From Candidatus Bathyarchaeota archaeon (GTDB taxonomy: Archaea; Thermoproteota; Bathyarchaeia; Bathyarchaeales; Bathycorpusculaceae): 64,000 nt of DNA. Under the pieces are notes generated by a model, which saw nothing but the letters and a program-made list of their open reading frames with translations, did no database searches and was not told the DNA's origin. Below, piece by piece: positions 1 to 64,000 of the stretch (positions within the stretch are counted from its first letter, which is position 1; each line of letters begins with the position of its first letter). Both the position numbers and the translations under genes were made by a program. The stretch is taken from contig OY970176.1 in the NCBI GenBank assembly GCA_963707955.1, positions 1,664,001 through 1,728,000 of the forward strand. The letters are read 5' to 3'.

Positions 1-85
1 CTAGCGCGCACTGCGGACTAACAATCAAATCGCTCAAATTCTGACGCGTAATATGAAGAATTGCGTTTTGTGAAGGTTATCTGTT

Positions 86-1087
86 ATGACCCTACTCCAG
101 ATGATAGAGACAGAAAAGATGGAAGAAAGAAAGAAAGTGGCACGGTCTCAGCAAACGTTGCCAGATAAGTGTCCGGAATGTGCTAGTGTAAACCTTATCC
201 ATGATTATGATACGGGTGAGACTGTTTGCGGCGACTGCGGACTCGTCTTATACGGGCAAATGATGGATAAAGGACCAGAATGGCGCGCTTTCACTCAGGA
301 AGAGAAAGCCTCAAGAAGCCGCGTTGGGATGCCAACGTCTTATTCTGTCCATGATAAAGGCTTGTCAACGGCCATTAGCCAGATTGACCGTGACGCCTTT
401 GGAAGAAAACTTCCATTATCAACGCGCCTGCTGATGTGGCGCCTGAGGAAATGGCAGATCCGTTCTAGGGCGCATTCTTCAGTTGACAGAAACCTTGCCC
501 AGGCAATGGCTGAGCTTGACCGCCTATCGGACAAGGTCTACATTCCACGGCCAATCAAAGAGAAGGTTGCGGTCATTTACCGTAAAGCCTTAGATAAGAG
601 CTTAGTCCGCGGAAGGTCTATCGCAGCCATAACGGCTGCTGCGGCTTATGCGGCTTGCCGTGGAAGTGGAACTCCAAGAGCACTTCATGAAATCGCAGAG
701 GCAAGCCTAGTCGATAAAAAGGACGTTGCTCGTTGCTACCGGCTTTTGCTACGTGAACTTGACATGCACATGCCCATCCCTGACTCCCTCACGTACGTTT
801 CAAAAATCGCTGAAAGAACAGGAATTTCGGGCAAGACGCAGGGAATTGCTATGCGGATTCTTCGAGAAGCCAGAAAGAAGCGGGCTGCTGTCGGAAAGGA
901 TCCTATGGGGTTGGCTGCTGCAGCACTGTATATTGCTTGTTTGCAGAACAGCGAGAAGAAGACACAGAAGGACATCGCTGAAGCAGCAGGCGTCACTGAG
1001 GTCACGGTGAGAAACCGCTACAAGACCCTGAAAAGGCAGTTGAAGCTAGAAGTACCAGAACAGTCATCTTTGCTTTCTTCCTCGTAG
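86..1087 (+). CDS. tfb: transcription initiation factor IIB
   Basis: N-terminal Zn ribbon CPEC...CGDCG, B-reader GPEWRAF, two cyclin repeats (RGRSI; GKDPMGLAAAALY; TQKDIAEAAGVTEVTVRNRY). Confidence 0.97.
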   Translation: MTLLQMIETEKMEERKKVARSQQTLPDKCPECASVNLIHDYDTGETVCGDCGLVLYGQMMDKGPEWRAFTQEEKASRSRVGMPTSYSVHDKGLSTAISQIDRDAFGRKLPLSTRLLMWRLRKWQIRSRAHSSVDRNLAQAMAELDRLSDKVYIPRPIKEKVAVIYRKALDKSLVRGRSIAAITAAAAYAACRGSGTPRALHEIAEASLVDKKDVARCYRLLLRELDMHMPIPDSLTYVSKIAERTGISGKTQGIAMRILREARKKRAAVGKDPMGLAAAALYIACLQNSEKKTQKDIAEAAGVTEVTVRNRYKTLKRQLKLEVPEQSSLLSSS

Positions 1088-1161
1088 ATTCAAACGATAG
1101 GGCGCGCGCTAAAATCGTCTAGAGGAGCTGCCTCTAAATGTGCGTGAAAGGCTAGATTATG

Positions 1162-1290
1162 CTAAGCACTTGGTTTTATTTCTCCTCTGAAAACGTGGTA
1201 ACACCTGTCTGAGCAGAAGCCTTGAAAATCATTGTCTGGCATGAACAGGTTTCCACAAGCTTTACACTTCCGCTTAGCCTCTTCGTGCAT
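1162..1290 (-). CDS. small Zn-finger protein (42 aa, CxxCG...FCSxxC), not in ORF track
   Basis: Manual translation: MHEEAKRKCKACGNLFMPDNDFQGFCSDRCYHVFRGEIKPSA*; purine-rich upstream sequence. Confidence 0.6.
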   Translation of the reverse strand: MHEEAKRKCKACGNLFMPDNDFQGFCSDRCYHVFRGEIKPSA

Positions 1291-1909
1291 TCACTTCTTC
1301 CCCAAATCAGGATATCCTCTTGATTGGTTATATGTTTAACCGAAGGTGAAGGCTACCTCTTCGTGCACAAAGCGGGCGCTTTGCTCAATTAACTTTGATT
1401 GATCGACCAATGTCTGGTGAAATGGAAAAGATACGGAAGAAGCTTGATGGATTTGAAGAGGAAATGACACGCGCGCGTCACTTCTGGTGGACTGAGATCT
1501 TCCGCATCAGCTTCCTGAACAGGGAATACTACTACAAAGGGAGATTGAATCTTGTACCTTGTGTCACTAATGTGCGCTTAAATCTTAGCGCTGACAATTT
1601 CAACTCAATGAAGCAAACAAGAAAACCTGGGCGACCACGGGAATGGGTCTTGAACGAAGAAACCATTGAAATTAAAGGAAATAGAGTATCTAGTTTGGAG
1701 AAGGTTGAAGAGAACTCGGCAATCCAATTTCGTTGTTCGGGAGATATCTCCACTTGCCTGTTTTCTGGGCAACTTGCAAAGTCAATGAAGAAGATGCTAT
1801 TGGTGAGAGGACGCCAGTCCCAAGAGAAAGTCCTAAAATAGCAAGATAACATTAGAAATGAGACTTAGATTGGCCGTCTGCCTAGTTGGATAAATGCGGC
1901 GTTGTCAAT

Positions 1910-3019
1910 ATGAAATATGAGGTTAAATGCTCAGCGTGCGGCTATCATTCGAGCAATCTGCTTGATTTCAGGTGCTCTTCGTGTGGCATGCCATTGGACA
2001 TACAACTTCACCTCGATTTTGAAACTAAGATAATTTCTAGGAAAGATTTCTCAGTTTGGCGATACAGAAGATTCTTTCCCTACGTAAAAGAGAGTGAGAT
2101 CGTGAGGCTCGGAGAAGGATGGACACCTCTGGTCAGATTCTCTGAGCATGTCCACTTCAAACTTGAAAGCCTGAACCCAACGGGTTCCTTCAAAGACAGA
2201 GGATCCGCATTGCTTGTCTCTGCTCTTCACAAGCTGATAAAGAAGAGAAGAGGCTACATTTCCGAAGACTCTTCGGGTAACGCGGGCGCATCGATCGCCG
2301 CATACGCAGCCCGCGCTGGGTTGAGGGCGAAGGTATATGTTCCAGAAACCGTCTCGGGTCCAAAATTCAACCAGATCCAATTTTACGGAGCTGACGTTGT
2401 TAGGGTCTCTGGAAGCCGGAGCAAGGTTGCGGAGGAAGCGCAGAAACGTGAAACTGGAAAATTCTACATCGGTCACATACTCCATCCGTTGTTCCGTGAC
2501 GGAATAAGAAGCCTAGCTTATGAGATGGCTGAACAGCTCGGCTGGGAGGCCCCGGACCGTGTCTATTTGCCCGTCTCCGCTGGAACTTTGCTGCTGGGCG
2601 TTGTAAGCGGATTTCAACATTTGGTCGGCTCAAACGTGATAGAATCAATGCCGAAAATAGTGGCTTGCCAAACGAGGCAGGTCTCGCCGCTTTATCATCG
2701 CTTTAAGAACTTGAGCTACAAGCCACCTGAGACTGTAACGTCGGTTGCTGACGCCTTGGTGAGTGTCGATCCGCCGCTGTTGGAGCTTATGGTTAAGAAC
2801 TTGAAGGAAGTAAACGGCGACGCGGTCATTGTTGAAGAAGAAGAGATAGTTGAAGCCTTCAAAGAGCTTGCGGGAAGAGGCTTCTACGTGGAGCCGAGCT
2901 CTGCCGTTGCTTACGCTGGCTACAAGAAACAAGCCGAGAACAAAGAGATACCGATTGGCAGTAGCGCTGCAATAGTTTTGACCGGAGCTGGTTTGAAAAC
3001 AGCAACGATCCGACCCTAA
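1910..3019 (+). CDS. thrC: threonine synthase-like PLP enzyme
   Basis: N-terminal CxxC..CxxC, LGEGWTPL, NPTGSFKDRG (PLP Lys), SSGNAGAS, EPSSA, LTGAGLK. Confidence 0.85.
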   Translation: MKYEVKCSACGYHSSNLLDFRCSSCGMPLDIQLHLDFETKIISRKDFSVWRYRRFFPYVKESEIVRLGEGWTPLVRFSEHVHFKLESLNPTGSFKDRGSALLVSALHKLIKKRRGYISEDSSGNAGASIAAYAARAGLRAKVYVPETVSGPKFNQIQFYGADVVRVSGSRSKVAEEAQKRETGKFYIGHILHPLFRDGIRSLAYEMAEQLGWEAPDRVYLPVSAGTLLLGVVSGFQHLVGSNVIESMPKIVACQTRQVSPLYHRFKNLSYKPPETVTSVADALVSVDPPLLELMVKNLKEVNGDAVIVEEEEIVEAFKELAGRGFYVEPSSAVAYAGYKKQAENKEIPIGSSAAIVLTGAGLKTATIRP

Positions 3020-3135
3020 CCGCGGTAGTCTGCCAAAGTTTATGTTCAAAATCTAACTTCTACCCGTTCCTTTTAGAAAAACTTATATTGTGAGGCTGTT
3101 TTTCATTGTGACGCAAAAGGAGGTTTGTTTAAGGT

Positions 3136-4795
3136 TTGTCATCACAATCAGCTGGCGGTGTTCCAGTTCTAGTGTTGAAAGAAGGCTCTAGTCGCTCTAA
3201 AGGGCGAGAAGCTCTGCACACAAACATTGAAGCTGCTAGAATAGTGGCTGAGACTGTGAAGAGTTCCCTCGGACCAAAGGGCATGGACAAGATGCTCGTG
3301 GACAGTTTTGGCGACGTTACCATAACAAGCGACGGACGGACAATTTTGGACGAGATGGACATTCAGCATCCAGCTGCAAAAATGATGCTGGAGGTCGCGA
3401 AGACCCAGGACAACGAAGCAGGCGATGGAACAACAACCGCGGTCATAATATCCGGCGAATTGCTCAACAAGGCTCAAGAGCTTGTTGAAAGAAGTGTTCA
3501 CCCAACGATAATAATCGACGGATACAAGAAAGCTTCGGATAAAGCACTGGAAGTTCTGGAAAAAATCGCTATTTCGATAGACCCGACTTCCACAGATTAC
3601 CCGAAGAAGGTCGCAATGACCTCGATGGCAAGCAAGCTCGTGGCTGAGCACAGAGAGTATCTGGCTGACCTAGTGGTTAAGGCGATTTTGGCTGTCGCAG
3701 AGAAGGACGGTGACAAGTATAAGGCGGATGTGGACGACGTGAAAGTCGAGAAGAAACCAGGCGAGTCAACGGCGGAAACGAAGCTTATTCAAGGAGTAGT
3801 CCTTGACAAGGAAATCGCTCATTCAGGTATGCCTAAGCGCGTCGAAAAGGCCAAGATAGCTCTGCTTGACTGCCCCCTTGAGATCGAGAAGACCGAGTTT
3901 GACGCAAAGATCAACATTGAAAGCCCGGAGCAGATGGATGCCTTCCTCAAGCAGGAGGAGGACATGCTGCGCGACATGGCTGAAAAGATTGCGAAGACTG
4001 GTGCCAACGTTGTTCTGTGCGAGAAAGGTATCGACGACATGGTCCAGCACTTCCTTGCCAGAAAAGGGATACTTGCGGTTCGAAGGAACAAAAAGTCAGA
4101 CATGGAGAAACTGGCCAAGGCTACTGGAGGAAAAATAGTGACCAACCTTGACGGCATGACTTCGGCAGACCTGGGCTATGCTGCTCTCGTTGAAGAACGC
4201 AAGATAGGCGACGACAAGATGACCTTCATAGAAGGATGCAAGCATCCCAAGGCCGTTACCATACTGATAAGAGGTGGAACCCAACGCATCGTTGACGAAG
4301 CAGAACGGTCAGTGCACGACGCCTTGTGCGTGGTCAGAGACGTGGTTGAAGAACCAAAAATCGTCGCGGGAGGAGGAGCCCCAGAACTAGAAGTTTCACG
4401 TATGCTCAAGAAATACGCCGAAACTCTGCCAGGAAGAGAACAGTCTTGCAGTCAAAGCCTTCGCAGAGGCTCTTGAAGCCGTGCCGATCACGCTGACAGA
4501 AAACGCGGGACTAGACCCGATTGACATAATATCTGACCTCAGAGCACGACATGAAAAAGGCGAAACGTGGGCAGGCATAGAAGTTAACAACGGAAAAGTA
4601 CAGGACATGGCCAAAGCAGGAGTCTATGAACCCTTGGCAGTCAAGAAACAAATAGTGAAGTCAGCAACGGAAGCTTCTACGATGATACTGAAGATTGACG
4701 ACGTAATCGCTTCTGGAAAAATGAAAGCTCCCCCGGGACCTCCAGGAGGCCCAGGCGGCCCAGGAGGCGGGTACCCAGGAATGGGGGAGTACTAG
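3136..4795 (+). CDS. ths: thermosome (group II chaperonin) subunit; one frameshift near 4444, probably a sequencing indel
   Basis: [23 protein letters not shown]; ORF 4481-4795 supplies the C-terminus ([13 protein letters not shown] tail); removing one base restores [13 protein letters not shown]. Confidence 0.93.
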
Positions 4796-4798
4796 AAA

Positions 4799-5056
4799 AC
4801 GTCTGAGACAAAACGGATCACGATCGGACCGCCAAAGCTCACCCGTTTTGAGAAGGCAAGAATAGCGGGGGCTAGGGCCCTGCAAATATCTATGGGTGCA
4901 CCCATTCTTGTCGAGGTCTCAGAAGGCTTTTCAGGTCCGATAGACATAGCGCTGAAGGAACTCAACGCTGGCATCCTGCCGATGACTATAAGACGAACAT
5001 TGCCCGACAAAACTTTCCAGGACATTCCGCTAAAGTGGCTCTTGGAAGAGCGTTAG
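4799..5056 (+). CDS. rpoK: DNA-directed RNA polymerase subunit K (Rpo6), not in ORF track; apparent ACG start
   Basis: Manual translation ..[48 protein letters not shown].. matches the Rpo6/RPB6 signature. Confidence 0.92.
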
Positions 5057-5060
5057 AAAC

Positions 5061-5609
5061 TCATTTTTCTTTTTCTGATTTTTCTAGAATCTCTTTTGCG
5101 GCCACTAGCGTTTTTCTGATTCTCGTCCAGTGTGCGCCTTGCCAGTATATCTGGCCGCAGTTCGGGCATTTCCAAAACTCTTTGTAATGGTCAAACGTGC
5201 TTCTTTCAACCTTGCCCTCAGCCTGCTTTCTGGACACAGGCTTCACTGTTGAGTTGCACTTTGGACATCTGGATGACGCCATGTCTATTTCCAGTCTGAC
5301 ATCGTACCTCTTGGCAATCTCCGCCAGTTTTTCTTCTCCAGTCAATCCTTCCAGGTAGAAAGCGTCGATTCCTCTGGCATTGGCGCGTTGATAAAGTTCG
5401 AAGTCCCTCGTCAGCAAGATTCTTTTCTCCTTTTTCGCTATCATCAGAAGTTGCAGGTCGTCCAAACTGTTCGAGTACTTCACGTCCTGTCCCAGCATGC
5501 GAAGCCAACGTGTCAGTTTTCCAAGCATGCCGTCGGCGACGAACCTCAAATGGTCACTGTCTCCGAACGACTCTGCCGCTTCCCGGTTTACCAATGATTT
5601 CACCTTCAT
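5061..5609 (-). CDS. Mut7-C RNase (PIN-like) domain protein
   Basis: FVADGMLGKLTRWLRMLG, RILLTRD, RCPKCN..FWKCPNCGQIYWQGAHW. Confidence 0.9.
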   Translation of the reverse strand: MKVKSLVNREAAESFGDSDHLRFVADGMLGKLTRWLRMLGQDVKYSNSLDDLQLLMIAKKEKRILLTRDFELYQRANARGIDAFYLEGLTGEEKLAEIAKRYDVRLEIDMASSRCPKCNSTVKPVSRKQAEGKVERSTFDHYKEFWKCPNCGQIYWQGAHWTRIRKTLVAAKEILEKSEKEK

Positions 5610-6894
5610 CCATGATCAGCTGTCCGCCAACGAACGTTTTTGCAGGTTTTCCCTCGACCTCCCATCCATCAAAAGGAGAAAACTTGGCCTTAGAATGAAA
5701 GCCGGACGCGTCAATCCTGAACTTTTTGCGTAGGTCCACAACGGTCAAGTCGGCGTTGTTTCCTTCTCTCAAATATCCTTTGCCCTTCAGGTTGAAGATC
5801 TCAGCGGGCTTCTCCGACATGAGTCTCGCCACATCACCAATCGACATTCGCCTTCGTTTGACTTGGGTCAGCAGGAGCGGAAGAGTTGTCTCTAGCCCAG
5901 GTATGCCGACTTTGACGTCCCAAACGGTCTCAGCCTCCTTTTCTCCGATGGTATGAGGAGCGTGGTCCGAGGCTACGATGTCGACCCAACCGTTTCTAAT
6001 CCCCTCCCATAACGCTTCAGCGTGCTGTTTTTCTCGAACGGGCGGCACAGTCACACCCAACGTCCCCGCCCTCTTCAAGTCATCAGCAGTCAGAAGCAGG
6101 TGGTGCGGTGTTGCTTCGCAAGATATCAGCATTCCAGACTTCTTTCCAGCGGCAATGGCTCTCAAACCATTCTGTGTGCTGATGTGGCAGAAATGCGCGT
6201 GGACGTTACCCTGCTTGACCATGTCCAGAACACGTGTTACAGCTCTCAACTCCACGTTTTCCGAGTGAGCCTTGAGGAAAGCAGCAACATCATTCTGCCT
6301 ACGGCGTCGTAGCTCACCCTCAGCTCTCTTCAACATCTGCTCGTCTTCTGCGTGAACACAGGTCGAAACTTGAAGCTTGCCGACAGCCTTGAACGCTTCC
6401 AGCATAGCTTCATCATCGTTTACCTCCAACCCGCCGACCTGATTGGCCATGAAAAGCTTGAAACCCACAGCACCTTCTCGCACAATTCCCTCTATCTCCC
6501 CAACATCTCCTGGGAATTCAGAGCGGAAGCCAACGTCGACCAGAATCCTTGCTTCCGCAATCTTCATTCGATTCCTCAAAGCCTCAGCACTCATCGTTAC
6601 TGGTTCGTTGTTAGGCATGTCAAGAACAGTCGTCATCCCACCCGCAGCAGCAGCGGCTGTGCCTGAGAGAAAGTCTTCTTTGTACGATTTGCCCTCATCT
6701 CGAAGATGCACATGAGCGTCGATCAGCCCAGGGAAAACTAGACGATTCTTTAGGTCGAATTTTGCGTCGGCGGTTGGCATGCTCGATTCTCTGCCTATCT
6801 TGAAAATCCTCCCTTCGTTGAAGGCGATGCTGCAGTCTACTATTGCCTGTTTAAAGTAAGCTTTGGCATTTGCCAAGACGGAATCAACTATCAA
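5554..6894 (-). CDS. pyrC: dihydroorotase (amidohydrolase family)
   Basis: PGLIDAHVHLRD, GGMTTVLDMPN, HAED, EATPHHL, ASDHAPH, GIPGLET. Confidence 0.9.
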   Translation of the reverse strand: MIVDSVLANAKAYFKQAIVDCSIAFNEGRIFKIGRESSMPTADAKFDLKNRLVFPGLIDAHVHLRDEGKSYKEDFLSGTAAAAAGGMTTVLDMPNNEPVTMSAEALRNRMKIAEARILVDVGFRSEFPGDVGEIEGIVREGAVGFKLFMANQVGGLEVNDDEAMLEAFKAVGKLQVSTCVHAEDEQMLKRAEGELRRRRQNDVAAFLKAHSENVELRAVTRVLDMVKQGNVHAHFCHISTQNGLRAIAAGKKSGMLISCEATPHHLLLTADDLKRAGTLGVTVPPVREKQHAEALWEGIRNGWVDIVASDHAPHTIGEKEAETVWDVKVGIPGLETTLPLLLTQVKRRRMSIGDVARLMSEKPAEIFNLKGKGYLREGNNADLTVVDLRKKFRIDASGFHSKAKFSPFDGWEVEGKPAKTFVGGQLIMDEGEIIGKPGSGRVVRRQ

Positions 6895-7184
6895 GTCTCG
6901 TAGTGCTCCTCATCACTGAAATAACGTGGAATGGACATGTTAAAAGTTTATTCACTCTGCGAGTGAGATATCCCCGCAAAACCCCTTTTTTTCTCTTATT
7001 CATGCATCCAGCGCACGCTTTTTGGCTTTGAGATAAAACTTTACCCCCAAACCCAAACACTAATTAGCCTTTCAAGAAGCACAGGCACTGACAGATATTT
7101 GCCAATGTAACTGATCCCCCTTAGTGCATGAAGTAACAGTAGTGGTAATGTTGCGGGGTAACACACACACACATGACGGCAGAT

Positions 7185-7427
7185 CAGGAAAATTCTACCG
7201 CCATTCCGTCAACCCCAAAAGCTTCTTTGAACCCCAACGCCTTCACCGTTTCAACCAACTCCCTCTGCGTCGAAGGAACAATTATGCGAAACCTATTCAC
7301 ACCACCTTTTTCAACCACGCGTCAAGCCGCATCCAAAAGCGGTTTCTCAACGCCCAGCTTCCTACCCTCTACGTTAGCGTGTACGAAACCGATCCTGCCC
7401 ACTTCGCTAGGAGTCGTGTACGAAACT
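7185..7427 (-). pseudogene. C-terminal fragment of a GNAT-like gene with an internal TGA, ending at the IS insertion site
   Basis: Minus-strand translation ..GRIGFVHANVEGRKLGVEKPLLDAA*RVVEKGGVNRFRIIV..VKALGFKEAF..; no start codon. Confidence 0.4.
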
Positions 7428-7437
7428 TAGCGCGCGC

Positions 7438-8544
7438 CAGCTTGTTGCAAAATTATTGAAGTTGACATGTTGCTGTTTAAGCTTGTTTGAGCTTGAATAG
7501 TTAGGGTGAAGGATGGAGAAACCTGAATTTTCATGTGCCATCCTGTCAAAACTGAACCTTTTCGACATCGAGCAAGTCGTCAACGGAGCCTACCACAGAA
7601 AAGATAGTCCGGGAAGGCCGCCCAGAAAGCCGATGGGCATCTTCAAAGCGTTAATCGTTAAACGGCTTCAGCAGATTCCCAGCGAGAGGGAACTCTGCAA
7701 ACGGTTGTGGCAGGACGATAACTTGAGGGAACTCTGTGACTTAGAGGCTGAGCAGAGGCCGTATCATCCTTCGCAGCTGTCGCGATTCAAGAAGCGCATA
7801 GGAACCAGAAGACTTCAGCGCATCATGAACAAACTGCTCAAGGAATGTCTAGAGGCGGATTGATTAGCGGCGAAACCGTGGTTTTGGACGCTACGTTCGT
7901 CAAGGCTTACAGCAGGCGAGACCCGCACGATAACAGTCGTGGAAAGTCGGATCCCGAAGCCAGGGTCGGCAGGAACGGCAAAACCTACGAGCTCGGCTAC
8001 AAACTGCACATTGCGACAGACGTGAAGTCCGAAATGCCGATAGCGGTTATCCCGGCTTCAGCTAACGAGAACGAGAAGGAACATGCTCCAGCGCTCTTTC
8101 GCAAGGCTTGGAAGGCAACTGAGCAGCAGATGAAAACGTTTATCGCGGATTCGCAGTACTCCAGCAGAAAACTCAGAGAACAGCTTTCAGCATACGGCGT
8201 GAAGGCTGTAATTCCATATCCTGCAAACCAGAACAGGAAGGAGGCTGATGTGTTGCGGGTTGACAAGTATTTCAGGACTCATGGTCCAGTTGAGGAAAAG
8301 CAAGTTTACACGTTGAGAGGCGCCGTTGAACGGGTGAATTCACGGCAGAAGGAGCAGTCTCTGCCTCGAAAAGCACAGGGCCAGAGGACTCAAATGCATA
8401 ACTACACACGCATTGCTCTGCGTGATTGCCATGCTGGTAAATGCGGTTGTAGCGTTGAGGCTGAACATGCCGGAAAAAGCCAGAGATCACCATGCTAACA
8501 AGATAAACAGAAATTAACAAAGAAATCGATTTAGCAACAGGCTG
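7438..8544 (+). mobile_element. insertion sequence (IS4/IS5-superfamily-like DDE), about 1.1 kb, 16-bp imperfect TIRs, flanked by GCGC duplication
   Basis: Left end CAGCTTGTTGCAAAAT; right end reverse complement CAGCCTGTTGCTAAAT; GCGC at 7434-7437 and 8545-8548. Confidence 0.85.
7513..8498 (+). pseudogene. DDE transposase (DUF772-like N-terminus + DDE_Tnp_1-like core), frameshifted near 7850 and near 8360
   Basis: GRPP..IFKAL..SEREL..SQLSRF; VLDATFV, SDPEARVG..GYKLH, ADSQY, RGAVERVNSR; split over two ORFs. Confidence 0.85.
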
Positions 8545-8551
8545 GCGCTCT

Positions 8552-9271
8552 TTAAGCGTGCCAAATACCATAAATAAGAACAGCACCTAACACAATCAAG
8601 ACAATGCAAAGTATAGACAAATATGGTTGACCGTATTGGAACATAAGCGACAATATCAAACCTAATACTCCCATAATTACGAACGCAATTCCAACCACTT
8701 TTACAAAATCCGCACTATCCAAGTCTGTCACGCTACATGAGGTAAAGGCAAAGATTAGCGGTCTAAAGCCTCTTCTCTTGCCAAATCGGTATCCTAGGTA
8801 GCCCCCTATCACATAGGATAGTAAAAAATATGGGAATAAAACAAAAGGCTCTCCTGTCACCGCCGAAAGGAGAAGGACACGGTTCAAGAGAAAGGTTATT
8901 GCGGACCATATGAGGAAGCCGAAGATGAATATTCCGAAGATTGTCCAATACCATTGCCAGAATTTGAGGCTTGCTATTTGGTAAATCTTGAAGTAAATCT
9001 TGAAGCCAGCAAAAGTCACGAGCGGAGCTATGATGGTGTAGAGCAAAACATCTTCCAACGTAGCATAGCCAGTTAGTTTGATGAAGTAGTCTAGCCAAAT
9101 GAACAGAAGCAAGGCAACGTAGCCAGATATCGCCAACCACTTCATGGGTCTGATTGATGTGCTTTTTTGGTTTTTGGCACGTGTTGCTCTTATTCTTTGA
9201 TGGCTCGGCAAAGTGGGTTCTTTGGGAAGCCAGCCTCGAATGCGATCTTCCAAGTACTTCTTCGGATTCAT
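8552..9271 (-). CDS. multi-pass membrane protein with N-terminal IRGWLPKEP motif
   Basis: About 6 hydrophobic segments; overlaps the upstream HTH gene by 4 nt. Confidence 0.75.
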   Translation of the reverse strand: MNPKKYLEDRIRGWLPKEPTLPSHQRIRATRAKNQKSTSIRPMKWLAISGYVALLLFIWLDYFIKLTGYATLEDVLLYTIIAPLVTFAGFKIYFKIYQIASLKFWQWYWTIFGIFIFGFLIWSAITFLLNRVLLLSAVTGEPFVLFPYFLLSYVIGGYLGYRFGKRRGFRPLIFAFTSCSVTDLDSADFVKVVGIAFVIMGVLGLILSLMFQYGQPYLSILCIVLIVLGAVLIYGIWHA

Positions 9272-9735
9272 AATTCTGCATCCGGAACCAACTTACGGAA
9301 TACTATACGGGCCAGCTTGGCTGGGTGAATCGTTGTGGCGTCTTCTATTTCTAAGTCTCTTTCTTTGGCTATGTCGAGCAAATACTCTCTGGTCTGCTTG
9401 AGGAAGTCTTGGTTGGTTTCTTCTTCGGGGTTATTGTGCCAGTACCACACTTTGATTCCGTGGCTTGTGGTGTAGGTGACAACAGCTTTCCGTTTAAGGA
9501 CTGGATGATAACCAATGAGTAACGCTTCTTTTGGGTGCAATTCTGTTACTTGGAGATCGTTGACCCGCGCAACCTCCATCAGCGCCTTGGATAGTTTTGC
9601 TTCTGCTGTTTGTCTGGTCTGGTTGACGTACTGCCTACTGGTCTTAAGCCTATCCGCAACATCAGCTACGGATAGCCCTTTGCTTGTCAAAGACCAAACG
9701 ATTTTTTGCTTTTGGCTAAGTGGCGAAGCAAACAA
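9268..9735 (-). CDS. HTH domain protein (putative regulator)
   Basis: LSQKQKIVW..GLSVADVADRLKTSRQYVNQT resembles a sigma-region-4/LuxR-type HTH. Confidence 0.75.
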   Translation of the reverse strand: MFASPLSQKQKIVWSLTSKGLSVADVADRLKTSRQYVNQTRQTAEAKLSKALMEVARVNDLQVTELHPKEALLIGYHPVLKRKAVVTYTTSHGIKVWYWHNNPEEETNQDFLKQTREYLLDIAKERDLEIEDATTIHPAKLARIVFRKLVPDAEL

Positions 9736-9868
9736 GTTTATCCCTTCGAGACTATTCAGTAAATAGTTATATATTTACAAATATTTAAGATTTACGCGCA
9801 GGGACGCGCGCGCATGAGCTGGTATGTAGAAGTGTGATGAGAACGAAACTAAGCTTGGAAAGTAAGCA

Positions 9869-9904
9869 AAATTGACACGAACAATTCGATTTAGCAACAC
9901 CCTA
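9869..9904 (+). mobile_element. solo right end of the same IS family as 7438-8544
   Basis: AAATTGACACGAACAATTCGATTTAGCAACACCCTA|GCGCGC resembles the IS right end AAATTAACAAAGAAATCGATTTAGCAACAGGCTG|GCGC. Confidence 0.6.
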
Positions 9905-10080
9905 GCGCGCTTTATGAGCTGAACAGCTTTAGAATGTTCTCACAACGTGTTTACTGTGTTCTTGTTCTTAGGAATTATTCGGCGTTTGAACGCCCCCTTC
10001 GATTTCGTCAGGCCACTTTTCAATCATTCCGTTGTCTTTCATGTGTGTGTTTGGGCGCGCGCTTGCTAAGAGGGGAGCAA

Positions 10081-10260
10081 TCAAAAGTCCCGCACTTCCT
10101 TTTTCCTCGCTTCCCAGTATTCTTTTGCTTCCCCGTATTCCTTTTCTTTCTTGGCTACTCCCGATTTGCGCCTACATTCTGGACATAAGCACTTGCCTGT
10201 GTATTGCACATACCGGGTGTAGAACATCTTCCCGCAATTCTCGCATCGGTGATCGCCCAT
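10081..10260 (-). CDS. small Zn-finger protein (CxxC...CxxC)
   Basis: MGDHRCENCGKMF..CLCPECRRK. Confidence 0.6.
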   Translation of the reverse strand: MGDHRCENCGKMFYTRYVQYTGKCLCPECRRKSGVAKKEKEYGEAKEYWEARKKEVRDF

Positions 10261-10495
10261 GATTTCGCCTTCCGTATAATGGCTATCTTCCAAGGATTTA
10301 ACAGGTTCTGCATTAGTCCACTAATACAAAACAATAGTTCTTGAGAAAGCGCGCGCGCTAAAACATAGGCGAATACACTTGGAAACAATGACTCCTCCTT
10401 GTTGTTCAACAAGCACGGATCAAGTCGGACATTAAGTGAGAAAGTAAATGGGGCTCTCAAAGAATATATGACAGAGCATGAAGATTAAAGAATAA

Positions 10496-10777
10496 GTGAT
10501 AAAGGTGATTAGTCAAAGTGCACGCTCGCGTAAACGGGTTCTTGTGACCTTCGATGAAGACCAAGTGAAGATTATCCAGTCGTTGAAAGGCTTTGGAACA
10601 AAAGACGCAGAAATAGTCAGATCAATCGTGATGGCCTACCTGAGCGAACACAACTATATCAAGCAAGCGTCGATCGATCGCGATCGAGCGATCGAGGAGT
10701 CAGATAGAAAGATCAAGCAAGCGTCAGATGAGTCAGATAGAGAATACAAACTCGCTCTCGCTCGCGGCAACTACTGA
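10496..10777 (+). CDS. CopG/ribbon-helix-helix protein with repetitive C-terminal tail
   Basis: KRVLVTFDEDQVKIIQSLKGFGTKDAEIVRSIVMAYLSE. Confidence 0.7.
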   Translation: MIKVISQSARSRKRVLVTFDEDQVKIIQSLKGFGTKDAEIVRSIVMAYLSEHNYIKQASIDRDRAIEESDRKIKQASDESDREYKLALARGNY

Positions 10778-10866
10778 AAAACTAGATCTACGTGGTGGAT
10801 TGAAACTTGTCATTCTTAGGTTAGCGCGCGCCGTAGCAGATGATAGAGTTTGAAGGAGGTGAAACG

Positions 10867-11004
10867 GTGGAAAAAAGGAAGTTGGAACTTGCATTCATCG
10901 ATAAGAATGGGAAAATCTATCCAATAGACGAGGTTACCCGTGCAGAATTAGCTGAGGGTCTTGAAAGCTCTCTAAAGAGATCGCGAAGAGACTGTTGTTG
11001 GTAA
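10867..11004 (+). CDS. small hypothetical protein (45 aa), not in ORF track
   Basis: GGAGGTGA SD then GTG; MEKRKLELAFIDKNGKIYPIDEVTRAELAEGLESSLKRSRRDCCW*. Confidence 0.55.
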   Translation: MEKRKLELAFIDKNGKIYPIDEVTRAELAEGLESSLKRSRRDCCW

Positions 11005-11110
11005 AAGAACAAAGATAGAATCCAGTCTCTTTCCTTTAGTGTGCGTCTAGATTTCGGATTCATAAAGTGTTTATCATTTTGCGATTACCTAGTCAGAAGG
11101 GAGTCTATGG

Positions 11111-11743
11111 ATGGTAAAGCTTAAGCCGGAAACCGTTGCAGACTTTCTGCGCTGCGCTAGCATTTTGGTAGAAAGAGCATATTTACTCTACAAGAGTCTC
11201 GCCGACAAAGTGAATCTCCCGTTAATCAATTCTTTGCTGCTTCACATAGCATTCGATAGTCGGAAACATTCCGTGATCCTCAAAGGATTAAGCGAAAGCA
11301 TGGTTAAGCAAAAAAAGCAACCCAGAGGTTGCGAAAAGAAACTCTTTTTTGGCGGAACCTGGACGGCAATTGAGCGTCTTGCAGAAGAGATCGCCAGAAA
11401 GGAGAGAATACCTAGAGAGCACATGTCATCGTTGGTTGAAAAGCTGATGCTCCTAGAGAGCACTGTTGGCGAAGAGTATTATATTCTGGTTCAGCTGAAG
11501 ACCCTTCAATACATGACAAGAGAAATCCGCGAGACCTACAATGTGGACTTAGAAGACCTAAAGGACATTCTCGAAACCATCATCAGAGATGAGGAGACTC
11601 ACAGAGAACTCTTGTCAAAAATGAAAAAAATCCTTGTCGGAGAAGAAAAGCAGACAGAAGATATGGCGCCAGCAGTCAAGTACAAAAATCCGAACGTATG
11701 GTCAAGGTCAATGCCTGATTCATTCTGCGAAAAGGCTCGCTAG
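11111..11743 (+). CDS. ferritin/rubrerythrin-like four-helix-bundle protein
   Basis: E..AY..Y, DSRKH, LE..EEYY, DEETHRE diiron-type pattern. Confidence 0.7.
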   Translation: MVKLKPETVADFLRCASILVERAYLLYKSLADKVNLPLINSLLLHIAFDSRKHSVILKGLSESMVKQKKQPRGCEKKLFFGGTWTAIERLAEEIARKERIPREHMSSLVEKLMLLESTVGEEYYILVQLKTLQYMTREIRETYNVDLEDLKDILETIIRDEETHRELLSKMKKILVGEEKQTEDMAPAVKYKNPNVWSRSMPDSFCEKAR

Positions 11744-11842
11744 CTTGAAGCGCGTGCTTAATTTCAGGCACGTTTCGGGCAAAAAGTACGCCTGAAGCTT
11801 AAATATGGCTTAAATGATAAAGGGTTATGGTGAAAGAGTAAG

Positions 11843-12133
11843 ATGGTTGGGCCTCTGGTATCTTTGCCTGCAAAGTGGGAACAGTTTCTGAAGAATTTGG
11901 CCGACGATCATGACATCGATCTCAACGCCGTCATCAGTCAACTGTGTGAGTGGGCCTTTTCCGATCCTGAGGGCAAAGAACAGTTCAAGATTTGGTTAGA
12001 TGAGGCTTATCCTGCAGAAGGAGAAGCTGAAGAAGCTGAAGAAGAAGAAGAAGCTGTAGGAGAAGAAGCTTCCGCCGAAGAAGAAGAGAATGAAGAAGAA
12101 TCTGAAGAGGAATCCCACGAACACAGAGATTAA
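11843..12133 (+). CDS. hypothetical protein with Glu-rich tail
   Basis: Clean ORF, TATA-like element upstream, acidic C-terminus. Confidence 0.7.
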   Translation: MVGPLVSLPAKWEQFLKNLADDHDIDLNAVISQLCEWAFSDPEGKEQFKIWLDEAYPAEGEAEEAEEEEEAVGEEASAEEEENEEESEEESHEHRD

Positions 12134-12193
12134 CTACGAGCGTACGCTGGCTGAATGACCGGTGCAAAATCAGAGAAAAAAGAAGTTGTGATT

Positions 12194-12511
12194 TCATTTG
12201 ACTTGTTTCAATAATTTCAGGCTTTCTTCGAGACTCATTGCTAGTTTGATTTCGCTGGTGTTCCAAGCCATCCATTTTACCATTTCTGGTTCCATTGAGA
12301 ATTTTTGCAGAGCGTCTGAGCTTGGAGCTTCATAGACCCAAATCAACAGATGTTCCGGAACTACAGTCCATGCTCCAATCCTCTTCACTCCATGTTTCTT
12401 CTCCAGTCCGCCCAATTTGGCAGGCAATTCTAGCGTCATTTTCTTCATTTTCTCATTGTTCAGCGGACAGTTCTCTGCGGAATGCCTGGAAACTATCAAA
12501 AATATTGGCAT
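12194..12511 (-). CDS. GYD/DUF3303-like dimeric alpha-beta barrel protein
   Basis: FLIVSRHSAENCP..HGVK..GAW..EH..VYEAPS. Confidence 0.7.
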   Translation of the reverse strand: MPIFLIVSRHSAENCPLNNEKMKKMTLELPAKLGGLEKKHGVKRIGAWTVVPEHLLIWVYEAPSSDALQKFSMEPEMVKWMAWNTSEIKLAMSLEESLKLLKQVK

Positions 12512-12996
12512 AATTACACTCTCGGAGGAAAGAGTCTAGGAAAGTCGGATATAAATCATTTGCATGTGCAAACTCTGGCGTGAGTCTTTATGGCATAGCC
12601 TAGAACCCATGTAAACTCTTTATGTGCGAAAACGAGCGCTGAAAAGAAGACAATCGCTGGGTGAGAAACAGACTCACGCCACGCGCGTGCTGTGCGAAAA
12701 GTTTCTCTTGCTTGCGCTCTAAACGAGCCTATCTCGACTGTTGTCTTTCGAGTCGGGCAAGTTTTTTCTTCTTCCGCTTCTCTTCTCTTTCTTTCTTTTT
12801 CTGAGGCTTAGGTTTTTGCAGATCTTCTTCTCTTGTTTTTCCTCTTGTGTAACCCATGTAACTGCCTTCTTCTCACTTGAGAACAAAGACGCTTATCTTC
12901 TTTTATCGTGGGTGCTTAAACTATTAATGCCTGTTGATACAATCAATGAACTGAGGCAACCCAAATAACAAACAAAAACAGATGAGAAAGGTGTGA

Positions 12997-13224
12997 ATGA
13001 TGGAACAAACCAAAAAGGAATCTTTGCTGGAGCGTTATTGGAGACTTAGAGGAGAGGCGGACGAACTTTATCAGAGACGAATAAAAGAGATCCATCAAAG
13101 AATTAACGAAGAAATGAGAAAGTCTGTGCAAAGAGAACTTGATGCTTTGGAAAATGCTATAGAACAAGCAGACCTTGCCGAGGTCTTGCGTCACAAATTG
13201 ATATTGGAAGTCCTGCTCGGATAA
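12997..13224 (+). CDS. small helical hypothetical protein
   Basis: SD AGGTGTGA upstream, coherent coiled-coil-like ORF. Confidence 0.55.
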   Translation: MMEQTKKESLLERYWRLRGEADELYQRRIKEIHQRINEEMRKSVQRELDALENAIEQADLAEVLRHKLILEVLLG

Positions 13225-13497
13225 TGCGCTTCAATATCTGCCCGCTACTCATATCGGTACAAGTAGAGGAGTTGACTTGCATCTTTCCTTCTCTGCTCTA
13301 TGGATATATCCTCTAATGACCTGAACTTCTTCACTGCTTTGTTCGAGCATTCCTCTGTGATTCCCAATGCGTTCGAGGTGAACGCCCAATTATTGATTTT
13401 CTCTTCACTCTCTTCATTCTAAATTCCTCGGCCAACTGTAAGAAGCGCTTGCAGAACGACGCCTAAAAATAGGCAGTTGCCCTTCTTTAAGCGCGCC

Positions 13498-13674
13498 TTA
13501 AAGCATGCTTGTGGGCTTCTTCTTCAGAGTCCTTTTCCATTCTTCGAACAGATTCCAGTATATGCTGTCGATACTCTCGTCTTGTGAGTTCCCCTCGGCA
13601 ATGTACTTCTCGATAAAGTCGTTTAGCTCCAAAGAGTTCCTGCACTTCCCTACATCCTTAATATTCAGCAACAA
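13498..13674 (-). CDS. small hypothetical protein (about 58 aa), not in ORF track
   Basis: GAGGGTGA SD-like then TTG; ..NIKDVGKCRNSLELNDFIEKYIAEGNSQDESIDSIYWNLFEEWKRTLKKKPTSML*. Confidence 0.5.
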   Translation of the reverse strand: MLLNIKDVGKCRNSLELNDFIEKYIAEGNSQDESIDSIYWNLFEEWKRTLKKKPTSML

Positions 13675-13709
13675 ACATCACCTCTCCTTGATTCTTTCCT
13701 CCGTCTTGG

Positions 13710-14036
13710 CTAAACTACAAAGGGCGAAGAAATGCCAGTATCAAGTAGCAGAGCCATCTTCTTGTACAATTCTAAAAACTCCAGGCCAGCTTCTGTTCTC
13801 TGATACGTCACTTTTCCTGCATCAGCACCCATCCGAACGAGATTACTTGACTTCATAAGATTCAAGTATTGCCCTGACTGTGCGGTGCTCATGTTGCAAT
13901 GGGACATGATGTTCGCCTTTCCCACCGGTATTCGCAGCTGCCTCAGAATCTCCGCTATTATCTGTAATCTGCTGCGGTTTCCATCAGATACCTTCCCCAC
14001 ATTTAGCATGTTGTAATACCCTTCAGAAAAAAGCAA
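13710..14036 (-). CDS. winged-HTH transcription regulator (ArnR1-like/HTH_45 type)
   Basis: NRSRLQIIAEIL..KANIMSHCNMS..YLNLM..Y.RTEAGLEFLELY. Confidence 0.85.
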   Translation of the reverse strand: MLFSEGYYNMLNVGKVSDGNRSRLQIIAEILRQLRIPVGKANIMSHCNMSTAQSGQYLNLMKSSNLVRMGADAGKVTYQRTEAGLEFLELYKKMALLLDTGISSPFVV

Positions 14037-14181
14037 GCTACTCCTAAAGCAAATGACGTTGCGATAAGTTGGTTAGCACGCCTTTCTTGCAATATGCATT
14101 CTCAGCCCAGCTTATAAGGATGAGAGGCTAAAAGTCGCTTTTTTGCATTCTCTTCAGTTTCTTCGCGCTTCTTCCGCGCGC

Positions 14182-14371
14182 TAGCGCGTTCCTAAATTCT
14201 TTTGGGAAGCAGCTTGTGCTGCTCATTTTGCTCATCAACCCTATTTGGGTCATATAGCATACCCGGGGGGGAGGGTGTGAGCACGCAAACACCCACTCGA
14301 ACCGCGATAGTAACCATCCCCCATCGGGAAACGCCATGCCTGCCTCTTCAACGGAATTTAGGAACAAGCAT
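14182..14371 (+). mobile_element. MITE copy 1 (190 bp), flanked by GCGC
   Basis: TIRs TAGCGCGTTCCTAAATTC / GAATTTAGGAACAAGCAT; collinear diverged copy inverted at 35351-35548. Confidence 0.8.
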
Positions 14372-14997
14372 GCGCGCCATTTAATTACTGGGTCAACCTC
14401 ACAGAAGGAAGAGCGCAATGACGATGTCCACCCAATATTAGGAAGGCTGGGAAAGCAATAGCTACGATGCCTTGTTCTGCGGAGATAGACCTTAGAAGTA
14501 TCGCGAAAACGCTGGACTGGGCGTTCAGACTATGTCATGATTCCTTTGTCCAAGCGGAGAGAAACGGACTAGTAGAGAATAAACATGTTTCGTAAGCTGC
14601 GGACACCTTCACCTATGGAGACGCATTGGCTAGACGAGCCCGCGCTTCTTCTAGTCTCCTTACTTTTTCAATGTTACTCTTTCCATGTTTCCATTTTCCT
14701 CGGCTTTTCATTCTTTTCAAAAATCGTTCTCTTTTCGCCTGCTTTTTCCTCGGTCGTTTCAAACAAATCTTCCTTCCCAGAATCAAATAGTAACAACAAA
14801 CAAGAACTATAACCTTCACCTGAGTGCGAAGTGAATGCTGTGGAGCGTGCATGTGGTATAAAAAAGAGGGATTGGCGAGAGATATTGCCACCATGTGTCA
14901 GTTCAGACTAAATGGTGCTGGGAAAGGGCCCGTAGTCTAGTCTAAGAAACGTACTTTACGTTCAAACGGAAACAAGCGAGTTTAATGCAAGGCGCGC

Positions 14998-15267
14998 CTA
15001 GTCAAGTATTTCGACTCTTGCCCCTAAGGCTTGTCCAGGTATGCCTTTCCGGAATTTAGCTGTGACAACGCCTTTCTTGCCGTGCAATCCTATGATTCTG
15101 CCGATGAAGCTGTTCTTTCCATACTTCAGAATCGCTTTTCGTCCAATGAGCTGGCCTGCCTTAGAGACGGTATCTTCGCCTATGATCTGGATGAGGCACC
15201 ATTTTGGCATCTGTGTTCTGATGCCTATTCGATAGTTCACTATTGTTCCATAAACAGGTTGAGACAT
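14998..15267 (-). CDS. rpl35ae: 50S ribosomal protein L35Ae
   Basis: GTIVNYRIG..Q..CLIQI..A.QLIGRK..GRIIGLHGKKGVV.AKFRKGIPGQALG. Confidence 0.92.
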   Translation of the reverse strand: MSQPVYGTIVNYRIGIRTQMPKWCLIQIIGEDTVSKAGQLIGRKAILKYGKNSFIGRIIGLHGKKGVVTAKFRKGIPGQALGARVEILD

Positions 15268-15428
15268 AAGCATACACCATTGCGATACCCTTCTAACGCA
15301 TGTCTGGCTCTTAAACATGTATAACTCTCGATTTGAGGGTGCTCTGTTTATAAGCCCCGACGCGAATCTTGGTACAGCGTGTAAGAAGCGATTTTTGCAC
15401 AGCAGCATATCAGGAGTTGAAATAGTAT

Positions 15429-15569
15429 ATGGCAGAGAAAGAAATGCATAAGGCAGTCTGTGCTGATTGTGGAAAAGACTGTGAAGTTCCGTTCAAGCCT
15501 GACCCAAGCAGACCTGTTTACTGTCGAGATTGCTATTCGAAACGAGGACCACCAAGAAGAAGATTCTAA
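15429..15569 (+). CDS. CxxC-x17-CxxC small Zn-binding protein, not in ORF track
   Basis: MAEKEMHKAVCADCGKDCEVPFKPDPSRPVYCRDCYSKRGPPRRRF*. Confidence 0.9.
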   Translation: MAEKEMHKAVCADCGKDCEVPFKPDPSRPVYCRDCYSKRGPPRRRF

Positions 15570-15670
15570 GCTAAATCAACAATTCTAGCTTGGCATCGTT
15601 TTTTTCTATTTTTCGCATTTTTCAATTGCGCTCAACACCAATAGAGTTGATTTACACGTTCCAAAAAAGA

Positions 15671-15898
15671 ATGTTCGAAGTCATATGTACGGACTGTGGC
15701 AGCGCAACCACTTTACCTTTCGAGCCTACGGTAGGCAAACCAGTTTACTGTAGAACTTGCTTCTCGAAACACATGCTCAACCGATCAGAAAATGAGGGTA
15801 TGAGCTTCAATTTTGATCCGAAACAGGCATGGGCACGACGAGGAGAAGACTGGAAAGGAAGAAAGGAGCCAGAGCCCACTAATGTCTTCTGCCGGTAA
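15671..15898 (+). CDS. second CxxC-x17-CxxC protein
   Basis: MFEVICTDCGSATTLPFEPTVGKPVYCRTCF; start uncertain (ORF opens at 15590). Confidence 0.8.
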   Translation: MFEVICTDCGSATTLPFEPTVGKPVYCRTCFSKHMLNRSENEGMSFNFDPKQAWARRGEDWKGRKEPEPTNVFCR

Positions 15899-16168
15899 TA
15901 TGATACTCCCCAGCGAGAAACGAGTCTGAGCGTGCCAAGACCAAAGGCCAAATGCCTCGGGAAACTCGCTGATCTGAGCGTCATGTGTGTGTCAGATGAC
16001 ACTTTCGCAAATCTGCCTGCATAGACCTATATACTTGGCGACGCATCCTTTAGCAGTAGTTGGGATTCTCTAGAGGAAGAGTCTGATCGCAAAGTGCGCT
16101 TTTTCTCTGATCGTTCTGACTAGTCTAGCTATTATGGGGCAATGTCTCACGGTTTGGAGGTGGGAAGA

Positions 16169-16474
16169 TTGGGTAAAAGAAAAGTCATTAATGAAGAAAA
16201 CTTGGAAAACATGTTGTTCCCAAGCAAGAATGACGTGTTAGGCGTGGCAGTCAAAATGCTTGGTTTTGACCGAATCATGGTCAAGTGTCAAGATGGCAAG
16301 GAACGATTGTGCAGAGTCCGAGGCAAACTGAAAAGACGAGTGTGGATCCGAGACGGAGACATCGTGTTAGTCTCTCCTTGGGACTTCCAGTCAGACACTC
16401 GAGGCGACATATTCTGGCGGTATAGAAAGAATCAGACTGAGCAATTGAGGCTCAAAGGCTACCTCACCATGTAG
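16169..16474 (+). CDS. eif1a: translation initiation factor aIF-1A
   Basis: KMLGFDRIMVKCQDGKERLCRVRGKLKRRVWIRDGDIVLVSPWDFQ; SD GGAGGTG before TTG. Confidence 0.95.
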   Translation: MGKRKVINEENLENMLFPSKNDVLGVAVKMLGFDRIMVKCQDGKERLCRVRGKLKRRVWIRDGDIVLVSPWDFQSDTRGDIFWRYRKNQTEQLRLKGYLTM

Positions 16475-16546
16475 TTGCTGTGAGAGCTTTCTAAATTAAC
16501 CAACATTTCCGAAACAAGTGAAATATGAAAAAGGAGTGAGAGGTCT

Positions 16547-17191
16547 TTGAGAAAGAAAACTTCATCAACCAGTGAGTATCTCGCGTTTCTTTCAGCAAAA
16601 TACGAGGTTGACCCCGACAGGCTCTTTTACGCGTTGATTCTGGCAGAAGAAGGCAAAAAGTCCGTGTGCGGAGACCTTTCAATCGAGCGGCGGGGCGAAA
16701 CACGGGACAAGGTCATGTTTCTAATTCTGACGAGTTCCAAGGTTGTTGCGCAGCTTTCAGTATTCAAGGAATTCCTCTTGGAGAAAGGCCACCCCATTAG
16801 AGACTTCATGGAGACTGACAAGATACGCAGATTCCTGGCCAAGAAGGCTAGGCATTCATCGGTTTTTGCAATCAGAGATCTGCGGAGCGGCATGACGCAG
16901 GTTTGTCTGAAGGCTAGGGTTTTGGAGATTCCGAAGCCGAACCTGGTCTACACTCGTTATGGTAACTATGCGAGCGTGGCAAATGCCCTGATAGCAGATG
17001 AAACCGGAACGATCAGACTGTGTCTCTGGAACGAGCAGATACGGCGCATTTCTGCTGGAGACACCATTCAGATCGAGAATGCAAGGGCTTCTACGTTCAA
17101 AGGCCAAAGGCAATTGAACATTGGAAAAAAGGGCTTGCTCACCAGCGTTGACGAGTCAAACTGCCAGGTTAAAGCCGTGATCAGCTCTTAG
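16547..17191 (+). CDS. OB-fold ssDNA/RNA-binding protein (SSB/RPA-like) with N-terminal extension
   Basis: IRDLRSGM..V.LKARVLEI..VANALIADETGTIRLCLWNEQ..GDTIQIENA..FKGQRQLNIG. Confidence 0.88.
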   Translation: MRKKTSSTSEYLAFLSAKYEVDPDRLFYALILAEEGKKSVCGDLSIERRGETRDKVMFLILTSSKVVAQLSVFKEFLLEKGHPIRDFMETDKIRRFLAKKARHSSVFAIRDLRSGMTQVCLKARVLEIPKPNLVYTRYGNYASVANALIADETGTIRLCLWNEQIRRISAGDTIQIENARASTFKGQRQLNIGKKGLLTSVDESNCQVKAVISS

Positions 17192-17229
17192 GGCCTGCTT
17201 GCCAAAGAAGAGCAACTGAGGAATAGTCA

Positions 17230-17511
17230 TTGAAAATAGTAGAAGGCTGGAGAAAAATTGACCGACAGCGAGGATTCGTGAATGAGACCACAGGACAGAA
17301 TCTGGTCGTCACAAAAAAAGAGTTTGGAGGGGATTACGTGGTGCTGCTTTTTCCCAGAATAAGAGTTGATGATAAAGGAGAGACTATATCACCAGCGTAC
17401 GCGACTGCATCGAAAGCAGAAGCCTATGCGCTGAATTGGATGGAGAAGCATCCGAGAGGAACGGAATCAGCTCTCGAGCACACTTCAGGTGGAGGTGACG
17501 AAAATGAGTAA
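17230..17511 (+). CDS. hypothetical protein
   Basis: Coherent ORF following the SSB gene. Confidence 0.6.
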   Translation: MKIVEGWRKIDRQRGFVNETTGQNLVVTKKEFGGDYVVLLFPRIRVDDKGETISPAYATASKAEAYALNWMEKHPRGTESALEHTSGGGDENE

Positions 17512-17993
17512 GAGAAGTAAACCTATGGGAAAAGCAATCGATAGACAGAAGGGGCATCAGGCGAGAAGAGCTCGCGGCGGAAAGAAACAGAAGAGAAGAT
17601 AGGAAGTTAACTCTCATATCACTGAGATCAAAGCAACTATCCATTGCCTCGCACGGCCCACCCAACACTATTGTTGCAGTTGTTTTGCATTTAGTTTGCG
17701 CGCGCTTCTTGTTTCTGCTTTCAGGATTTCTTGAATATGGTTTTCTGAGCGACTTGCCTATAAATGAATAGATACGCAGAGATTAGGTTCGTCGTTATAT
17801 ATGCAATCACCGATGCTAATCCCAAATAGACAAACCGCGCGCGCAACACAGTAACAGGCCTTGGGTTTGGGTTTTGGGTTTTGGGATAAAACTTTACCGC
17901 TCCCCTAGCTTTTCCAGCGGTTTTTGGGGAAGGGTTCCTCGTGGCCGTGTTTGCGGGAAAAATGAAATAAGGAGGGATGCTGCTGGGGAGGTT

Positions 17994-18872
17994 ATGTCTG
18001 TGTTGATTCGGAGATTGGTTGAGTCTGATCGGGATGATGTTTTGGAGATTTCTAGGTATACTTGGGATGGGCATGATTATTTGGGAACGGTTTTTGATGA
18101 GTGGGTGAATGATCCGAAATGTGATTTTGTCGGTGTGGAGGTAGAGGGCCGGGTTGTGGCTGTGGGTAATTTACGGTTGATTGAGGGTGGATGGACTGGC
18201 TGGTTGGAAGGCTTGAGGGTGCATCCGGATTTTAGGCACAGAGGATATGCGAATGAAATCACTGCTTATTTGGTTGCAGAGGGTGAGCGGTTGGGTGTTG
18301 GGCGGTTTCGTTATACGACTAGTGATCGGAATGCTGAGTCATTGAAGATTGCTGCGAAAGCTGGGTTTTCAAGGATTCTTGAGTTGGCTGTGTTCTGGGC
18401 TACTGGGGTGAAAATGTTGCCTCCGATGCGAGTTCATTATGCTTTAGAAGAGGCGGGGCCTAGCGCGCTTTATGATTTGCTGAGAAACAATGTCGACATG
18501 GTTCCTAGTGGGGTCTTGGTTTATGATTGGAAGGCTTTGGAGTTCAGTCTGGAGAGTCTTGAAGAGATCGGGAAGGATCATCGTTTCTACGTTGGATTGA
18601 AGAATGGGAAGGTCGATTCGTTGTCTTTTTGTCATCTGAGACCCGACAGGAAGGATCAGCCGTGGTGGAGTTTCACAGTTTATGCCCATGATTCGGAGGG
18701 TGTTATGGGGCAGGTTTCGCATAGTTTGAGGATTGCTTTGGAGGGTGGTTTGAACACGGCTATGGTGACGCTTGAGAAGCGTTTCGAAGAAGTTGTGGGC
18801 GAGTTAGAGTTTGGGGCTGATGAGCAGGATACTTCTCATCTGGTTATGCTGGAGAAGAAGATTAAAACATAA
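17994..18872 (+). CDS. GNAT family N-acetyltransferase
   Basis: WLEGLRVHPDFRHRGYA (motif A), N..S.KIA.KAGF; SD GGAGGT before ATG at 17994. Confidence 0.9.
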   Translation: MSVLIRRLVESDRDDVLEISRYTWDGHDYLGTVFDEWVNDPKCDFVGVEVEGRVVAVGNLRLIEGGWTGWLEGLRVHPDFRHRGYANEITAYLVAEGERLGVGRFRYTTSDRNAESLKIAAKAGFSRILELAVFWATGVKMLPPMRVHYALEEAGPSALYDLLRNNVDMVPSGVLVYDWKALEFSLESLEEIGKDHRFYVGLKNGKVDSLSFCHLRPDRKDQPWWSFTVYAHDSEGVMGQVSHSLRIALEGGLNTAMVTLEKRFEEVVGELEFGADEQDTSHLVMLEKKIKT

Positions 18873-19378
18873 AGTTGACGAACGCTAGTCAAACCTTGGC
18901 AAACAATGTGTTCGCGTCTTATCCGTGATCTTGGCGGGCGTTTGTTAGCGCGCGCGCCAACCACCACCACTTTGCTTTGTGGCTACTCAAGGCTCCTACC
19001 TAAGGGACGGTAGACACTAAGGAGCGTGGAGTGGCTGGATAAAACTTCACTCTAACTAAACTTCTGAACTGATATTATTTGGGTTCATGAAGGTGCTTCT
19101 TTTCGTGCGGGCTATTCCCCTCATGAACTTTGAAACCTGTGGAACAATGTGCTGATTGACTTGGTGAACGGCCAATTCGTTCTCGACAATATACCAATGA
19201 TAGGGTTTCGGCAGTGTAATCACATAGGCGTTGAGGATAGAGCGCGCGCTTCATTTCTCTCACCAATTACTCCAAAGCCAGACAAATCCACTGATTATTT
19301 CTGACGCACTTTCGAAAACGAATATCTTTAACTGAGCAGAAAATCGGAGCGACTCTCCCAATTATATGGAATCGATAA

Positions 19379-19951
19379 TCAGGTGGAATTCGGCTTGGCA
19401 ATTATCTCTCTAATTGCGACGTCAAAAAGATTGTGTGAGGGAGCTGATTTGATTACGACGGCGGTATCGGCGCCCTTTCCCGAGCCCGCTATGGCTATAA
19501 CGTCTTTGCCCGTTGGGATTGCCCCCGCATCTGCAGCCATTGCGGTGATTTCGACGACCACCTTCATGCCTTGACCAAAAAGTCTCAGGGTCTGGGCAAC
19601 TATCCCTGCTGGGTACACGGTGTTAAATTTCGCTTGGATTGCCCTGTTTACGCCCGAAAAGGTGTGAGCAGCTGTTACTATTTTTCCTCCCTGTGCCTTG
19701 ATCTTCTCAGCAAGCACATCATCCAGTTCGTTGGTGCCAGGTTCCTTCATGGCTGCGACGTGAGACACGACCACAACGTTATAACCCCTAAACATATTGA
19801 TTGCCATCAGACCGGTCGTTCCCCGCGTACTGGCGACAACGATATCTCTTATGTTAAGTTCATCAGCCCTTTCCTTAGCGGCTCTAAGTGTCTCAGCCGA
19901 GTTAACCTCGCCGGGATCGTTGAAGTACAGAACAATTTTTTTAGTCGACAT
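19379..19951 (-). CDS. pyruvate kinase C-terminal (alpha/beta) domain protein
   Basis: YF..PGEVN..TL, IVVASTRGTTG, TLRLFGQGMKVVVEITAMAADAG, GADTA. Confidence 0.88.
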   Translation of the reverse strand: MSTKKIVLYFNDPGEVNSAETLRAAKERADELNIRDIVVASTRGTTGLMAINMFRGYNVVVVSHVAAMKEPGTNELDDVLAEKIKAQGGKIVTAAHTFSGVNRAIQAKFNTVYPAGIVAQTLRLFGQGMKVVVEITAMAADAGAIPTGKDVIAIAGSGKGADTAVVIKSAPSHNLFDVAIREIIAKPNST

Positions 19952-20159
19952 TGAAATACCCTCGGCGCGCGCTAAATTACTGCGCTGATTCCCAGATAAG
20001 TTTTCTCTCGCATTCTTCGTCCACGACTAAGATTCGCAGTTTGTTAAGCTTGCCTAGCTATGAAGCGATTTATTCTCGTAACGACTCCTCCTATTCCCAT
20101 GTTTAATGTGTCGTAAGCGCGCGTTAGAGACCCCTGATGGCCCGTAGTGAATTCTGGCG

Positions 20160-20651
20160 TTAGAAGTGGCCTAGAACAAAATCCCTCAAACCATTATGGT
20201 TCATCAAAAAATCAATTATAATTCTCGTGGCTTTGACAATCTGCACATCGAGCAGCCGCGAGGTGCCCAGTGTAAATATGAAGGAGAATATGCCCAAGGG
20301 AATTTCTAGGATGAGGTTTAAGGAGCCAAAAATCAGCACGAAAACAAGCGTGAGCAGAGCACCAAGTATGCCCATGATGAATGAGCGCACGATGAAATAC
20401 AGCCTCTGATGCCACACAGAAAGCAGCAGTGCCTTTGCAAGAGCCTGTTTCCCGACGTTCCGTTCGGTTTCAGTAGGCGCTTCATTCACATGCTGCAGCA
20501 AAGTTTTGGCGTGACGCATATCTGTCAAATGCAGAATCTTTATCATTTCGTCGGACTCTGCAAGCTCTTTTGAGCTCTTGTTTTCGATTTCCGTCATGAT
20601 TTCTTGAGTCATTTCGTCGACTTTTTGGTCGCCGATTGAAGTGGAAGTCAT
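20160..20651 (-). CDS. hypothetical membrane protein (2 C-terminal TM segments)
   Basis: Hydrophobic C-terminal hairpin; start uncertain. Confidence 0.65.
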   Translation of the reverse strand: MTSTSIGDQKVDEMTQEIMTEIENKSSKELAESDEMIKILHLTDMRHAKTLLQHVNEAPTETERNVGKQALAKALLLSVWHQRLYFIVRSFIMGILGALLTLVFVLIFGSLNLILEIPLGIFSFIFTLGTSRLLDVQIVKATRIIIDFLMNHNGLRDFVLGHF

Positions 20652-20998
20652 ACACGAAACCAGCTGAGATCTTAGCTCTCTAGTTAATAACTTCTTTGAG
20701 TCTTGGCATGTTTTGATTCTGGGAAACGCGCAACTGCACACGCAAGAAGTAGTAGAACACAAAACAGCGCGCGCTGCTTCCACACTGGCGGGGCATTTGC
20801 AGTGTATTCTTGTCATACGATATACAAGTTGATTATCAAGCTACCGAGAACCCAACTCGTAAGCATGGCCACTACCATCGTCCCGAGGGCTGTCGCCCAA
20901 AATAACACTCTGCTTCGTGCGAATTATGACTCCGCCAACAAGCGCGCGCCTAGAAACGGTAAAATAGAGGAACTTTACATAGACGTAGCGCGCCCTAA

Positions 20999-21217
20999 AT
21001 GAATACTTTGCCTAGAAGACCAAAGGTCCTTGGTATTCTGTTGATCTTTTTACTGCTTGGCTCCTTTGTTCTCGGAGCTGCAGCAGAAGTTGCACCTAAA
21101 TACATTAGCCTCTTTTTACTGATTGCTTTTCTTGTTGTCATAGCATTTGGAATTGTTTTCTACTATAATAGCAAGCGTAAGCGCGCGCTAAATTGGATGT
21201 CACAAAACGAGACTTGA
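20999..21217 (+). CDS. small 2-TM membrane protein
   Basis: Two hydrophobic segments; GCGCGC motifs at both ends. Confidence 0.55.
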   Translation: MNTLPRRPKVLGILLIFLLLGSFVLGAAAEVAPKYISLFLLIAFLVVIAFGIVFYYNSKRKRALNWMSQNET

Positions 21218-21285
21218 AGTCTTTGCTCATAATCTTAAAGCAGTCGAGCGCTGCATTTGGAAAATGGGTCACGCAAGCTATGAAG

Positions 21286-21585
21286 TCAAAGAGGGATTGG
21301 CATAGGTATGCCGTTTCTTGCTTCCTCAACTATCGGGAGCACTTGTTTCAGTTCCCTGAAGTACTTGAGTACCGTTATGCCTCTTTGAGTTATAGCAAAG
21401 ACTGTTCTACTTTTCCCCACATTTCTTTCTTCAACAAGATTCTGTTTGATTAGGAAGGCAAGATACTCTTTCAGAACGCTACAATTCACGTTTGCTTTAT
21501 ACATTATATGCGTTAGTTTCAAAGGTCCGCGATGAGCCAACACTTTGAGAATGTCAACGTACATCTCGAGTTTGGAACGTCTCAT
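21286..21585 (-). CDS. winged-HTH transcription regulator (ArnR1-like/HTH_45 type)
   Basis: MRRSKLEMYVDILKVL..LKLTHIMYKANVNCSVLKEYL..ITQRG. Confidence 0.9.
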   Translation of the reverse strand: MRRSKLEMYVDILKVLAHRGPLKLTHIMYKANVNCSVLKEYLAFLIKQNLVEERNVGKSRTVFAITQRGITVLKYFRELKQVLPIVEEARNGIPMPIPL

Positions 21586-21998
21586 AATTCTGCCCTTCGC
21601 GTATGTGTCTTTCACCAGTTGGAACAAGGGGTATAAACCGTTTATGAATCAGAAACCATGGTTCATAATCACATATTGCCGCGCCAACAGAAGTTTTCGT
21701 CGCACCTCTGCAACATGTTTCTGTTCATATTGAACCTCTAGACAACCTGAACTTGGAATAGTTATCGCAAGTATGTATTTCGAAACCGTATTTTGACAGC
21801 GTGCACTGCGCGCGCTGCATCGCCATTTTTCGCTCCCTTAGAAACAAGTTCCAATCGTTTGTAAGACAGAAATGTATGATCCATGATGCGCGCGCTGATA
21901 GTAATTACGTCGGGAACGCGCTTGCTTCTATCTAGCACAAAACTTAAGAAAAGTATGTGATATATTGTGGAAATTGGCGAATGAGGAGGTGATTTTGG

Positions 21999-22244
21999 TT
22001 GGCTAAATTAAAGAAGCGTTCTGGGACTATGCAAGAGTTTGACAAAGCAAAGCTGAAAACCTCTATGAAGAAGGCTGGAGCCAAAGAAGAACACGCAACA
22101 AAAGTGGCGGATAAGGTGGCAGGCAAGGTAAAAGAAGGAACAAAAACTATAGAGATTAGGGAATGGTTAATAACAGAACTAAGGCCGTTGGATTCAAAAG
22201 CTACAGAGGCATACGTAAGTTACAAGAAACCGAAGAAGAAGTAG
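21999..22244 (+). CDS. stand-alone ATP-cone domain protein
   Basis: KKRSGTMQEFDKAKLKTSMKKAG..T.EIRE..L..A.EAY. Confidence 0.85.
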   Translation: MAKLKKRSGTMQEFDKAKLKTSMKKAGAKEEHATKVADKVAGKVKEGTKTIEIREWLITELRPLDSKATEAYVSYKKPKKK

Positions 22245-22496
22245 CGTGCGATCCTATGCTGGGTCGCATTCATTTTTAGCGCGTGCTCCTTTCCTCTTTC
22301 TTGTGAATAGTCTGAATTGTGTGTCGTTAGGTTGGGTCGTGGAACATTAGATTTATTAGTGCCATCGCGCGCGCCAGTTAAAGTGCGCTCTGGTCTGGCC
22401 GAGTGCAAGGTTGATTTCCCGATGGACAGAGTTTCTTGAAGAGGACCGCGAAAAGCTAAACGAGTTTGATGAATGCTTCAGGCTCACACTCACTCC

Positions 22497-22571
22497 GTGT
22501 GCGTGTGTGTGCGTGCGTGTGTAGGTGTAGGTATAGGAGTATAGGTAGGTGTAGGAGTAGGAGTGTGGGTG
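22497..22571. repeat. low-complexity (GT/GC)n then GTAGG(A/T) microsatellite-like tract
   Basis: GTGTGCGTGTGTGTGCGTGCGTGTGTAGGTGTAGGTATAGGAGTATAGGTAGGTGTAGGAGTAGGAGTG. Confidence 0.8.
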
Positions 22572-22850
22572 ACCAGAGTGGCGTGCAGGTGCTCACAGAG
22601 TGGAGTGAGTGAGCGCGCGCGCTACCGTAGGCAGTGGTTGGTTGGATAAAACTTTACCCCCGCGCGCGAGGGACAAATGCGCAAGCAGGTTCAGTGCAGG
22701 AAGGATGGAACCAGAAGAGGGCGTGATGGTCGCGGGCATTGAAAAGTCACCGCCCTTGTCGAGACCCTCCGCCAAGCCTTTCGCATAAACTCGGCTTCAG
22801 CCCCTTGCGAAGTCAGTAGGGCCTTCCCTAGCGCCCGCTTGCAGTACTAG

Positions 22851-22911
22851 TACCCTAGGGGGGAGGGGGAGGGTGGAATAGACGGGGCCAAAACGCGAAT
22901 ACAGGGATGTA
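22851..22911 (+). repeat. G-rich dispersed repeat, copy 1
   Basis: CCTAGGGGGGAGGGGGAGGGTGGAATAGACGGGGCCAAAACGCGAATACAGGGATGT; related inverted copy at 45821-45876. Confidence 0.65.
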
Positions 22912-23105
22912 GCGTTCAGGTTTGGCATCGCTCAATTGGTGGGAAGCAGGAATCACAGCCATTTTTATGGTTGAAACGATTTCAGGGGCTTCCCAAAGCA
23001 TCTGTCTTCTATGAACATTAGACTCTTCAACAGGGTCAGCGAAAGTTTTAATATACCATGCTCTTAGCTTCGTTTCTCCATCAGAATTGCCACGGGTGAA
23101 ATTGC

Positions 23106-23894
23106 TTGAAACGCATACTTGTTTGCCTCAAACAGGCAGTTGACGTTTCACAGTTGAAGGTTGACCCCGCAACGAGAAGGCTGGTCACGGCTGGCGCGCC
23201 TAAGAAAATAAGCGATTTCGACAAGAACGCTTTGGAGGAGGCCATCAGGCTCAAAGAGAAGCTCGGCGGCGTCGAAGTGCTCACACTGACTGTAAGCCCT
23301 GAAGACGCAAAGCCCGTGTTGAGAGAAGCGCTCGCGATCGGCGCTGACAGAGCCTACATCGTCAACGACCCAAGCGTTCAGGGAGCAGACACTTTGGGCA
23401 CGGCTTACATCCTCGCTGAAATGACAAAGAAGATCGCCGACTTCGACCTGATTCTCTGCGGCGAAACATCCCTGGACAGCTTCAGCGGCCTCGTCGGCCC
23501 CAGACTGTCAGAACTGTTAAACCTGCCCCAAATAACCTCTGTCAGAAAAGTTGCGGTGGAAGGCGACACAGTCGTCGCCGAAAGGTCGCTTGAGGACGCA
23601 AGCGAAACTGTGAAGGCAAAAATGCCTGCCCTAATCTCGGTAACGCGGGAAATAAACCAGCCGAGAATCCCGTCGCTCATGATGATAATGAAAGCCTCAA
23701 AGAAAGAAATCGTCACCTGGACGCTGAAAGACCTCAACGTTTCCACCGAAAAAATCACCGCAAAAACCGAAGTCATAGACGCCCTGGCACCGAAGATGGA
23801 AAGGAAAAAGATCAAAATCACAGGCGAATCCGTGCAGGAGATCGCGGAGAAGCTGGCTAAAGTGCTCATTCAAGAGGGCGTCGTCGGAAGGTGA
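23106..23894 (+). CDS. etfB: electron transfer flavoprotein beta subunit
   Basis: ILVCLKQ, FDKNALEEA, ADTLGTA, DLILCG..S.D..GLVGP, INQPRIPS. Confidence 0.95.
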   Translation: MKRILVCLKQAVDVSQLKVDPATRRLVTAGAPKKISDFDKNALEEAIRLKEKLGGVEVLTLTVSPEDAKPVLREALAIGADRAYIVNDPSVQGADTLGTAYILAEMTKKIADFDLILCGETSLDSFSGLVGPRLSELLNLPQITSVRKVAVEGDTVVAERSLEDASETVKAKMPALISVTREINQPRIPSLMMIMKASKKEIVTWTLKDLNVSTEKITAKTEVIDALAPKMERKKIKITGESVQEIAEKLAKVLIQEGVVGR

Positions 23895-24865
23895 ACCAAA
23901 TGAGCGAAAACAGAGGAGTCTGGGTCTTCTCAGAAGCGCACGACCTGACCATCGAAATGCTCGGAAAAGGAAGAGAACTAGCAGACAAACTGCAAACGGA
24001 ACTCGCAGCCATCCTCATCGGAAACAACGTACAAGACAAAGCAAACGAACTGATAAGCTACGGCGCAGACAAGGTCTACTTGGTCGACAACCCGGATGTG
24101 GAGCATTTTCAGGCTGAAGCCTACCTAGGCATCCTGCACAACTTGGCCATGACCTACCGGCCAGAAATCCTGCTAATCGGGTCGACCAGAAACGGAAAAC
24201 CCCTCGCAGCCAGACTCGCAACCCGCTTAGACACCGGATGCGTACCAGACTGCGCAAGACTGAGCGTTGACGAGAACAGAAAACTCATCGGCGAAAGGAT
24301 AACCTACGGCGGAAACGCCGTGGCCAAGGTAACCTTCAAGTCCCAGCCGCAGGTAGCAACCGTGCCCGCAAGAGCGTTCGAGAAACCCACGCCTCAAACC
24401 CGAAACGGACAGGTAATCAAACTGGACCTGAAGGTTGAGGAACCGAAGACCCAAGTGGTCGAAAGAAAACCCCTTGAAACGTCAAACGTGAACGTCGAGG
24501 AAGCCCAGTACCTGGTCTGCTGCGGAAGAGGCTTAGAGAAAAAAGACGACAAGGTCCTGCTCGAAGAACTCGCAAACGTTCTAGGCGGCCAAGTCGGCTG
24601 CTCACGCCCACTGGTTGAGGACAGAAAATGGTTCACAGAATGGATAGGACTCTCAGGACACAAGGTCAAACCTAAACTCTACATGGCATGCGGCATCTCC
24701 GGCGTGATCCAACACGTCGCCGGCATACGCGACTCCAAGATAATCGTGGCCATAAACAAGGACCCAGAAGCGCCGATATTCGAAATCGCAGACTACGGAG
24801 TCGTAGGCAACCTGTACGAAGTGCTGCCAGCCCTCAAAGACGCGCTGAAAAGACAGCTTCAGTGA
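23891..24865 (+). CDS. etfA: electron transfer flavoprotein alpha subunit
   Basis: GRGL, VGCSRP, IGLSGHKVKPKLYMACGISGVIQHVAG, AINKDPEAPIF. Confidence 0.95.
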   Translation: MNQMSENRGVWVFSEAHDLTIEMLGKGRELADKLQTELAAILIGNNVQDKANELISYGADKVYLVDNPDVEHFQAEAYLGILHNLAMTYRPEILLIGSTRNGKPLAARLATRLDTGCVPDCARLSVDENRKLIGERITYGGNAVAKVTFKSQPQVATVPARAFEKPTPQTRNGQVIKLDLKVEEPKTQVVERKPLETSNVNVEEAQYLVCCGRGLEKKDDKVLLEELANVLGGQVGCSRPLVEDRKWFTEWIGLSGHKVKPKLYMACGISGVIQHVAGIRDSKIIVAINKDPEAPIFEIADYGVVGNLYEVLPALKDALKRQLQ

Positions 24866-24907
24866 ATCTTCGCTTTCCTCAAAGGGAAAAAACGAGAAGG
24901 ATTTTGT

Positions 24908-26134
24908 CTACTTGTAGGCGATGAAGTCTCTTCCCAGCAGTTCTCTTGCAATCACCGTTCTCTGTATGTTCGTGGCCCCTTCAGCTCCAACGCAGTAGGA
25001 CATTATCCCGCGCAGACCCATCTCCAACGGACATTCTCTGGTGTAGCCCCATGCTCCAAGCCAGATCATAGCATGCTTGTAAACGTCAAAGGCCAGATGC
25101 GGCGCCAAGAGCTTGCAAGCCGCAATCATTTTGGTCACCTCAAGCGGCGTAAACTTGCTTTCCTTATAGCGCATGTCCAACATCCACGCAGTTCTGTAGG
25201 TCAAAGACCGCAAAGCCTCAAGATGCGCCCAATCATCAGCCATCTCGAATTGGATGCCCTGGAACTTGCCGATCGCTCTGCCGAAGGCTTTTCGCTCCTT
25301 TATGTAGTCCATGCCAACGTCGAGTGCGCGTCTGGCAGCCCCGACGCATACGCTGGAGATGAGGATGCGTGCGGCGTCGAAGCCTTCCATCGTCAAGTAG
25401 AAACCCTTGTCAACGTCGCCTAAACGATAAGCATCAGGTATCTTGACGTTGTTCATGAGGAAGCCACCCGTTGAAATCGCCATTCTTCCCATGTCCTCGT
25501 AACGCTTGTTAATTTCAACCCCAGCCGTGTTCATGGGCACGTAGAAACCGGTCATTCCACGATGGGCAGCTTCCGGCGATGTTGGTGATGTTCGTGCGAG
25601 GACGAAGTAGCCGCCGCCGAGCTTCTTTGCCTCCTCAGTGCCGCTTATGTACGTTTTTTCACCGTTGAGGACCCAGTCGTTTCCCACTTTCTTTGCTGTA
25701 GACTTTAAGGCTGCAACGTCTGACCCTCCGCCGGTTTCTGTGGAACCTATGCCTATGAAGGCGTCGCCTCTGATTGCTGGGCGTATAACGTCGTTGCGGA
25801 CCCTTTCGCTCGCGTGCCTGTCGACCACGTATCCCCAGGATGATTCTACAAGCCAGAGCACGGGCAAGGCGATGCTCACGTCTGCGTAGCCAAGCTCTTC
25901 TCCTGCGATGCACGCCGTGACCCAGTCTGCGCCTGTTCCGCCGTGCTCCTCCGGAGCCGTCATTATGTTCAGTCCCATCTCACCCATGCTCTTAAGCATC
26001 GACTGCGGAATCCAGCCCTGGGTGTCCATCTCCCTGATCTTCTCTATCGGCAGGTTCTTCTCGCACCATTCGCGGACAGCCTTGCGAAAGAGTTCCTGTT
26101 CCTCCGTGAACCCAAATTCCACCATTTTCTCCAC
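24908..26134 (-). CDS. acyl-CoA dehydrogenase
   Basis: TETGGGSD, LNGEKTYISG, R.AFGRAIGKFQGIQF, GAWGY, EGATNIQR. Confidence 0.95.
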   Translation of the reverse strand: MEKMVEFGFTEEQELFRKAVREWCEKNLPIEKIREMDTQGWIPQSMLKSMGEMGLNIMTAPEEHGGTGADWVTACIAGEELGYADVSIALPVLWLVESSWGYVVDRHASERVRNDVIRPAIRGDAFIGIGSTETGGGSDVAALKSTAKKVGNDWVLNGEKTYISGTEEAKKLGGGYFVLARTSPTSPEAAHRGMTGFYVPMNTAGVEINKRYEDMGRMAISTGGFLMNNVKIPDAYRLGDVDKGFYLTMEGFDAARILISSVCVGAARRALDVGMDYIKERKAFGRAIGKFQGIQFEMADDWAHLEALRSLTYRTAWMLDMRYKESKFTPLEVTKMIAACKLLAPHLAFDVYKHAMIWLGAWGYTRECPLEMGLRGIMSYCVGAEGATNIQRTVIARELLGRDFIAYK

Positions 26135-26183
26135 CTTTTGAAGGGAAGCTTTGCGAAAGCTAATATAAAAGTTGTTTGCAGCT

Positions 26184-27059
26184 CTAACTCGAAATCTTTG
26201 CCAGAAGCGTTTCTGCGGGGCTTTGATTCAACTGTAGCCCCAGTTTCCCCGCGTCTATGCCCATTGCAAGGCCGAGCAGCTGCGTGTAGTAAACTACTGG
26301 AACGTTGAGTTTCACTCCCACGATCGTCCCAGCGTCCTTCTGCTTCGCATCAAACATCAGTCCGCAGTCAGGGCACGATACGACTAGACCTGTCACGCTC
26401 AAGCCTTGCACTGCTTTAAGCTTGGAACCCGCAAGTGAAAGGGCAGAATCAGGATGGCTGCGCATCAACGCGGCCCCGCAGCAATCCAGCTTTTCAGCGT
26501 AGTCCACGGCTTCAGCGCCGATCGCTTCTATCAATTCGTCGAGCTTTCGCGGGTTCTCCGCGTCGTCACTCCTTCCCAAGTCACTGTAACGTATCAGCTG
26601 GCAGCCCACGTGAGTTGCAACCTTTAGACCCGTGAGGGGTTTCTTCGCGGCTTTCCTGATTTTTTCCAACCCCACGTGATCGTGTAGAAGGTCGATCGTG
26701 TGCCAGATCTTGATGTTTGGGCTGTAGTCTAGTCCCTCCTCTTTCAGCAAGTTGATGATTTTCTGAGCGGTTTGAGGCTTCTTCTTCATAGTATCTTGAG
26801 CTTCGGAGAGCGTGAAGTGGCAGCGGTTGCACGGGACAAGCAGGTTGTCTAGGCCTGTCAGGTTTGCCTGGGCCAGAACTCTAGCCGCTAGGAAGGTGGC
26901 CGCAAACTCGTTGACACTCTTCACGGGGTCGCCGCAGCAAACGGATTCGCTCAGGTCGACCAGCTCGATGCCAAACTTGGGAAGAGTTGCTCGAAGCGAT
27001 ATCTCATAGGCAAACTGGTTAGCCTGTATGCAACAGCCCCAGTAAACGGCGATTTTCAC
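26184..27059 (-). CDS. hdrB: heterodisulfide reductase subunit B
   Basis: YWGC, CCG, CNRC, HVGC, CCG, CPDC (two CCG domains). Confidence 0.93.
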   Translation of the reverse strand: MKIAVYWGCCIQANQFAYEISLRATLPKFGIELVDLSESVCCGDPVKSVNEFAATFLAARVLAQANLTGLDNLLVPCNRCHFTLSEAQDTMKKKPQTAQKIINLLKEEGLDYSPNIKIWHTIDLLHDHVGLEKIRKAAKKPLTGLKVATHVGCQLIRYSDLGRSDDAENPRKLDELIEAIGAEAVDYAEKLDCCGAALMRSHPDSALSLAGSKLKAVQGLSVTGLVVSCPDCGLMFDAKQKDAGTIVGVKLNVPVVYYTQLLGLAMGIDAGKLGLQLNQSPAETLLAKISS

Positions 27060-27060
27060 A

Positions 27061-27570
27061 CTACTTCTCCTCCATAGCCTTCATGAAGGCTGCTTGAAAA
27101 GTCTGCTTCGGAGGCTTGATCTTCGGCAGTTTCGCGGATTCGCGGTCAACGGTTTCCATCTTTCTGGTCACTATCTTCTGAGGAGGCTCTGCCAATCCGG
27201 TTTCCAGTATCTGTGAAACGATTTTCAAGTAACCCTCGGGCACTTTTGCCCCTCTTTCAACGGCAAGGTTTCTGAGGGCTATTATGACATGGTAGGGCGA
27301 AGCCTTCTGCGGGCACCTTTGGACGCATTTCAAGCATGTGACGCAGGTCCAAATGATGTCTGAAGATGACAAGTCCTCCACAAGACCTAGGTTGACGAGC
27401 TTCACTATTTCGTGCGGTTTCAGCTCCAGCAGCTTCAGCGCCGTGCAACCACTCGTGCATCTTATACACTGATAACAGTTTAAGAGTTCCCTTCCGCCGA
27501 GCTTCAACAGAATTCTGTCTCGCAATTCAAAGTTGGGCTTGGCCGTAGACATCAAGTCGACGAGACTCAA
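27061..27570 (-). CDS. hdrC: heterodisulfide reductase subunit C
   Basis: CYQCIRCTSGC and WTCVTCLKCVQRCP. Confidence 0.93.
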   Translation of the reverse strand: MSLVDLMSTAKPNFELRDRILLKLGGRELLNCYQCIRCTSGCTALKLLELKPHEIVKLVNLGLVEDLSSSDIIWTCVTCLKCVQRCPQKASPYHVIIALRNLAVERGAKVPEGYLKIVSQILETGLAEPPQKIVTRKMETVDRESAKLPKIKPPKQTFQAAFMKAMEEK

Positions 27571-27571
27571 G

Positions 27572-29551
27572 TCACCCTCCTCCTTCAGCGCATGTCTCCG
27601 CTAGTGCCGCTTGAACTTGAGTCACGACCTGCTTGTTACCATATTGCTGGATTTTGACAGCACCCGTCGGGCATGCTGAACTGCACAGACCGCAACCCTG
27701 GCACACAGCCTCAACGACTTCAGCAGTTAGCTTTTCTTCACCCTTCACGAACTCAGACTTCATCTCTATAGCGACAAAAGGACAGATCGACTCACAGATC
27801 CTGCATCCACTGCACAGGTCCTTGTCAACCACAGCTTTCAACGGTTCAATATCGATCTCACCGCTCAAAAGCAAGTCTATCACCTTTGCCGCGGCTCCAC
27901 TTGCCTGCGCTACCGTATCAGGAATGTCCTTGGGTCCTTGACACACGCCTGCGAGAAACACGCCCGCCATAGCACTCTCAAGCGGTCGCAGCTTCGGATG
28001 TGCTTCCAAGAGGAAACCGTCTGCACTTCTAGACGCATGCAACAACGCACTGATTTTCCCGACGTCGCCACTAGGTACGAGGCCCGTTCCAAGCACGACC
28101 ATGCCTGCGTGAACTTCTAGGAGCTTGTTTGTTCCCCTGTCATAAACGTCGAAGTAGAGTGAACCGTCCGCTGCGCAATGGATTTCAGAGGGTAAGCCCG
28201 CCACGAAATCTATGTCCATGCCCCTTGCACGTCCATAGAATTCCTCGTAGCCCTTGCCGAACGCTCGAAGGTCAATGAAACACGTGTATATCTTCAAGTC
28301 GCCCGGGATCTTCTCGCGGGCCAAGATTGCCTGCTTGAGCGTTACCATGCATCCCACGCGGCAGCAGTACTCATGGAAGCGCTTGTCTCGAGAACCCACG
28401 CACTGTATGAACGCTATGCTTCTGGGTATCTTCCCGTCCGAAAGTCTTGTCAGATGTCCTCCTGTCGGGCCAGATGCGCACAAAAGCCGTTCAAGTTCCA
28501 TGGCTGTTATGACGTTCTTAAATCGCTTGTATCCGTACTGCGGAATCGCCGAGGGGTCGAAAACGTCGAAGCCGGTCGAAACGACGATTGCTCCAACGTT
28601 GAGCTCGATCTCTTCTGGCTTCTGCGCCCTGTTCACTGCATCAGTCGGACAAACCTTCTCGCAGAGACCGCATTCAACGCAACTTTCCTTGTCTATTACT
28701 GGCACTCTGGGAACCGCTTGCATGAAGGGCACGTAGATAGCCTTTCTCACTCCCATGCACTCATCAAACTCGCTCTGCGCTTCTGCGGGACAGTTCTCCG
28801 AACAGATCAGGCATCCCGTACACTTTTTCTCGTCAACGTACCTTGGCTTTTTAAGAACCGTCACCTTGAAATTGCCGACCGAACCCTTTACCCCTTTGAC
28901 TTCCGAGTATGTGAGCAGTTGAACGTTGGGGTGATGCGCACAGTCTAGCATTTTCGGCGCAAGAATGCACATTGAACAGTCCATCGTGGGAAAAGTCTTG
29001 TCCAGCTGGGCCATCTTGCCGCCTATGCTGGGGGATTTCTCGACTAGGTAAACTTTGAAGCCTGCATTGGCCAGGTCAAGCGAGGCTTGTATGCCCGCTA
29101 TGCCGCCTCCCACGACCAAGACGCCCTTTTCAACGCGTATCTTATGTTTCTCTAATGGCTCGAGAAGCTTGGCGCGCGCCACACCCATCCTAACAAGCGC
29201 TTCAGCTTTTTCTGTTGCCTTCTCAGGTTCATGAGTGTGTGCCCAGGAGACTTGTTCTCGCAAGTTGACTATCTCAGTAAGGTATGGGTTGAGCCCAGCT
29301 TCTGCAACTGCTCTGCGGAACGTTTCTTCGTGCATGCGAGGCGAGCATGTTGCAATTACTATTCTGTCAAGTTTGTGGTCTTCAATATCATCCTGAATAA
29401 GTTGTTGGCCAGGTTCGGAGCACATGTAAGCGTAATGCTTAGCTATCACAACATCTGGCAATGTTTTGGCGTATTCCACCACTTTTTCCACATCAACGAC
29501 ACCAGCGATGTTTGAGCCGCAGTGGCAGACGTACACGCCTATCCTTGCCAT
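27572..29551 (-). CDS. hdrA: heterodisulfide reductase subunit A
   Basis: RIGVYVCHCGSNIAG, NLREQ, GGGIAG, DKTFPTMDCSMC, IQCVGSRD, HPKLRP, QGPKDIP, multiple ferredoxin motifs. Confidence 0.97.
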   Translation of the reverse strand: MARIGVYVCHCGSNIAGVVDVEKVVEYAKTLPDVVIAKHYAYMCSEPGQQLIQDDIEDHKLDRIVIATCSPRMHEETFRRAVAEAGLNPYLTEIVNLREQVSWAHTHEPEKATEKAEALVRMGVARAKLLEPLEKHKIRVEKGVLVVGGGIAGIQASLDLANAGFKVYLVEKSPSIGGKMAQLDKTFPTMDCSMCILAPKMLDCAHHPNVQLLTYSEVKGVKGSVGNFKVTVLKKPRYVDEKKCTGCLICSENCPAEAQSEFDECMGVRKAIYVPFMQAVPRVPVIDKESCVECGLCEKVCPTDAVNRAQKPEEIELNVGAIVVSTGFDVFDPSAIPQYGYKRFKNVITAMELERLLCASGPTGGHLTRLSDGKIPRSIAFIQCVGSRDKRFHEYCCRVGCMVTLKQAILAREKIPGDLKIYTCFIDLRAFGKGYEEFYGRARGMDIDFVAGLPSEIHCAADGSLYFDVYDRGTNKLLEVHAGMVVLGTGLVPSGDVGKISALLHASRSADGFLLEAHPKLRPLESAMAGVFLAGVCQGPKDIPDTVAQASGAAAKVIDLLLSGEIDIEPLKAVVDKDLCSGCRICESICPFVAIEMKSEFVKGEEKLTAEVVEAVCQGCGLCSSACPTGAVKIQQYGNKQVVTQVQAALAETCAEGGG

Positions 29552-29712
29552 CAGTTAGCCATCCATAACGTTGCTCCTGTTTAATTGCCCTTGATGCTCT
29601 CTATTATCTTTTCTGCCGAAAGCATGGTGATTTCAATGTTGGAAAAAAGCGACGTGAAATAGGCTGTTCAAAACGCAGTTCTTCTTAGAACGCGATAATT
29701 GCTTTTGGCCGC

Positions 29713-30237
29713 CTAGTACACTGAGACCTTGGCCACTCCTTTCACATTCAGTAACTCGGGAATGAGTTCTCCTGGAATCTTCTTTTCAACGATCAGTGAC
29801 AGTTTGGGTTCGGGTGAAAGCTCGGGGTCGTCCACGATTGCCTGTCTTATGCTCAAACCATTCTTCGCCAAAATCATTGCGGAGCTAGCTAATATTCCCG
29901 GGATCTTCGCATCGACAGGCGTTATTTCGACCACTCCCAAGTTCAAATGCTTAGCAATCTCCTTGAGTGAAAGCCCAGAAGATCTTATGCCCTCAAATAT
30001 CAACCTAAGTTCACGGTCAGATTTGATTGCGTTCAATGTCTCTTTGACAGTTCTCCTATCCACCCCTGCAGCCCGGGCCACACGTACTGGCGGAATCTCG
30101 ATCTCGTTAAGGTAAATCTTTCCACCCCTTGCACTAAGTCCGTTTTCTATGAGAACGCGGGTTACCCTGAGCCTCTCAGGATTCCCCTCGAAATATTTCT
30201 TCACGTTATTCCACATGGCAGCTGGCTCCGTGTACAT
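29713..30237 (-). CDS. HTH + ACT-domain amino-acid-binding regulator (COG2150-like)
   Basis: VARAAGVDRRTV, PGILA, SIRQAIVDDPELSPEPKL. Confidence 0.88.
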   Translation of the reverse strand: MYTEPAAMWNNVKKYFEGNPERLRVTRVLIENGLSARGGKIYLNEIEIPPVRVARAAGVDRRTVKETLNAIKSDRELRLIFEGIRSSGLSLKEIAKHLNLGVVEITPVDAKIPGILASSAMILAKNGLSIRQAIVDDPELSPEPKLSLIVEKKIPGELIPELLNVKGVAKVSVY

Positions 30238-30305
30238 TTTTGTGCAACAAAGTATAAATATGTTCTTGTCATATTGAGTCTGTTAAAGAGCATCAACGCA
30301 TAGAA

Positions 30306-31691
30306 ATGTTCATTGGAGAACCTAAAATGACACAACAGTCGCACAAAAACGAGGAATACGTGACAAACTTGGACCCAGACGAGATACCCACATCTTGGTA
30401 CAACATACAAGCCGATCTGCCAGAACCTCTGGCACCTCCGTTGGATCCGACAACGTTAAAGCCGATAGGTCCAGGAATGCTTGAAAGGATATTTGCGAAA
30501 GAACTTGTCAAGCAAGAGGTTTCAGCGGAACGCTTCATCACGATACCGAATGAGGTGCTTGACGCTTATCTCGGGCTTCCGCGTCCAACGCCGCTTTATC
30601 GTGCACGCAGGCTTGAGAGGTTCTTGAAGACGCCTGCGCAGATATACTTCAAGTGTGAAAACTTCAGTCCCACGGGGAGCCACAAGACCAACACGGCCAT
30701 CGCGCAAGCCTACTACAACAAGAAACAAGGGGTCGGAAGACTTGCGACTGAGACAGGTGCAGGGCAGTGGGGAACAGCCTTGGCCTTGGCAACTAGGCTT
30801 TTTGGGTTGAAATGCCGAATATACATGGTTCGAGTGAGCTATGAACAGAAGCCCGGCAGGAGAACGATGGCGCAACTGTACGGAGCTGAGATGTTCCCAT
30901 CGCCAAGCGACCAGACAAGCTTCGGCAGGAAACTGCTTAAAGAGAATCCGAACTTTCCTGGGACACTCGGCATAGCAATCACTGAAGCCATAGAAGACAC
31001 TCTCGCTCATGACGATACCAGATATTCGCTTGGCTCAGTGTTGAACCATGTTTTGATGCACCAAACCATCGTAGGATTGGAGGCCAAAAAACAGTTTGAA
31101 CTCTTAGACATAAGCCCCAACGTGGTCTGCGGTTGCATAGGCGGCGGTTCCAACTATGGTGGTTTCTGCTTCCCGTTCATGATGGACAAGCTCAGAGGAA
31201 AGACAAGCACGGAGTTTGTTGCATGTGAATCGAAGGCAGTTCCGCACACGACAAGAGGCGTTTACACTTATGACTATGGTGACACTGGCAAGATGACTCC
31301 GCTTATCAAAATGCTGACGATTGGACACGATTATGCGTGCCCCCCAGTACATGCGGGTGGTTTGAGATATCACGGGATGGCGCCGTTGATATCGTACTTG
31401 ATCCACAAAGGGTATGCGAGATCAGTTGCATACGGTCAAGGGGAGGTTTTCGAGGCCGCGAAGCTGCTGGCTCAAACAGAAGGCATGATAACGGCTCCTG
31501 AAACGGCTCACTGCCTGAAATTTGTCGTAGACGAGGCTCTGAGATGCAAGAGGACTGGTGAAAAGAGAATAATCGCAATGAATTACAGTGGGCACGGCTT
31601 GCTTGATCTGTCAGCGTATGAGCAGTTTCTTGCCGGAAAGCTCGTAGAGTACGAGCCTGAGAAAATTGAAGTTCCAACGTTCAGCCATTAG
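30306..31691 (+). CDS. trpB2: TrpB2 (TrpB-like PLP enzyme)
   Basis: IPTSWYNIQADLP, RPTPLYRA, GSHKTNTA, TETGAGQWG, HAGGLRYHG, SGHGLLDL. Confidence 0.93.
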   Translation: MFIGEPKMTQQSHKNEEYVTNLDPDEIPTSWYNIQADLPEPLAPPLDPTTLKPIGPGMLERIFAKELVKQEVSAERFITIPNEVLDAYLGLPRPTPLYRARRLERFLKTPAQIYFKCENFSPTGSHKTNTAIAQAYYNKKQGVGRLATETGAGQWGTALALATRLFGLKCRIYMVRVSYEQKPGRRTMAQLYGAEMFPSPSDQTSFGRKLLKENPNFPGTLGIAITEAIEDTLAHDDTRYSLGSVLNHVLMHQTIVGLEAKKQFELLDISPNVVCGCIGGGSNYGGFCFPFMMDKLRGKTSTEFVACESKAVPHTTRGVYTYDYGDTGKMTPLIKMLTIGHDYACPPVHAGGLRYHGMAPLISYLIHKGYARSVAYGQGEVFEAAKLLAQTEGMITAPETAHCLKFVVDEALRCKRTGEKRIIAMNYSGHGLLDLSAYEQFLAGKLVEYEPEKIEVPTFSH

Positions 31692-31705
31692 GAGATTGGA
31701 AACCA

Positions 31706-32350
31706 TTGACGTCAACTACCTTGAGAACTGAAAATTCAAGATTCAATAGAGTGGCCTTGTTGCAAGTTGACGAGCTCAGACCACATGAAAAGGGTTCTCC
31801 AGTCTACTTGGAGCTTCTCAGACGCGAAATACTCAGGGATGGTATGCTCAGGTATCCGATAGTAGCTGACGAAAAGACCCGCGTCATCCTGGACGGCATG
31901 CATCGTTGGCTGGCGCTGAAGAGCATTGGCTACAAGTCAATACCAGTCTTGCTAGTTGACGTTTTCCAAAGACCAGCGATTCGCGTTGGAAGAAAAAGGA
32001 TTCATCAATACGTGAGTGATTCGATCGAAGAGATGACTGTTGACAGGGTTATCTCGGCGGGACTTGATGGGCAACTCATGGAACCTCGTACGACTAGGCA
32101 TTTCTTTCCTTTCTCAAAATATCAGATCATCAATTATCCATTGAGCCTGTTGAAGAGAGGGGCACCTTGCGACGTTTCTTCATACTTGTCCAAGGAGAGT
32201 GATGAAGAATGCAGCTTAGCTATTAAACAGTGGCTGGAAGAGATATCCGAGGAATTGGATTTTCTGACAAAAAAGAAGGCAGAAGTGGAGAAGGAAAAGG
32301 AAGAGTTTCTGAATAGAATCAAGAACCTAGGCAGTTTTCCAACTTTTTAG
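31706..32350 (+). CDS. ParB/Srx-fold protein, SerK/SbnI-like putative free serine kinase
   Basis: LRPHE, PIVAD..ILDGMHRW, PRTTRH motifs. Confidence 0.7.
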   Translation: MTSTTLRTENSRFNRVALLQVDELRPHEKGSPVYLELLRREILRDGMLRYPIVADEKTRVILDGMHRWLALKSIGYKSIPVLLVDVFQRPAIRVGRKRIHQYVSDSIEEMTVDRVISAGLDGQLMEPRTTRHFFPFSKYQIINYPLSLLKRGAPCDVSSYLSKESDEECSLAIKQWLEEISEELDFLTKKKAEVEKEKEEFLNRIKNLGSFPTF

Positions 32351-32404
32351 GTTTTATGAAATTCTGATTGCAGAGAGAAAGTCGCCCACGTAAGCTATTA
32401 GCCT

Positions 32405-33535
32405 ATGAATATTATACTAGCGCGTGGCGATGAGATGATTCAAATCAACCAGCCTCAAATAGGAAAAGAGGAAATCGCCGCTGTCACCAAGGTTCTGAAA
32501 AGTGGAATGCTGACTCACGGACTCGGCGCTGGTCCAATGGTTACGGAGTTTGAGCGTTCGTATGGAGACTTCGTGAAGGCAAAGTATGCTGTAGCCCTTA
32601 ACTCTGGAACGGTTGCCTTGCACTCAGCTCTTGCGGCAGCTGGTGTTAAGCCTGGCGATGAAGTTATTATGCCAAGCTTCACGTTTGTGGCAACAGCAGA
32701 GGTTGCTGTCTTCAAGGGAGCTAAACCTGTTTTCGTCGACATTGACCCAGACACCTACACCATTTCTGCCAGAAATATCGAAAGGGCCGTAACTAGGAAG
32801 ACCAAGGCTGTTATGCCAGTTGACCTTTACGGCATGCCTGCTGACATGAAACCGATAAGGGAAGTCGCCGATAAGCATGGACTGAAAATCATCGAGGATG
32901 CTGCTCAAGCCCATGGAGCCACGTATTTGGGAAAACCAGTAGGAGTCTTCGCTGATGCTGCCTGCTGGAGTTTCTATGGAAGCAAGAACATGACCACAGG
33001 TGAGGGTGGAATGATCACTACGAACGACGCTGCGGTTGCGGAGACCACTCGGTACTTGCGAAGTCACGGAGAGAAGGAGAAGTACATGTCTCTCATGCTG
33101 GGACATAACTATCACATGCCAGAGATGGAAGCGGCCATAGGATGTGTGCAATTGAGGAAACTGCCAAGATTCGTCGCTAGAAGGCGTGAGAACGCAAGAA
33201 GATTGGGCAAGATGCTTGAAAAGACGAAATTGAAGTTGCCCGTGGAACCTAAAGGCTTCAAGCCCAGTTGGTATCTTTACACTGTGAGGCTGAAGGGCAC
33301 GAAAAGTGCAAATAGGGACAAGCTCGTTGAGAAGTTGAAGAAGGAGGGAATTGGAGCTTTCGTTTGTTATGTGAATCCCGTTCATTTAATGCCGTACTAC
33401 CGCAGGTTTGGAAAGTATAGACTGCCGGTGACGGAAACGGTTTCAAAACAGGTGTTCTCATTACCGGTTCATCCCGGTGTCACGTCGAAGCAGATAGATT
33501 TCATAGGAGAAACGGTGCAAAGGCTGTTGCGGTAG
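32405..33535 (+). CDS. DegT/DnrJ/EryC1/StrS aminotransferase
   Basis: NSGTVALH, FTFVATA, IEDAAQAHGA, SFYGSKNMTTGEGG. Confidence 0.95.
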   Translation: MNIILARGDEMIQINQPQIGKEEIAAVTKVLKSGMLTHGLGAGPMVTEFERSYGDFVKAKYAVALNSGTVALHSALAAAGVKPGDEVIMPSFTFVATAEVAVFKGAKPVFVDIDPDTYTISARNIERAVTRKTKAVMPVDLYGMPADMKPIREVADKHGLKIIEDAAQAHGATYLGKPVGVFADAACWSFYGSKNMTTGEGGMITTNDAAVAETTRYLRSHGEKEKYMSLMLGHNYHMPEMEAAIGCVQLRKLPRFVARRRENARRLGKMLEKTKLKLPVEPKGFKPSWYLYTVRLKGTKSANRDKLVEKLKKEGIGAFVCYVNPVHLMPYYRRFGKYRLPVTETVSKQVFSLPVHPGVTSKQIDFIGETVQRLLR

Positions 33536-33615
33536 TTTTGTCCACGCTAGGTTTAAATAGAATTAGCGGCTAGTATTGAACCCCCACCTGATCTGGGTTT
33601 TGAGAGGAATCGTTC

Positions 33616-34950
33616 ATGCAGAAGACGAGAGTCATTATAATGGGCGCGGCTGGTAGGGACTTCCATAACTTTAACGTCTACTTCAGAAACAACGATGCTT
33701 ATGAGGTTGTAGCTTTCACGGCAACGCAGATTCCTGGGATAGGAGGGAGAAACTATCCGCCGGAGCTTGCAGGTTCAAGGTATCCAGACGGAATCCCAAT
33801 ATATCAAGAGGAAGAACTGCCTAAGCTGATAAGAGACTACGATGTTGACCAGGTTGTTTTCGCGTACAGTGATGTTTCGCATGAATACGTTATGCATAAG
33901 GCTTCCATTGTGCTCGCGAACGGCGCAGACTTTCGGTTGATGGGCCCGAAGACGACGATGCTGAAGGCAAAAGTGCCAGTGATTGCGGTCTGCGCGGTCA
34001 GGACTGGATCAGGAAAGAGTCAAACTTCAAGGCAAGTTGGCAAGATTCTGAAGAGTAAGGGTTTGAATGTTGTAGCAATCAGGCATCCGATGCCTTATGG
34101 GGACCTGACGAAGCAAGTCTGTGAACGCTTTGCCTCCTATGAGGATCTGGACAGGTATGACTGCACGATTGAGGAGAGAGAGGAGTACGAGCCACACATC
34201 GACAACGGCATAATTGTCTATGCTGGAGTTGACTACGAAAAAATACTGCGCGAGGCAGAGGAAGAGGCAGACGTGATAGTTTGGGATGGCGGCAACAATG
34301 ACATGTCCTTCTACAAGCCAGATCTATTCATTGTTTTGGCTGACCCTCATAGAGCCGGTCATGAACTGGCTTACCATCCCGGTGAGGCAAATCTGCGGAT
34401 GGCCGACGTGATAATAATAAATAAGGTTGACACCGCTGACCCGCAGAAAGTGAAGCTGGTCAAAGAAAACATCAAGCTGGTCAATCCGAACGCAATGGTA
34501 TTGGAAGCTGCTTCGCCGATAACCGCTGATAAGCCAGAGGCTGTCAGGGGCAAACGTGTGCTGGTGATTGAGGATGGACCTACGATTACTCATGGCAACA
34601 TGCCCTATGGAGCCGGAGTGATATTTGCGCAGAAGTTCGGAGCAGGTGCAATCGTCGATCCGAGGCCCTACGCTGTAGGTTCAATTAAGGAAGCGTATGA
34701 AAAGTATAGGCATCTGGGCGCGGTGCTTCCTGCGTTGGGCTACGGCGGGAAACAGGTGGCTGAACTCAAAGAGACTATCGACCGGACTCCATGTGATGTC
34801 GTAGTGATCGGTACACCCATAGACTTGAGAAGGGTTATAGTTATCAAGCAGCCAACGGTGAGAGTCAAGTATGAGCTTAAAGTTTTAGGGCCCGTTTCGC
34901 TTGAGCACGTCTTGGACGAGTTCATTGAAAGAAGTGTGAAGAAGCAATGA
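33616..34950 (+). CDS. COG2403-type P-loop NTPase (cDPG synthetase-like; possibly arginine synthetase ArcE clade)
   Basis: GAAGRDFHNFN, RTGSGKSQT, TIEEREEYEPHI, WDGGNND, EDGPTITHG. Confidence 0.8.
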   Translation: MQKTRVIIMGAAGRDFHNFNVYFRNNDAYEVVAFTATQIPGIGGRNYPPELAGSRYPDGIPIYQEEELPKLIRDYDVDQVVFAYSDVSHEYVMHKASIVLANGADFRLMGPKTTMLKAKVPVIAVCAVRTGSGKSQTSRQVGKILKSKGLNVVAIRHPMPYGDLTKQVCERFASYEDLDRYDCTIEEREEYEPHIDNGIIVYAGVDYEKILREAEEEADVIVWDGGNNDMSFYKPDLFIVLADPHRAGHELAYHPGEANLRMADVIIINKVDTADPQKVKLVKENIKLVNPNAMVLEAASPITADKPEAVRGKRVLVIEDGPTITHGNMPYGAGVIFAQKFGAGAIVDPRPYAVGSIKEAYEKYRHLGAVLPALGYGGKQVAELKETIDRTPCDVVVIGTPIDLRRVIVIKQPTVRVKYELKVLGPVSLEHVLDEFIERSVKKQ

Positions 34951-35342
34951 GTGAAGAGAAAGGAGAAGAGAAAGGAGAAGTCTCTCGGGTAAAAGTGAAG
35001 TTCAAGGTTGAAGGAATGGGCGAAACCGAAGGAGAGCTCGTGCGTTTCTTGGCTCCGAGAACGATAGATATGATAGTTCGGAAGCTGCCGATAGAGGGAA
35101 GAGCCGCCCTGTGGAAGGAAGAGGTGTACTTTGAAACGCCCGTCAAGATGGGCGAAGAAAAAGCTAAGGCCACTGTTGAAACTGGGACGATCGCGTTCTG
35201 GCCTATGGGAAGCGCGATATGCATCTTCCACGGAAAATCGCAGCCCTACAGCCCAGTGAACGTCATTGGAAAGGTAACGGGGGACCTTGAGCTGTTCAGG
35301 CAGGTCAAGAGTGGAACAAAAATAAGAGTTGAAAGTCTCTAG
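34947..35342 (+). CDS. cyclophilin-like fold protein (DUF369/TM1367-like)
   Basis: APRT..KLPI.G.A.LWKEEVYF, GTIAFWPMGSAICIF, SPVNVIGKV. Confidence 0.85.
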   Translation: MSEEKGEEKGEVSRVKVKFKVEGMGETEGELVRFLAPRTIDMIVRKLPIEGRAALWKEEVYFETPVKMGEEKAKATVETGTIAFWPMGSAICIFHGKSQPYSPVNVIGKVTGDLELFRQVKSGTKIRVESL

Positions 35343-35350
35343 TAGCGCGC

Positions 35351-35548
35351 ATGCTTGTTCCATGATTCCTAAATTCTGTTCAAGAGGCAGGCATGGCGTT
35401 TTCCGATGAGGGATGGTTACCGTCACGGTTCGGCTGCGCTCTTGCTTGCTCACGCCCTCCCCCCGGGTATCCTATATGGTCCAAATATGGTTGAAGAGCA
35501 GAATGAGTAGCGCAAGCTTGCTTCCCAAAAGAATTCAGGAACACGCCA
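35351..35548 (-). mobile_element. MITE copy 2 (198 bp), flanked by GCGC
   Basis: Reverse complement aligns end to end with 14182-14371; GCGC at 35347-35350 and 35549-35552. Confidence 0.8.
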
Positions 35549-35702
35549 GCGCGTGAACTTTGGCCGCACTGTTTTTCCGTCTGTTCTACCCCTCAGGCAT
35601 CGGAGAGTTGAAGCCATCGTTACAAACTGGATGTCGCAAACCTTAAATATTGCTGAGAATTTATTTTCATTTGTGGTCTAGCCGAATCAATTCCAGTTCC
35701 AC

Positions 35703-36518
35703 TTGATTCGGGACAGAATGGGGGGAGGTGAAGAAACGGTCTTTAAGGAAAAGGCGATAAGCAAACGATTTTGGTTCATAGCGTTGGCAATTATCGCGGT
35801 GACATCAGTAATCGGATACGCGGTTGTAACAGATTATGTTCTGAATGTTCCATCGAGTGTTGCTGTAGTTAGAGCAGATCCAGGACTGCAGTTGATCGCT
35901 TCTGACAATTCGACCGTCGTGACATCTATAGCGTTTGGAAGTATTGTCCAAGGTGAGACAGGAATTTGGATGGGCTATCTGAATAATACTGGTAACGTCG
36001 ACCTTCATACGTTCTCGATAGTATCTCCAGACTTAGGTTCGGTTGGAACGATCGCGTGGAGCATGCCCGCGACTGGAGACTTAGGCGTGGGTCAAACGTG
36101 CCCAGTCACGATAGCACTAACAATAAATGAAACAGCCAGTGTTGGTCCCCATGGATTTACGATACAAATCACAGGCAGCCCCACGGGCCCCACAGTAACA
36201 AACATTCAAATACAAGCCAGTGATCCGAACGACTACTATTCCAGAACTTGGGATGTGGTGTTTGACCGATCGATGCCCCCCCTTAATGGATGGGGCGACC
36301 ATGCTGGTTCTGACGTTGATGAAGCTCACAGCAGTGGTGATACCATGACCTTCCAATGGAATTTAGCAGGCGGAGCACACTATCTTATATTCGCTATTAC
36401 TCAGACTGGCGGTCCGGACTATGGCGTTTATAGTGGAACCATCACAATTAATGGCAATATGTACAACTTCAGCGGCTTAGACGAAAACCACACGGTGACA
36501 ATAGACTTCACTGTGTAG
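35703..36518 (+). CDS. membrane-anchored/secreted beta-rich protein
   Basis: N-terminal TM segment, Ig-like/CARDB-like pattern (LNNTGNV), many NxT/S sequons. Confidence 0.75.
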   Translation: MIRDRMGGGEETVFKEKAISKRFWFIALAIIAVTSVIGYAVVTDYVLNVPSSVAVVRADPGLQLIASDNSTVVTSIAFGSIVQGETGIWMGYLNNTGNVDLHTFSIVSPDLGSVGTIAWSMPATGDLGVGQTCPVTIALTINETASVGPHGFTIQITGSPTGPTVTNIQIQASDPNDYYSRTWDVVFDRSMPPLNGWGDHAGSDVDEAHSSGDTMTFQWNLAGGAHYLIFAITQTGGPDYGVYSGTITINGNMYNFSGLDENHTVTIDFTV

Positions 36519-36624
36519 GCTGTAAACCAAAACCACCGTAAACGTTCTTCATTTCTAGCGTTAACAATTGCAGATGAATCAGGCACGTGCTCAGAAAGCC
36601 TCTACAAAGGATCTCGAGCGCGCG

Positions 36625-37123
36625 CTAGTAAACCAGGGAGCTTTCTTTCCACATTCTTAGAAGCTTCTGGCATTCCTCTGCTACTTCTTTTTCACGGGTC
36701 TTGCTCTTCAAAGCTTCGAGGAACTCTATTCGTTTCTCACCTGAGCGCTTTTCCGCTGCTCCTCCATAGTAGAGTTCTCCCTCAAGATACTCCTTCATGC
36801 TGTTGGCTTTCTGCACGAAAACGCTGGCCGCGTCAACCGAATTTTCAACAGCATATTCATTTGCCCACACAGACCGCTTCTGCCTGTCGGAGCTGCGTCA
36901 GACCGTCAACCTGTTTTATACTGCGTACGTACGTTCTGAAAAAATCGTAGTAGCCGGCGGTCTTGATGAGCGCCAATGCTTTTCTGACTTTCTGTCTGAA
37001 GGTTGCGCTTCCTCTGATTCCTATGCGGTGTTTGTATCCTCTGTCGATTAGCGCTCTGGCCTGTCTGACTTCTTCTTCCGTGTAGACTCGTGTGGGGAAA
37101 TCCAAGGAAATCTCGACTCTCAA
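36625..37123 (-). CDS. conserved hypothetical protein, split by a frameshift near 36870
   Basis: Overlapping ORFs 36857-37123 and 36625-36870 read as one protein. Confidence 0.65.
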
Positions 37124-37174
37124 GTCGGTAAAAGCAGGTTCTGTAACTGAAGGGGGAGCAAGCCCTTGAACAGC

Positions 37175-37498
37175 TCAGTCTACCCGGTATATTTTAATGT
37201 TGTGATTTCCTGAAACCAGTTGGATCGCGCCGTTTCCTTTCAGTTGATCCAGCAAGTCTTTCGCTGCGCTTATGCGCACGTTGAAATGCGTCGCCACAGA
37301 ATACGGTGTCAAGACGTGCATCTTCTTCAGCTCGCCAAGGACCTTATCACTCTTCGCATCTGGCGGAATCACTGCAGCCAGTTTCTTCTCTTTTGAAGGT
37401 CCCGCCTTTTCCTTTTTCTTCTTATCTTTATCCTCAGCGTCCTTTTTATCTTGCATGCGTTCAACCTGTTTCAGGCTGAGTTTCTTTTTTCCACCCAT
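37175..37498 (-). CDS. rps25e: 30S ribosomal protein S25e
   Basis: MGGKKK basic N-terminus, LTPYSVA..VRISAAKDLL..L..G.IQLV..IKIY. Confidence 0.9.
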   Translation of the reverse strand: MGGKKKLSLKQVERMQDKKDAEDKDKKKKEKAGPSKEKKLAAVIPPDAKSDKVLGELKKMHVLTPYSVATHFNVRISAAKDLLDQLKGNGAIQLVSGNHNIKIYRVD

Positions 37499-37666
37499 CT
37501 TGATCAGCTTCCAGTATTGAAATTTGTAAGGTGGTTCTTAAGCGTTTTCCGTGTCGAAAGCATGTTTCGTGGACATTGAAGATGGTTGGAGACGATTAAG
37601 ATCACGGAGTAGGCAGGCAGAAGCTTCTGATTTGACAAAAAAGAAAGAGAGAATTGGCGAAAATGG

Positions 37667-37889
37667 CTATTTGCCCATCACTTTTTTCGCTGCGATCTCG
37701 ATATCCTCAGATTTTATGGTTTTTCTCCCGGCGTGCATTGCGAAGTCCAGAGCTTCTCTTGCGATTTTCACGCCGATTTCCTCTAATGCTTTGGCGAGTT
37801 CTTTTGCTGCTGCTTCGCTTACTCTGTCCGCCCCAGATTTTCTTGCACAATCTGTGCATTGGGGCTACGGCTAATTCTAATTCGACCAC
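37667..37889 (-). CDS. archaeal histone (HMf type); extra A near 37840, probably an indel error
   Basis: Corrected: [73 protein letters not shown]. Confidence 0.92.
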
Positions 37890-37944
37890 AAATAGTCCTC
37901 CGTAGCCTCTTTTTCTCTTTAAAGCCGTATTTAACGTTTATCGT

Positions 37945-38865
37945 TCATAATTCTTCTCGGCTGATCGCGCTCGTTTCCTCTGTAGCCTTTTCGGAGATGG
38001 ATTTAAGATACTCTAAGCAAATGCTGTTCACTTTTTTGGGATCTAAAAGTGCTATTTCTCTCAAATCATGTGTCTTTTCCAAGTCGCGGATGAAAGCATG
38101 ACCGAGAAAATATCCTGTTTGCTTTTTTCCTTGGATGCTGAACCAAGAACCAAAAAAGTCTTTTACTGAAGCGTGGCTTTCCAGTCTTGTAAGAAACTCG
38201 CTTGCCAGCCAGCCTTTGTGCTGTTCGCACCAATGGAGCCATTCTTTGCCTGATTTCATGTGCCATGTTTCTTTTCCAAGAATCACATGCTCGCATCTCT
38301 GGGCGAATCCTTCACTGTACAGTCGGAACAACGGGTCCTCCTCGGCTTTTTCGAAGGTTTTCCATTCTTCGCGCCATTTCATATGGGTGAGATGCCCTAT
38401 TTCGTGGCACATCAGACCTTGAAGCTTGTTCTTTCTATGCCATTTCTCTTCTGCAATGTTTTCCAATCCTAAGAGGACAGAAGGCTGTTTGTCATACGTG
38501 GTTGCCCATCCTGCACCGCATCCGATACCGACGTAGACAACGAAGGTTACATTGAAGTCTACTCCCAGCCTCTTTGTGGCCTTCAAGTAAGTAGACTTAC
38601 AGATTTGGACAATGTTATCTCTTGCTTCCTGCATCAACGGGAGACGCTGTGGTACTAGTTGCAAGGTTTTCTTAGCGATCTCTCGCCAGTTGACGTTCGC
38701 ATCCTCGTAGTTTTCAACCTGTTTTCTTAACAGTTCAGGATACTTTTTCAAGTAAGAGGTCTGCCACAGAGTCACCTGTTCATCAACGTTTTCAGAACTT
38801 GAATCTGCCCAGTAAGCCAAGAAATCCGGGAACGTGTCTATCAGATTGCAGCGTCCTCTGTTCAT
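37945..38865 (-). CDS. putative Zn-dependent protease (DUF2268-like)
   Basis: HEIGH (HExxH) followed by SEGFA, GYFLG. Confidence 0.65.
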   Translation of the reverse strand: MNRGRCNLIDTFPDFLAYWADSSSENVDEQVTLWQTSYLKKYPELLRKQVENYEDANVNWREIAKKTLQLVPQRLPLMQEARDNIVQICKSTYLKATKRLGVDFNVTFVVYVGIGCGAGWATTYDKQPSVLLGLENIAEEKWHRKNKLQGLMCHEIGHLTHMKWREEWKTFEKAEEDPLFRLYSEGFAQRCEHVILGKETWHMKSGKEWLHWCEQHKGWLASEFLTRLESHASVKDFFGSWFSIQGKKQTGYFLGHAFIRDLEKTHDLREIALLDPKKVNSICLEYLKSISEKATEETSAISREEL

Positions 38866-39345
38866 GTCTCATCAATATTTTCCTCTTCAAGATAAAAGCC
38901 TGATATTGCCCCTTGAGAAGCCATGAAAAGCGGCAGATAATGAGTTCTGTGCTGTGCTCAAAGCTGTGCAGTGATGAAGATACTCTGACCACGAATACCA
39001 TTTCAACCGTTTCAGCAACACGCATGCGCGCCGAAAAGTTCCTCTAACAAACTGCTCAGATCTGCCATCTGGGACCGCACACGAAGCCCAACAGATCATG
39101 TTTGACTGCAGATGGAGGGGCCTACCACTGTTGCAAGACCCAAAAATCCACGAGACAAGACCGATGTTCAGACTGATTGCACATAAACAACGCATTCAGC
39201 GCTAAACATGCAGGCTATTTCAGTTTATTCGACATTTGGAATAGGTAAAGTTAAATCAGCCTTGTCATGTTTATGAGAGGTTGCTTCAGCAAATCCTTAA
39301 TGATGGAGCACAGAACAACAGACTGATGCTTGGAGGAACAGTTGC

Positions 39346-39570
39346 GTGGGGAGTGTTCGAACCGAACAGATCAAGCGCACGGCTAAAGAACTGATCAGGC
39401 GTTTCCCTGGCAAGTTTTCCCATGATTTCGAAAGCAACAAGCACATGGTTGCGACTCTAGTGCAGGGAGGGACGCCGAAAGTGAGAAATCAGATTGCTGG
39501 GTACATAACGGCCTATTTTGCGGCTGAAGAAACTGAGTCGCCAAGCGAAGTTGTAGAAGAAGCTGAGTAG
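39346..39570 (+). CDS. rps17e: 30S ribosomal protein S17e
   Basis: MGSVRTEQIKRTAKEL..F..DFESNK..KVRNQIAGYIT. Confidence 0.96.
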   Translation: MGSVRTEQIKRTAKELIRRFPGKFSHDFESNKHMVATLVQGGTPKVRNQIAGYITAYFAAEETESPSEVVEEAE

Positions 39571-39586
39571 CTCTGTTAGGGGCGAG

Positions 39587-40000
39587 TTGACCTCAAAACT
39601 CGTGCAGAGACGAAGGAAATTGATGGACCAGTACAGAAAGGGTTGGGCGCTTCGATACCTGCGCGAGGCAAAAGCAGAGCTTGAAGCTGCGAGAAAAATG
39701 CCCTACATGGCTCCGAGCCTAGTTTTGGAGGCTGTTAGAAAAGCTCGAAACGCCATCTACTACAGTCTGGGGGAGCCTGCGTTCGTCGAAATCGTCGTGC
39801 GAGAGACTGCAGAAAATGTGCAGCCTCAGATGATTAGCGATCCCGTCCTGAAGTGTCTGGTTGAAATCGAAGGAATCGTGTACCAGCTGTCACAGCTTGA
39901 GGAAGTGGACGGCGAGAGAGCGATGAAGCAGGCAGACACTCTGATACAGTTAGCCTCAGACATCGTTGAAACTCTAACGGAAGAAAAAATAGAGGATTGA
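39587..40000 (+). CDS. hypothetical helical protein (HEPN-like)
   Basis: WALRYLREAKAELEAA.. helical pattern; follows rps17e. Confidence 0.65.
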   Translation: MTSKLVQRRRKLMDQYRKGWALRYLREAKAELEAARKMPYMAPSLVLEAVRKARNAIYYSLGEPAFVEIVVRETAENVQPQMISDPVLKCLVEIEGIVYQLSQLEEVDGERAMKQADTLIQLASDIVETLTEEKIED

Positions 40001-40006
40001 GGAAGC

Positions 40007-41179
40007 CTATTGCTTCTTCAGAGACTTCTCTATGCGGTCTAAGGCTTTCTTGATGTTTTCAATCGAGTTTGCAAAGGATATGCGCAGGTAGCCCTCGCCG
40101 AACTTGCCGAAAGACGTTCCGGGCAACACTGCCACGCCTGCGTTGTAGAGCAGGTGATCCCCGAGCTTGCGACTGTCCATCCCTGTTCCAGTTATGTTCG
40201 GAAACACGTAGAAAGCTCCGTGAGGCTTCTTGCAAGTTATTCCTTTTATGTCGTTCAGGCCCTTGACTATGACTTCTCTTCTCTTCTTGAACTCCTCGAC
40301 CATTCTTTCCGGTTCTTTCTGAGATCCGGTTAAGGCTTCAACTCCCGCAAGCTGAGTGAACGTGGCAGTGCACGAGTTTGAGTTAGTCATGAGCTGCGCG
40401 ACTTTTTCGGCCAGGTCCTTTCTCATGACGCCGTAGCCGAGTCTCCATCCCGTCATGGCATAAGTTTTTGAGAAACCGTCCAGCAGGATCGTCTTGTCCT
40501 TCATCCCTGAGAATTGGGTTATGCTTTCGTGTTTGCCCTCGTAGATTATCCTGCTGTAGATCTCGTCTGAGAGCACAAAAACATCGTCTCTGTCTTTTAT
40601 GCAGTCGGCAATGACCTTCAACTGCTCCTTCGTGACGACTCCGCCGGTTGGGTTTTCTGGAGAGTTGAGGATTATCATTTTCGTCTTCTTCGTTACGTGT
40701 TTCTTTACATATTCTGGGTCAAGGCCGAACTCGTTTTCCTCTTTGAGGGGTATGGGCACGGCTTTTGCGCCGACAAAGTTTATCATAGACTCGTAGATTG
40801 GGAAACCTGGATTCGGGTACAGTACCTCGTCGCCGGGGTTTACCAGCGCCAGGATGCTGAAGAACATTATCGGCTTGCCGCCAGGTGTGACGACCACTTC
40901 TTCTGGCTTGACTTCCAGTTTTCTGGTTTTAGAAATGTAGTCTGCAATGGCCTGTCTCAGTTCTGGGATACCTGCAGACGGTGTGTAGTGAGTGTAGCCT
41001 GCGCTGAGGGCTTTTGTCGCGGCGTCTTTGATGTTTTTCGGTGTGTCAAAGTCTGGTTCACCTATCTCCAAGTGCACGACGTCCTTTCCCTGCTTTTCAA
41101 GTGCCTTGGCCTTTGCAAGAACTTCGAACGCTGTTTCTGTTCCTAGAGTTTTCATCCTATCTGCGAAGATAGAGCTCAC
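40007..41179 (-). CDS. class I/II PLP aminotransferase (aspartate aminotransferase-like)
   Basis: GEPDFDTP, NSPENPTG, SDEIY, GFSKTYAMTGWRLGY. Confidence 0.95.
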   Translation of the reverse strand: MSSIFADRMKTLGTETAFEVLAKAKALEKQGKDVVHLEIGEPDFDTPKNIKDAATKALSAGYTHYTPSAGIPELRQAIADYISKTRKLEVKPEEVVVTPGGKPIMFFSILALVNPGDEVLYPNPGFPIYESMINFVGAKAVPIPLKEENEFGLDPEYVKKHVTKKTKMIILNSPENPTGGVVTKEQLKVIADCIKDRDDVFVLSDEIYSRIIYEGKHESITQFSGMKDKTILLDGFSKTYAMTGWRLGYGVMRKDLAEKVAQLMTNSNSCTATFTQLAGVEALTGSQKEPERMVEEFKKRREVIVKGLNDIKGITCKKPHGAFYVFPNITGTGMDSRKLGDHLLYNAGVAVLPGTSFGKFGEGYLRISFANSIENIKKALDRIEKSLKKQ

Positions 41180-41365
41180 TCAAATCACCTAGTTTTGAAG
41201 GGAAATAATCGTAGAAGAGGATGAGTATTTAACCATTTTACTTTCCCTGCTTCAAATTCATGATTCGACTCTGCATCGTAGCTTCGAAAAAGCGATGAAA
41301 AAATTAAAGAAAGGTGTGGAAAAGGGTTGATTCGAGGTGTTGCTGAGCTTGTTTGCATGCGATGC

Positions 41366-42367
41366 CTAGAATTGTCTTGTCAGTGGCCGAGTTTTCATTA
41401 CGTCTGGGTTGATCAGGTTCGGTGGTTTCTTTCCTTCGAAGAACGCGACTAGGTTTTCTGCGACCATTTCGGCCATTCTGGAGCGGGTTTCGAGGCTTGC
41501 GCTTGATATGTGTGGGGCTAAGACGACGTTGTCTAGCTTGAGCAACGAGCTGTCGACCGGTATGGGTTCTTGTTCGAAAACGTCCAGTGCTGCGCCGGCA
41601 ATCCAACCCTCTTTTAATGCTTTGTACAATGCCTTCTCGTCTACGACTGGCCCTCGTGAATTGTTTATCAGATAAGCTGTTTTCTTCATCAGTCTGAGCT
41701 TCTGCTCGTTTATCAGATGATGCGTCTCTTTCATCAGCGGGACATGGATGCTGACGAAGTCCGACTGTTTCAGCAGTGTGTCGAGGTCGGCTTTCTTCGC
41801 TCCAAGCTTCTCTATCTCTGGTCTTGGCACAACATCGTAAAACAGGATTTTCATGTCGAATCCTGTTGCTCGTTTGGCCACAGCGTAGCCGATTCTTCCC
41901 GCGCCCACAACGCCGATGGTCGTGCCGTACACGTCTCTGCCCGCCATCATGTTGGGGTGCCATCCGACCTTCCATTGCCCAGTGCGAACGTACTTATCTG
42001 CTTCAGCCACTCTTCTGGCGACCGCCAGTAGCAAGGCCCAAGCGAAGTCTGCAGTCGTGTCGGTCAGGACTTCCGGCGTGTTCGTCACGTAAATTCCTCT
42101 TTTCGTAGCTTCAGGGACGTCTATGTTGTCAAAGCCCACGGCTAATTGAGAAACGATCTTCAGTTTTGGTGCCGCATCAAAGACTTCAGCGTCTATCTTA
42201 TCGGACAGAAGCGTGGCAAGTGCGTCCACGGTTTTTGCCTTCTCTATTATTGTTTTCTTCGGCGGTGGAGCGTACTCAGGCCAGACTTCGGTGTCGAAGT
42301 GCTGTCTTATTATTTTCAGGCCTCTTTCACCGATATCCCGCGTAACGTAAATCTTCGGTTTTGCCAT
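41366..42367 (-). CDS. gyaR: glyoxylate reductase / D-2-hydroxyacid dehydrogenase
   Basis: AVGFDNID, TNTPEVLTDTTAD, GAGRIG, NNSRGPVVDE, LDVFEQEP, PHISSAS. Confidence 0.9.
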   Translation of the reverse strand: MAKPKIYVTRDIGERGLKIIRQHFDTEVWPEYAPPPKKTIIEKAKTVDALATLLSDKIDAEVFDAAPKLKIVSQLAVGFDNIDVPEATKRGIYVTNTPEVLTDTTADFAWALLLAVARRVAEADKYVRTGQWKVGWHPNMMAGRDVYGTTIGVVGAGRIGYAVAKRATGFDMKILFYDVVPRPEIEKLGAKKADLDTLLKQSDFVSIHVPLMKETHHLINEQKLRLMKKTAYLINNSRGPVVDEKALYKALKEGWIAGAALDVFEQEPIPVDSSLLKLDNVVLAPHISSASLETRSRMAEMVAENLVAFFEGKKPPNLINPDVMKTRPLTRQF

Positions 42368-42463
42368 GTAATTCACCATGCAAATGTTTGCGCAATTCTT
42401 TATTAGAGTTGACTTATTACACTTACGCAATCGTCTTTGAGGAAGGTCCGAGGAACTGCAGAG

Positions 42464-43840
42464 ATGGTGGCAATAAGGAATAAGGAACAGTTGGTCAAAA
42501 ACGGCGAGACCACGCTTGACAGAAGAGCGAGGGAGCTAGCCCTCGGAAGCCTCGAAGCCGCGTTGAACGCCGTCGACCCTAAACAGATAATAGAATCAAA
42601 AGTAGTTCTGAAAGACTGCACTCTGAAAGTTGATGACTATTCCTTTGATGTGAGAGAGTTCAAGAACATCTACGTCATAGGCGGCGGAAAAGCGAGTGGA
42701 TCCATGGCGGAAGCCTTGGAGCAGGTTCTGGACGCGCGCATAACGGACGGGCTTGTGAACGTTCTCCATGAAAGCAGAAACGAGACTAGAATCATAAAGC
42801 TTCACGGGGCAAATCACCCTGTTCCAGACGAGGCCGGAGTCGAAGGAACACGAAGGATGCTTGAGATAGCTGAAGGCGCAACCGCTGATGACCTGATCAT
42901 ATGTTTGATCTCAGGCGGAGGTTCAAGCCTGATGCCTCTGCCAAGGGGAGACGTCACGCTTGCGGACAAGAGACAGGTAACGGATGCACTGCTCAAGAGC
43001 GGCGCCACAATAAACGAGGTCAACACGGTTCGAAAGCACATTTCAGACTTCAAGGGTGGTTGGCTTGCGAAGAAAGCCTACCCAGCTACGATTTTGAATC
43101 TGATCCTTTCTGACGTCATAGGTGATCCGTTGGATTTCATCGCTTCAGGCCCGACTGTTCCGGACTCTACAACGTTCAGCGAGGCCATAGGAGTTCTGAA
43201 GAAGTACGATCTTTGGGCCAAGGCTCCGTCATCTGTAAGGAAGCTCTTGTCGGACGGGGAGAAGGGTCTAGTTCCTGAAACGCCGAAAGCCGGAGATGAG
43301 GCTTTCAAGAAGGTTTACAGTTTTGTTGTTGGGAACAACCGGTTCGCAACTCAAGCGGCCTGCGGAGGTTTGAAGTCTGCCGGTTTGAACACGTTGATGC
43401 TGACTGCTATGATGGAGGGGGAAGCCAGACAAGTAGGAATCGTGCTAGTTTCGATCGCACGTGAAGCTTCGGTTTCTGGAAACCCTGTTCCAAGGCCAGC
43501 GGGCATAGTTGCAGGAGGAGAAACAACGGTGTTCGTGGTTGGGAAGGGCATAGGAGGAAGAAACCAGGAGATTGCCTTAGCAGCAGCAATGAAGCTTGAA
43601 GGTTTGGACGGTGTGGCTGTGGCTTCCTTGAGCACGGACGGCGTTGACGGTCCGACGGATGCTGCTGGAGCAGTCGTCGACGGGCAATCGCTGGCTAAGG
43701 CAAAGGAGATCGGCCTAGCTCCTGAGAAGTTCTTGGCTGATAATGATTCGTACCATTTCTTTTCTAAGCTCGGCGACCTCATCTTCACAGGACCCACGGG
43801 CACAAACGTGAACGATGTTTCGGTAATGGTCATTCTGTAA
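42464..43840 (+). CDS. gck: glycerate 2-kinase (MOFRL family)
   Basis: GGGKAS, HPVPDE, LISGGGSSL, SDVIGD..IASGPT, GGETTV, GGRNQE, TGTNVND. Confidence 0.93.
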   Translation: MVAIRNKEQLVKNGETTLDRRARELALGSLEAALNAVDPKQIIESKVVLKDCTLKVDDYSFDVREFKNIYVIGGGKASGSMAEALEQVLDARITDGLVNVLHESRNETRIIKLHGANHPVPDEAGVEGTRRMLEIAEGATADDLIICLISGGGSSLMPLPRGDVTLADKRQVTDALLKSGATINEVNTVRKHISDFKGGWLAKKAYPATILNLILSDVIGDPLDFIASGPTVPDSTTFSEAIGVLKKYDLWAKAPSSVRKLLSDGEKGLVPETPKAGDEAFKKVYSFVVGNNRFATQAACGGLKSAGLNTLMLTAMMEGEARQVGIVLVSIAREASVSGNPVPRPAGIVAGGETTVFVVGKGIGGRNQEIALAAAMKLEGLDGVAVASLSTDGVDGPTDAAGAVVDGQSLAKAKEIGLAPEKFLADNDSYHFFSKLGDLIFTGPTGTNVNDVSVMVIL

Positions 43841-43857
43841 GAACGGGAAGGAAAGTT

Positions 43858-44145
43858 TTGATGGTTGTAAGTGTGAAGTTCGTCGGGTCTTTTCGAGGTA
43901 TCTCGGGCAAGGACAAGCTGACACTCAAGTTTGGACGGCCTGTTTCGCTTACGGCCTTGGTAAAGAAGACTGTTGAACAGCTGCCTAAACTCAGATCTTC
44001 TCTGATCGACCCTGAGTCTGGAGAGCCTAGAAGGAGCATGTTGGTGCTCGTGAATGGAAGGGAAATCAGTGTTTTGAACGGTTTGGAGACGCGTGTGAAA
44101 GATGAGGATGAAGTGGTTTTTGTTCCCGTCGTGCACGGAGGTTGA
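43858..44145 (+). CDS. MoaD/ThiS/SAMP ubiquitin-like protein
   Basis: LVNGREI..L.T..D.DEV..PVVHGG with C-terminal diglycine. Confidence 0.92.
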   Translation: MMVVSVKFVGSFRGISGKDKLTLKFGRPVSLTALVKKTVEQLPKLRSSLIDPESGEPRRSMLVLVNGREISVLNGLETRVKDEDEVVFVPVVHGG

Positions 44146-44151
44146 GCATGT

Positions 44152-44940
44152 TTGAGGCTCATTGCCGTTAAGACGCGTGTCGTTAAGACTGGAGATGACT
44201 TGGTCGAGTTGGTTCTTGAGTCTTTGAAGGCTCAAGGCTTGCAGCTGGAAGATAACGATGTGTTGGCGTTGACTTCAAAGGTTGTGTCCTGTTCGGAAGG
44301 ACGCATAGTTGAGTTAAGTGAGGTGAAACCTTCGGAAGAGGCCGAGAGACTGGCAAAGGAATATTCGTTGAAGCCAGAATTTGCCGAGCTGATCCTGCGA
44401 GAAGCAGACAGAGTCTACGGAGGGGTTGAGAGAGCCGTTTTGACGCTCAAGAACGGGGTTATGGCTGCCAACGCAGGCATAGACAACAAGAACGCGCCCT
44501 CTGATTACGCTGTCCTGTGGCCCAAGGACCCTGCGGCTTCTGCAAGAGAGGTCAGAGACCGAATCAAACACAGAACTGGCAGAGATGTCGCCGTTATGAT
44601 AGTTGACAGCGGTTTGGTTCCTCTCAGAATCGGAACAACCGGCTTGGCCTTGGCAGTTGCAGGCTTCAAACCGATAAGGGACAACAGAGGCTGCAAGGAC
44701 CTCTTCGGAAAGTCCATCGTGATCACGCGACAGGCAGTTGCGGATGATCTGGCTTCAGCAGCCCACTTGCTGATGGGCGAGGCAACTGAGAAAACTCCCC
44801 TAGTGCTGATCAAGGGCGCTCCTGTGGATTTTGATGATGGCGTTTACGGCTCCGCTGACATGATGATGCCCTTCAACGAATGCATATTCATGAACACCCT
44901 GGGGACGCAATCAGGCGTAAAGAGAAAGGCCAGAGCATGA
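44152..44940 (+). CDS. cofE: coenzyme F420-0:L-glutamate ligase
   Basis: GDDL, TSKVVS..EGR, ANAGID..N, DS..PLR.G, DLFG, ADDLASAAHLLMGEA. Confidence 0.88.
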   Translation: MRLIAVKTRVVKTGDDLVELVLESLKAQGLQLEDNDVLALTSKVVSCSEGRIVELSEVKPSEEAERLAKEYSLKPEFAELILREADRVYGGVERAVLTLKNGVMAANAGIDNKNAPSDYAVLWPKDPAASAREVRDRIKHRTGRDVAVMIVDSGLVPLRIGTTGLALAVAGFKPIRDNRGCKDLFGKSIVITRQAVADDLASAAHLLMGEATEKTPLVLIKGAPVDFDDGVYGSADMMMPFNECIFMNTLGTQSGVKRKARA

Positions 44941-45770
44941 TCGTTGCCCTTCATGAGGCTCCGAAAGGATTTTTCAAGACAAGCCCGCCGCACGGCAACG
45001 ACGAGCTCTTGAGGCTTGTGCGGAAAACAGCCCTGTTAGGTTTCAGGGCTATCGAAGTCGGCCCGCTTGCCGACTATCCGTCGATTGATAGTGGACTTTT
45101 GAAAGAAGTTCTTGACGAGCTGAACATGAGGAGAAGTGTGCATGTAGGAGGGCTGTTCGACGCTTCGAAGTTCGGTTCGTCCGAAGAAGAGTATGGTAGG
45201 ATGATGCACCAGGTGCGTCGTGGAGTTACGTTGGGCAGTGAGATAGGTGCAACTTTGGTGTCAGTTCACCCGCCGTTTTTTTCGATGGGAGACGAATCGG
45301 CCGAGTTGTGGTTGGAGGCGAGGGCACGTTTCTTGGGACTGCTAAAAGAGCAGGCGGAATTTGCACGTAGCAACAACATCAAGCTGGCTTTGGAATCATT
45401 CTGCTACAGGCCTTTCATCTTTGAAGGCTTGACTGATTTTGTTCGGTCTATTTCGGATTTTCCGTCGGAAGGACTCGGCGTTCTCTTGGACGCTGGGCAC
45501 TTGTACCAAGTTGGAATCAGCCTTTCCGAAGCGGTTCACATGTTTAAGGACAGACTTGTGGACGTTCACGTTCATGATGCTACGTTGGAGAAGGATTACC
45601 GAAAAGCGACTCACCTTCCACTCGGAAAGGGGAACATAGATTTTCGAAGTCTTGTCAAGTGTTTGCGAGAGGTTCATTATGATGGCTGGCTCACGTTGGA
45701 AATTCGGGCAAGTGAAGAGGAGATCGAGGAAAGCAGGAAGTATCTGGAAGGCTTACTCGCCGAGACGTGA
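44937..45770 (+). CDS. sugar phosphate isomerase/epimerase (AP endonuclease 2 TIM barrel)
   Basis: LALE, LDAGH, VHVHD, HLPLGKGNIDF, YDGWLTLE. Confidence 0.88.
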   Translation: MIVALHEAPKGFFKTSPPHGNDELLRLVRKTALLGFRAIEVGPLADYPSIDSGLLKEVLDELNMRRSVHVGGLFDASKFGSSEEEYGRMMHQVRRGVTLGSEIGATLVSVHPPFFSMGDESAELWLEARARFLGLLKEQAEFARSNNIKLALESFCYRPFIFEGLTDFVRSISDFPSEGLGVLLDAGHLYQVGISLSEAVHMFKDRLVDVHVHDATLEKDYRKATHLPLGKGNIDFRSLVKCLREVHYDGWLTLEIRASEEEIEESRKYLEGLLAET

Positions 45771-45820
45771 GCTTGTGGGGCATGGTCTAGTTCTTGTTTC
45801 GCTTTTTGTCAGAGGTTACA

Positions 45821-45876
45821 ACATTTCCTGTTGCGCGTTTTACCTCGTCTAACACACCCTACCCCCCTCCCCTAGG
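45821..45876 (-). repeat. G-rich dispersed repeat, copy 2
   Basis: Reverse complement CCTAGGGGAGGGGGGTAGGGTGTGTTAGACGAGGTAAAACGCGCAACAGGAAATGT resembles 22854-22910. Confidence 0.65.
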
Positions 45877-46084
45877 TTTATTCTCCAGACAGTGCTGTTG
45901 ATGCAGCTCTTGGCGGTCACTGGCGGAGTCTTTTCGCTCGTTGGGACACTTTTCTTAGCATAGAGTTCAGAACGCGCTCTCTCTATCGAATAGCTTGGCC
46001 CTGTTGCAAGAGCCACGCGCGAATCATGCGTAAAGGCTTTTAAGAAGTATGAATTGTGTGAAATATGCGAAAAGTGGAATAGCT

Positions 46085-46315
46085 ATGAGTTCACGTGACG
46101 AAGGTATGTCTATTTATGGAACCGTGAAAGTAGGCGACCAAGGCCAAGTCGTCATTCCGGTTAAGGCTCGAAAAGACTTCAACATAAAGCCAGGAGACCT
46201 GTTGCTCGTGGTGGCGGGCAAGAAGAGGCGCGGAATCACGATGGTCAAGGCAGACGCGATGAGGGAGTTCGCGTCAAGAGTCCTGAAAGGTCTAGAGCAG
46301 ACCGCAGACGAGTAA
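46085..46315 (+). CDS. AbrB/MazE/SpoVT DNA-binding protein
   Basis: YGTVKVGDQGQVVIPVKARKDFNIKPGD. Confidence 0.92.
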   Translation: MSSRDEGMSIYGTVKVGDQGQVVIPVKARKDFNIKPGDLLLVVAGKKRRGITMVKADAMREFASRVLKGLEQTADE

Positions 46316-46323
46316 CGAGCACC

Positions 46324-46809
46324 GTGTCCACGGGGCTGAATGTCATGTTCGAAAGGCGTGAACGGATGCAGAGATGGTTCAACGATGTCGTAGAGAAGTT
46401 TCGCCAGAAGGGAGCGGTGAGTCCTGACAAGGCGATGACGGCTGAGGAGCTCGGTCTTCCGCCGAGGTTCGAAGAGGCGATGAAGAGGCGTCTGGGTCGC
46501 TTAGGCGTCTTCGTGGAAGTGAACGGCAAGTACTATCTTTCAGAAGAAAGGTTGAAGCAAGTGGAAGAACTGCGATCTGCACGGGGCGGGGCATGGAATC
46601 AAGGAAGCAGAATTATGACGTTGAGACTGTTTCGGTTGGTCACTATTGTTCTCTTCGTCACTCTTTTCCTTGTGAACCTCTTCTTTCCGAGTTGGGAGCT
46701 GAGAGTAATATCCGCTGTTCTTTTGGTTGTTTGGCTAGTGATAACCATGCTGCAGATATACTTTCTCTCAAGGGTCCGAAAGAGGTACACTTCTCAACAG
46801 GTTAGCTAG
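46324..46809 (+). CDS. membrane protein (wHTH-like N-terminus, 2 TM)
   Basis: Follows the AbrB gene; two C-terminal hydrophobic helices. Confidence 0.7.
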   Translation: MSTGLNVMFERRERMQRWFNDVVEKFRQKGAVSPDKAMTAEELGLPPRFEEAMKRRLGRLGVFVEVNGKYYLSEERLKQVEELRSARGGAWNQGSRIMTLRLFRLVTIVLFVTLFLVNLFFPSWELRVISAVLLVVWLVITMLQIYFLSRVRKRYTSQQVS

Positions 46810-46999
46810 GCACGGGCGGCTATGCTGTGCTTTGCCCGTCGACGCAAGTCGTGCCATTCAACTGCACTCTGGTCTCTTTATGGAGCATAGAATCCGTCAC
46901 TTGTGACAAAGTATCTGCCAGCTTGAACCTCGCAGAGGGGAGAGAAAGCTCAAGACGACGATTATGCAGCAGTTCTCGAGGTGGGGTTGCAGCAGCTGT

Positions 47000-47717
47000 T
47001 CAACGCTTCCGTGGACTAGGCCATAGATTGGTTGATTTCAGAACTTTTGACAACGGAGCTCCGATGGACATCGCACCTAATGCGATGACAATTCGCTCTA
47101 CAGGATAAAGAACCGTGAGTGTTTGCCAAGTCGGCAACAGATTTGTCGCATTCGGTATCAAGGCTTCAAAGATTAATGACCCGGCAATCTGACCTGCGAG
47201 TGTGGACGTCAGGCATGTGATGAAAAATCCGAGGAGCAGTTTTAGGTTGCTTCCAGATTCTAGAGACCTTGCAGCCGCGGACTGCAGGGGCGAAACCAGA
47301 ACGATGAGGCCTGCTATCTGGAACCACAGTTCTAGGGGGAACAGCCATGCAGGTCCGACAATTGGATAGAACGCAAAAAGCAGTAGCAGAGAAAGGTAGG
47401 CAAGTATGCTGACTATTCTTTTTCCGCTTTTGACCATTCCGGCACAGAATGCTGCAGCAATGCCTGAGGCGAAGTCTCGGGTAGGAGAGGGCGCCAAGAA
47501 AAAACCCGATCGTTCCCCCTAGAAACGCGGATAGAGTTCCTACGTAGGGACCGAGCAGGATTCCGATGATCGGCGCTATGAATGCAGCGGCAGTGATTGC
47601 TTGCCCTGATAGGCCGATTATCGGGGAGATCTTTATGAATCCGAAAACAGCGTACAAAGCCGTGAAAGTCACCGTCAATGCAGTGTCTTTGGTCGTCAGT
47701 TTTCCGTAGTGCGTCAT
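47000..47717 (-). CDS. ECF transporter S-component-like membrane protein; frameshift near 47485
   Basis: ALTVTFTALYAV..SPIIG..APIIGILLGPYVG; C-terminal YPVERI; split ORFs. Confidence 0.75.
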
Positions 47718-47783
47718 TCTTGCAGTCCTTCGATGCTATTGCGTGGAAACTTAATTATTGGGTGTTGTTTATAAAAGAATGAC

Positions 47784-48578
47784 ATGGCTCGGCGCATAAT
47801 CACTCTAACGACTGATTTTGGCTTGAAGGACCCATACGTGGCAGAGATGAAAGCTGTCATTCTGAAAATATGCCTCGAGGCCATGATCGTGGACATATCT
47901 CATCAAGTCGAAAAATTCAACGTAAGGATGGGAGCATACGTCTTAGCGTCAGCATCTCCGTATTTTCCAGAAGGCACCATCAACGTTGCGGTTGTCGACC
48001 CTGGAGTCGGAACCAAGAGGCGTCCGCTGTGTATACAAACGGGACGCGGCTATTTCATTGGGCCAGACAACGGAGTACTTGTTCTGGCAGCGAAAGCCAA
48101 GGGGATAGAGCACGTTTACGAGTTAACGAACTCAAGGTTCATGATGCCAAACGTGTCCAACACGTTTCATGGAAGGGACATCTTCTCGCCAGCAGCAGCC
48201 CACCTAGCAAACGGAAAACTCCCGTCAGACCTTGGACGAGAAACAAGAAAGATAACGGTCCCTGAATTTGCGAAAGTCGTCAGGAGGAAGGCAGGGCTTG
48301 TTGGTGAGGTGATTCATGTGGACGACTTTGGAAACGTAATAACAAACATTGGAGAAAAAGAGCTTGCGCCGATGCGAACTATAAAGACTGTGAAGGTTAA
48401 GGTGAAAAACACTTGGTTTACATTGAGGCTCTGCAGGACCTACGGGGAAGTTGAGGCGCAGGAACCGCTAGCCCTGATTGGAAGTCACAATTTCCTCGAA
48501 CTCTCCATAAACCAAGGCAACGCATCAAAAGTGTTCAAGGTAAAGAATGGAGACAAGGTCATTCTTCATCCATCTTAA
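47784..48578 (+). CDS. SAM hydroxide adenosyltransferase (DUF62 / chlorinase-fluorinase family)
   Basis: ITLTTDFG.KDPYVAEMK, VVDPGVGT.R, GPDNG, TFHGRDIF, DDFGNVITN. Confidence 0.95.
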   Translation: MARRIITLTTDFGLKDPYVAEMKAVILKICLEAMIVDISHQVEKFNVRMGAYVLASASPYFPEGTINVAVVDPGVGTKRRPLCIQTGRGYFIGPDNGVLVLAAKAKGIEHVYELTNSRFMMPNVSNTFHGRDIFSPAAAHLANGKLPSDLGRETRKITVPEFAKVVRRKAGLVGEVIHVDDFGNVITNIGEKELAPMRTIKTVKVKVKNTWFTLRLCRTYGEVEAQEPLALIGSHNFLELSINQGNASKVFKVKNGDKVILHPS

Positions 48579-49015
48579 CCTCGGCCATCAGTCCCTAGAC
48601 GGTCGTTCGATATGTCGGTTTCTTGAATATGAGTGTCCATCACCTATTTCAACCGTGGAAATCCTGCTTTTAGGCTGAGATGAGAATGTGTTCTTGACCA
48701 GAGATGTTCGAGCAAATATACTTCAACGCTACCCAGACCTTGATACTTCTCTTTCTGTCTCTATTGTCTCTCATCGTAATCGCAGGCACGATCTGGGCGA
48801 GGACAAGGCACTGAGGCTTTTCAGAAATCGAGGAAAGGCTCCAAGAAAATAGCGCATGAGAGCGCTTTTTGTTGATCCTCACAAGACGAGGATAACAATT
48901 TGGAAGCCTCCAAGAAAGCATTTACCTCCTTGGATTTTTAAACGGGCGACACCTTGCGAGAGGATGGGCAATCATTCATAATCCATGAGAGTGCAAGGTC
49001 TCTTTATCGAATACC

Positions 49016-49561
49016 TTAGACTTTGTCGCTTTTGCTCAGGTCTTTGAGCCTGTTGATTCCGTCTATTCCTTTTATGAAAGCTGCCACGCTTTTGGGCACG
49101 AGTTTTTCCCAGTTTTCGTCCTTGATCATTCTCTCTCTGATCTCGGTCGAAGAGTATACCTTTCTGTCAAAGAAACGAATGGGCTTCACCTTATATCCAG
49201 CCTCCGTGAAGAGACGACGTGTCAACGGTTCGTTAGAATAGACAACGTCAAAGTGGGGAGTATAGCCCTCTAGGGAAGAGACCCACATCATGTGCAAGTG
49301 CACGTCCGGAACGGGCACGATCCAAACGCGTATATAATCTACTTCGCATTCTTCCAACGCCTCGCGAACCATAACCAGCCTTTCTCCTGCGGTAAACGGG
49401 TTGCTGAGGTTGTGGCTGTACTGCGCGCTGCCGATGACGATTACCAGTTCGTCAACCTCTTTCAGAACTTCCTTTATCGCGCTGAGGTGCCCCAGGTGAA
49501 AAGGTTGAAACCTTCCTACGTAAAGGCCTCGCTTGTCCATCCGGATCATCTTTTTCAACAT
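49016..49561 (-). CDS. nadM: nicotinamide-nucleotide adenylyltransferase
   Basis: GRFQPFHLGH, GSAQYSH..NPFTAGER, SSTEIR. Confidence 0.95.
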   Translation of the reverse strand: MLKKMIRMDKRGLYVGRFQPFHLGHLSAIKEVLKEVDELVIVIGSAQYSHNLSNPFTAGERLVMVREALEECEVDYIRVWIVPVPDVHLHMMWVSSLEGYTPHFDVVYSNEPLTRRLFTEAGYKVKPIRFFDRKVYSSTEIRERMIKDENWEKLVPKSVAAFIKGIDGINRLKDLSKSDKV

Positions 49562-49586
49562 GTTATCTGTCGAAGAGAATTAACAT

Positions 49587-50174
49587 TTATCCCTGCTCAG
49601 CTTTCCTGATCACAAGCTCGACTGGAAACACTCGCAATTTCTTGCCGTCCACTGGAATTTCGCGTTCAGCAGGATAGTCACGCCTTTCGCGCTTCAGAAA
49701 AGCAAGCTTGACGTCCAAGCCGCCTCCGTACCCACCCAGTGTGAAATCCGCTCTTACAACTCGATGGCACGGGCAGACCGGTGCAAAAGGGTTTGAAGCC
49801 ATGATCTGCCCGACAGCTCGGGGTCCTCCTCCGACGGCTTTGGCAACTTCACCGTACGTGGTTACGTAACCCGGCGGTACCTTGCAAACGGTTTCGATTA
49901 CTTTCTTAGTGTACTTTGGCAGATGCTCCTCGGCCAGGGAGAAGCCGTGAGAAACGTCTTTTCCTTCGTAAATCTCCTTCAACGCTTCGATCACAGAGTG
50001 GGCAAACTCGGTTTTCTTTGGGTTTTCCGCAGAAACATGAAAGGGGACACTTTCTCTCAATCCTCGTCGAGCATTGTTCTGAGTTGAGGCAAACGTTGTC
50101 GCGTAGACAGATTCTCCTTCAAGAGCGACTCCAAACCAGACATCTCCCACCTTCTCGGTGTAAAGGCTTACCAT
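49587..50174 (-). CDS. ogt: methylated-DNA--protein-cysteine methyltransferase
   Basis: VTTYG, PRAVG, NP..PCHRVV, LGGYGGG..K..L..E. Confidence 0.92.
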   Translation of the reverse strand: MVSLYTEKVGDVWFGVALEGESVYATTFASTQNNARRGLRESVPFHVSAENPKKTEFAHSVIEALKEIYEGKDVSHGFSLAEEHLPKYTKKVIETVCKVPPGYVTTYGEVAKAVGGGPRAVGQIMASNPFAPVCPCHRVVRADFTLGGYGGGLDVKLAFLKRERRDYPAEREIPVDGKKLRVFPVELVIRKAEQG

Positions 50175-50613
50175 GCTTGCTTCCTCTCGTAGAACTATCG
50201 CCGCATCAAGTTTTATTTCTTGCCCCCTCTTATTCACTCTTGCACACACACGCTCTATTAAGAAAACCTCACACACACTTGCCGAAGCGTCGTCATCCGC
50301 GCGCGGAAGGCAGATCAGGAATAGCATCATTCTCGCGGACAAATTTTTCAGCGGTAAAAAACGACGGGGTAGAGGAACGTTGCGGGCTCGCGTACCTTAC
50401 AATGTTCTGATGCACCGTATTTCTTAGCCCCTAGCGGTAGGCTCGTTTTGGTTGATCACACGAAAAAAGAATTATTTTTTTGTCGTTCAGCGCCGGCTTC
50501 TATGGTCACCGCAAACACGAACCCTACAATGGTCTCAGCAAAAAGGGGCCCCGCAGCTCTCGTGGTAAACGAGAACAGAAAAAACAGGGGATCGTCGGGA
50601 GAAGTCTCCACCT

Positions 50614-50621
50614 CTTTATCA
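50614..50621 (+). repeat. 8-bp target duplication CTTTATCA (copy 1 of 3; others 51696-51703 and 55963-55970)
   Basis: Identical 8-mer directly abutting GGTTCTGT / ACAGAACC termini at all three junctions. Confidence 0.9.
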
Positions 50622-50746
50622 GGTTCTGTTAACTCTTAGGCGCTTTTGAGTTTTACTGAGAGGTTTGTTAACCATCGGCGCTTTTGGCAGAGTACTGTTA
50701 AGTCCTTTGACCTAGTGGGATTTAATCGCTTTACATGACGACTTCT

Positions 50747-50959
50747 CTAGAAAATATAAACGTAAGTTGGGTGGTCGCCTCCACCAGTTCCGCCCTTCAT
50801 GCCTTTATCAAGAAAATATTTCTCCACGTTTCTCGCCATCGTTTCGCTGTCGGCTTTCCAATCCGCCCAATGCTCGGGATTACCGTGCTGCTCCTTGCGT
50901 TGTTTTGGGTCTTCAGTGATACCAATAGTCCAAAGTCTATAGGTTATAACCTTGTTATC
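50747..50959 (-). pseudogene. 5'-truncated small gene (GIY-YIG-like pattern) cut by the IS end at 50961
   Basis: ..YRLWTIGITEDPKQRKEQHGNPEHWADWKADSETMARNVEKYFLDKGMKGGTGGGDHPTYVYIF*; frame runs into the TIR without a start. Confidence 0.7.
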
Positions 50960-51104
50960 AGGTTCTGTTAACTCTTAGGCGCTTAAAGAAGTTTGTTAAC
51001 CGTCGGCGCTTTTCAATATTTATGGGCAAGACAGTTTCTGGAACGTACTGTACTAAAGCTTAGACTTATATTTTTCAGTTGTCACTACTAGATTAGGGAG
51101 TTCA

Positions 51105-51611
51105 ATGGGCGAAACAAAGGAAAGAAAAATCGCTCGAAAAAGCGTCCTCATCACACTTGGAATAATCTGCGTCGTTCTTGTGGCTGGTCTCACCGTGTCG
51201 AAGCTTATCTATGGGACAAACTTCAGTTCTTACTATGATGAGTTTGGGAATGTTTCTGTTGTGAGTCGTAGCTACAATTTTTCTCCGCCAGTATCCATGT
51301 ACAATGCTATAAAAATTGCATTGGAAAGTGACCGATGGAACGCGTCCTCGCTGAGTAACATGACAGTGTGTGCTTCCCTAGAATACTGGGAATTCTGGGG
51401 CAACTCTTCAAGCAGCGGTTCCGAATTGCTTCATTACGTGACGCAACCAGCAAACGACTACTCGCCCGTCCAAGTCAACAACACAACTTATCGATACATA
51501 TGGGACATCGTTGTTGAACCCAGTGTAGGCGCACGATCAATACCTCCTCCAGGGCTTTACTGGGTTGATGCGGCAACTGGAGAAATAGTTCCGCACGGTA
51601 TACTCGCCTAA
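51105..51611 (+). CDS. membrane-anchored secreted protein with PepSY-like C-terminal motif (cargo)
   Basis: N-terminal TM segment, many sequons, YWVDAATGEIV. Confidence 0.8.
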   Translation: MGETKERKIARKSVLITLGIICVVLVAGLTVSKLIYGTNFSSYYDEFGNVSVVSRSYNFSPPVSMYNAIKIALESDRWNASSLSNMTVCASLEYWEFWGNSSSSGSELLHYVTQPANDYSPVQVNNTTYRYIWDIVVEPSVGARSIPPPGLYWVDAATGEIVPHGILA

Positions 51612-51755
51612 AGAACGAAGTTTCACAATCCAAGATGCCTTTGGTTAACATGGACAAAACTTTATCCATAAAAGCGCCTAAGACTTAACAGAACCCTTTA
51701 TCAGGTTCTGTAAACTTATCGGTTGGTATTTTTCCGAGAACCCAAGGGTTTTCTG

Positions 51756-52010
51756 TTATTGAAGATTTTTGAAGGCTTTAAGACATTGGTTCAGTTTACT
51801 GAGATAGTAACCAGCGATGCTTAGCAATATGAGAGCTACGATAAAAATTAAGACTTTTAAAGAGGTCTGGTCAGAAGGAAGCAGATAGCCTAGTACGATA
51901 AGAGCTATGGCACCAGCAAATAAACCAAAACATGACGCAAGACAGAATTGAAGATCAGCATTAAGTTGCGCTATCTTTATCTGTAATTTTCTATCCACAT
52001 CATCCGTCAA
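51756..52010 (-). CDS. small 2-TM membrane protein (cargo)
   Basis: Two hydrophobic helices. Confidence 0.7.
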   Translation of the reverse strand: MTDDVDRKLQIKIAQLNADLQFCLASCFGLFAGAIALIVLGYLLPSDQTSLKVLIFIVALILLSIAGYYLSKLNQCLKAFKNLQ

Positions 52011-52146
52011 ATTCTCATGTCCAATGGACGATGTTCGTTTCTGTTTGCTTAAGCATTTCGCTAGGATGAGCCGATAGATGATTTTTCTTCTGTGATTGAC
52101 CTTCTGAGAATAACCTTATATTGCAATAAGCATAAACGGCTTTCTC

Positions 52147-52757
52147 ATGACAGCGATCCCGCTTTTGACAAGTTGGGCGGATGTGATTCTGATAATTCTT
52201 TTTGGTATTCCGACGGTTATAGGAGTTTACCGTTTTTTCTTATCAAGCCTAAACTCAAAATCGAAGATTGCCACACGGGAACAGATGAGAGTAATCCAGA
52301 CTTACAAGATTGCTCTTTCTATCTTCACAATGCTGGAAAAAGAACAGCTATTGGTGTCAGAATCAAGTTTAAAATAAATCAAAAATTGCCTAAAAGACCG
52401 AAACCGCCGAAGCTTGTACATGAGTTTGGAACTTTAAATCCCAATTTTCCACAGATGCTTACGCCTTTTGATCTTGATCCTGATGAAACAATTTTAGTAA
52501 GAGTATGCGAAGTGACAAAAGACCAACGTGCCATTTTCCAACTTTTTCGAGATGATCAAGTGTTCAGGATGCCAATGCTTTCTCTGGAGAGCGGACGCAA
52601 ATATGAATTGCTTTTCCGATTCGTTGGTAGAAACTTCTCAGATAGAAAAGTGTGGCATCTTTTCCTTGATCTTAAACATGAAAAACCAATGTTTGCTTTA
52701 ATTTCTAGAAACGTATTCTCCCAATATTTGTCTGACCACCTCAGGGACAGAGGCTAG
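52147..52757 (+). CDS. membrane-anchored protein (cargo); frameshift in a T-run near 52235
   Basis: MTAIPLL..TM..VYRFFL joins the frame IKPKLKIE..LHNAGKRTAIGVRI. Confidence 0.6.
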
Positions 52758-52835
52758 TTTTCGTTTTTTTCTTTCCTTTTCTAGGGCATCTACCATTTCT
52801 TGTGTCATCGATACCATTATTTTTTTCATAGGCAT
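52698..52835 (-). CDS. ribbon-helix-helix (CopG-like) protein, 45 aa, divergent from the transposase; not in ORF track
   Basis: MPMKKIMVSMTQEMVDALEKERKKRKLASVPEVVRQILGEYVSRN*. Confidence 0.85.
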   Translation of the reverse strand: MPMKKIMVSMTQEMVDALEKERKKRKLASVPEVVRQILGEYVSRN

Positions 52836-52843
52836 TCTGAATC

Positions 52844-52910
52844 ACTACCGATAGATACCATTAGCAACCTTTATATTTAAGACTTGCTATTATACCATTA
52901 GATACCAATA
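52844..52910. promoter_or_regulatory. divergent promoter with 10-bp direct repeats GATACCAwTA flanking a TATA box (candidate RHH operator)
   Basis: GATACCATTA 52854, TATACCATTA 52891, GATACCAATA 52901, plus GATACCATTA 52810 and degenerate 52844; TTTATATTTAA at 52870. Confidence 0.65.
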
Positions 52911-52921
52911 GGTGTAGCAAC

Positions 52922-54070
52922 ATGATGACTGAAAACGGAAGAATGGTTCGAGGCTTCGCAATAATAGCCCAACACCAACAGATAGAACAAAAAGAAGCCC
53001 ACACATTCAAGGTGAAAAGTCAATCTGGAAACGGTCAATACGTTGTAACCAACGGCAAAGAATGGGATTGCACTTGCCCAGACCACGCATACAGAAAGGT
53101 TGTTTGTAAACACATTTTTGCCGTTCGCTTTTGGATAAGCCTCAAAGACAAAATTGACAATGCAGATGTTTTCCAGCTTTACAGAGAATTTTCAGAGGCT
53201 TCCACATGCAAGTTTTGCGGTTCAATCAACATTATCAAATGGGGTTATCGCAAAAACAGAAACGTGAAAACTCCGAGGTTCAAGTGCAAAGATTGCGGTC
53301 AAAGCTTCGTTGTTGATGAGGGGTTCGCTAGGATGCGGTTCGATCCCAAAATCGTTTCGTTAGCTCTAGACCTTTATTTCAAGGGCATAAGCCTCAGAAA
53401 GATAGTTGATCACATCAAGCAGTTTTATGGCTTGGACATTAGCCAAATGGGAGTTTTCAAGTGGTTGCAGAAGTATGGAAGAATCATTAACGCTTACGTT
53501 GATCAGCTTGAACCAGAATTGTCAAGAGTCTGGAATACGGATGAAATGAAAATCCGCTGTGGTGGAAAATGGCTCTGGTTATGGAACGTCATGGACAATT
53601 CGACCAGATACTTACTTGCGTCTCATGTTTCTGAAGGCAGAGAAGCTTCAGACGCAAGGCAAGTATGGGCAAAAGCAAAGGAAAAGGTTGGACATAACCC
53701 AGAGGTTGTTGTAACAGATGGTTTACGCTCATACGTTGAAGCTTTCAAAAAGGAGTTTTGGACTCTGAAGAATCCGAGAACAAAGCACATGGCAAACGCT
53801 GGAATAAGAGCAAGAGCCAACAACAACGTCATTGAAAGGTTGCATGGCACGATCAGAGAACGAGACAAGGTTATGAGAGGTCTAAAGACAGAACGTACAG
53901 CAAAAACAATGACAGAAACGTACAGAACATATTACAACTGCATAAGACCTCATCAAGCTTTAAATGGGAAAACTCCGGCACAACAAGCCAACATAAAGTT
54001 AGAGCTAGGAAAGAACAAATGGCTTGGATTAATCACGGCAAGCATTCGAAAAACAGAATCACATAGTTAG
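52922..54070 (+). CDS. IS6-family DDE transposase with N-terminal SWIM finger and Zn ribbon
   Basis: CTCPD..CKH (SWIM), CKFC..CKDC, WNTDEM..W.W.W..MD, VVTDG..Y, NNVIER.H; intact ORF. Confidence 0.93.
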   Translation: MMTENGRMVRGFAIIAQHQQIEQKEAHTFKVKSQSGNGQYVVTNGKEWDCTCPDHAYRKVVCKHIFAVRFWISLKDKIDNADVFQLYREFSEASTCKFCGSINIIKWGYRKNRNVKTPRFKCKDCGQSFVVDEGFARMRFDPKIVSLALDLYFKGISLRKIVDHIKQFYGLDISQMGVFKWLQKYGRIINAYVDQLEPELSRVWNTDEMKIRCGGKWLWLWNVMDNSTRYLLASHVSEGREASDARQVWAKAKEKVGHNPEVVVTDGLRSYVEAFKKEFWTLKNPRTKHMANAGIRARANNNVIERLHGTIRERDKVMRGLKTERTAKTMTETYRTYYNCIRPHQALNGKTPAQQANIKLELGKNKWLGLITASIRKTESHS

Positions 54071-54379
54071 CAAAGCAGAGAGCAATACAACCATTTCTAG
54101 GATCATCAAGAACAGACCAATTACGGACCACTTTGCCAGCAAACTTACATAAGATAAAACTTCCTTTTTTCTTCCATAAAGACTCAGGATACACAATGGG
54201 GCTTCTATGACGAAGGTGATCGCCACAATAAAGAAACCAAATTTGAAACCGCCAGAAAGTTTTCCAACATTGCTCCATAAGCCAAAGAGTATCGCAAAAA
54301 CAATGGCAAACATGGTAGAAGATGTATTTAGAGAAATCTCCGCAAGTTTATGCCAATGGGTTAGTTCTTTCTCACTCAT
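54059..54379 (-). CDS. small 3-TM membrane protein (cargo)
   Basis: Three hydrophobic helices. Confidence 0.7.
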   Translation of the reverse strand: MSEKELTHWHKLAEISLNTSSTMFAIVFAILFGLWSNVGKLSGGFKFGFFIVAITFVIEAPLCILSLYGRKKEVLSYVSLLAKWSVIGLFLMILEMVVLLSALLTM

Positions 54380-54389
54380 CTGATACGAC

Positions 54390-54836
54390 CTAGAAGGATA
54401 TGTTGATAGAATATGTGGACTTCAGCACTTGCAGTTTGTACAGTTCTACCTTGATCGTATAAAGTCCATGATCAGGAACATTGCTCTGCCAAACTATGAC
54501 GTACTCGCCAATTGGAACATTTATCCGTGAAAAATTAGCGATGGACTGACTCACTAAAGTTATGCTGATGTTTAGGACATAGGCACCTAATGAATAAGAA
54601 GGTCCAAACAAGGGAGAAATCAAAGACTTGCTAGGGGTGTCAACCCAAACATTTTGTATATCGTCTGAGTAGCCTATCTGAATGTGGATGTCTGTTTCTT
54701 TAAAGATGGGAATGATGAAAAAAATCGTCAAAGTAACCATGATCGCAAGTAGAATAGGTAACCAATTCGACCGAAATACCGACAATTGTCTGCTTCCTTT
54801 CTTATCTTCTAGTTCACCTCCTTCCACTTTTATCAC
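54390..54836 (-). CDS. membrane-anchored beta-rich protein (cargo)
   Basis: Single N-terminal TM segment, Ig-like C-terminus (GLYTIKVELY). Confidence 0.7.
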   Translation of the reverse strand: MIKVEGGELEDKKGSRQLSVFRSNWLPILLAIMVTLTIFFIIPIFKETDIHIQIGYSDDIQNVWVDTPSKSLISPLFGPSYSLGAYVLNISITLVSQSIANFSRINVPIGEYVIVWQSNVPDHGLYTIKVELYKLQVLKSTYSINISF

Positions 54837-54863
54837 TTTCCGTTAGCGAAAAATAGAGGTGTT

Positions 54864-55076
54864 TCAAGATGAGAAGTTTCGGCGGTTCCAACCTTCTTTG
54901 CGAACAACGAATTTTATGTCCTTTCTAGGACTGAAAGCCCTTTGCAGACTTCTTGCCCTTTTCTGGGCTTGTTTCTTAGTGCGGAAGTGTGTTCCAGCAA
55001 CAATTCTGACGGGACTTCTTCCCTGTTTTCTCACAACAAGATAAGGCTTAGACGAACCGCGTCTATGATAACTCAT
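54864..55076 (-). CDS. small basic protein (cargo)
   Basis: MSYHRRGSSKPYLVVRK..HFRTKKQAQKRARSLQ.. Confidence 0.5.
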   Translation of the reverse strand: MSYHRRGSSKPYLVVRKQGRSPVRIVAGTHFRTKKQAQKRARSLQRAFSPRKDIKFVVRKEGWNRRNFSS

Positions 55077-55187
55077 TAAGGGTTCACAGAAGAAAAATCG
55101 CAATTGTGCATAGGACTCGTTTTTTGGAGAGTTGCAACCGTGGAAATCCTATTTAGCACAGAGAGGCTATGTACATAGGGGAAAGAA

Positions 55188-55895
55188 TTGGTCGATGATC
55201 GGAAGAATGTAGCAAACGAGAAGTCAGTAAACAAGTTTCTGCTTGAATTTCATCCTCAGTTTCTAAAAGCCATAAGAGATGTCTATCCGCTAGGAGTTCT
55301 AAGCTCACTGTCAATGACAATAGCTGCATTCATAACCTCATTCGCGAAGGAATCACTTGCCCTCGCACAGACATACGCTATTGCTGCCTCGCTCATGTTT
55401 TTAGCTGCCTTTTCAATCTCTCTGATTTTGAAATTGTTTCTTGCATTGGAGAAAAATGACGAAAGCCCATCTTTAGGGCTATACGCACTTATCTCTTACA
55501 TATGCACTGGTTCAGGGATAGTCTTTCTATTCCTCACGATCACCCAATTTTGGTCTGTGCTTTCCGTAGCTAGAGTCATTATCCCAGTTTTTGCGATTCT
55601 AGTAATTGGAGTGTTTCTATTGCCACTTCCTAATATACTGAATACAGCCAAAACCTTTAACCGAAAAAGTGTCTTGGTCTTGGGTTATGTAAGTGTAGTC
55701 TGCTATTTTCTCATCGTTTTTTGTATTCTCATTGGCATACTGGCATTATATGGCATAGTCTTACCTTTTTCTGCATTGTGGGTTTATTTGCTTGCGGGAA
55801 GCCTATTTCTAGGCTTGTTCTGCGTTCTCGTTATATTAGTCCTAGGCATCATACGGCTATTCAGGAGAAACAGGCAGTCACCAACCGAAAAGTAA
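55188..55895 (+). CDS. multi-pass membrane protein (cargo)
   Basis: About 6 hydrophobic segments. Confidence 0.75.
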   Translation: MVDDRKNVANEKSVNKFLLEFHPQFLKAIRDVYPLGVLSSLSMTIAAFITSFAKESLALAQTYAIAASLMFLAAFSISLILKLFLALEKNDESPSLGLYALISYICTGSGIVFLFLTITQFWSVLSVARVIIPVFAILVIGVFLLPLPNILNTAKTFNRKSVLVLGYVSVVCYFLIVFCILIGILALYGIVLPFSALWVYLLAGSLFLGLFCVLVILVLGIIRLFRRNRQSPTEK

Positions 55896-56018
55896 CATCT
55901 CCATGACAGATAAGTTTACGGTATCGGCTCGGAAATATACCAACCGATAAGTTTACAGAACCCTTTATCATTAAGTTTAATAGTTTGTCCGTGCATAAAA
56001 CGGGAAAGGCGTTGTCGT

Positions 56019-56636
56019 ATGGAAAAGCAAGCGCAGAATGGTTACATGTTCATTCCAGGGGCCACAACTGTCGGCGTAATCTTCAAAGAGGGTGTTATTC
56101 TGGCCTCTGAGAAGCGGGTTTCCTATGGTTATCTGATTGTGAGCAAAACAGGGAAGAAGGTTTTCAAACTCACGGACCACATAGGCGCGGCTTGTGCTGG
56201 ACTGGTTTCAGACATGCAGGTTCTCATCAGAGAAGTCGAAGCCTACGCAAACCTGTTTAACCTGGATGTTGGCCGACCCATATCGGTCAGATCGGCCGCT
56301 AAGTTCATGTCAAGTCTACTCTTCAACCGTCGGTTGGCACCTCTCATCACGCAGACAATCGTCGGGGGAGTGGACAAAGAGGGTCCATCAATCTACTCGC
56401 TGGACCCACTGGGTTCAGTGCTTCCGGACAAGTATACGGTCGTTGGGTCAGGAACAGAGATTGCGATGGGAGTCGTTGAGGAAGGATACAAGGACAACAT
56501 GGAAATGGATGAAGCGAAGGGCCTAGTCATGAGGGCAATGAAATCTGCCGTGAGCAGAGACATAATGAGCGGAGACGGGATAGACTTTCTGATAATAACT
56601 AAGGATGGAATAAGCGAAGAATCCGTGAAATTTTAG
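56019..56636 (+). CDS. psmB: proteasome subunit beta
   Basis: PGATTVG, ASEKR, AGLVSDMQ, GSGTEIAMG, RDIMSGDG. Confidence 0.95.
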   Translation: MEKQAQNGYMFIPGATTVGVIFKEGVILASEKRVSYGYLIVSKTGKKVFKLTDHIGAACAGLVSDMQVLIREVEAYANLFNLDVGRPISVRSAAKFMSSLLFNRRLAPLITQTIVGGVDKEGPSIYSLDPLGSVLPDKYTVVGSGTEIAMGVVEEGYKDNMEMDEAKGLVMRAMKSAVSRDIMSGDGIDFLIITKDGISEESVKF

Positions 56637-56712
56637 ACCTTCCATTCTCAGCAAGATTTAAACTTTGATCTCTGCACACTAGTATTCTCCGTGAAGCAGG
56701 GAGTATTCAAAA

Positions 56713-57357
56713 TTGTCGTTTCAGCTTAGCCAGAATGAAGGCAGTTTTCTCGTGAAGCTGGCACGGAAGGCCGTTGAAGACTATTTGAAAACTGGGAAAC
56801 ACACCAAGATCCCGATGGGCGTCTCAGAAGAACTGCTAAAACCATGCGGGGTCTTCGTTACCATAAACAAGCTTGAGGGTGACCAGAAAGCTCTCAGGGG
56901 ATGCATTGGCTTTCCGTACCCGACGACGTCGCTGGTTGAAGCAGTTGTAGAGTCTGCGATAAGCGCGGCAACTCAGGACCCAAGGTTTCCACCCGTTTCT
57001 CTTGATGAACTTGATCACGTTGTCTTCGAGGTAAGCGTGCTCACACCTCCTGAGACAGTGGAGGTGAAGAATCCGAAGGAATACTGCGCCCAGATCAAGG
57101 TGGGCGAAGACGGTTTGATCGTTGAAAGAGGCGTCTGCAAGGGGCTGCTCCTGCCTCAGGTGCCTGTCAAATGGGAATGGGATGAGGAGACTTTCTTGTG
57201 TCAATGCTGCCTCAAGGCTGGCTTACCTCCAGATTCTTGGCTTGTGAAAGGCACGAAGATTTACAAGTTCAGTTCCATCATTGCCGAAGAGCTTTCACCG
57301 AAAGGCGATGTGGTGATGGTAGATATGCGAAAGAAAACAAGGACCAAGCAGCTCTAA
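56713..57357 (+). CDS. AMMECR1 family protein (TIGR00296)
   Basis: GVFVT, LRGCIG, DPRFPP, EVSVLT, GLLLPQV, C.KAG. Confidence 0.95.
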   Translation: MSFQLSQNEGSFLVKLARKAVEDYLKTGKHTKIPMGVSEELLKPCGVFVTINKLEGDQKALRGCIGFPYPTTSLVEAVVESAISAATQDPRFPPVSLDELDHVVFEVSVLTPPETVEVKNPKEYCAQIKVGEDGLIVERGVCKGLLLPQVPVKWEWDEETFLCQCCLKAGLPPDSWLVKGTKIYKFSSIIAEELSPKGDVVMVDMRKKTRTKQL

Positions 57358-57438
57358 AGCCCTGCGCGCAAAGTGTTTCAATTGCTGTTAACGCAGAAAA
57401 TTGTCGTCATAGAGAAAACGTGAGAGACAAGATGTGGT

Positions 57439-57774
57439 CTACACGTATTTCTTGTCCCTGTCACACCACCATCTCTGGTATTGCTCAATGTACCGTAACG
57501 GCCCGCCGCACGTGGGGCAGGTCTGCGCCGTCCTCTGTGTCTCTTGAACTTGGGCTCGTGCAGGCTTCAACACTATGAAGTCTCCTGCAGCTTGGACTTC
57601 TTCCCACGATATGTCTCGACCTTCACCTTTCTTTCCCTCAACGCGCAAAGACAAGCCCATCTTGCCAACCACGAAAGCTACGTCTTTAACGGTTCCGACA
57701 GAACGACCATCAGAATCTACAACCGCCATGCCGACGAGCATGTCCTTGGTGACGGCCTTTTCCTGTTTGGCCAT
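57439..57774 (-). CDS. PRC-barrel protein with C-terminal Zn ribbon
   Basis: LVGMAVVDSDG..VGTVKDV..ISWEEV..GDFIVL; CPTCGG. Confidence 0.85.
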   Translation of the reverse strand: MAKQEKAVTKDMLVGMAVVDSDGRSVGTVKDVAFVVGKMGLSLRVEGKKGEGRDISWEEVQAAGDFIVLKPARAQVQETQRTAQTCPTCGGPLRYIEQYQRWWCDRDKKYV

Positions 57775-57975
57775 ACTTATCCTCCTTTTCGTTGGTAAGT
57801 GCGTGTGCACAGCTTAATAGTTTTACCTAAACGCTCTGCGAGTCCCAAAAAAGTTAAGAATCGCTCGGCATCATTTGCGCTTAGTGGCGCATCTTTACGT
57901 CTTCGACTTTCAATAAGACTCTCAGGCTGGTCTTTGATAAACAACCATTGAGAGAGGAAATGGAGCGCAAGGCTG

Positions 57976-59170
57976 TTGATGGGAAGTAGCGGTATGAAAG
58001 TCTATTTTGCTCCTAATGGGATCGGTTTGGGACATGTTGGAAGATGCGTGCCTGTTGCGAGGAGGCTCAGGGAAAATGGTGCTGAAGTGGTTTTTTCAAC
58101 TTATCGGGAAGGGATAGGATACGTTGAGCGCGAGAATTTTCCACTGATAAAGGCTCCTCCTATCGGGTTCCAAGTTAAACCAGACGGGAGCGTTGATTTC
58201 ACGCAGACTGCGATCAATCCGGGCCCGTTTTTGGCCACGTTCACTCTTCTAAAACAGCTCAACGCAGAAATCAGAACGATTGAGGGTTTCAAGCCTGATG
58301 TCGTTGTTTCAGACTCGCGTGCCTCACCTTTGCTGGCGGGGAGACTTTTGAGGGTTCCCGGAATCTGCATACTAAACCAGTTCCAGCCTATAGTTCCAAG
58401 GAGAAAGCGTCTTTTACTTTTGTCAAGGTTCGCAGACGCAGTTACGTTGACTCTTGTTGGTAAAATTTGGACAGGCGGAAACACAGTTCTAATCCCGGAT
58501 TTTCCGCAACCATACACGATATCAATCGGCAATCTCACCATCCCAAAACCCTACCGAAAAAATGTAAAGCTTATAGGACCGATACTCCCGACGAAGCCAG
58601 AAGAATTACCGGCTAGAGAGGAAATATGCGAGAAATTGAACCTGCCAACAGACAGGCCAATAATATTTGCCGCAGTGAGCGGCCCAACGGCAGAGAAGGC
58701 TTTTGTAACCGGAGTTCTGAGAAGAATCCTGCTGGAGTTTCCAGAAGATTATGAAATCATATTGTCCCTTGGCTATCCAAGCGCGGACAGCAAGCCTATA
58801 CGCCATGGTAATGTTACGATTTACAAGTGGGTTCCTAACCGTTTTGAATACTTGAAAGCGTGCGACTTGGTCATAGGACGCGCAGGACATGGAACGATAA
58901 CTCAGTGTATGTGCTATGGCAAGCCCATGATACTCGTACCTACACCTGGTCACACCGAGCAGATCAGTAATGCAAAGCAGGCAGAGAGTATCGGCGTTGC
59001 AAAAATTGTCTTACAGAATCGCTTGAGCAGAGAAAAACTCCTGCAGAACGTCAAAGCGACTTTGCAGGGTAAAATGGTTGAGAGAGACTGCAGAGGTTCA
59101 AGAAGAAGTCCTGAAGTATGACGGATTGGAAAACGCTGTTCAGAACGTGATTGAAGCGGCTGGAAAATAG
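57976..59170 (+). CDS. glycosyltransferase family 28-like; probable frameshift near 59085
   Basis: GIGLGHVGR, PDVVVSD, IGRAGHGTI, P..GHTEQ..NA; alternative frame gives ..LQEVQEEVLKYDGLENAV.. Confidence 0.88.
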
Positions 59171-59217
59171 AAGACTGCAACAAGTGTTTTAAGCCTAATA
59201 GTTGAGAACTTAGAAGC

Positions 59218-60072
59218 ATGTTCTTGCCGCGCAAGATTCTGGAAGAGAAGCTTCGAGCATTGCTGGCTGAGGACATAGGACAAGGAGACATAACTAGTTC
59301 TTTGATAGTTCCGGCAGACACGAATGCGAGGGCTTCAGTGGTGGCAAAACAGCTGGGGATCGTTGCTGGAATTGAAGAAGCAAAGATCTTTCTGCAGAGT
59401 TTAGGACTCGAAGTCAAAGCTTCAGTGAATGACGGGAAAGAAGTGAGACCAGGTGAAGTTCTGCTCAGAATCTCCGGAGATGCTCGCACGCTTCTGGCGG
59501 CAGAACGGACCCTGCTTAATCTTCTTTCGCGCATGAGTGGCATAGCGACAACGACGAGGAACGTGGTCGAGAAGCTTCGAAAGGCCAAGGTTAAGACTAG
59601 GGTTGCGTGTACCAGAAAGACTGCGCCTGGGCTCCTGTACTTCGACAAGAAAGCCGTTCTGATAGGCGGCGGGGACACGCATAGGCTGCATCTTGATGAT
59701 ATGATCCTGATAAAAGATAATCACATCGCCCTAGCAGGAAGCGTTGAAAAGGCCGTTGAAAAAGCTAGGAAACACGCTTCTTTCAGCAAGAAGATTGAGG
59801 TTGAAGTAACCAAGGCTGAGGAAGTTCTGGCTGCTGTTCGAGCTGGAGCTGACATCGTGATGCTGGACAACTTTTCTCCGAAACAGATACAGCAGGCAAT
59901 GACTTTGCTCAAAAGAGAGAAGTATTGTGGAAAAGTTTTGTTAGAAGCCAGTGGCGGAATAACGACGGAGAACATCACGAGATTTGCCTCAACAGGGGTC
60001 GACATCGTGAGTCTGGGCGAAATAACTCAGAGCCCAAAAGCCCTAGACATGAGTCTGGAAATCAACAAATAG
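59218..60072 (+). CDS. nadC: nicotinate-nucleotide pyrophosphorylase (carboxylating)
   Basis: EDIGQGDITS, AERTLLN..MSGIAT, TRKTAPG, HRLHL.D.ILIKDNH, MLDN, EASGGI. Confidence 0.96.
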   Translation: MFLPRKILEEKLRALLAEDIGQGDITSSLIVPADTNARASVVAKQLGIVAGIEEAKIFLQSLGLEVKASVNDGKEVRPGEVLLRISGDARTLLAAERTLLNLLSRMSGIATTTRNVVEKLRKAKVKTRVACTRKTAPGLLYFDKKAVLIGGGDTHRLHLDDMILIKDNHIALAGSVEKAVEKARKHASFSKKIEVEVTKAEEVLAAVRAGADIVMLDNFSPKQIQQAMTLLKREKYCGKVLLEASGGITTENITRFASTGVDIVSLGEITQSPKALDMSLEINK

Positions 60073-60097
60073 CGAAAAGTTGACTTCTCAGATCGAT

Positions 60098-60643
60098 TTA
60101 GCCGCCAGTTGCATTTATCAGAATGATTTCTATGATTGCAGATACTAACAATATCAAAGTTACAATGGCGATGAGGACAGCGGCGTTTCTAAGCTCTCTC
60201 TTGCCGTAGCCTTGCATGGTCCGTCGAATGAGCCAGACGCTTTCTGCTAGGCCTATGGACATCGAGATGTTCTCTAACCAATAGACCGGGATTAGAAAGT
60301 ATGCGAGGAGAAACAGTAGCGGCGTTAATCCCTGTGCCTTCGGAGACATGGAAAATGCGACCAATACGACGCCTGAGCTGTAGCTTGAAAAGAAGCCAAA
60401 GATTGGTCCGCCAATGGGCACGAATGTTGCTAGACAGAGAATGAGGTTGTGTCCGAAGATGTTTTCGACACTGGCTGCGGTCCGCTCCTGATCTATTTCC
60501 TGGTTTATACTGTTGGCGTCTTGTTGACTTAGGTGCGTCAGAAGTCCTACACCGGTGGCGACCTGCCACAGCAATAGAAAGACCGCGACGGTGATGATCC
60601 GCTTCCTTCTTGATGAGGATCTTTTCCAAAAACCGGGCATCAA
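60098..60643 (-). CDS. SpoIIM/DUF95-like membrane protein
   Basis: IFGHN..L..FVP..GP, P..WLE, LLVSAIIE. Confidence 0.8.
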   Translation of the reverse strand: MMPGFWKRSSSRRKRIITVAVFLLLWQVATGVGLLTHLSQQDANSINQEIDQERTAASVENIFGHNLILCLATFVPIGGPIFGFFSSYSSGVVLVAFSMSPKAQGLTPLLFLLAYFLIPVYWLENISMSIGLAESVWLIRRTMQGYGKRELRNAAVLIAIVTLILLVSAIIEIILINATGG

Positions 60644-61342
60644 TCACTTAGCCTCCTTTGGGCTTATTCTTAACGCTCTGAAACCTCTTGCCACGGGGTT
60701 TAATACTTCTGTGATATTGACCTTTTTGAGAACTTCTCCTGTGTCCTCCGCGTCACCTCTTACGTCGTGCTCTGCAGGCATCAACGAGTATAGGTAGACG
60801 CTGTTTTCCGTTAGCCTTGGCTGGCATCTGGAGGGTAAACCTAGCATTACAGTTTGTTTCTCATCGATAGCTCTTGCGCTTGCATAGAGTATCGCGTGTG
60901 CGCCCGATGTTAACTCGGCGATCCTTACTGGCACGCTTTCTTTGCCTATGGCCAGCGTTTCGACCCCGTACTTTTGCCTTATTTCGTTGGCGATTTTTCT
61001 GAGCCTCGGCAACACTTTCAACAGGTGGCGTTTGGCATTTGCTGAGATTTTCATGTTGGTGAATTCTATGGGGGAGAGCTGTTCAAGCGTAACCGACCCC
61101 AAGGACATGTCGAGGTGCACAACGTCAGCCTTTGCTTTTGCAATTAGGTCCCTGCAGAGTTCTGCTTCGTGTATTATGACTTCGTGGCCGTTTTCAGCGT
61201 TGGCGAAGATGGGTTCGGCTAGAAAGGCGCTGGTTTCCCTGTATGGCGGGAGGGTCAGGACTGATGCGGCTGCAACGATCGACACCGGTTCAAACTTGCC
61301 GTTGAGTATGGCTGCTGAGGAATCTGCCGCGATTACTCTCAA
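60644..61342 (-). CDS. conserved archaeal protein (DUF4152-like, RNase H-like fold)
   Basis: MRVIAADS.AA, HLDMSLG, AIGKESVPVRIAEL. Confidence 0.75.
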   Translation of the reverse strand: MRVIAADSSAAILNGKFEPVSIVAAASVLTLPPYRETSAFLAEPIFANAENGHEVIIHEAELCRDLIAKAKADVVHLDMSLGSVTLEQLSPIEFTNMKISANAKRHLLKVLPRLRKIANEIRQKYGVETLAIGKESVPVRIAELTSGAHAILYASARAIDEKQTVMLGLPSRCQPRLTENSVYLYSLMPAEHDVRGDAEDTGEVLKKVNITEVLNPVARGFRALRISPKEAK

Positions 61343-61381
61343 CCTTTCACCTTGCTTGTCAATTAGCGCGGTGACGAGGAT

Positions 61382-62012
61382 TTATGTTTGCTGTTCTAAG
61401 CCTTGCTTCTTCAGGTGTGTTCCCAGAATGAAGATTTCTGAGCTTTTGGCTCTGCTGGCTTTCGGTTTTACCACGACTATGGTTTCGAAACAGTGTTCCA
61501 CCTTGTGTATGAAGTCGTCAAGCATGTCTCCTTGGAAGACCTTGACGAAAAAGTTTCCAGAAGGTCTCAATGTCTGCATTGCTATTTCAAGTGCGCGTTG
61601 TGCTAGGTCTATTTGGCGAGCATGGTCAACTTCCCATATTCCTGAGATGTTTGAGGAAGCATCGGAGATTACGGCGTCAGCTTTTCTTGGGAGCATTTCC
61701 AGAATCTGATTAACTGCCTCTTCTTCTGTTATGTCGCAAACTATCGTTCTCACGTAGGGTTGTGGGAACGGTTCGATGTGTTTCAGGTCGACGCCTAGGA
61801 CAAAGCCTTTTTTGCCGACGGTTTTTCGTGCCGCTTGGATCCAGACCGCCTGGCGCTGCGCCTAGGTCGACGACAACGTCGCCGTACTCTATGAAATGAT
61901 ATCTCCTTATGGCTTCAAAAAGTTTGTAGGTTGCCCTTGAGCGGTATTTTTCCAGCTTTGCCTTCTTGTAGTAGTAGTCTCTTTTTCTATTCTGAATCCA
62001 TGCCTTAGGCAA
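61382..62012 (-). CDS. rlmE: 23S rRNA Um2552 methyltransferase RlmE/FtsJ; frameshift near 61845
   Basis: [26 protein letters not shown]; second ORF VISDA, KVFQG, KPKASR..SSE. Confidence 0.92.
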
Positions 62013-62021
62013 GACTAGCTG

Positions 62022-62399
62022 TCACCAACAGCGCCCAGTCTCGTCTTGAGAAATAAAATGAAGCCACTCTGTGAGCCTTTCACAATCCTGCGGTGAAATG
62101 GCACTTGACGGGTCACATCGAGGGTTGTCTGGGCACATCAGGCATGGGCAGTCAGCTATCGAGTCTATTGATGCTGGTAGCCTTTTGGGAAACAGTCTGT
62201 ACGTCCATCTTCCCTCTTGGAGTTCTTTCTCTCTCCGGATGAGTCCTTTGTTCTCGAGTTTAAGGGCTATTCTAGAGCCTTCGCGGCTGCTGGCGTCCAA
62301 TTCATGCCACAGTTCAGATTGGAGCACACCCTCAAAGCCTGTGGTCATTATGAACTGCAGAGCCCTTTGCTCCAAGTCATTGCGCTTCGGCATCTTCAT
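62022..62399 (-). CDS. TFE beta / RPC34-like transcription factor (wHTH + FeS cysteine cluster)
   Basis: GVLQSELW..L..SREGSR..KLE.KGLI.R, PCLMC....C......SP..C..L.EW. Confidence 0.8.
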   Translation of the reverse strand: MKMPKRNDLEQRALQFIMTTGFEGVLQSELWHELDASSREGSRIALKLENKGLIRREKELQEGRWTYRLFPKRLPASIDSIADCPCLMCPDNPRCDPSSAISPQDCERLTEWLHFISQDETGRCW

Positions 62400-62678
62400 C
62401 AATTCCAAATCTTCATGTTTAATATGCGCAGCTTTTAAATAAAAACTCACCGATATGCCCAGACGATTCCTGACATGGGAGTTAAGCGTTGCGAAGCGTT
62501 ATGTTGCCGTCTGGGTTCTTCTTTCATATGATCAGAGCACCATTGTTGACGTCATCCACGTGTTTAGGCATTTATGCCTGCGGTTCCGATAACTCTTCGG
62601 GCTATTGACGCGCGGTTGCGAATTCTTATATTCCAGACATGCCAAGGGAATACTATGTAGCAGAGGGCAGCGATTCGG

Positions 62679-64000
62679 TTGAAAACTATAAGGAAAGTCT
62701 TTTTTTCATTCACGTTGTCCCTGTTGTTGCTGACATCTGTTTTCAATTTATGCGTTCAGAGTTACGTATCCAGCTATGCTGAACAGAATTACCCATCGGC
62801 CACTGGAACTTCCGACAATGCAAATCAGATGTCCACGAAAGCTGAGCAATCAACTGAGATGCCCCTTCAGGATAATCTGACAGGAATCTTCGATGGAGGG
62901 GGTCAGCTCATGGTCTTTTCATCTGCTTCCAGTTCTGCTTCGTTCACTCGGCACCTGATGTGCAAGAATTACATTATACCTTCGTACGATCCCATCGACC
63001 CGACGACAACGTTCAGCCCGAGCGACAAGCAGGCGGTAATTCTGACTGACGTCAACATTAGCAACACAATCGAATTTAGATGGTATGACAGGGACAATTC
63101 ATCGAAGGCTTGGGTTTCGTGCTACAACTGGACTGAGCTGGCGGAGGATTTGTCTGGATATCCATACGGCCCCTATCACGTCGCAGCCTATCTGTCCATT
63201 GCTGGATACTGGCCAGGGGTATACTTCCCCAGAGCATACAAGGTCGACGTATACCTGGATGGTTTTTTCTCATTTTCTGAATTCTTTGAGGTTACCAACG
63301 GCGGCTTAGACAGCCCGCGCACGTGCGAAAATGTTGATGCGAACGGCCAGCCTGTGAACTTGAAATCACGGTTCACCGTGGGAGTTGACACGCAAGTTGC
63401 TTATTACTCAACGTTCGACGATATGGCATACTTCGACGAAGAGACGGGGGGCTCTCACAACTTCACAATCGTGTGGATTCAACCAGACGGAACGATCTAC
63501 AAGACTCACTCGTCCTTCTTCCCTGATTACAAAGGCAGCAATGTGACTCTGAACTATTGGCAGCAGCCTGGGTTACTTAACGATTCTATCTCTATCGACT
63601 CAACCACTCCTGTTGGAAACTGGGAAGTCGAAGTCTACGTGGACAGCTACTACTCAAATGATTCGTGGATACCGTATGGACCCATCGCAACCACGCCTTT
63701 CATCGTTGGAAACCAATCTGTCGCAAATTGGACTTTCATGGTCTACCTTGACTCAGACAACAACCTGGCAAACGTCAGCATAAGCGGACAAACTCACGAT
63801 CTCGGCATTGACGTCTTCTTAAGATTGGCGAACGTAACATCGTCACCTAACTTCAACATAGTCGTAGAGATGGCCAGAGCGCCCAGCCAGGATGAAAGAT
63901 ACGGCAATTGGACAGGGGCAAAACGCTTCGACGTCAAAGAAGGCATGACGCCAACCGCTGAAAACGCGGTTCAAGACTTGGGGGATGTCGACATGGGAGA
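62679..64000 (+). CDS. large secreted protein with clostripain (peptidase C11)-like domain; runs off the window
   Basis: TTG start and signal-like N-terminus; same frame carries WTFMVYLDSDNNL..NIVVE..D.GDVDMG. Confidence 0.8.
   Translation, partial: MKTIRKVFFSFTLSLLLLTSVFNLCVQSYVSSYAEQNYPSATGTSDNANQMSTKAEQSTEMPLQDNLTGIFDGGGQLMVFSSASSSASFTRHLMCKNYIIPSYDPIDPTTTFSPSDKQAVILTDVNISNTIEFRWYDRDNSSKAWVSCYNWTELAEDLSGYPYGPYHVAAYLSIAGYWPGVYFPRAYKVDVYLDGFFSFSEFFEVTNGGLDSPRTCENVDANGQPVNLKSRFTVGVDTQVAYYSTFDDMAYFDEETGGSHNFTIVWIQPDGTIYKTHSSFFPDYKGSNVTLNYWQQPGLLNDSISIDSTTPVGNWEVEVYVDSYYSNDSWIPYGPIATTPFIVGNQSVANWTFMVYLDSDNNLANVSISGQTHDLGIDVFLRLANVTSSPNFNIVVEMARAPSQDERYGNWTGAKRFDVKEGMTPTAENAVQDLGDVDMG

Follow-up and report, generated by a model that had tools for sequence, protein, structure and literature searches.

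Genes and elements upstream of psmB

In the window (the whole 64,000-nt stretch of DNA analysed here), the interval between an Ogt-like gene and the proteasome beta subunit gene, psmB, holds a stack of transposable elements. Both the sequence itself and a repeat finder gave the order CTTTATCA, A, CTTTATCA, B, CTTTATCA, followed directly by the psmB TATA box, which confirms the tandem arrangement with three CTTTATCA copies described in an earlier note.

49587–50342, minus strand: Ogt-like gene, the left neighbour, divergent from psmB (Pfam DNA_binding_1, 6-O-methylguanine methyltransferase, E = 2.6e-27)
50614–50621: CTTTATCA copy 1, distal from the promoter; target duplication
50622–50960, plus strand: A1, right-truncated A-type stub with a left inverted repeat (50622–50647) and no right end
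50961–51695, plus strand: A2, complete 735-bp non-autonomous element with inverted repeats and one passenger ORF, without transposase
51105–51611, plus strand: A2 passenger ORF, 168 aa, with an N-terminal hydrophobic stretch (weak DUF5592 match, E = 0.004)
51696–51703: CTTTATCA copy 2, at the A2/B junction
51704–55962, plus strand: B, autonomous cargo-carrying element of 4259 bp, with 35-nt inverted repeats (51704–51738 and 55928–55962)
51756–52010, minus strand: further B ORF near the left end
52092–52757, plus strand: B ORF, 221 aa, within the conserved B core (ORF-RHH-transposase)
52698–52835, minus strand: ribbon-helix-helix (CopG) gene divergent from the transposase, candidate regulator (Pfam RHH_1, E = 8.7e-06)
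52922–54070, plus strand: B transposase, 382 aa (DDE_Tnp_IS240, PF13610, E = 5.8e-19)
54059–55895: variable cargo ORFs of B, mostly hydrophobic, at 54059–54379 (minus), 54390–54836 (minus), 54864–55103 (minus) and 55188–55895 (plus)
55963–55970: CTTTATCA copy 3, adjoining the promoter; regenerated target
55971–55983, plus strand: psmB core promoter, with the BRE position TTAAG (55971–55975) and the TATA box TTTAATAG (55976–55983) at the offset of the clade-wide motif
56019–56636, plus strand: psmB, proteasome beta subunit (Pfam Proteasome, E = 5.8e-55), the TATA box lying 43 nt ahead of its ATG

Allowing at most one mismatch, GGTTCTGTWAAC occurs five times in the window against 0.43 expected, and none of 100 shuffles reached five. 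The ends of A and B have the outer GGTTCTGT(T/A)AAC in common and diverge after 12 nt. Each junction is spanned by contigs from three further samples of the same study: flank/A1 by X2 record 4 and X4 record 21, A1/A2 by X2 record 4, A2/B by X2 record 6, and B/psmB by X2 record 10, X3 record 18 and X4 record 26. Contigs of four runs contained no empty or partial allele of the psmB site and no transposition joints.

Region A (50622–51695) does have the 26-nt inverted repeats (96% complementary) for which it had been taken as a single element, but another left end of the A type, 94% similar to that at 50622, lies at 50961 just after ACCTTGTTATCA, so that A is really a truncated stub, A1, followed by a complete element, A2. 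The first 64 nt of A1 are 84–86% like element ends at two other loci (L085 and L088), and the stub terminates in ACCTTGTTATCA, similar to the native flank ACCTCTTTATCA. A2, whose arms (50961–50984 and 51672–51695) are 96% complementary according to the repeat finder, combines inverted repeats and a duplication with the lack of a transposase, as in non-autonomous (MIC/MITE-like) cassettes; its passenger ORF had no PADLOC match. The left flank of A2, TGTTATCA, differs from its right flank, CTTTATCA, at two of eight positions. The A1/A2 junction is therefore unlike the CTTTATCA junctions, an observation that counts against the explanation favoured below.

Element B, with inverted repeats that are 97% complementary and a G+C content of 40.2% (47.9% in the window), carries about seven ORFs besides the transposase, and this enclosure of passenger genes and transposase in one inverted-repeat pair is that of a transporter IS (tIS). 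Neither the 221-aa ORF nor the variable cargo matched any family in Pfam or PADLOC. The transposase scored 69.1 bits against PF13610 (cut-off 27), with core residues D207, D266 and E305, and also has a four-cysteine Zn ribbon (C96, C99, C122, C125) and a SWIM-like CxCx9CxH motif (C50, C52, C62, H64), for which the Pfam SWIM score of 19.5 bits falls just under the cut-off of 19.6. The residues of all three motifs are invariant among 31 aligned relatives.

The same psmB nucleotide is occupied in three congeners: by an A-type element with its own transposase in G001, by a stack X, B, C in G007, and by a C-type end in G010. These elements adjoin CTTTATCA (GTTTATCA in G010), which is followed by TTAAGTTTAATAG. 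The proposal that distinct elements used an identical nucleotide thus holds for A and B here and for the different elements of these congeners. The B element of G007 is inverted relative to that of the window and shares only the core (86.7% nucleotide identity over 1948 nt), the variable cargo being non-homologous except for one 56-nt match; the two B elements are therefore separate insertions. The empty ogt–psmB allele predicted from the window was found in the more distant congener G005, where it reads ..GTCTCCGTCT CTTTGACA TTAAG.., and in similar form in another, G002. The psmB core promoter is kept in six congeners and is present in both empty sites. In three genomes the distal member of the stack has been reduced to a truncated stub: A1 in the window's genome (G000), D in G001 and X in G007. 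Because A, B, C and D have different inverted repeats, and the comparable A-, B- and C-type transposases are only 41–50% identical while the flanks of the psmB site are 93–95% identical, these elements did not diverge in place.

Target sites across the clade

The family is large, with at least 1886 protein matches and 520 loci when one genome per species is considered. Insertion sites were surveyed without a seed, by looking for inverted repeats accompanied by a duplication. The duplication was 8 bp in 85 IS6-like pairs, and 6, 7, 9 and 10 bp in one, one, four and none, respectively. The 86 minimal elements are 578–8114 bp long (median, 4203 bp), and the cargo of the clade, in which restriction-modification genes are frequent, includes type IIG restriction-modification and ParB-methylase genes. 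The inverted-repeat consensus is GGTTCTGTTAA; among 172 ends, the two initial G residues have frequencies of 0.95 and 0.94, and G7 one of 0.97. The view of these elements as IS6-type, with a DDE_Tnp_IS240 transposase, 8-bp duplications and passenger genes, is borne out.

Every duplication was different at 78 independent clade sites (taken from metagenome bins, so that a few may be orthologous, not independent; the duplications of L112 and L213 are one base apart). Information within the duplication did not exceed 0.5 bit at any of the eight positions in these 78 sites, the sole bias being against T at -1. What the sites have in common lies beyond the duplication: on one flank, at a fixed offset, stands AAAnnTTTATA, that is, a BRE plus a TATA box. 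The earlier suggestion of selectivity for CTTTATCA or for this locus accordingly has to be abandoned.

Of 142 native flanks, 28 had TTWAW starting at offset 5 from the duplication, 12 at offset 6 and nine at offset 7 (49 together), and each other offset accounted for zero to five; with 0.0067 per position expected from the background, the P value for offset 5 is 2.5e-32. Counted by site, 43 of 78 had TTWAW at offsets 5–7 against 4% expected (P = 2.5e-39), and a perfect seven-position TATA pattern was found on 42 of 78 best sides versus none of 65 opposite sides. Columns +2 and +3 played no part in orienting the sites and hence are independent; A occupies them at 56 (P = 1e-14) and 61 (P = 6e-19) of 77 sites. 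An ORF starts 20–80 nt beyond the duplication on 32 of 60 promoter sides versus 12 of 62 opposite sides. Thermosome promoters are used repeatedly, genes of this kind lying downstream of L091, L113, L213 and L136. The strict TTWAW test was failed by 35 of the 78 sites, many of which have variants such as CTTATAA or CTTATTA; the seven-position score was 5 or less at about 14 of 78, and G/C-rich palindromes, not a promoter-like flank, adjoin some of the weak-motif sites.

A comparable position is used by relatives. TTG occurs at offset 7 in 19 of 48 flanks of bacterial relatives (P = 1e-20). Among those relatives that have the Zn ribbon only, the flank is TATA-like in four of five archaeal cases, and the bacterial insertions lie 7 nt upstream of a -35 TTG at 18 of 24 sites. 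The SWIM region, once put forward as the targeting module, is therefore not needed.

Stacks, which homologous elements had been expected to form elsewhere, are indeed seen at other loci: 15 of the 78 sites (for example, L133, L136, L113, L077 and L067) held at least two elements or ends, all junctions of a site having one and the same 8-mer, and in AGAACC-Nk-GGTTCT pairs k was 8 in eight of 13. Most stacks with a visible outer flank have a BRE/TATA at one end, the exceptions being L120, without a TATA-like flank, and L135 and L142, in which it is weak. This number of stacks is far above the rate from equal use of about two thousand promoters, which requires that certain promoters be much hotter, that occupied sites be safer, or that resident ends contribute attraction.

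Relation to known mobile elements

These elements resemble the IS6 family (IS26, IS257, IS240) in their DDE_Tnp_IS240 core, in repeats starting with GG and having G at position 7, and in the 8-bp duplication. Classical members are, however, 0.7–0.9 kb long and without passenger genes, ISDsp3 being the sole exception listed in the available text of the family review, where no promoter targeting or other target preference was found (Varani et al. 2021; PMC7986276). The elements described here span 0.6–8.1 kb, with a median far from a transposase-only unit of about 0.8 kb, routinely carry cargo, occupy a fixed promoter position, and encode transposases with Zn-ribbon N-termini, with or without SWIM. 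At 382 aa and with its SWIM-like and Zn-ribbon extensions, the B transposase falls outside the strict IS6/IS26 definition (a transposase of about 213–254 aa near to Tnp26, and a 14-bp repeat consensus). Harmer & Hall (2019) proposed the removal of archaeal and long Zn-finger 'IS6' from the IS6/IS26 family, and, as far as the accessible part of their paper goes, reported no experimental data for the long Zn-finger Clostridia groups (clades h/i, or VII/VIII) and did not describe SWIM, cargo, stacking or target choice in the long Zn-finger or archaeal groups (PMC6807381). It is these Clostridia and archaeal 'IS6', and ISDsp3, that the present elements resemble in their N-terminal Zn-finger extension and their distance from IS26, to judge from the same portion of that paper; ISDsp3-like elements were recovered among the relatives here.

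As in IS26 targeted conservative integration and in IS911/IS30 targeting, insertion occurs beside an element end and arrays form. The IS26 route, however, involves identical ends and no duplication, whereas here unlike elements (A and B diverge after 12 nt) are separated by an identical 8-bp duplication, and, unlike in all three systems, the same position is used without a resident end.

Ty3 inserts at Pol III start sites via TFIIIB, Tf1 at Pol II promoters and Tn7 at attTn7. All of them share with the present family a fixed place relative to the transcription machinery or a conserved site, an intact gene and tandem arrays. The enzymes and the domain of life are different, and the likeness here is one of insertion position, any tether being hypothetical.

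Integrons consist of a tyrosine integrase with attI/attC recombination sites. The psmB stack does look like an integron array, as had been remarked, but the mechanism is another: no recombinase or attC-type site was found, none of the 10 ORFs scanned contained an integrase domain, and the junctions are transposon ends separated by the duplication. The stack follows from repeated ordinary insertions, not integron recombination.

Aloposons, which had been named as SWIM-bearing IS6 elements, are something else; the consulted section of their description presents them as elements of Heimdallarchaeia that have giant genes in tandem (for proteins of 3,000–6,000 aa) and a ParA-type ATPase module, and that use tRNA genes as integration sites (PMC8813620). 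They are similar in being cargo-carrying integrated archaeal elements, but all of these defining features are absent here: the largest ORF has 382 aa, no tRNA gene lies in 45000–60000, and there is no ParA-type module.

Origin of the psmB stack

The psmB stack is probably the footprint of a promoter-seeking transposon family, whose Zn-ribbon IS6-like transposase makes a staggered cut of 8 bp immediately before the core promoter in archaea. The BRE (C-R/A-A-A) straddles the end of the duplication, with two bases inside it and three beyond, TATA begins 5–6 nt after the duplication, and the duplication lies roughly at -44 to -37 relative to the transcription start. Duplication of the 8 bp leaves the BRE and TATA undamaged at the promoter-proximal copy, and since the core promoter is kept and the target recreated at each insertion, elements stack; the same spot is used repeatedly because insertion by this family is fixed, to the exact nucleotide, at the upstream border of the core promoter. 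Transposition would take the presumed copy-in route of the family with its 8-bp duplication, and the next element, related or not, would enter the same 8 bp and displace its predecessors to positions farther from the promoter. Within the window, A1 (now a stub) would have arrived first, then A2, and then B, which is intact and adjoins psmB, an order deduced only from decay. Promoter DNA may be read directly by the shared Zn-ribbon/HTH part, or DNA shape may be sensed at the upstream edge of the initiation complex; SWIM is dispensable for promoter targeting.

An alternative is that elements attract elements: the incoming transposase would capture the terminus of a related resident (outer GGTTCTG) as its target, with strand transfer at the element/flank boundary and 8 bp outside it, in a replicative process akin to IS26 targeted conservative integration or IS911/IS30 inverted-repeat targeting. 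We consider this unlikely. Stacked neighbours always have their outer 7–12 nt in common, stacks are over-represented, and an accepted model for IS26 has strands transferred into the sequence beside the end of a target IS, according to the consulted text of the family review, which however describes the conservative route as making no duplication and requiring identical ends (PMC7986276). Furthermore, 55 of 64 motif-bearing sites have no abutting end, and decayed members are distal in three psmB stacks, a polarity that would be unexpected if any junction were usable. Solitary elements already sit at the BRE/TATA edge, so promoter targeting exists without ends and suffices for stacks.

Random insertion with survival only in harmless DNA upstream of promoters, the stack being duplicated or rearranged in place, is very improbable. 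Insertions within genes are certainly removed by selection, and occupation of the psmB site in all three closest congeners would fit one ancestral first insertion; selection cannot, however, yield a peak 1–3 nt wide (offsets 5–7) across phyla, nor the bacterial peak at offset 7, and the offset distribution contradicts an absence of targeting. The idea that the SWIM/Zn-ribbon region recognises the 8-mer CTTTATCA, or else this safe site between genes, can practically be dismissed, for although three identical 8-mers stand in the window and the same one in G001 and G007, the table of duplications, without consensus at 78 sites, contradicts it, an A-type element elsewhere in the window's genome has GTCTACCA and another element CATGCCCA, and relatives without SWIM use the same promoter offset.

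Promoter targeting thus remains the preferred reading, and no description of it for such elements was found in the literature searched. In both archaea and bacteria, a large and mostly uncultured branch that routinely carries cargo, often restriction-modification genes, chooses targets at a distance from core promoter elements that is precise to a single nucleotide. Such targeting accounts for islands of elements beside psmB, thermosome and like genes without killing these genes, gives a simple rule for locating promoters and insertion hot spots in uncultured archaea, and supplies a candidate enzyme for inserting DNA close to promoters in archaea, a group with few genetic tools. A mechanistic question that follows is whether a promoter is read as sequence, as shape or via bound initiation factors. 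More tentatively, the Zn-ribbon IS6-like branch as a whole, in archaea and bacteria, might target promoters, to the nucleotide, at the upstream border of the initiation complex (BRE/TATA in archaea, the -35 box in bacteria), and what it senses may be this complex, or the shape that the complex gives to the DNA, rather than plain sequence. If so, it would be the equivalent in prokaryotes of tethered integration as in Ty3, and would serve as a natural vehicle by which restriction-modification and other cargo is parked, in stacks, next to strong housekeeping promoters.

The psmB stack and its counterparts in related species

In this single-contig archaeal genome of 2.35 Mb, of which the window is 1,664,001-1,728,000, two cargo-bearing IS6-type elements, A and B, are stacked between an Ogt-like gene and psmB, and the interval reads, in order, CTTTATCA / 50622-51695 / CTTTATCA / 51704-55962 / CTTTATCA / TTAAGTTTAATAG. 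A has inverted repeats of 26 nt (96% complementary) and B of 35 nt (97%), and the outer motif common to both occurs five times in the window (0.43 expected). The earlier note had described A as one element; its coordinates hold, and A contains another A-type left end, at position 50961, which was overlooked there and divides A in two.

49587-50342, minus strand: Ogt-like gene, divergent left neighbour of the stack
50622-50960: A1, right-truncated A-type stub
from 50961: A2, complete non-autonomous element of 735 bp, 3' of A1
56019-56636: psmB, right neighbour of the stack

The transposase of element B (382 aa) combines a SWIM-like CxCx9CxH motif with a four-Cys Zn ribbon and a DDE core of the IS240 type; B further holds an RHH gene in divergent orientation and about six ORFs that match no family. 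The G+C content is 40-45% in the elements versus 49% in the flanks. All four stack junctions are spanned by contigs of three other samples from the same study, and the TATA box at 55976-55983 is host DNA, present also in empty sites. The stack is a real observation, beyond chance. Rfam and tRNA scans of the stack region gave no matches.

At the A1/A2 junction (window 50949-50960), ACCTTGTTATCA agrees with the native ACCTCTTTATCA at 10 of 12 bases, four of these lying outside the duplication, and an extra CTTTATCA is found inside the A1 stub at 50803-50810. An origin of the stub by duplication of the left flank was ruled out, as the likeness ends at the 8-mer. A-type left ends also occur in other contexts in contigs from the same sediments (loose ends at window 50959-50963), and four of five of their outward flanks have an AAAnnTTTWA-like sequence after 8 nt.

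Homologues of psmB were found in 30 relatives, and the upstream DNA was compared for 11. In the three congeners nearest to this genome (93-95% identity in psmB), an IS6-type right end lies at exactly the position used here, with junctions of the form ...CAGAACC / CTTTATCA / TTAAGTTTAATAG and a variant, GTTTATCA, in genome G010. The occupying elements vary by species. In G001, a 292-bp stub of a fourth element type precedes an A-type element of 6570 bp that encodes its own transposase (50% identity with that of B) and a type IIG restriction-modification enzyme; in G007, the stack consists of X (a truncated transposase fragment), a B-type element and a C-type element (7161 bp, transposase 41% identical), and CTTTATCA separates all members of both stacks. 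The B element of G007 is inverted, has only the ORF221-RHH-transposase core in common with the window's B and carries other cargo; the nucleotide identity of this core is 86.7%, below the 93-95% of the flanks. The empty site that the earlier note had predicted was found in the more distant genomes G005 and G002, where it reads GGGAGAAGTCTCC(G/A)TCT, 8 nt and TTAAGTTTAATAG.

Core promoters as the archaeal target

The transposase family is large: at least 1886 proteins reach E ≤ 0.001, and confirmed loci number 520 when each species is represented by one genome, with at least 588 in metagenomes. Its hosts include Bathyarchaeia, Thermoplasmatota, methanogens, Nitrososphaeria and DPANN-type lineages. 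The best 80 of the 520 genomic loci and the best 80 of the at least 588 metagenomic loci were analysed. A seed-free inverted-repeat search (at least 14/20) combined with an exact flanking duplication, run on 188 sources (4.08 Mb), yielded 85 IS6-like pairs whose duplication is 8 bp long, and 1, 1, 4 and 0 pairs with duplications of 6, 7, 9 and 10 bp, respectively. After one pair had been dropped, and stacks and the orthologous psmB site had been merged, 78 independent sites remained.

No consensus emerges from the duplications at these sites (0.5 bit or less per position), their sole standout being the lack of T at -1, and just past one copy the sequence is A-A-A-n-n-T-T-T-A-T-A. TTWAW starts at offsets of 5, 6 and 7 nt past the duplication in 28, 12 and 9 of 142 native flanks, versus 0-5 at other offsets and a background of 0.0067 per position (P = 2.5e-32 for offset 5), and is present in 43 of the 78 sites against 4% expected (P = 2.5e-39). 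A seven-position TATA pattern is perfect on 42 of 78 best sides and on none of 65 opposite sides, and the A-tract, whose positions were unused for orienting the sites, is seen at +2 in 56/77 and at +3 in 61/77 sites. At the end of the duplication, C is favoured at -2 and G or A at -1; with the A-tract and TTTATA that follow, these make up the archaeal BRE and, after it, the TATA box. An ORF starts 20-80 nt past the duplication on 32 of 60 promoter-like sides versus 12 of 62 opposite sides, and many downstream ORFs begin 28-38 nt past it, a spacing typical of leaderless messages. The rule of core-promoter targeting is statistically firm. The earlier note was broadly right that the stack is target-selective, but what is targeted is the core promoter rather than the 8-mer. 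Transposase orientation showed no bias relative to the promoter (27 versus 17, P = 0.17).

Genes downstream of the sites include those for thermosome subunits, MIP, radical SAM, LigB and M29 proteins. Thermosome promoters were hit independently, including by stacks, at L091, L112, L113, L117 and L213 (Thermoplasmatales-type loci) and in the stack L136 (Methanoregulaceae); the promoter, TTTATATAGAAGTGTTTGTAT, is nearly identical across these loci, and the 8-mers and elements differ. They are a second recurrent hot spot besides psmB.

Other ends and repeats were also noted. Around the two transposase copies of this genome that lack SWIM (L002, L003), no inverted repeats were found at 16 or more of 24 matches. 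Solo or unpaired IS6-type ends of the genome lie at window 62582 (genome 1726582, plus strand) and at genome 2246817-2247852, 49221-49979 and 813234-816379; they include three tandem right ends spaced by about 0.5 kb and pairs whose duplications do not match, and may have been left by rearrangements. Palindromic G/C-rich repeats (CCCCCCTAGGGGGG-like) adjoin several IS6-type elements without a promoter flank at L127, L138, L089, L103 and L216, and such palindromes form inverted pairs with the duplication TACTAGTA in this genome outside the window, at genome 234911-245645 and 969908-982394; they may represent another mobile repeat family.

Growth of stacks

Because 8 bp are duplicated and the promoter-nearest copy stays beside an intact BRE/TATA, the target outlasts each insertion; newcomers would enter beside the promoter. 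Stacks of two or more elements or ends were found at 15 of the 78 sites, with junction 8-mers that are identical within each stack and specific to the site (TTATATCA in L133, ATTTTAGC in L136, TGGTATTT in L113, CGGTTCAG in L077, CCCCACCA in L067 and CTCAAGAA in L142). Most stacks with a visible outer flank have a promoter-like outer end; L120, which has no TATA-like flank, is an exception, and in L135 and L142 the likeness is weak. Among 13 AGAACC-Nk-GGTTCT pairs, k is 8 in eight. The distal member of the psmB stack has decayed to a stub in each of the three genomes (this one, G001 and G007), which fits the entry of new elements next to the promoter, an order of arrival that we infer, as we do the mechanism of recognition discussed below.

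Stacks are commoner than equal use of all promoters would yield. This excess is likely due to hot promoters (psmB, thermosome) and to the neutrality of a second insertion at an already split site, and attraction by resident ends possibly adds to it. There are precedents for directing an incoming element to a resident end, in that sections of a review (PMC7986276) describe strand transfer by IS26 to the flank of another IS26 end and the targeting of repeat-like sequences by IS911 and IS30. The IS26 route, however, requires identical ends and makes no duplication, whereas the ends at psmB diverge after 12 nt and a duplication is present at every junction. End targeting may contribute, but is not needed, because 55 of 64 motif-bearing sites have no neighbouring end. 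The notion that the BRE/TATA imitates sequence inside the termini of the element itself was rejected, because a comparison of a 172-end profile with the target profile at shifts of -12 to +12 gave no peak at shift 0 (0.27 versus up to 0.56 elsewhere).

Neither empty or partial alleles nor circles or joints were seen in contigs of the four sequencing runs, out of five listed and none of them RNA, that contain half or more of the window, one of them probably the source of the genome; since contigs drop rare variants, this has no bearing on mobility. In many metagenome contigs (L145, L148, L149, L155, L156, L162, L170, L181, L184, L216 and L223), the element starts 106-128 nt from one contig end and its other end is about equally far from the opposite contig end; such contigs resemble insertion-allele bubbles of an assembly graph, and this layout hints at insertion polymorphism in populations.

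Cargo, known elements and promoter recognition

The 86 minimal elements measure 578-8114 bp (median 4203 bp). Two kinds of passenger recur, type IIG restriction-modification enzymes resembling Eco57I/MmeI (18 proteins from 16 loci) and fusions of ParB_N with a methylase (12 loci); PIN, SocA/Panacea and DUF1828 proteins are also present. In G001 and G007, the cargo of the psmB stacks includes restriction-modification-type enzymes and a PIN protein; the cargo in the window consists of small hydrophobic proteins without family matches, for which PADLOC and Pfam gave no matches except RHH and two weak DUF assignments.

Like the IS6 family of ISfinder, these elements are of the DDE type, with GG...G7 ends and an 8-bp duplication; they differ from it in size and in carrying more than a transposase. 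Harmer and Hall (PMC6807381) would leave archaeal as well as long Zn-finger elements out of the IS6/IS26 family and note the absence of experimental data on them, and sections of Varani et al. (PMC7986276) name one passenger-carrying IS6 member, ISDsp3. A link to aloposons, drawn in the earlier note, was rejected on portions of PMC8813620, which contradict it, and of PMC11529989; aloposons are unrelated, and the analogy with integrons was judged not to hold either. No paper on insertion of IS6-like elements at promoters, or on their stacking at one site, was found in the literature searched, which comprised few subscription journals and no supplements; this silence is no proof of novelty, and the supplements of two IS6 reviews (ISfinder tables, Figs S1/S2) might list target sites.

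The SWIM/Zn-ribbon region had been proposed as a candidate targeting module. SWIM-less archaeal relatives start directly at the Zn ribbon, and four of their five transposase-enclosing elements, a small sample, are flanked by a TATA-like sequence with an unchanged offset. Bacterial relatives, ISDsp3-like elements, were collected from genomes of the order that includes L300 (Dehalococcoidales; matches in 70 of 251 genomes), and their transposases likewise have the Zn ribbon only. Among 24 bacterial elements, TTG lies exactly at offset 7 in 19 of 48 flanks, compared with 0-3 at other offsets (P = 1.2e-20). A -35-like TTG(ACA) stands 7 nt past the duplication at 18 of the 24 sites (L312-L346, L293-L300), and in 10 of those 18 TAnnnT follows 16-18 nt past the hexamer, completing a sigma-70-type promoter. 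A predicted complex of the transposase with the TFB core and TBP of this genome scored 0.00 against a mark of 0.32 in a single, control-free prediction, which speaks neither for nor against such a contact. The genome has four TBP genes and three TFB paralogues, one of which lies at window 86-1087.

The targeting trait is present in two domains of life that differ in their promoter grammar, a finding that speaks against SWIM as the reader and also against a conserved TBP/TFB contact as such. Recognition would instead be either a lineage-specific reading of DNA by the common Zn-ribbon/HTH part, or the sensing of a DNA deformation at the upstream edge of the initiation complex.
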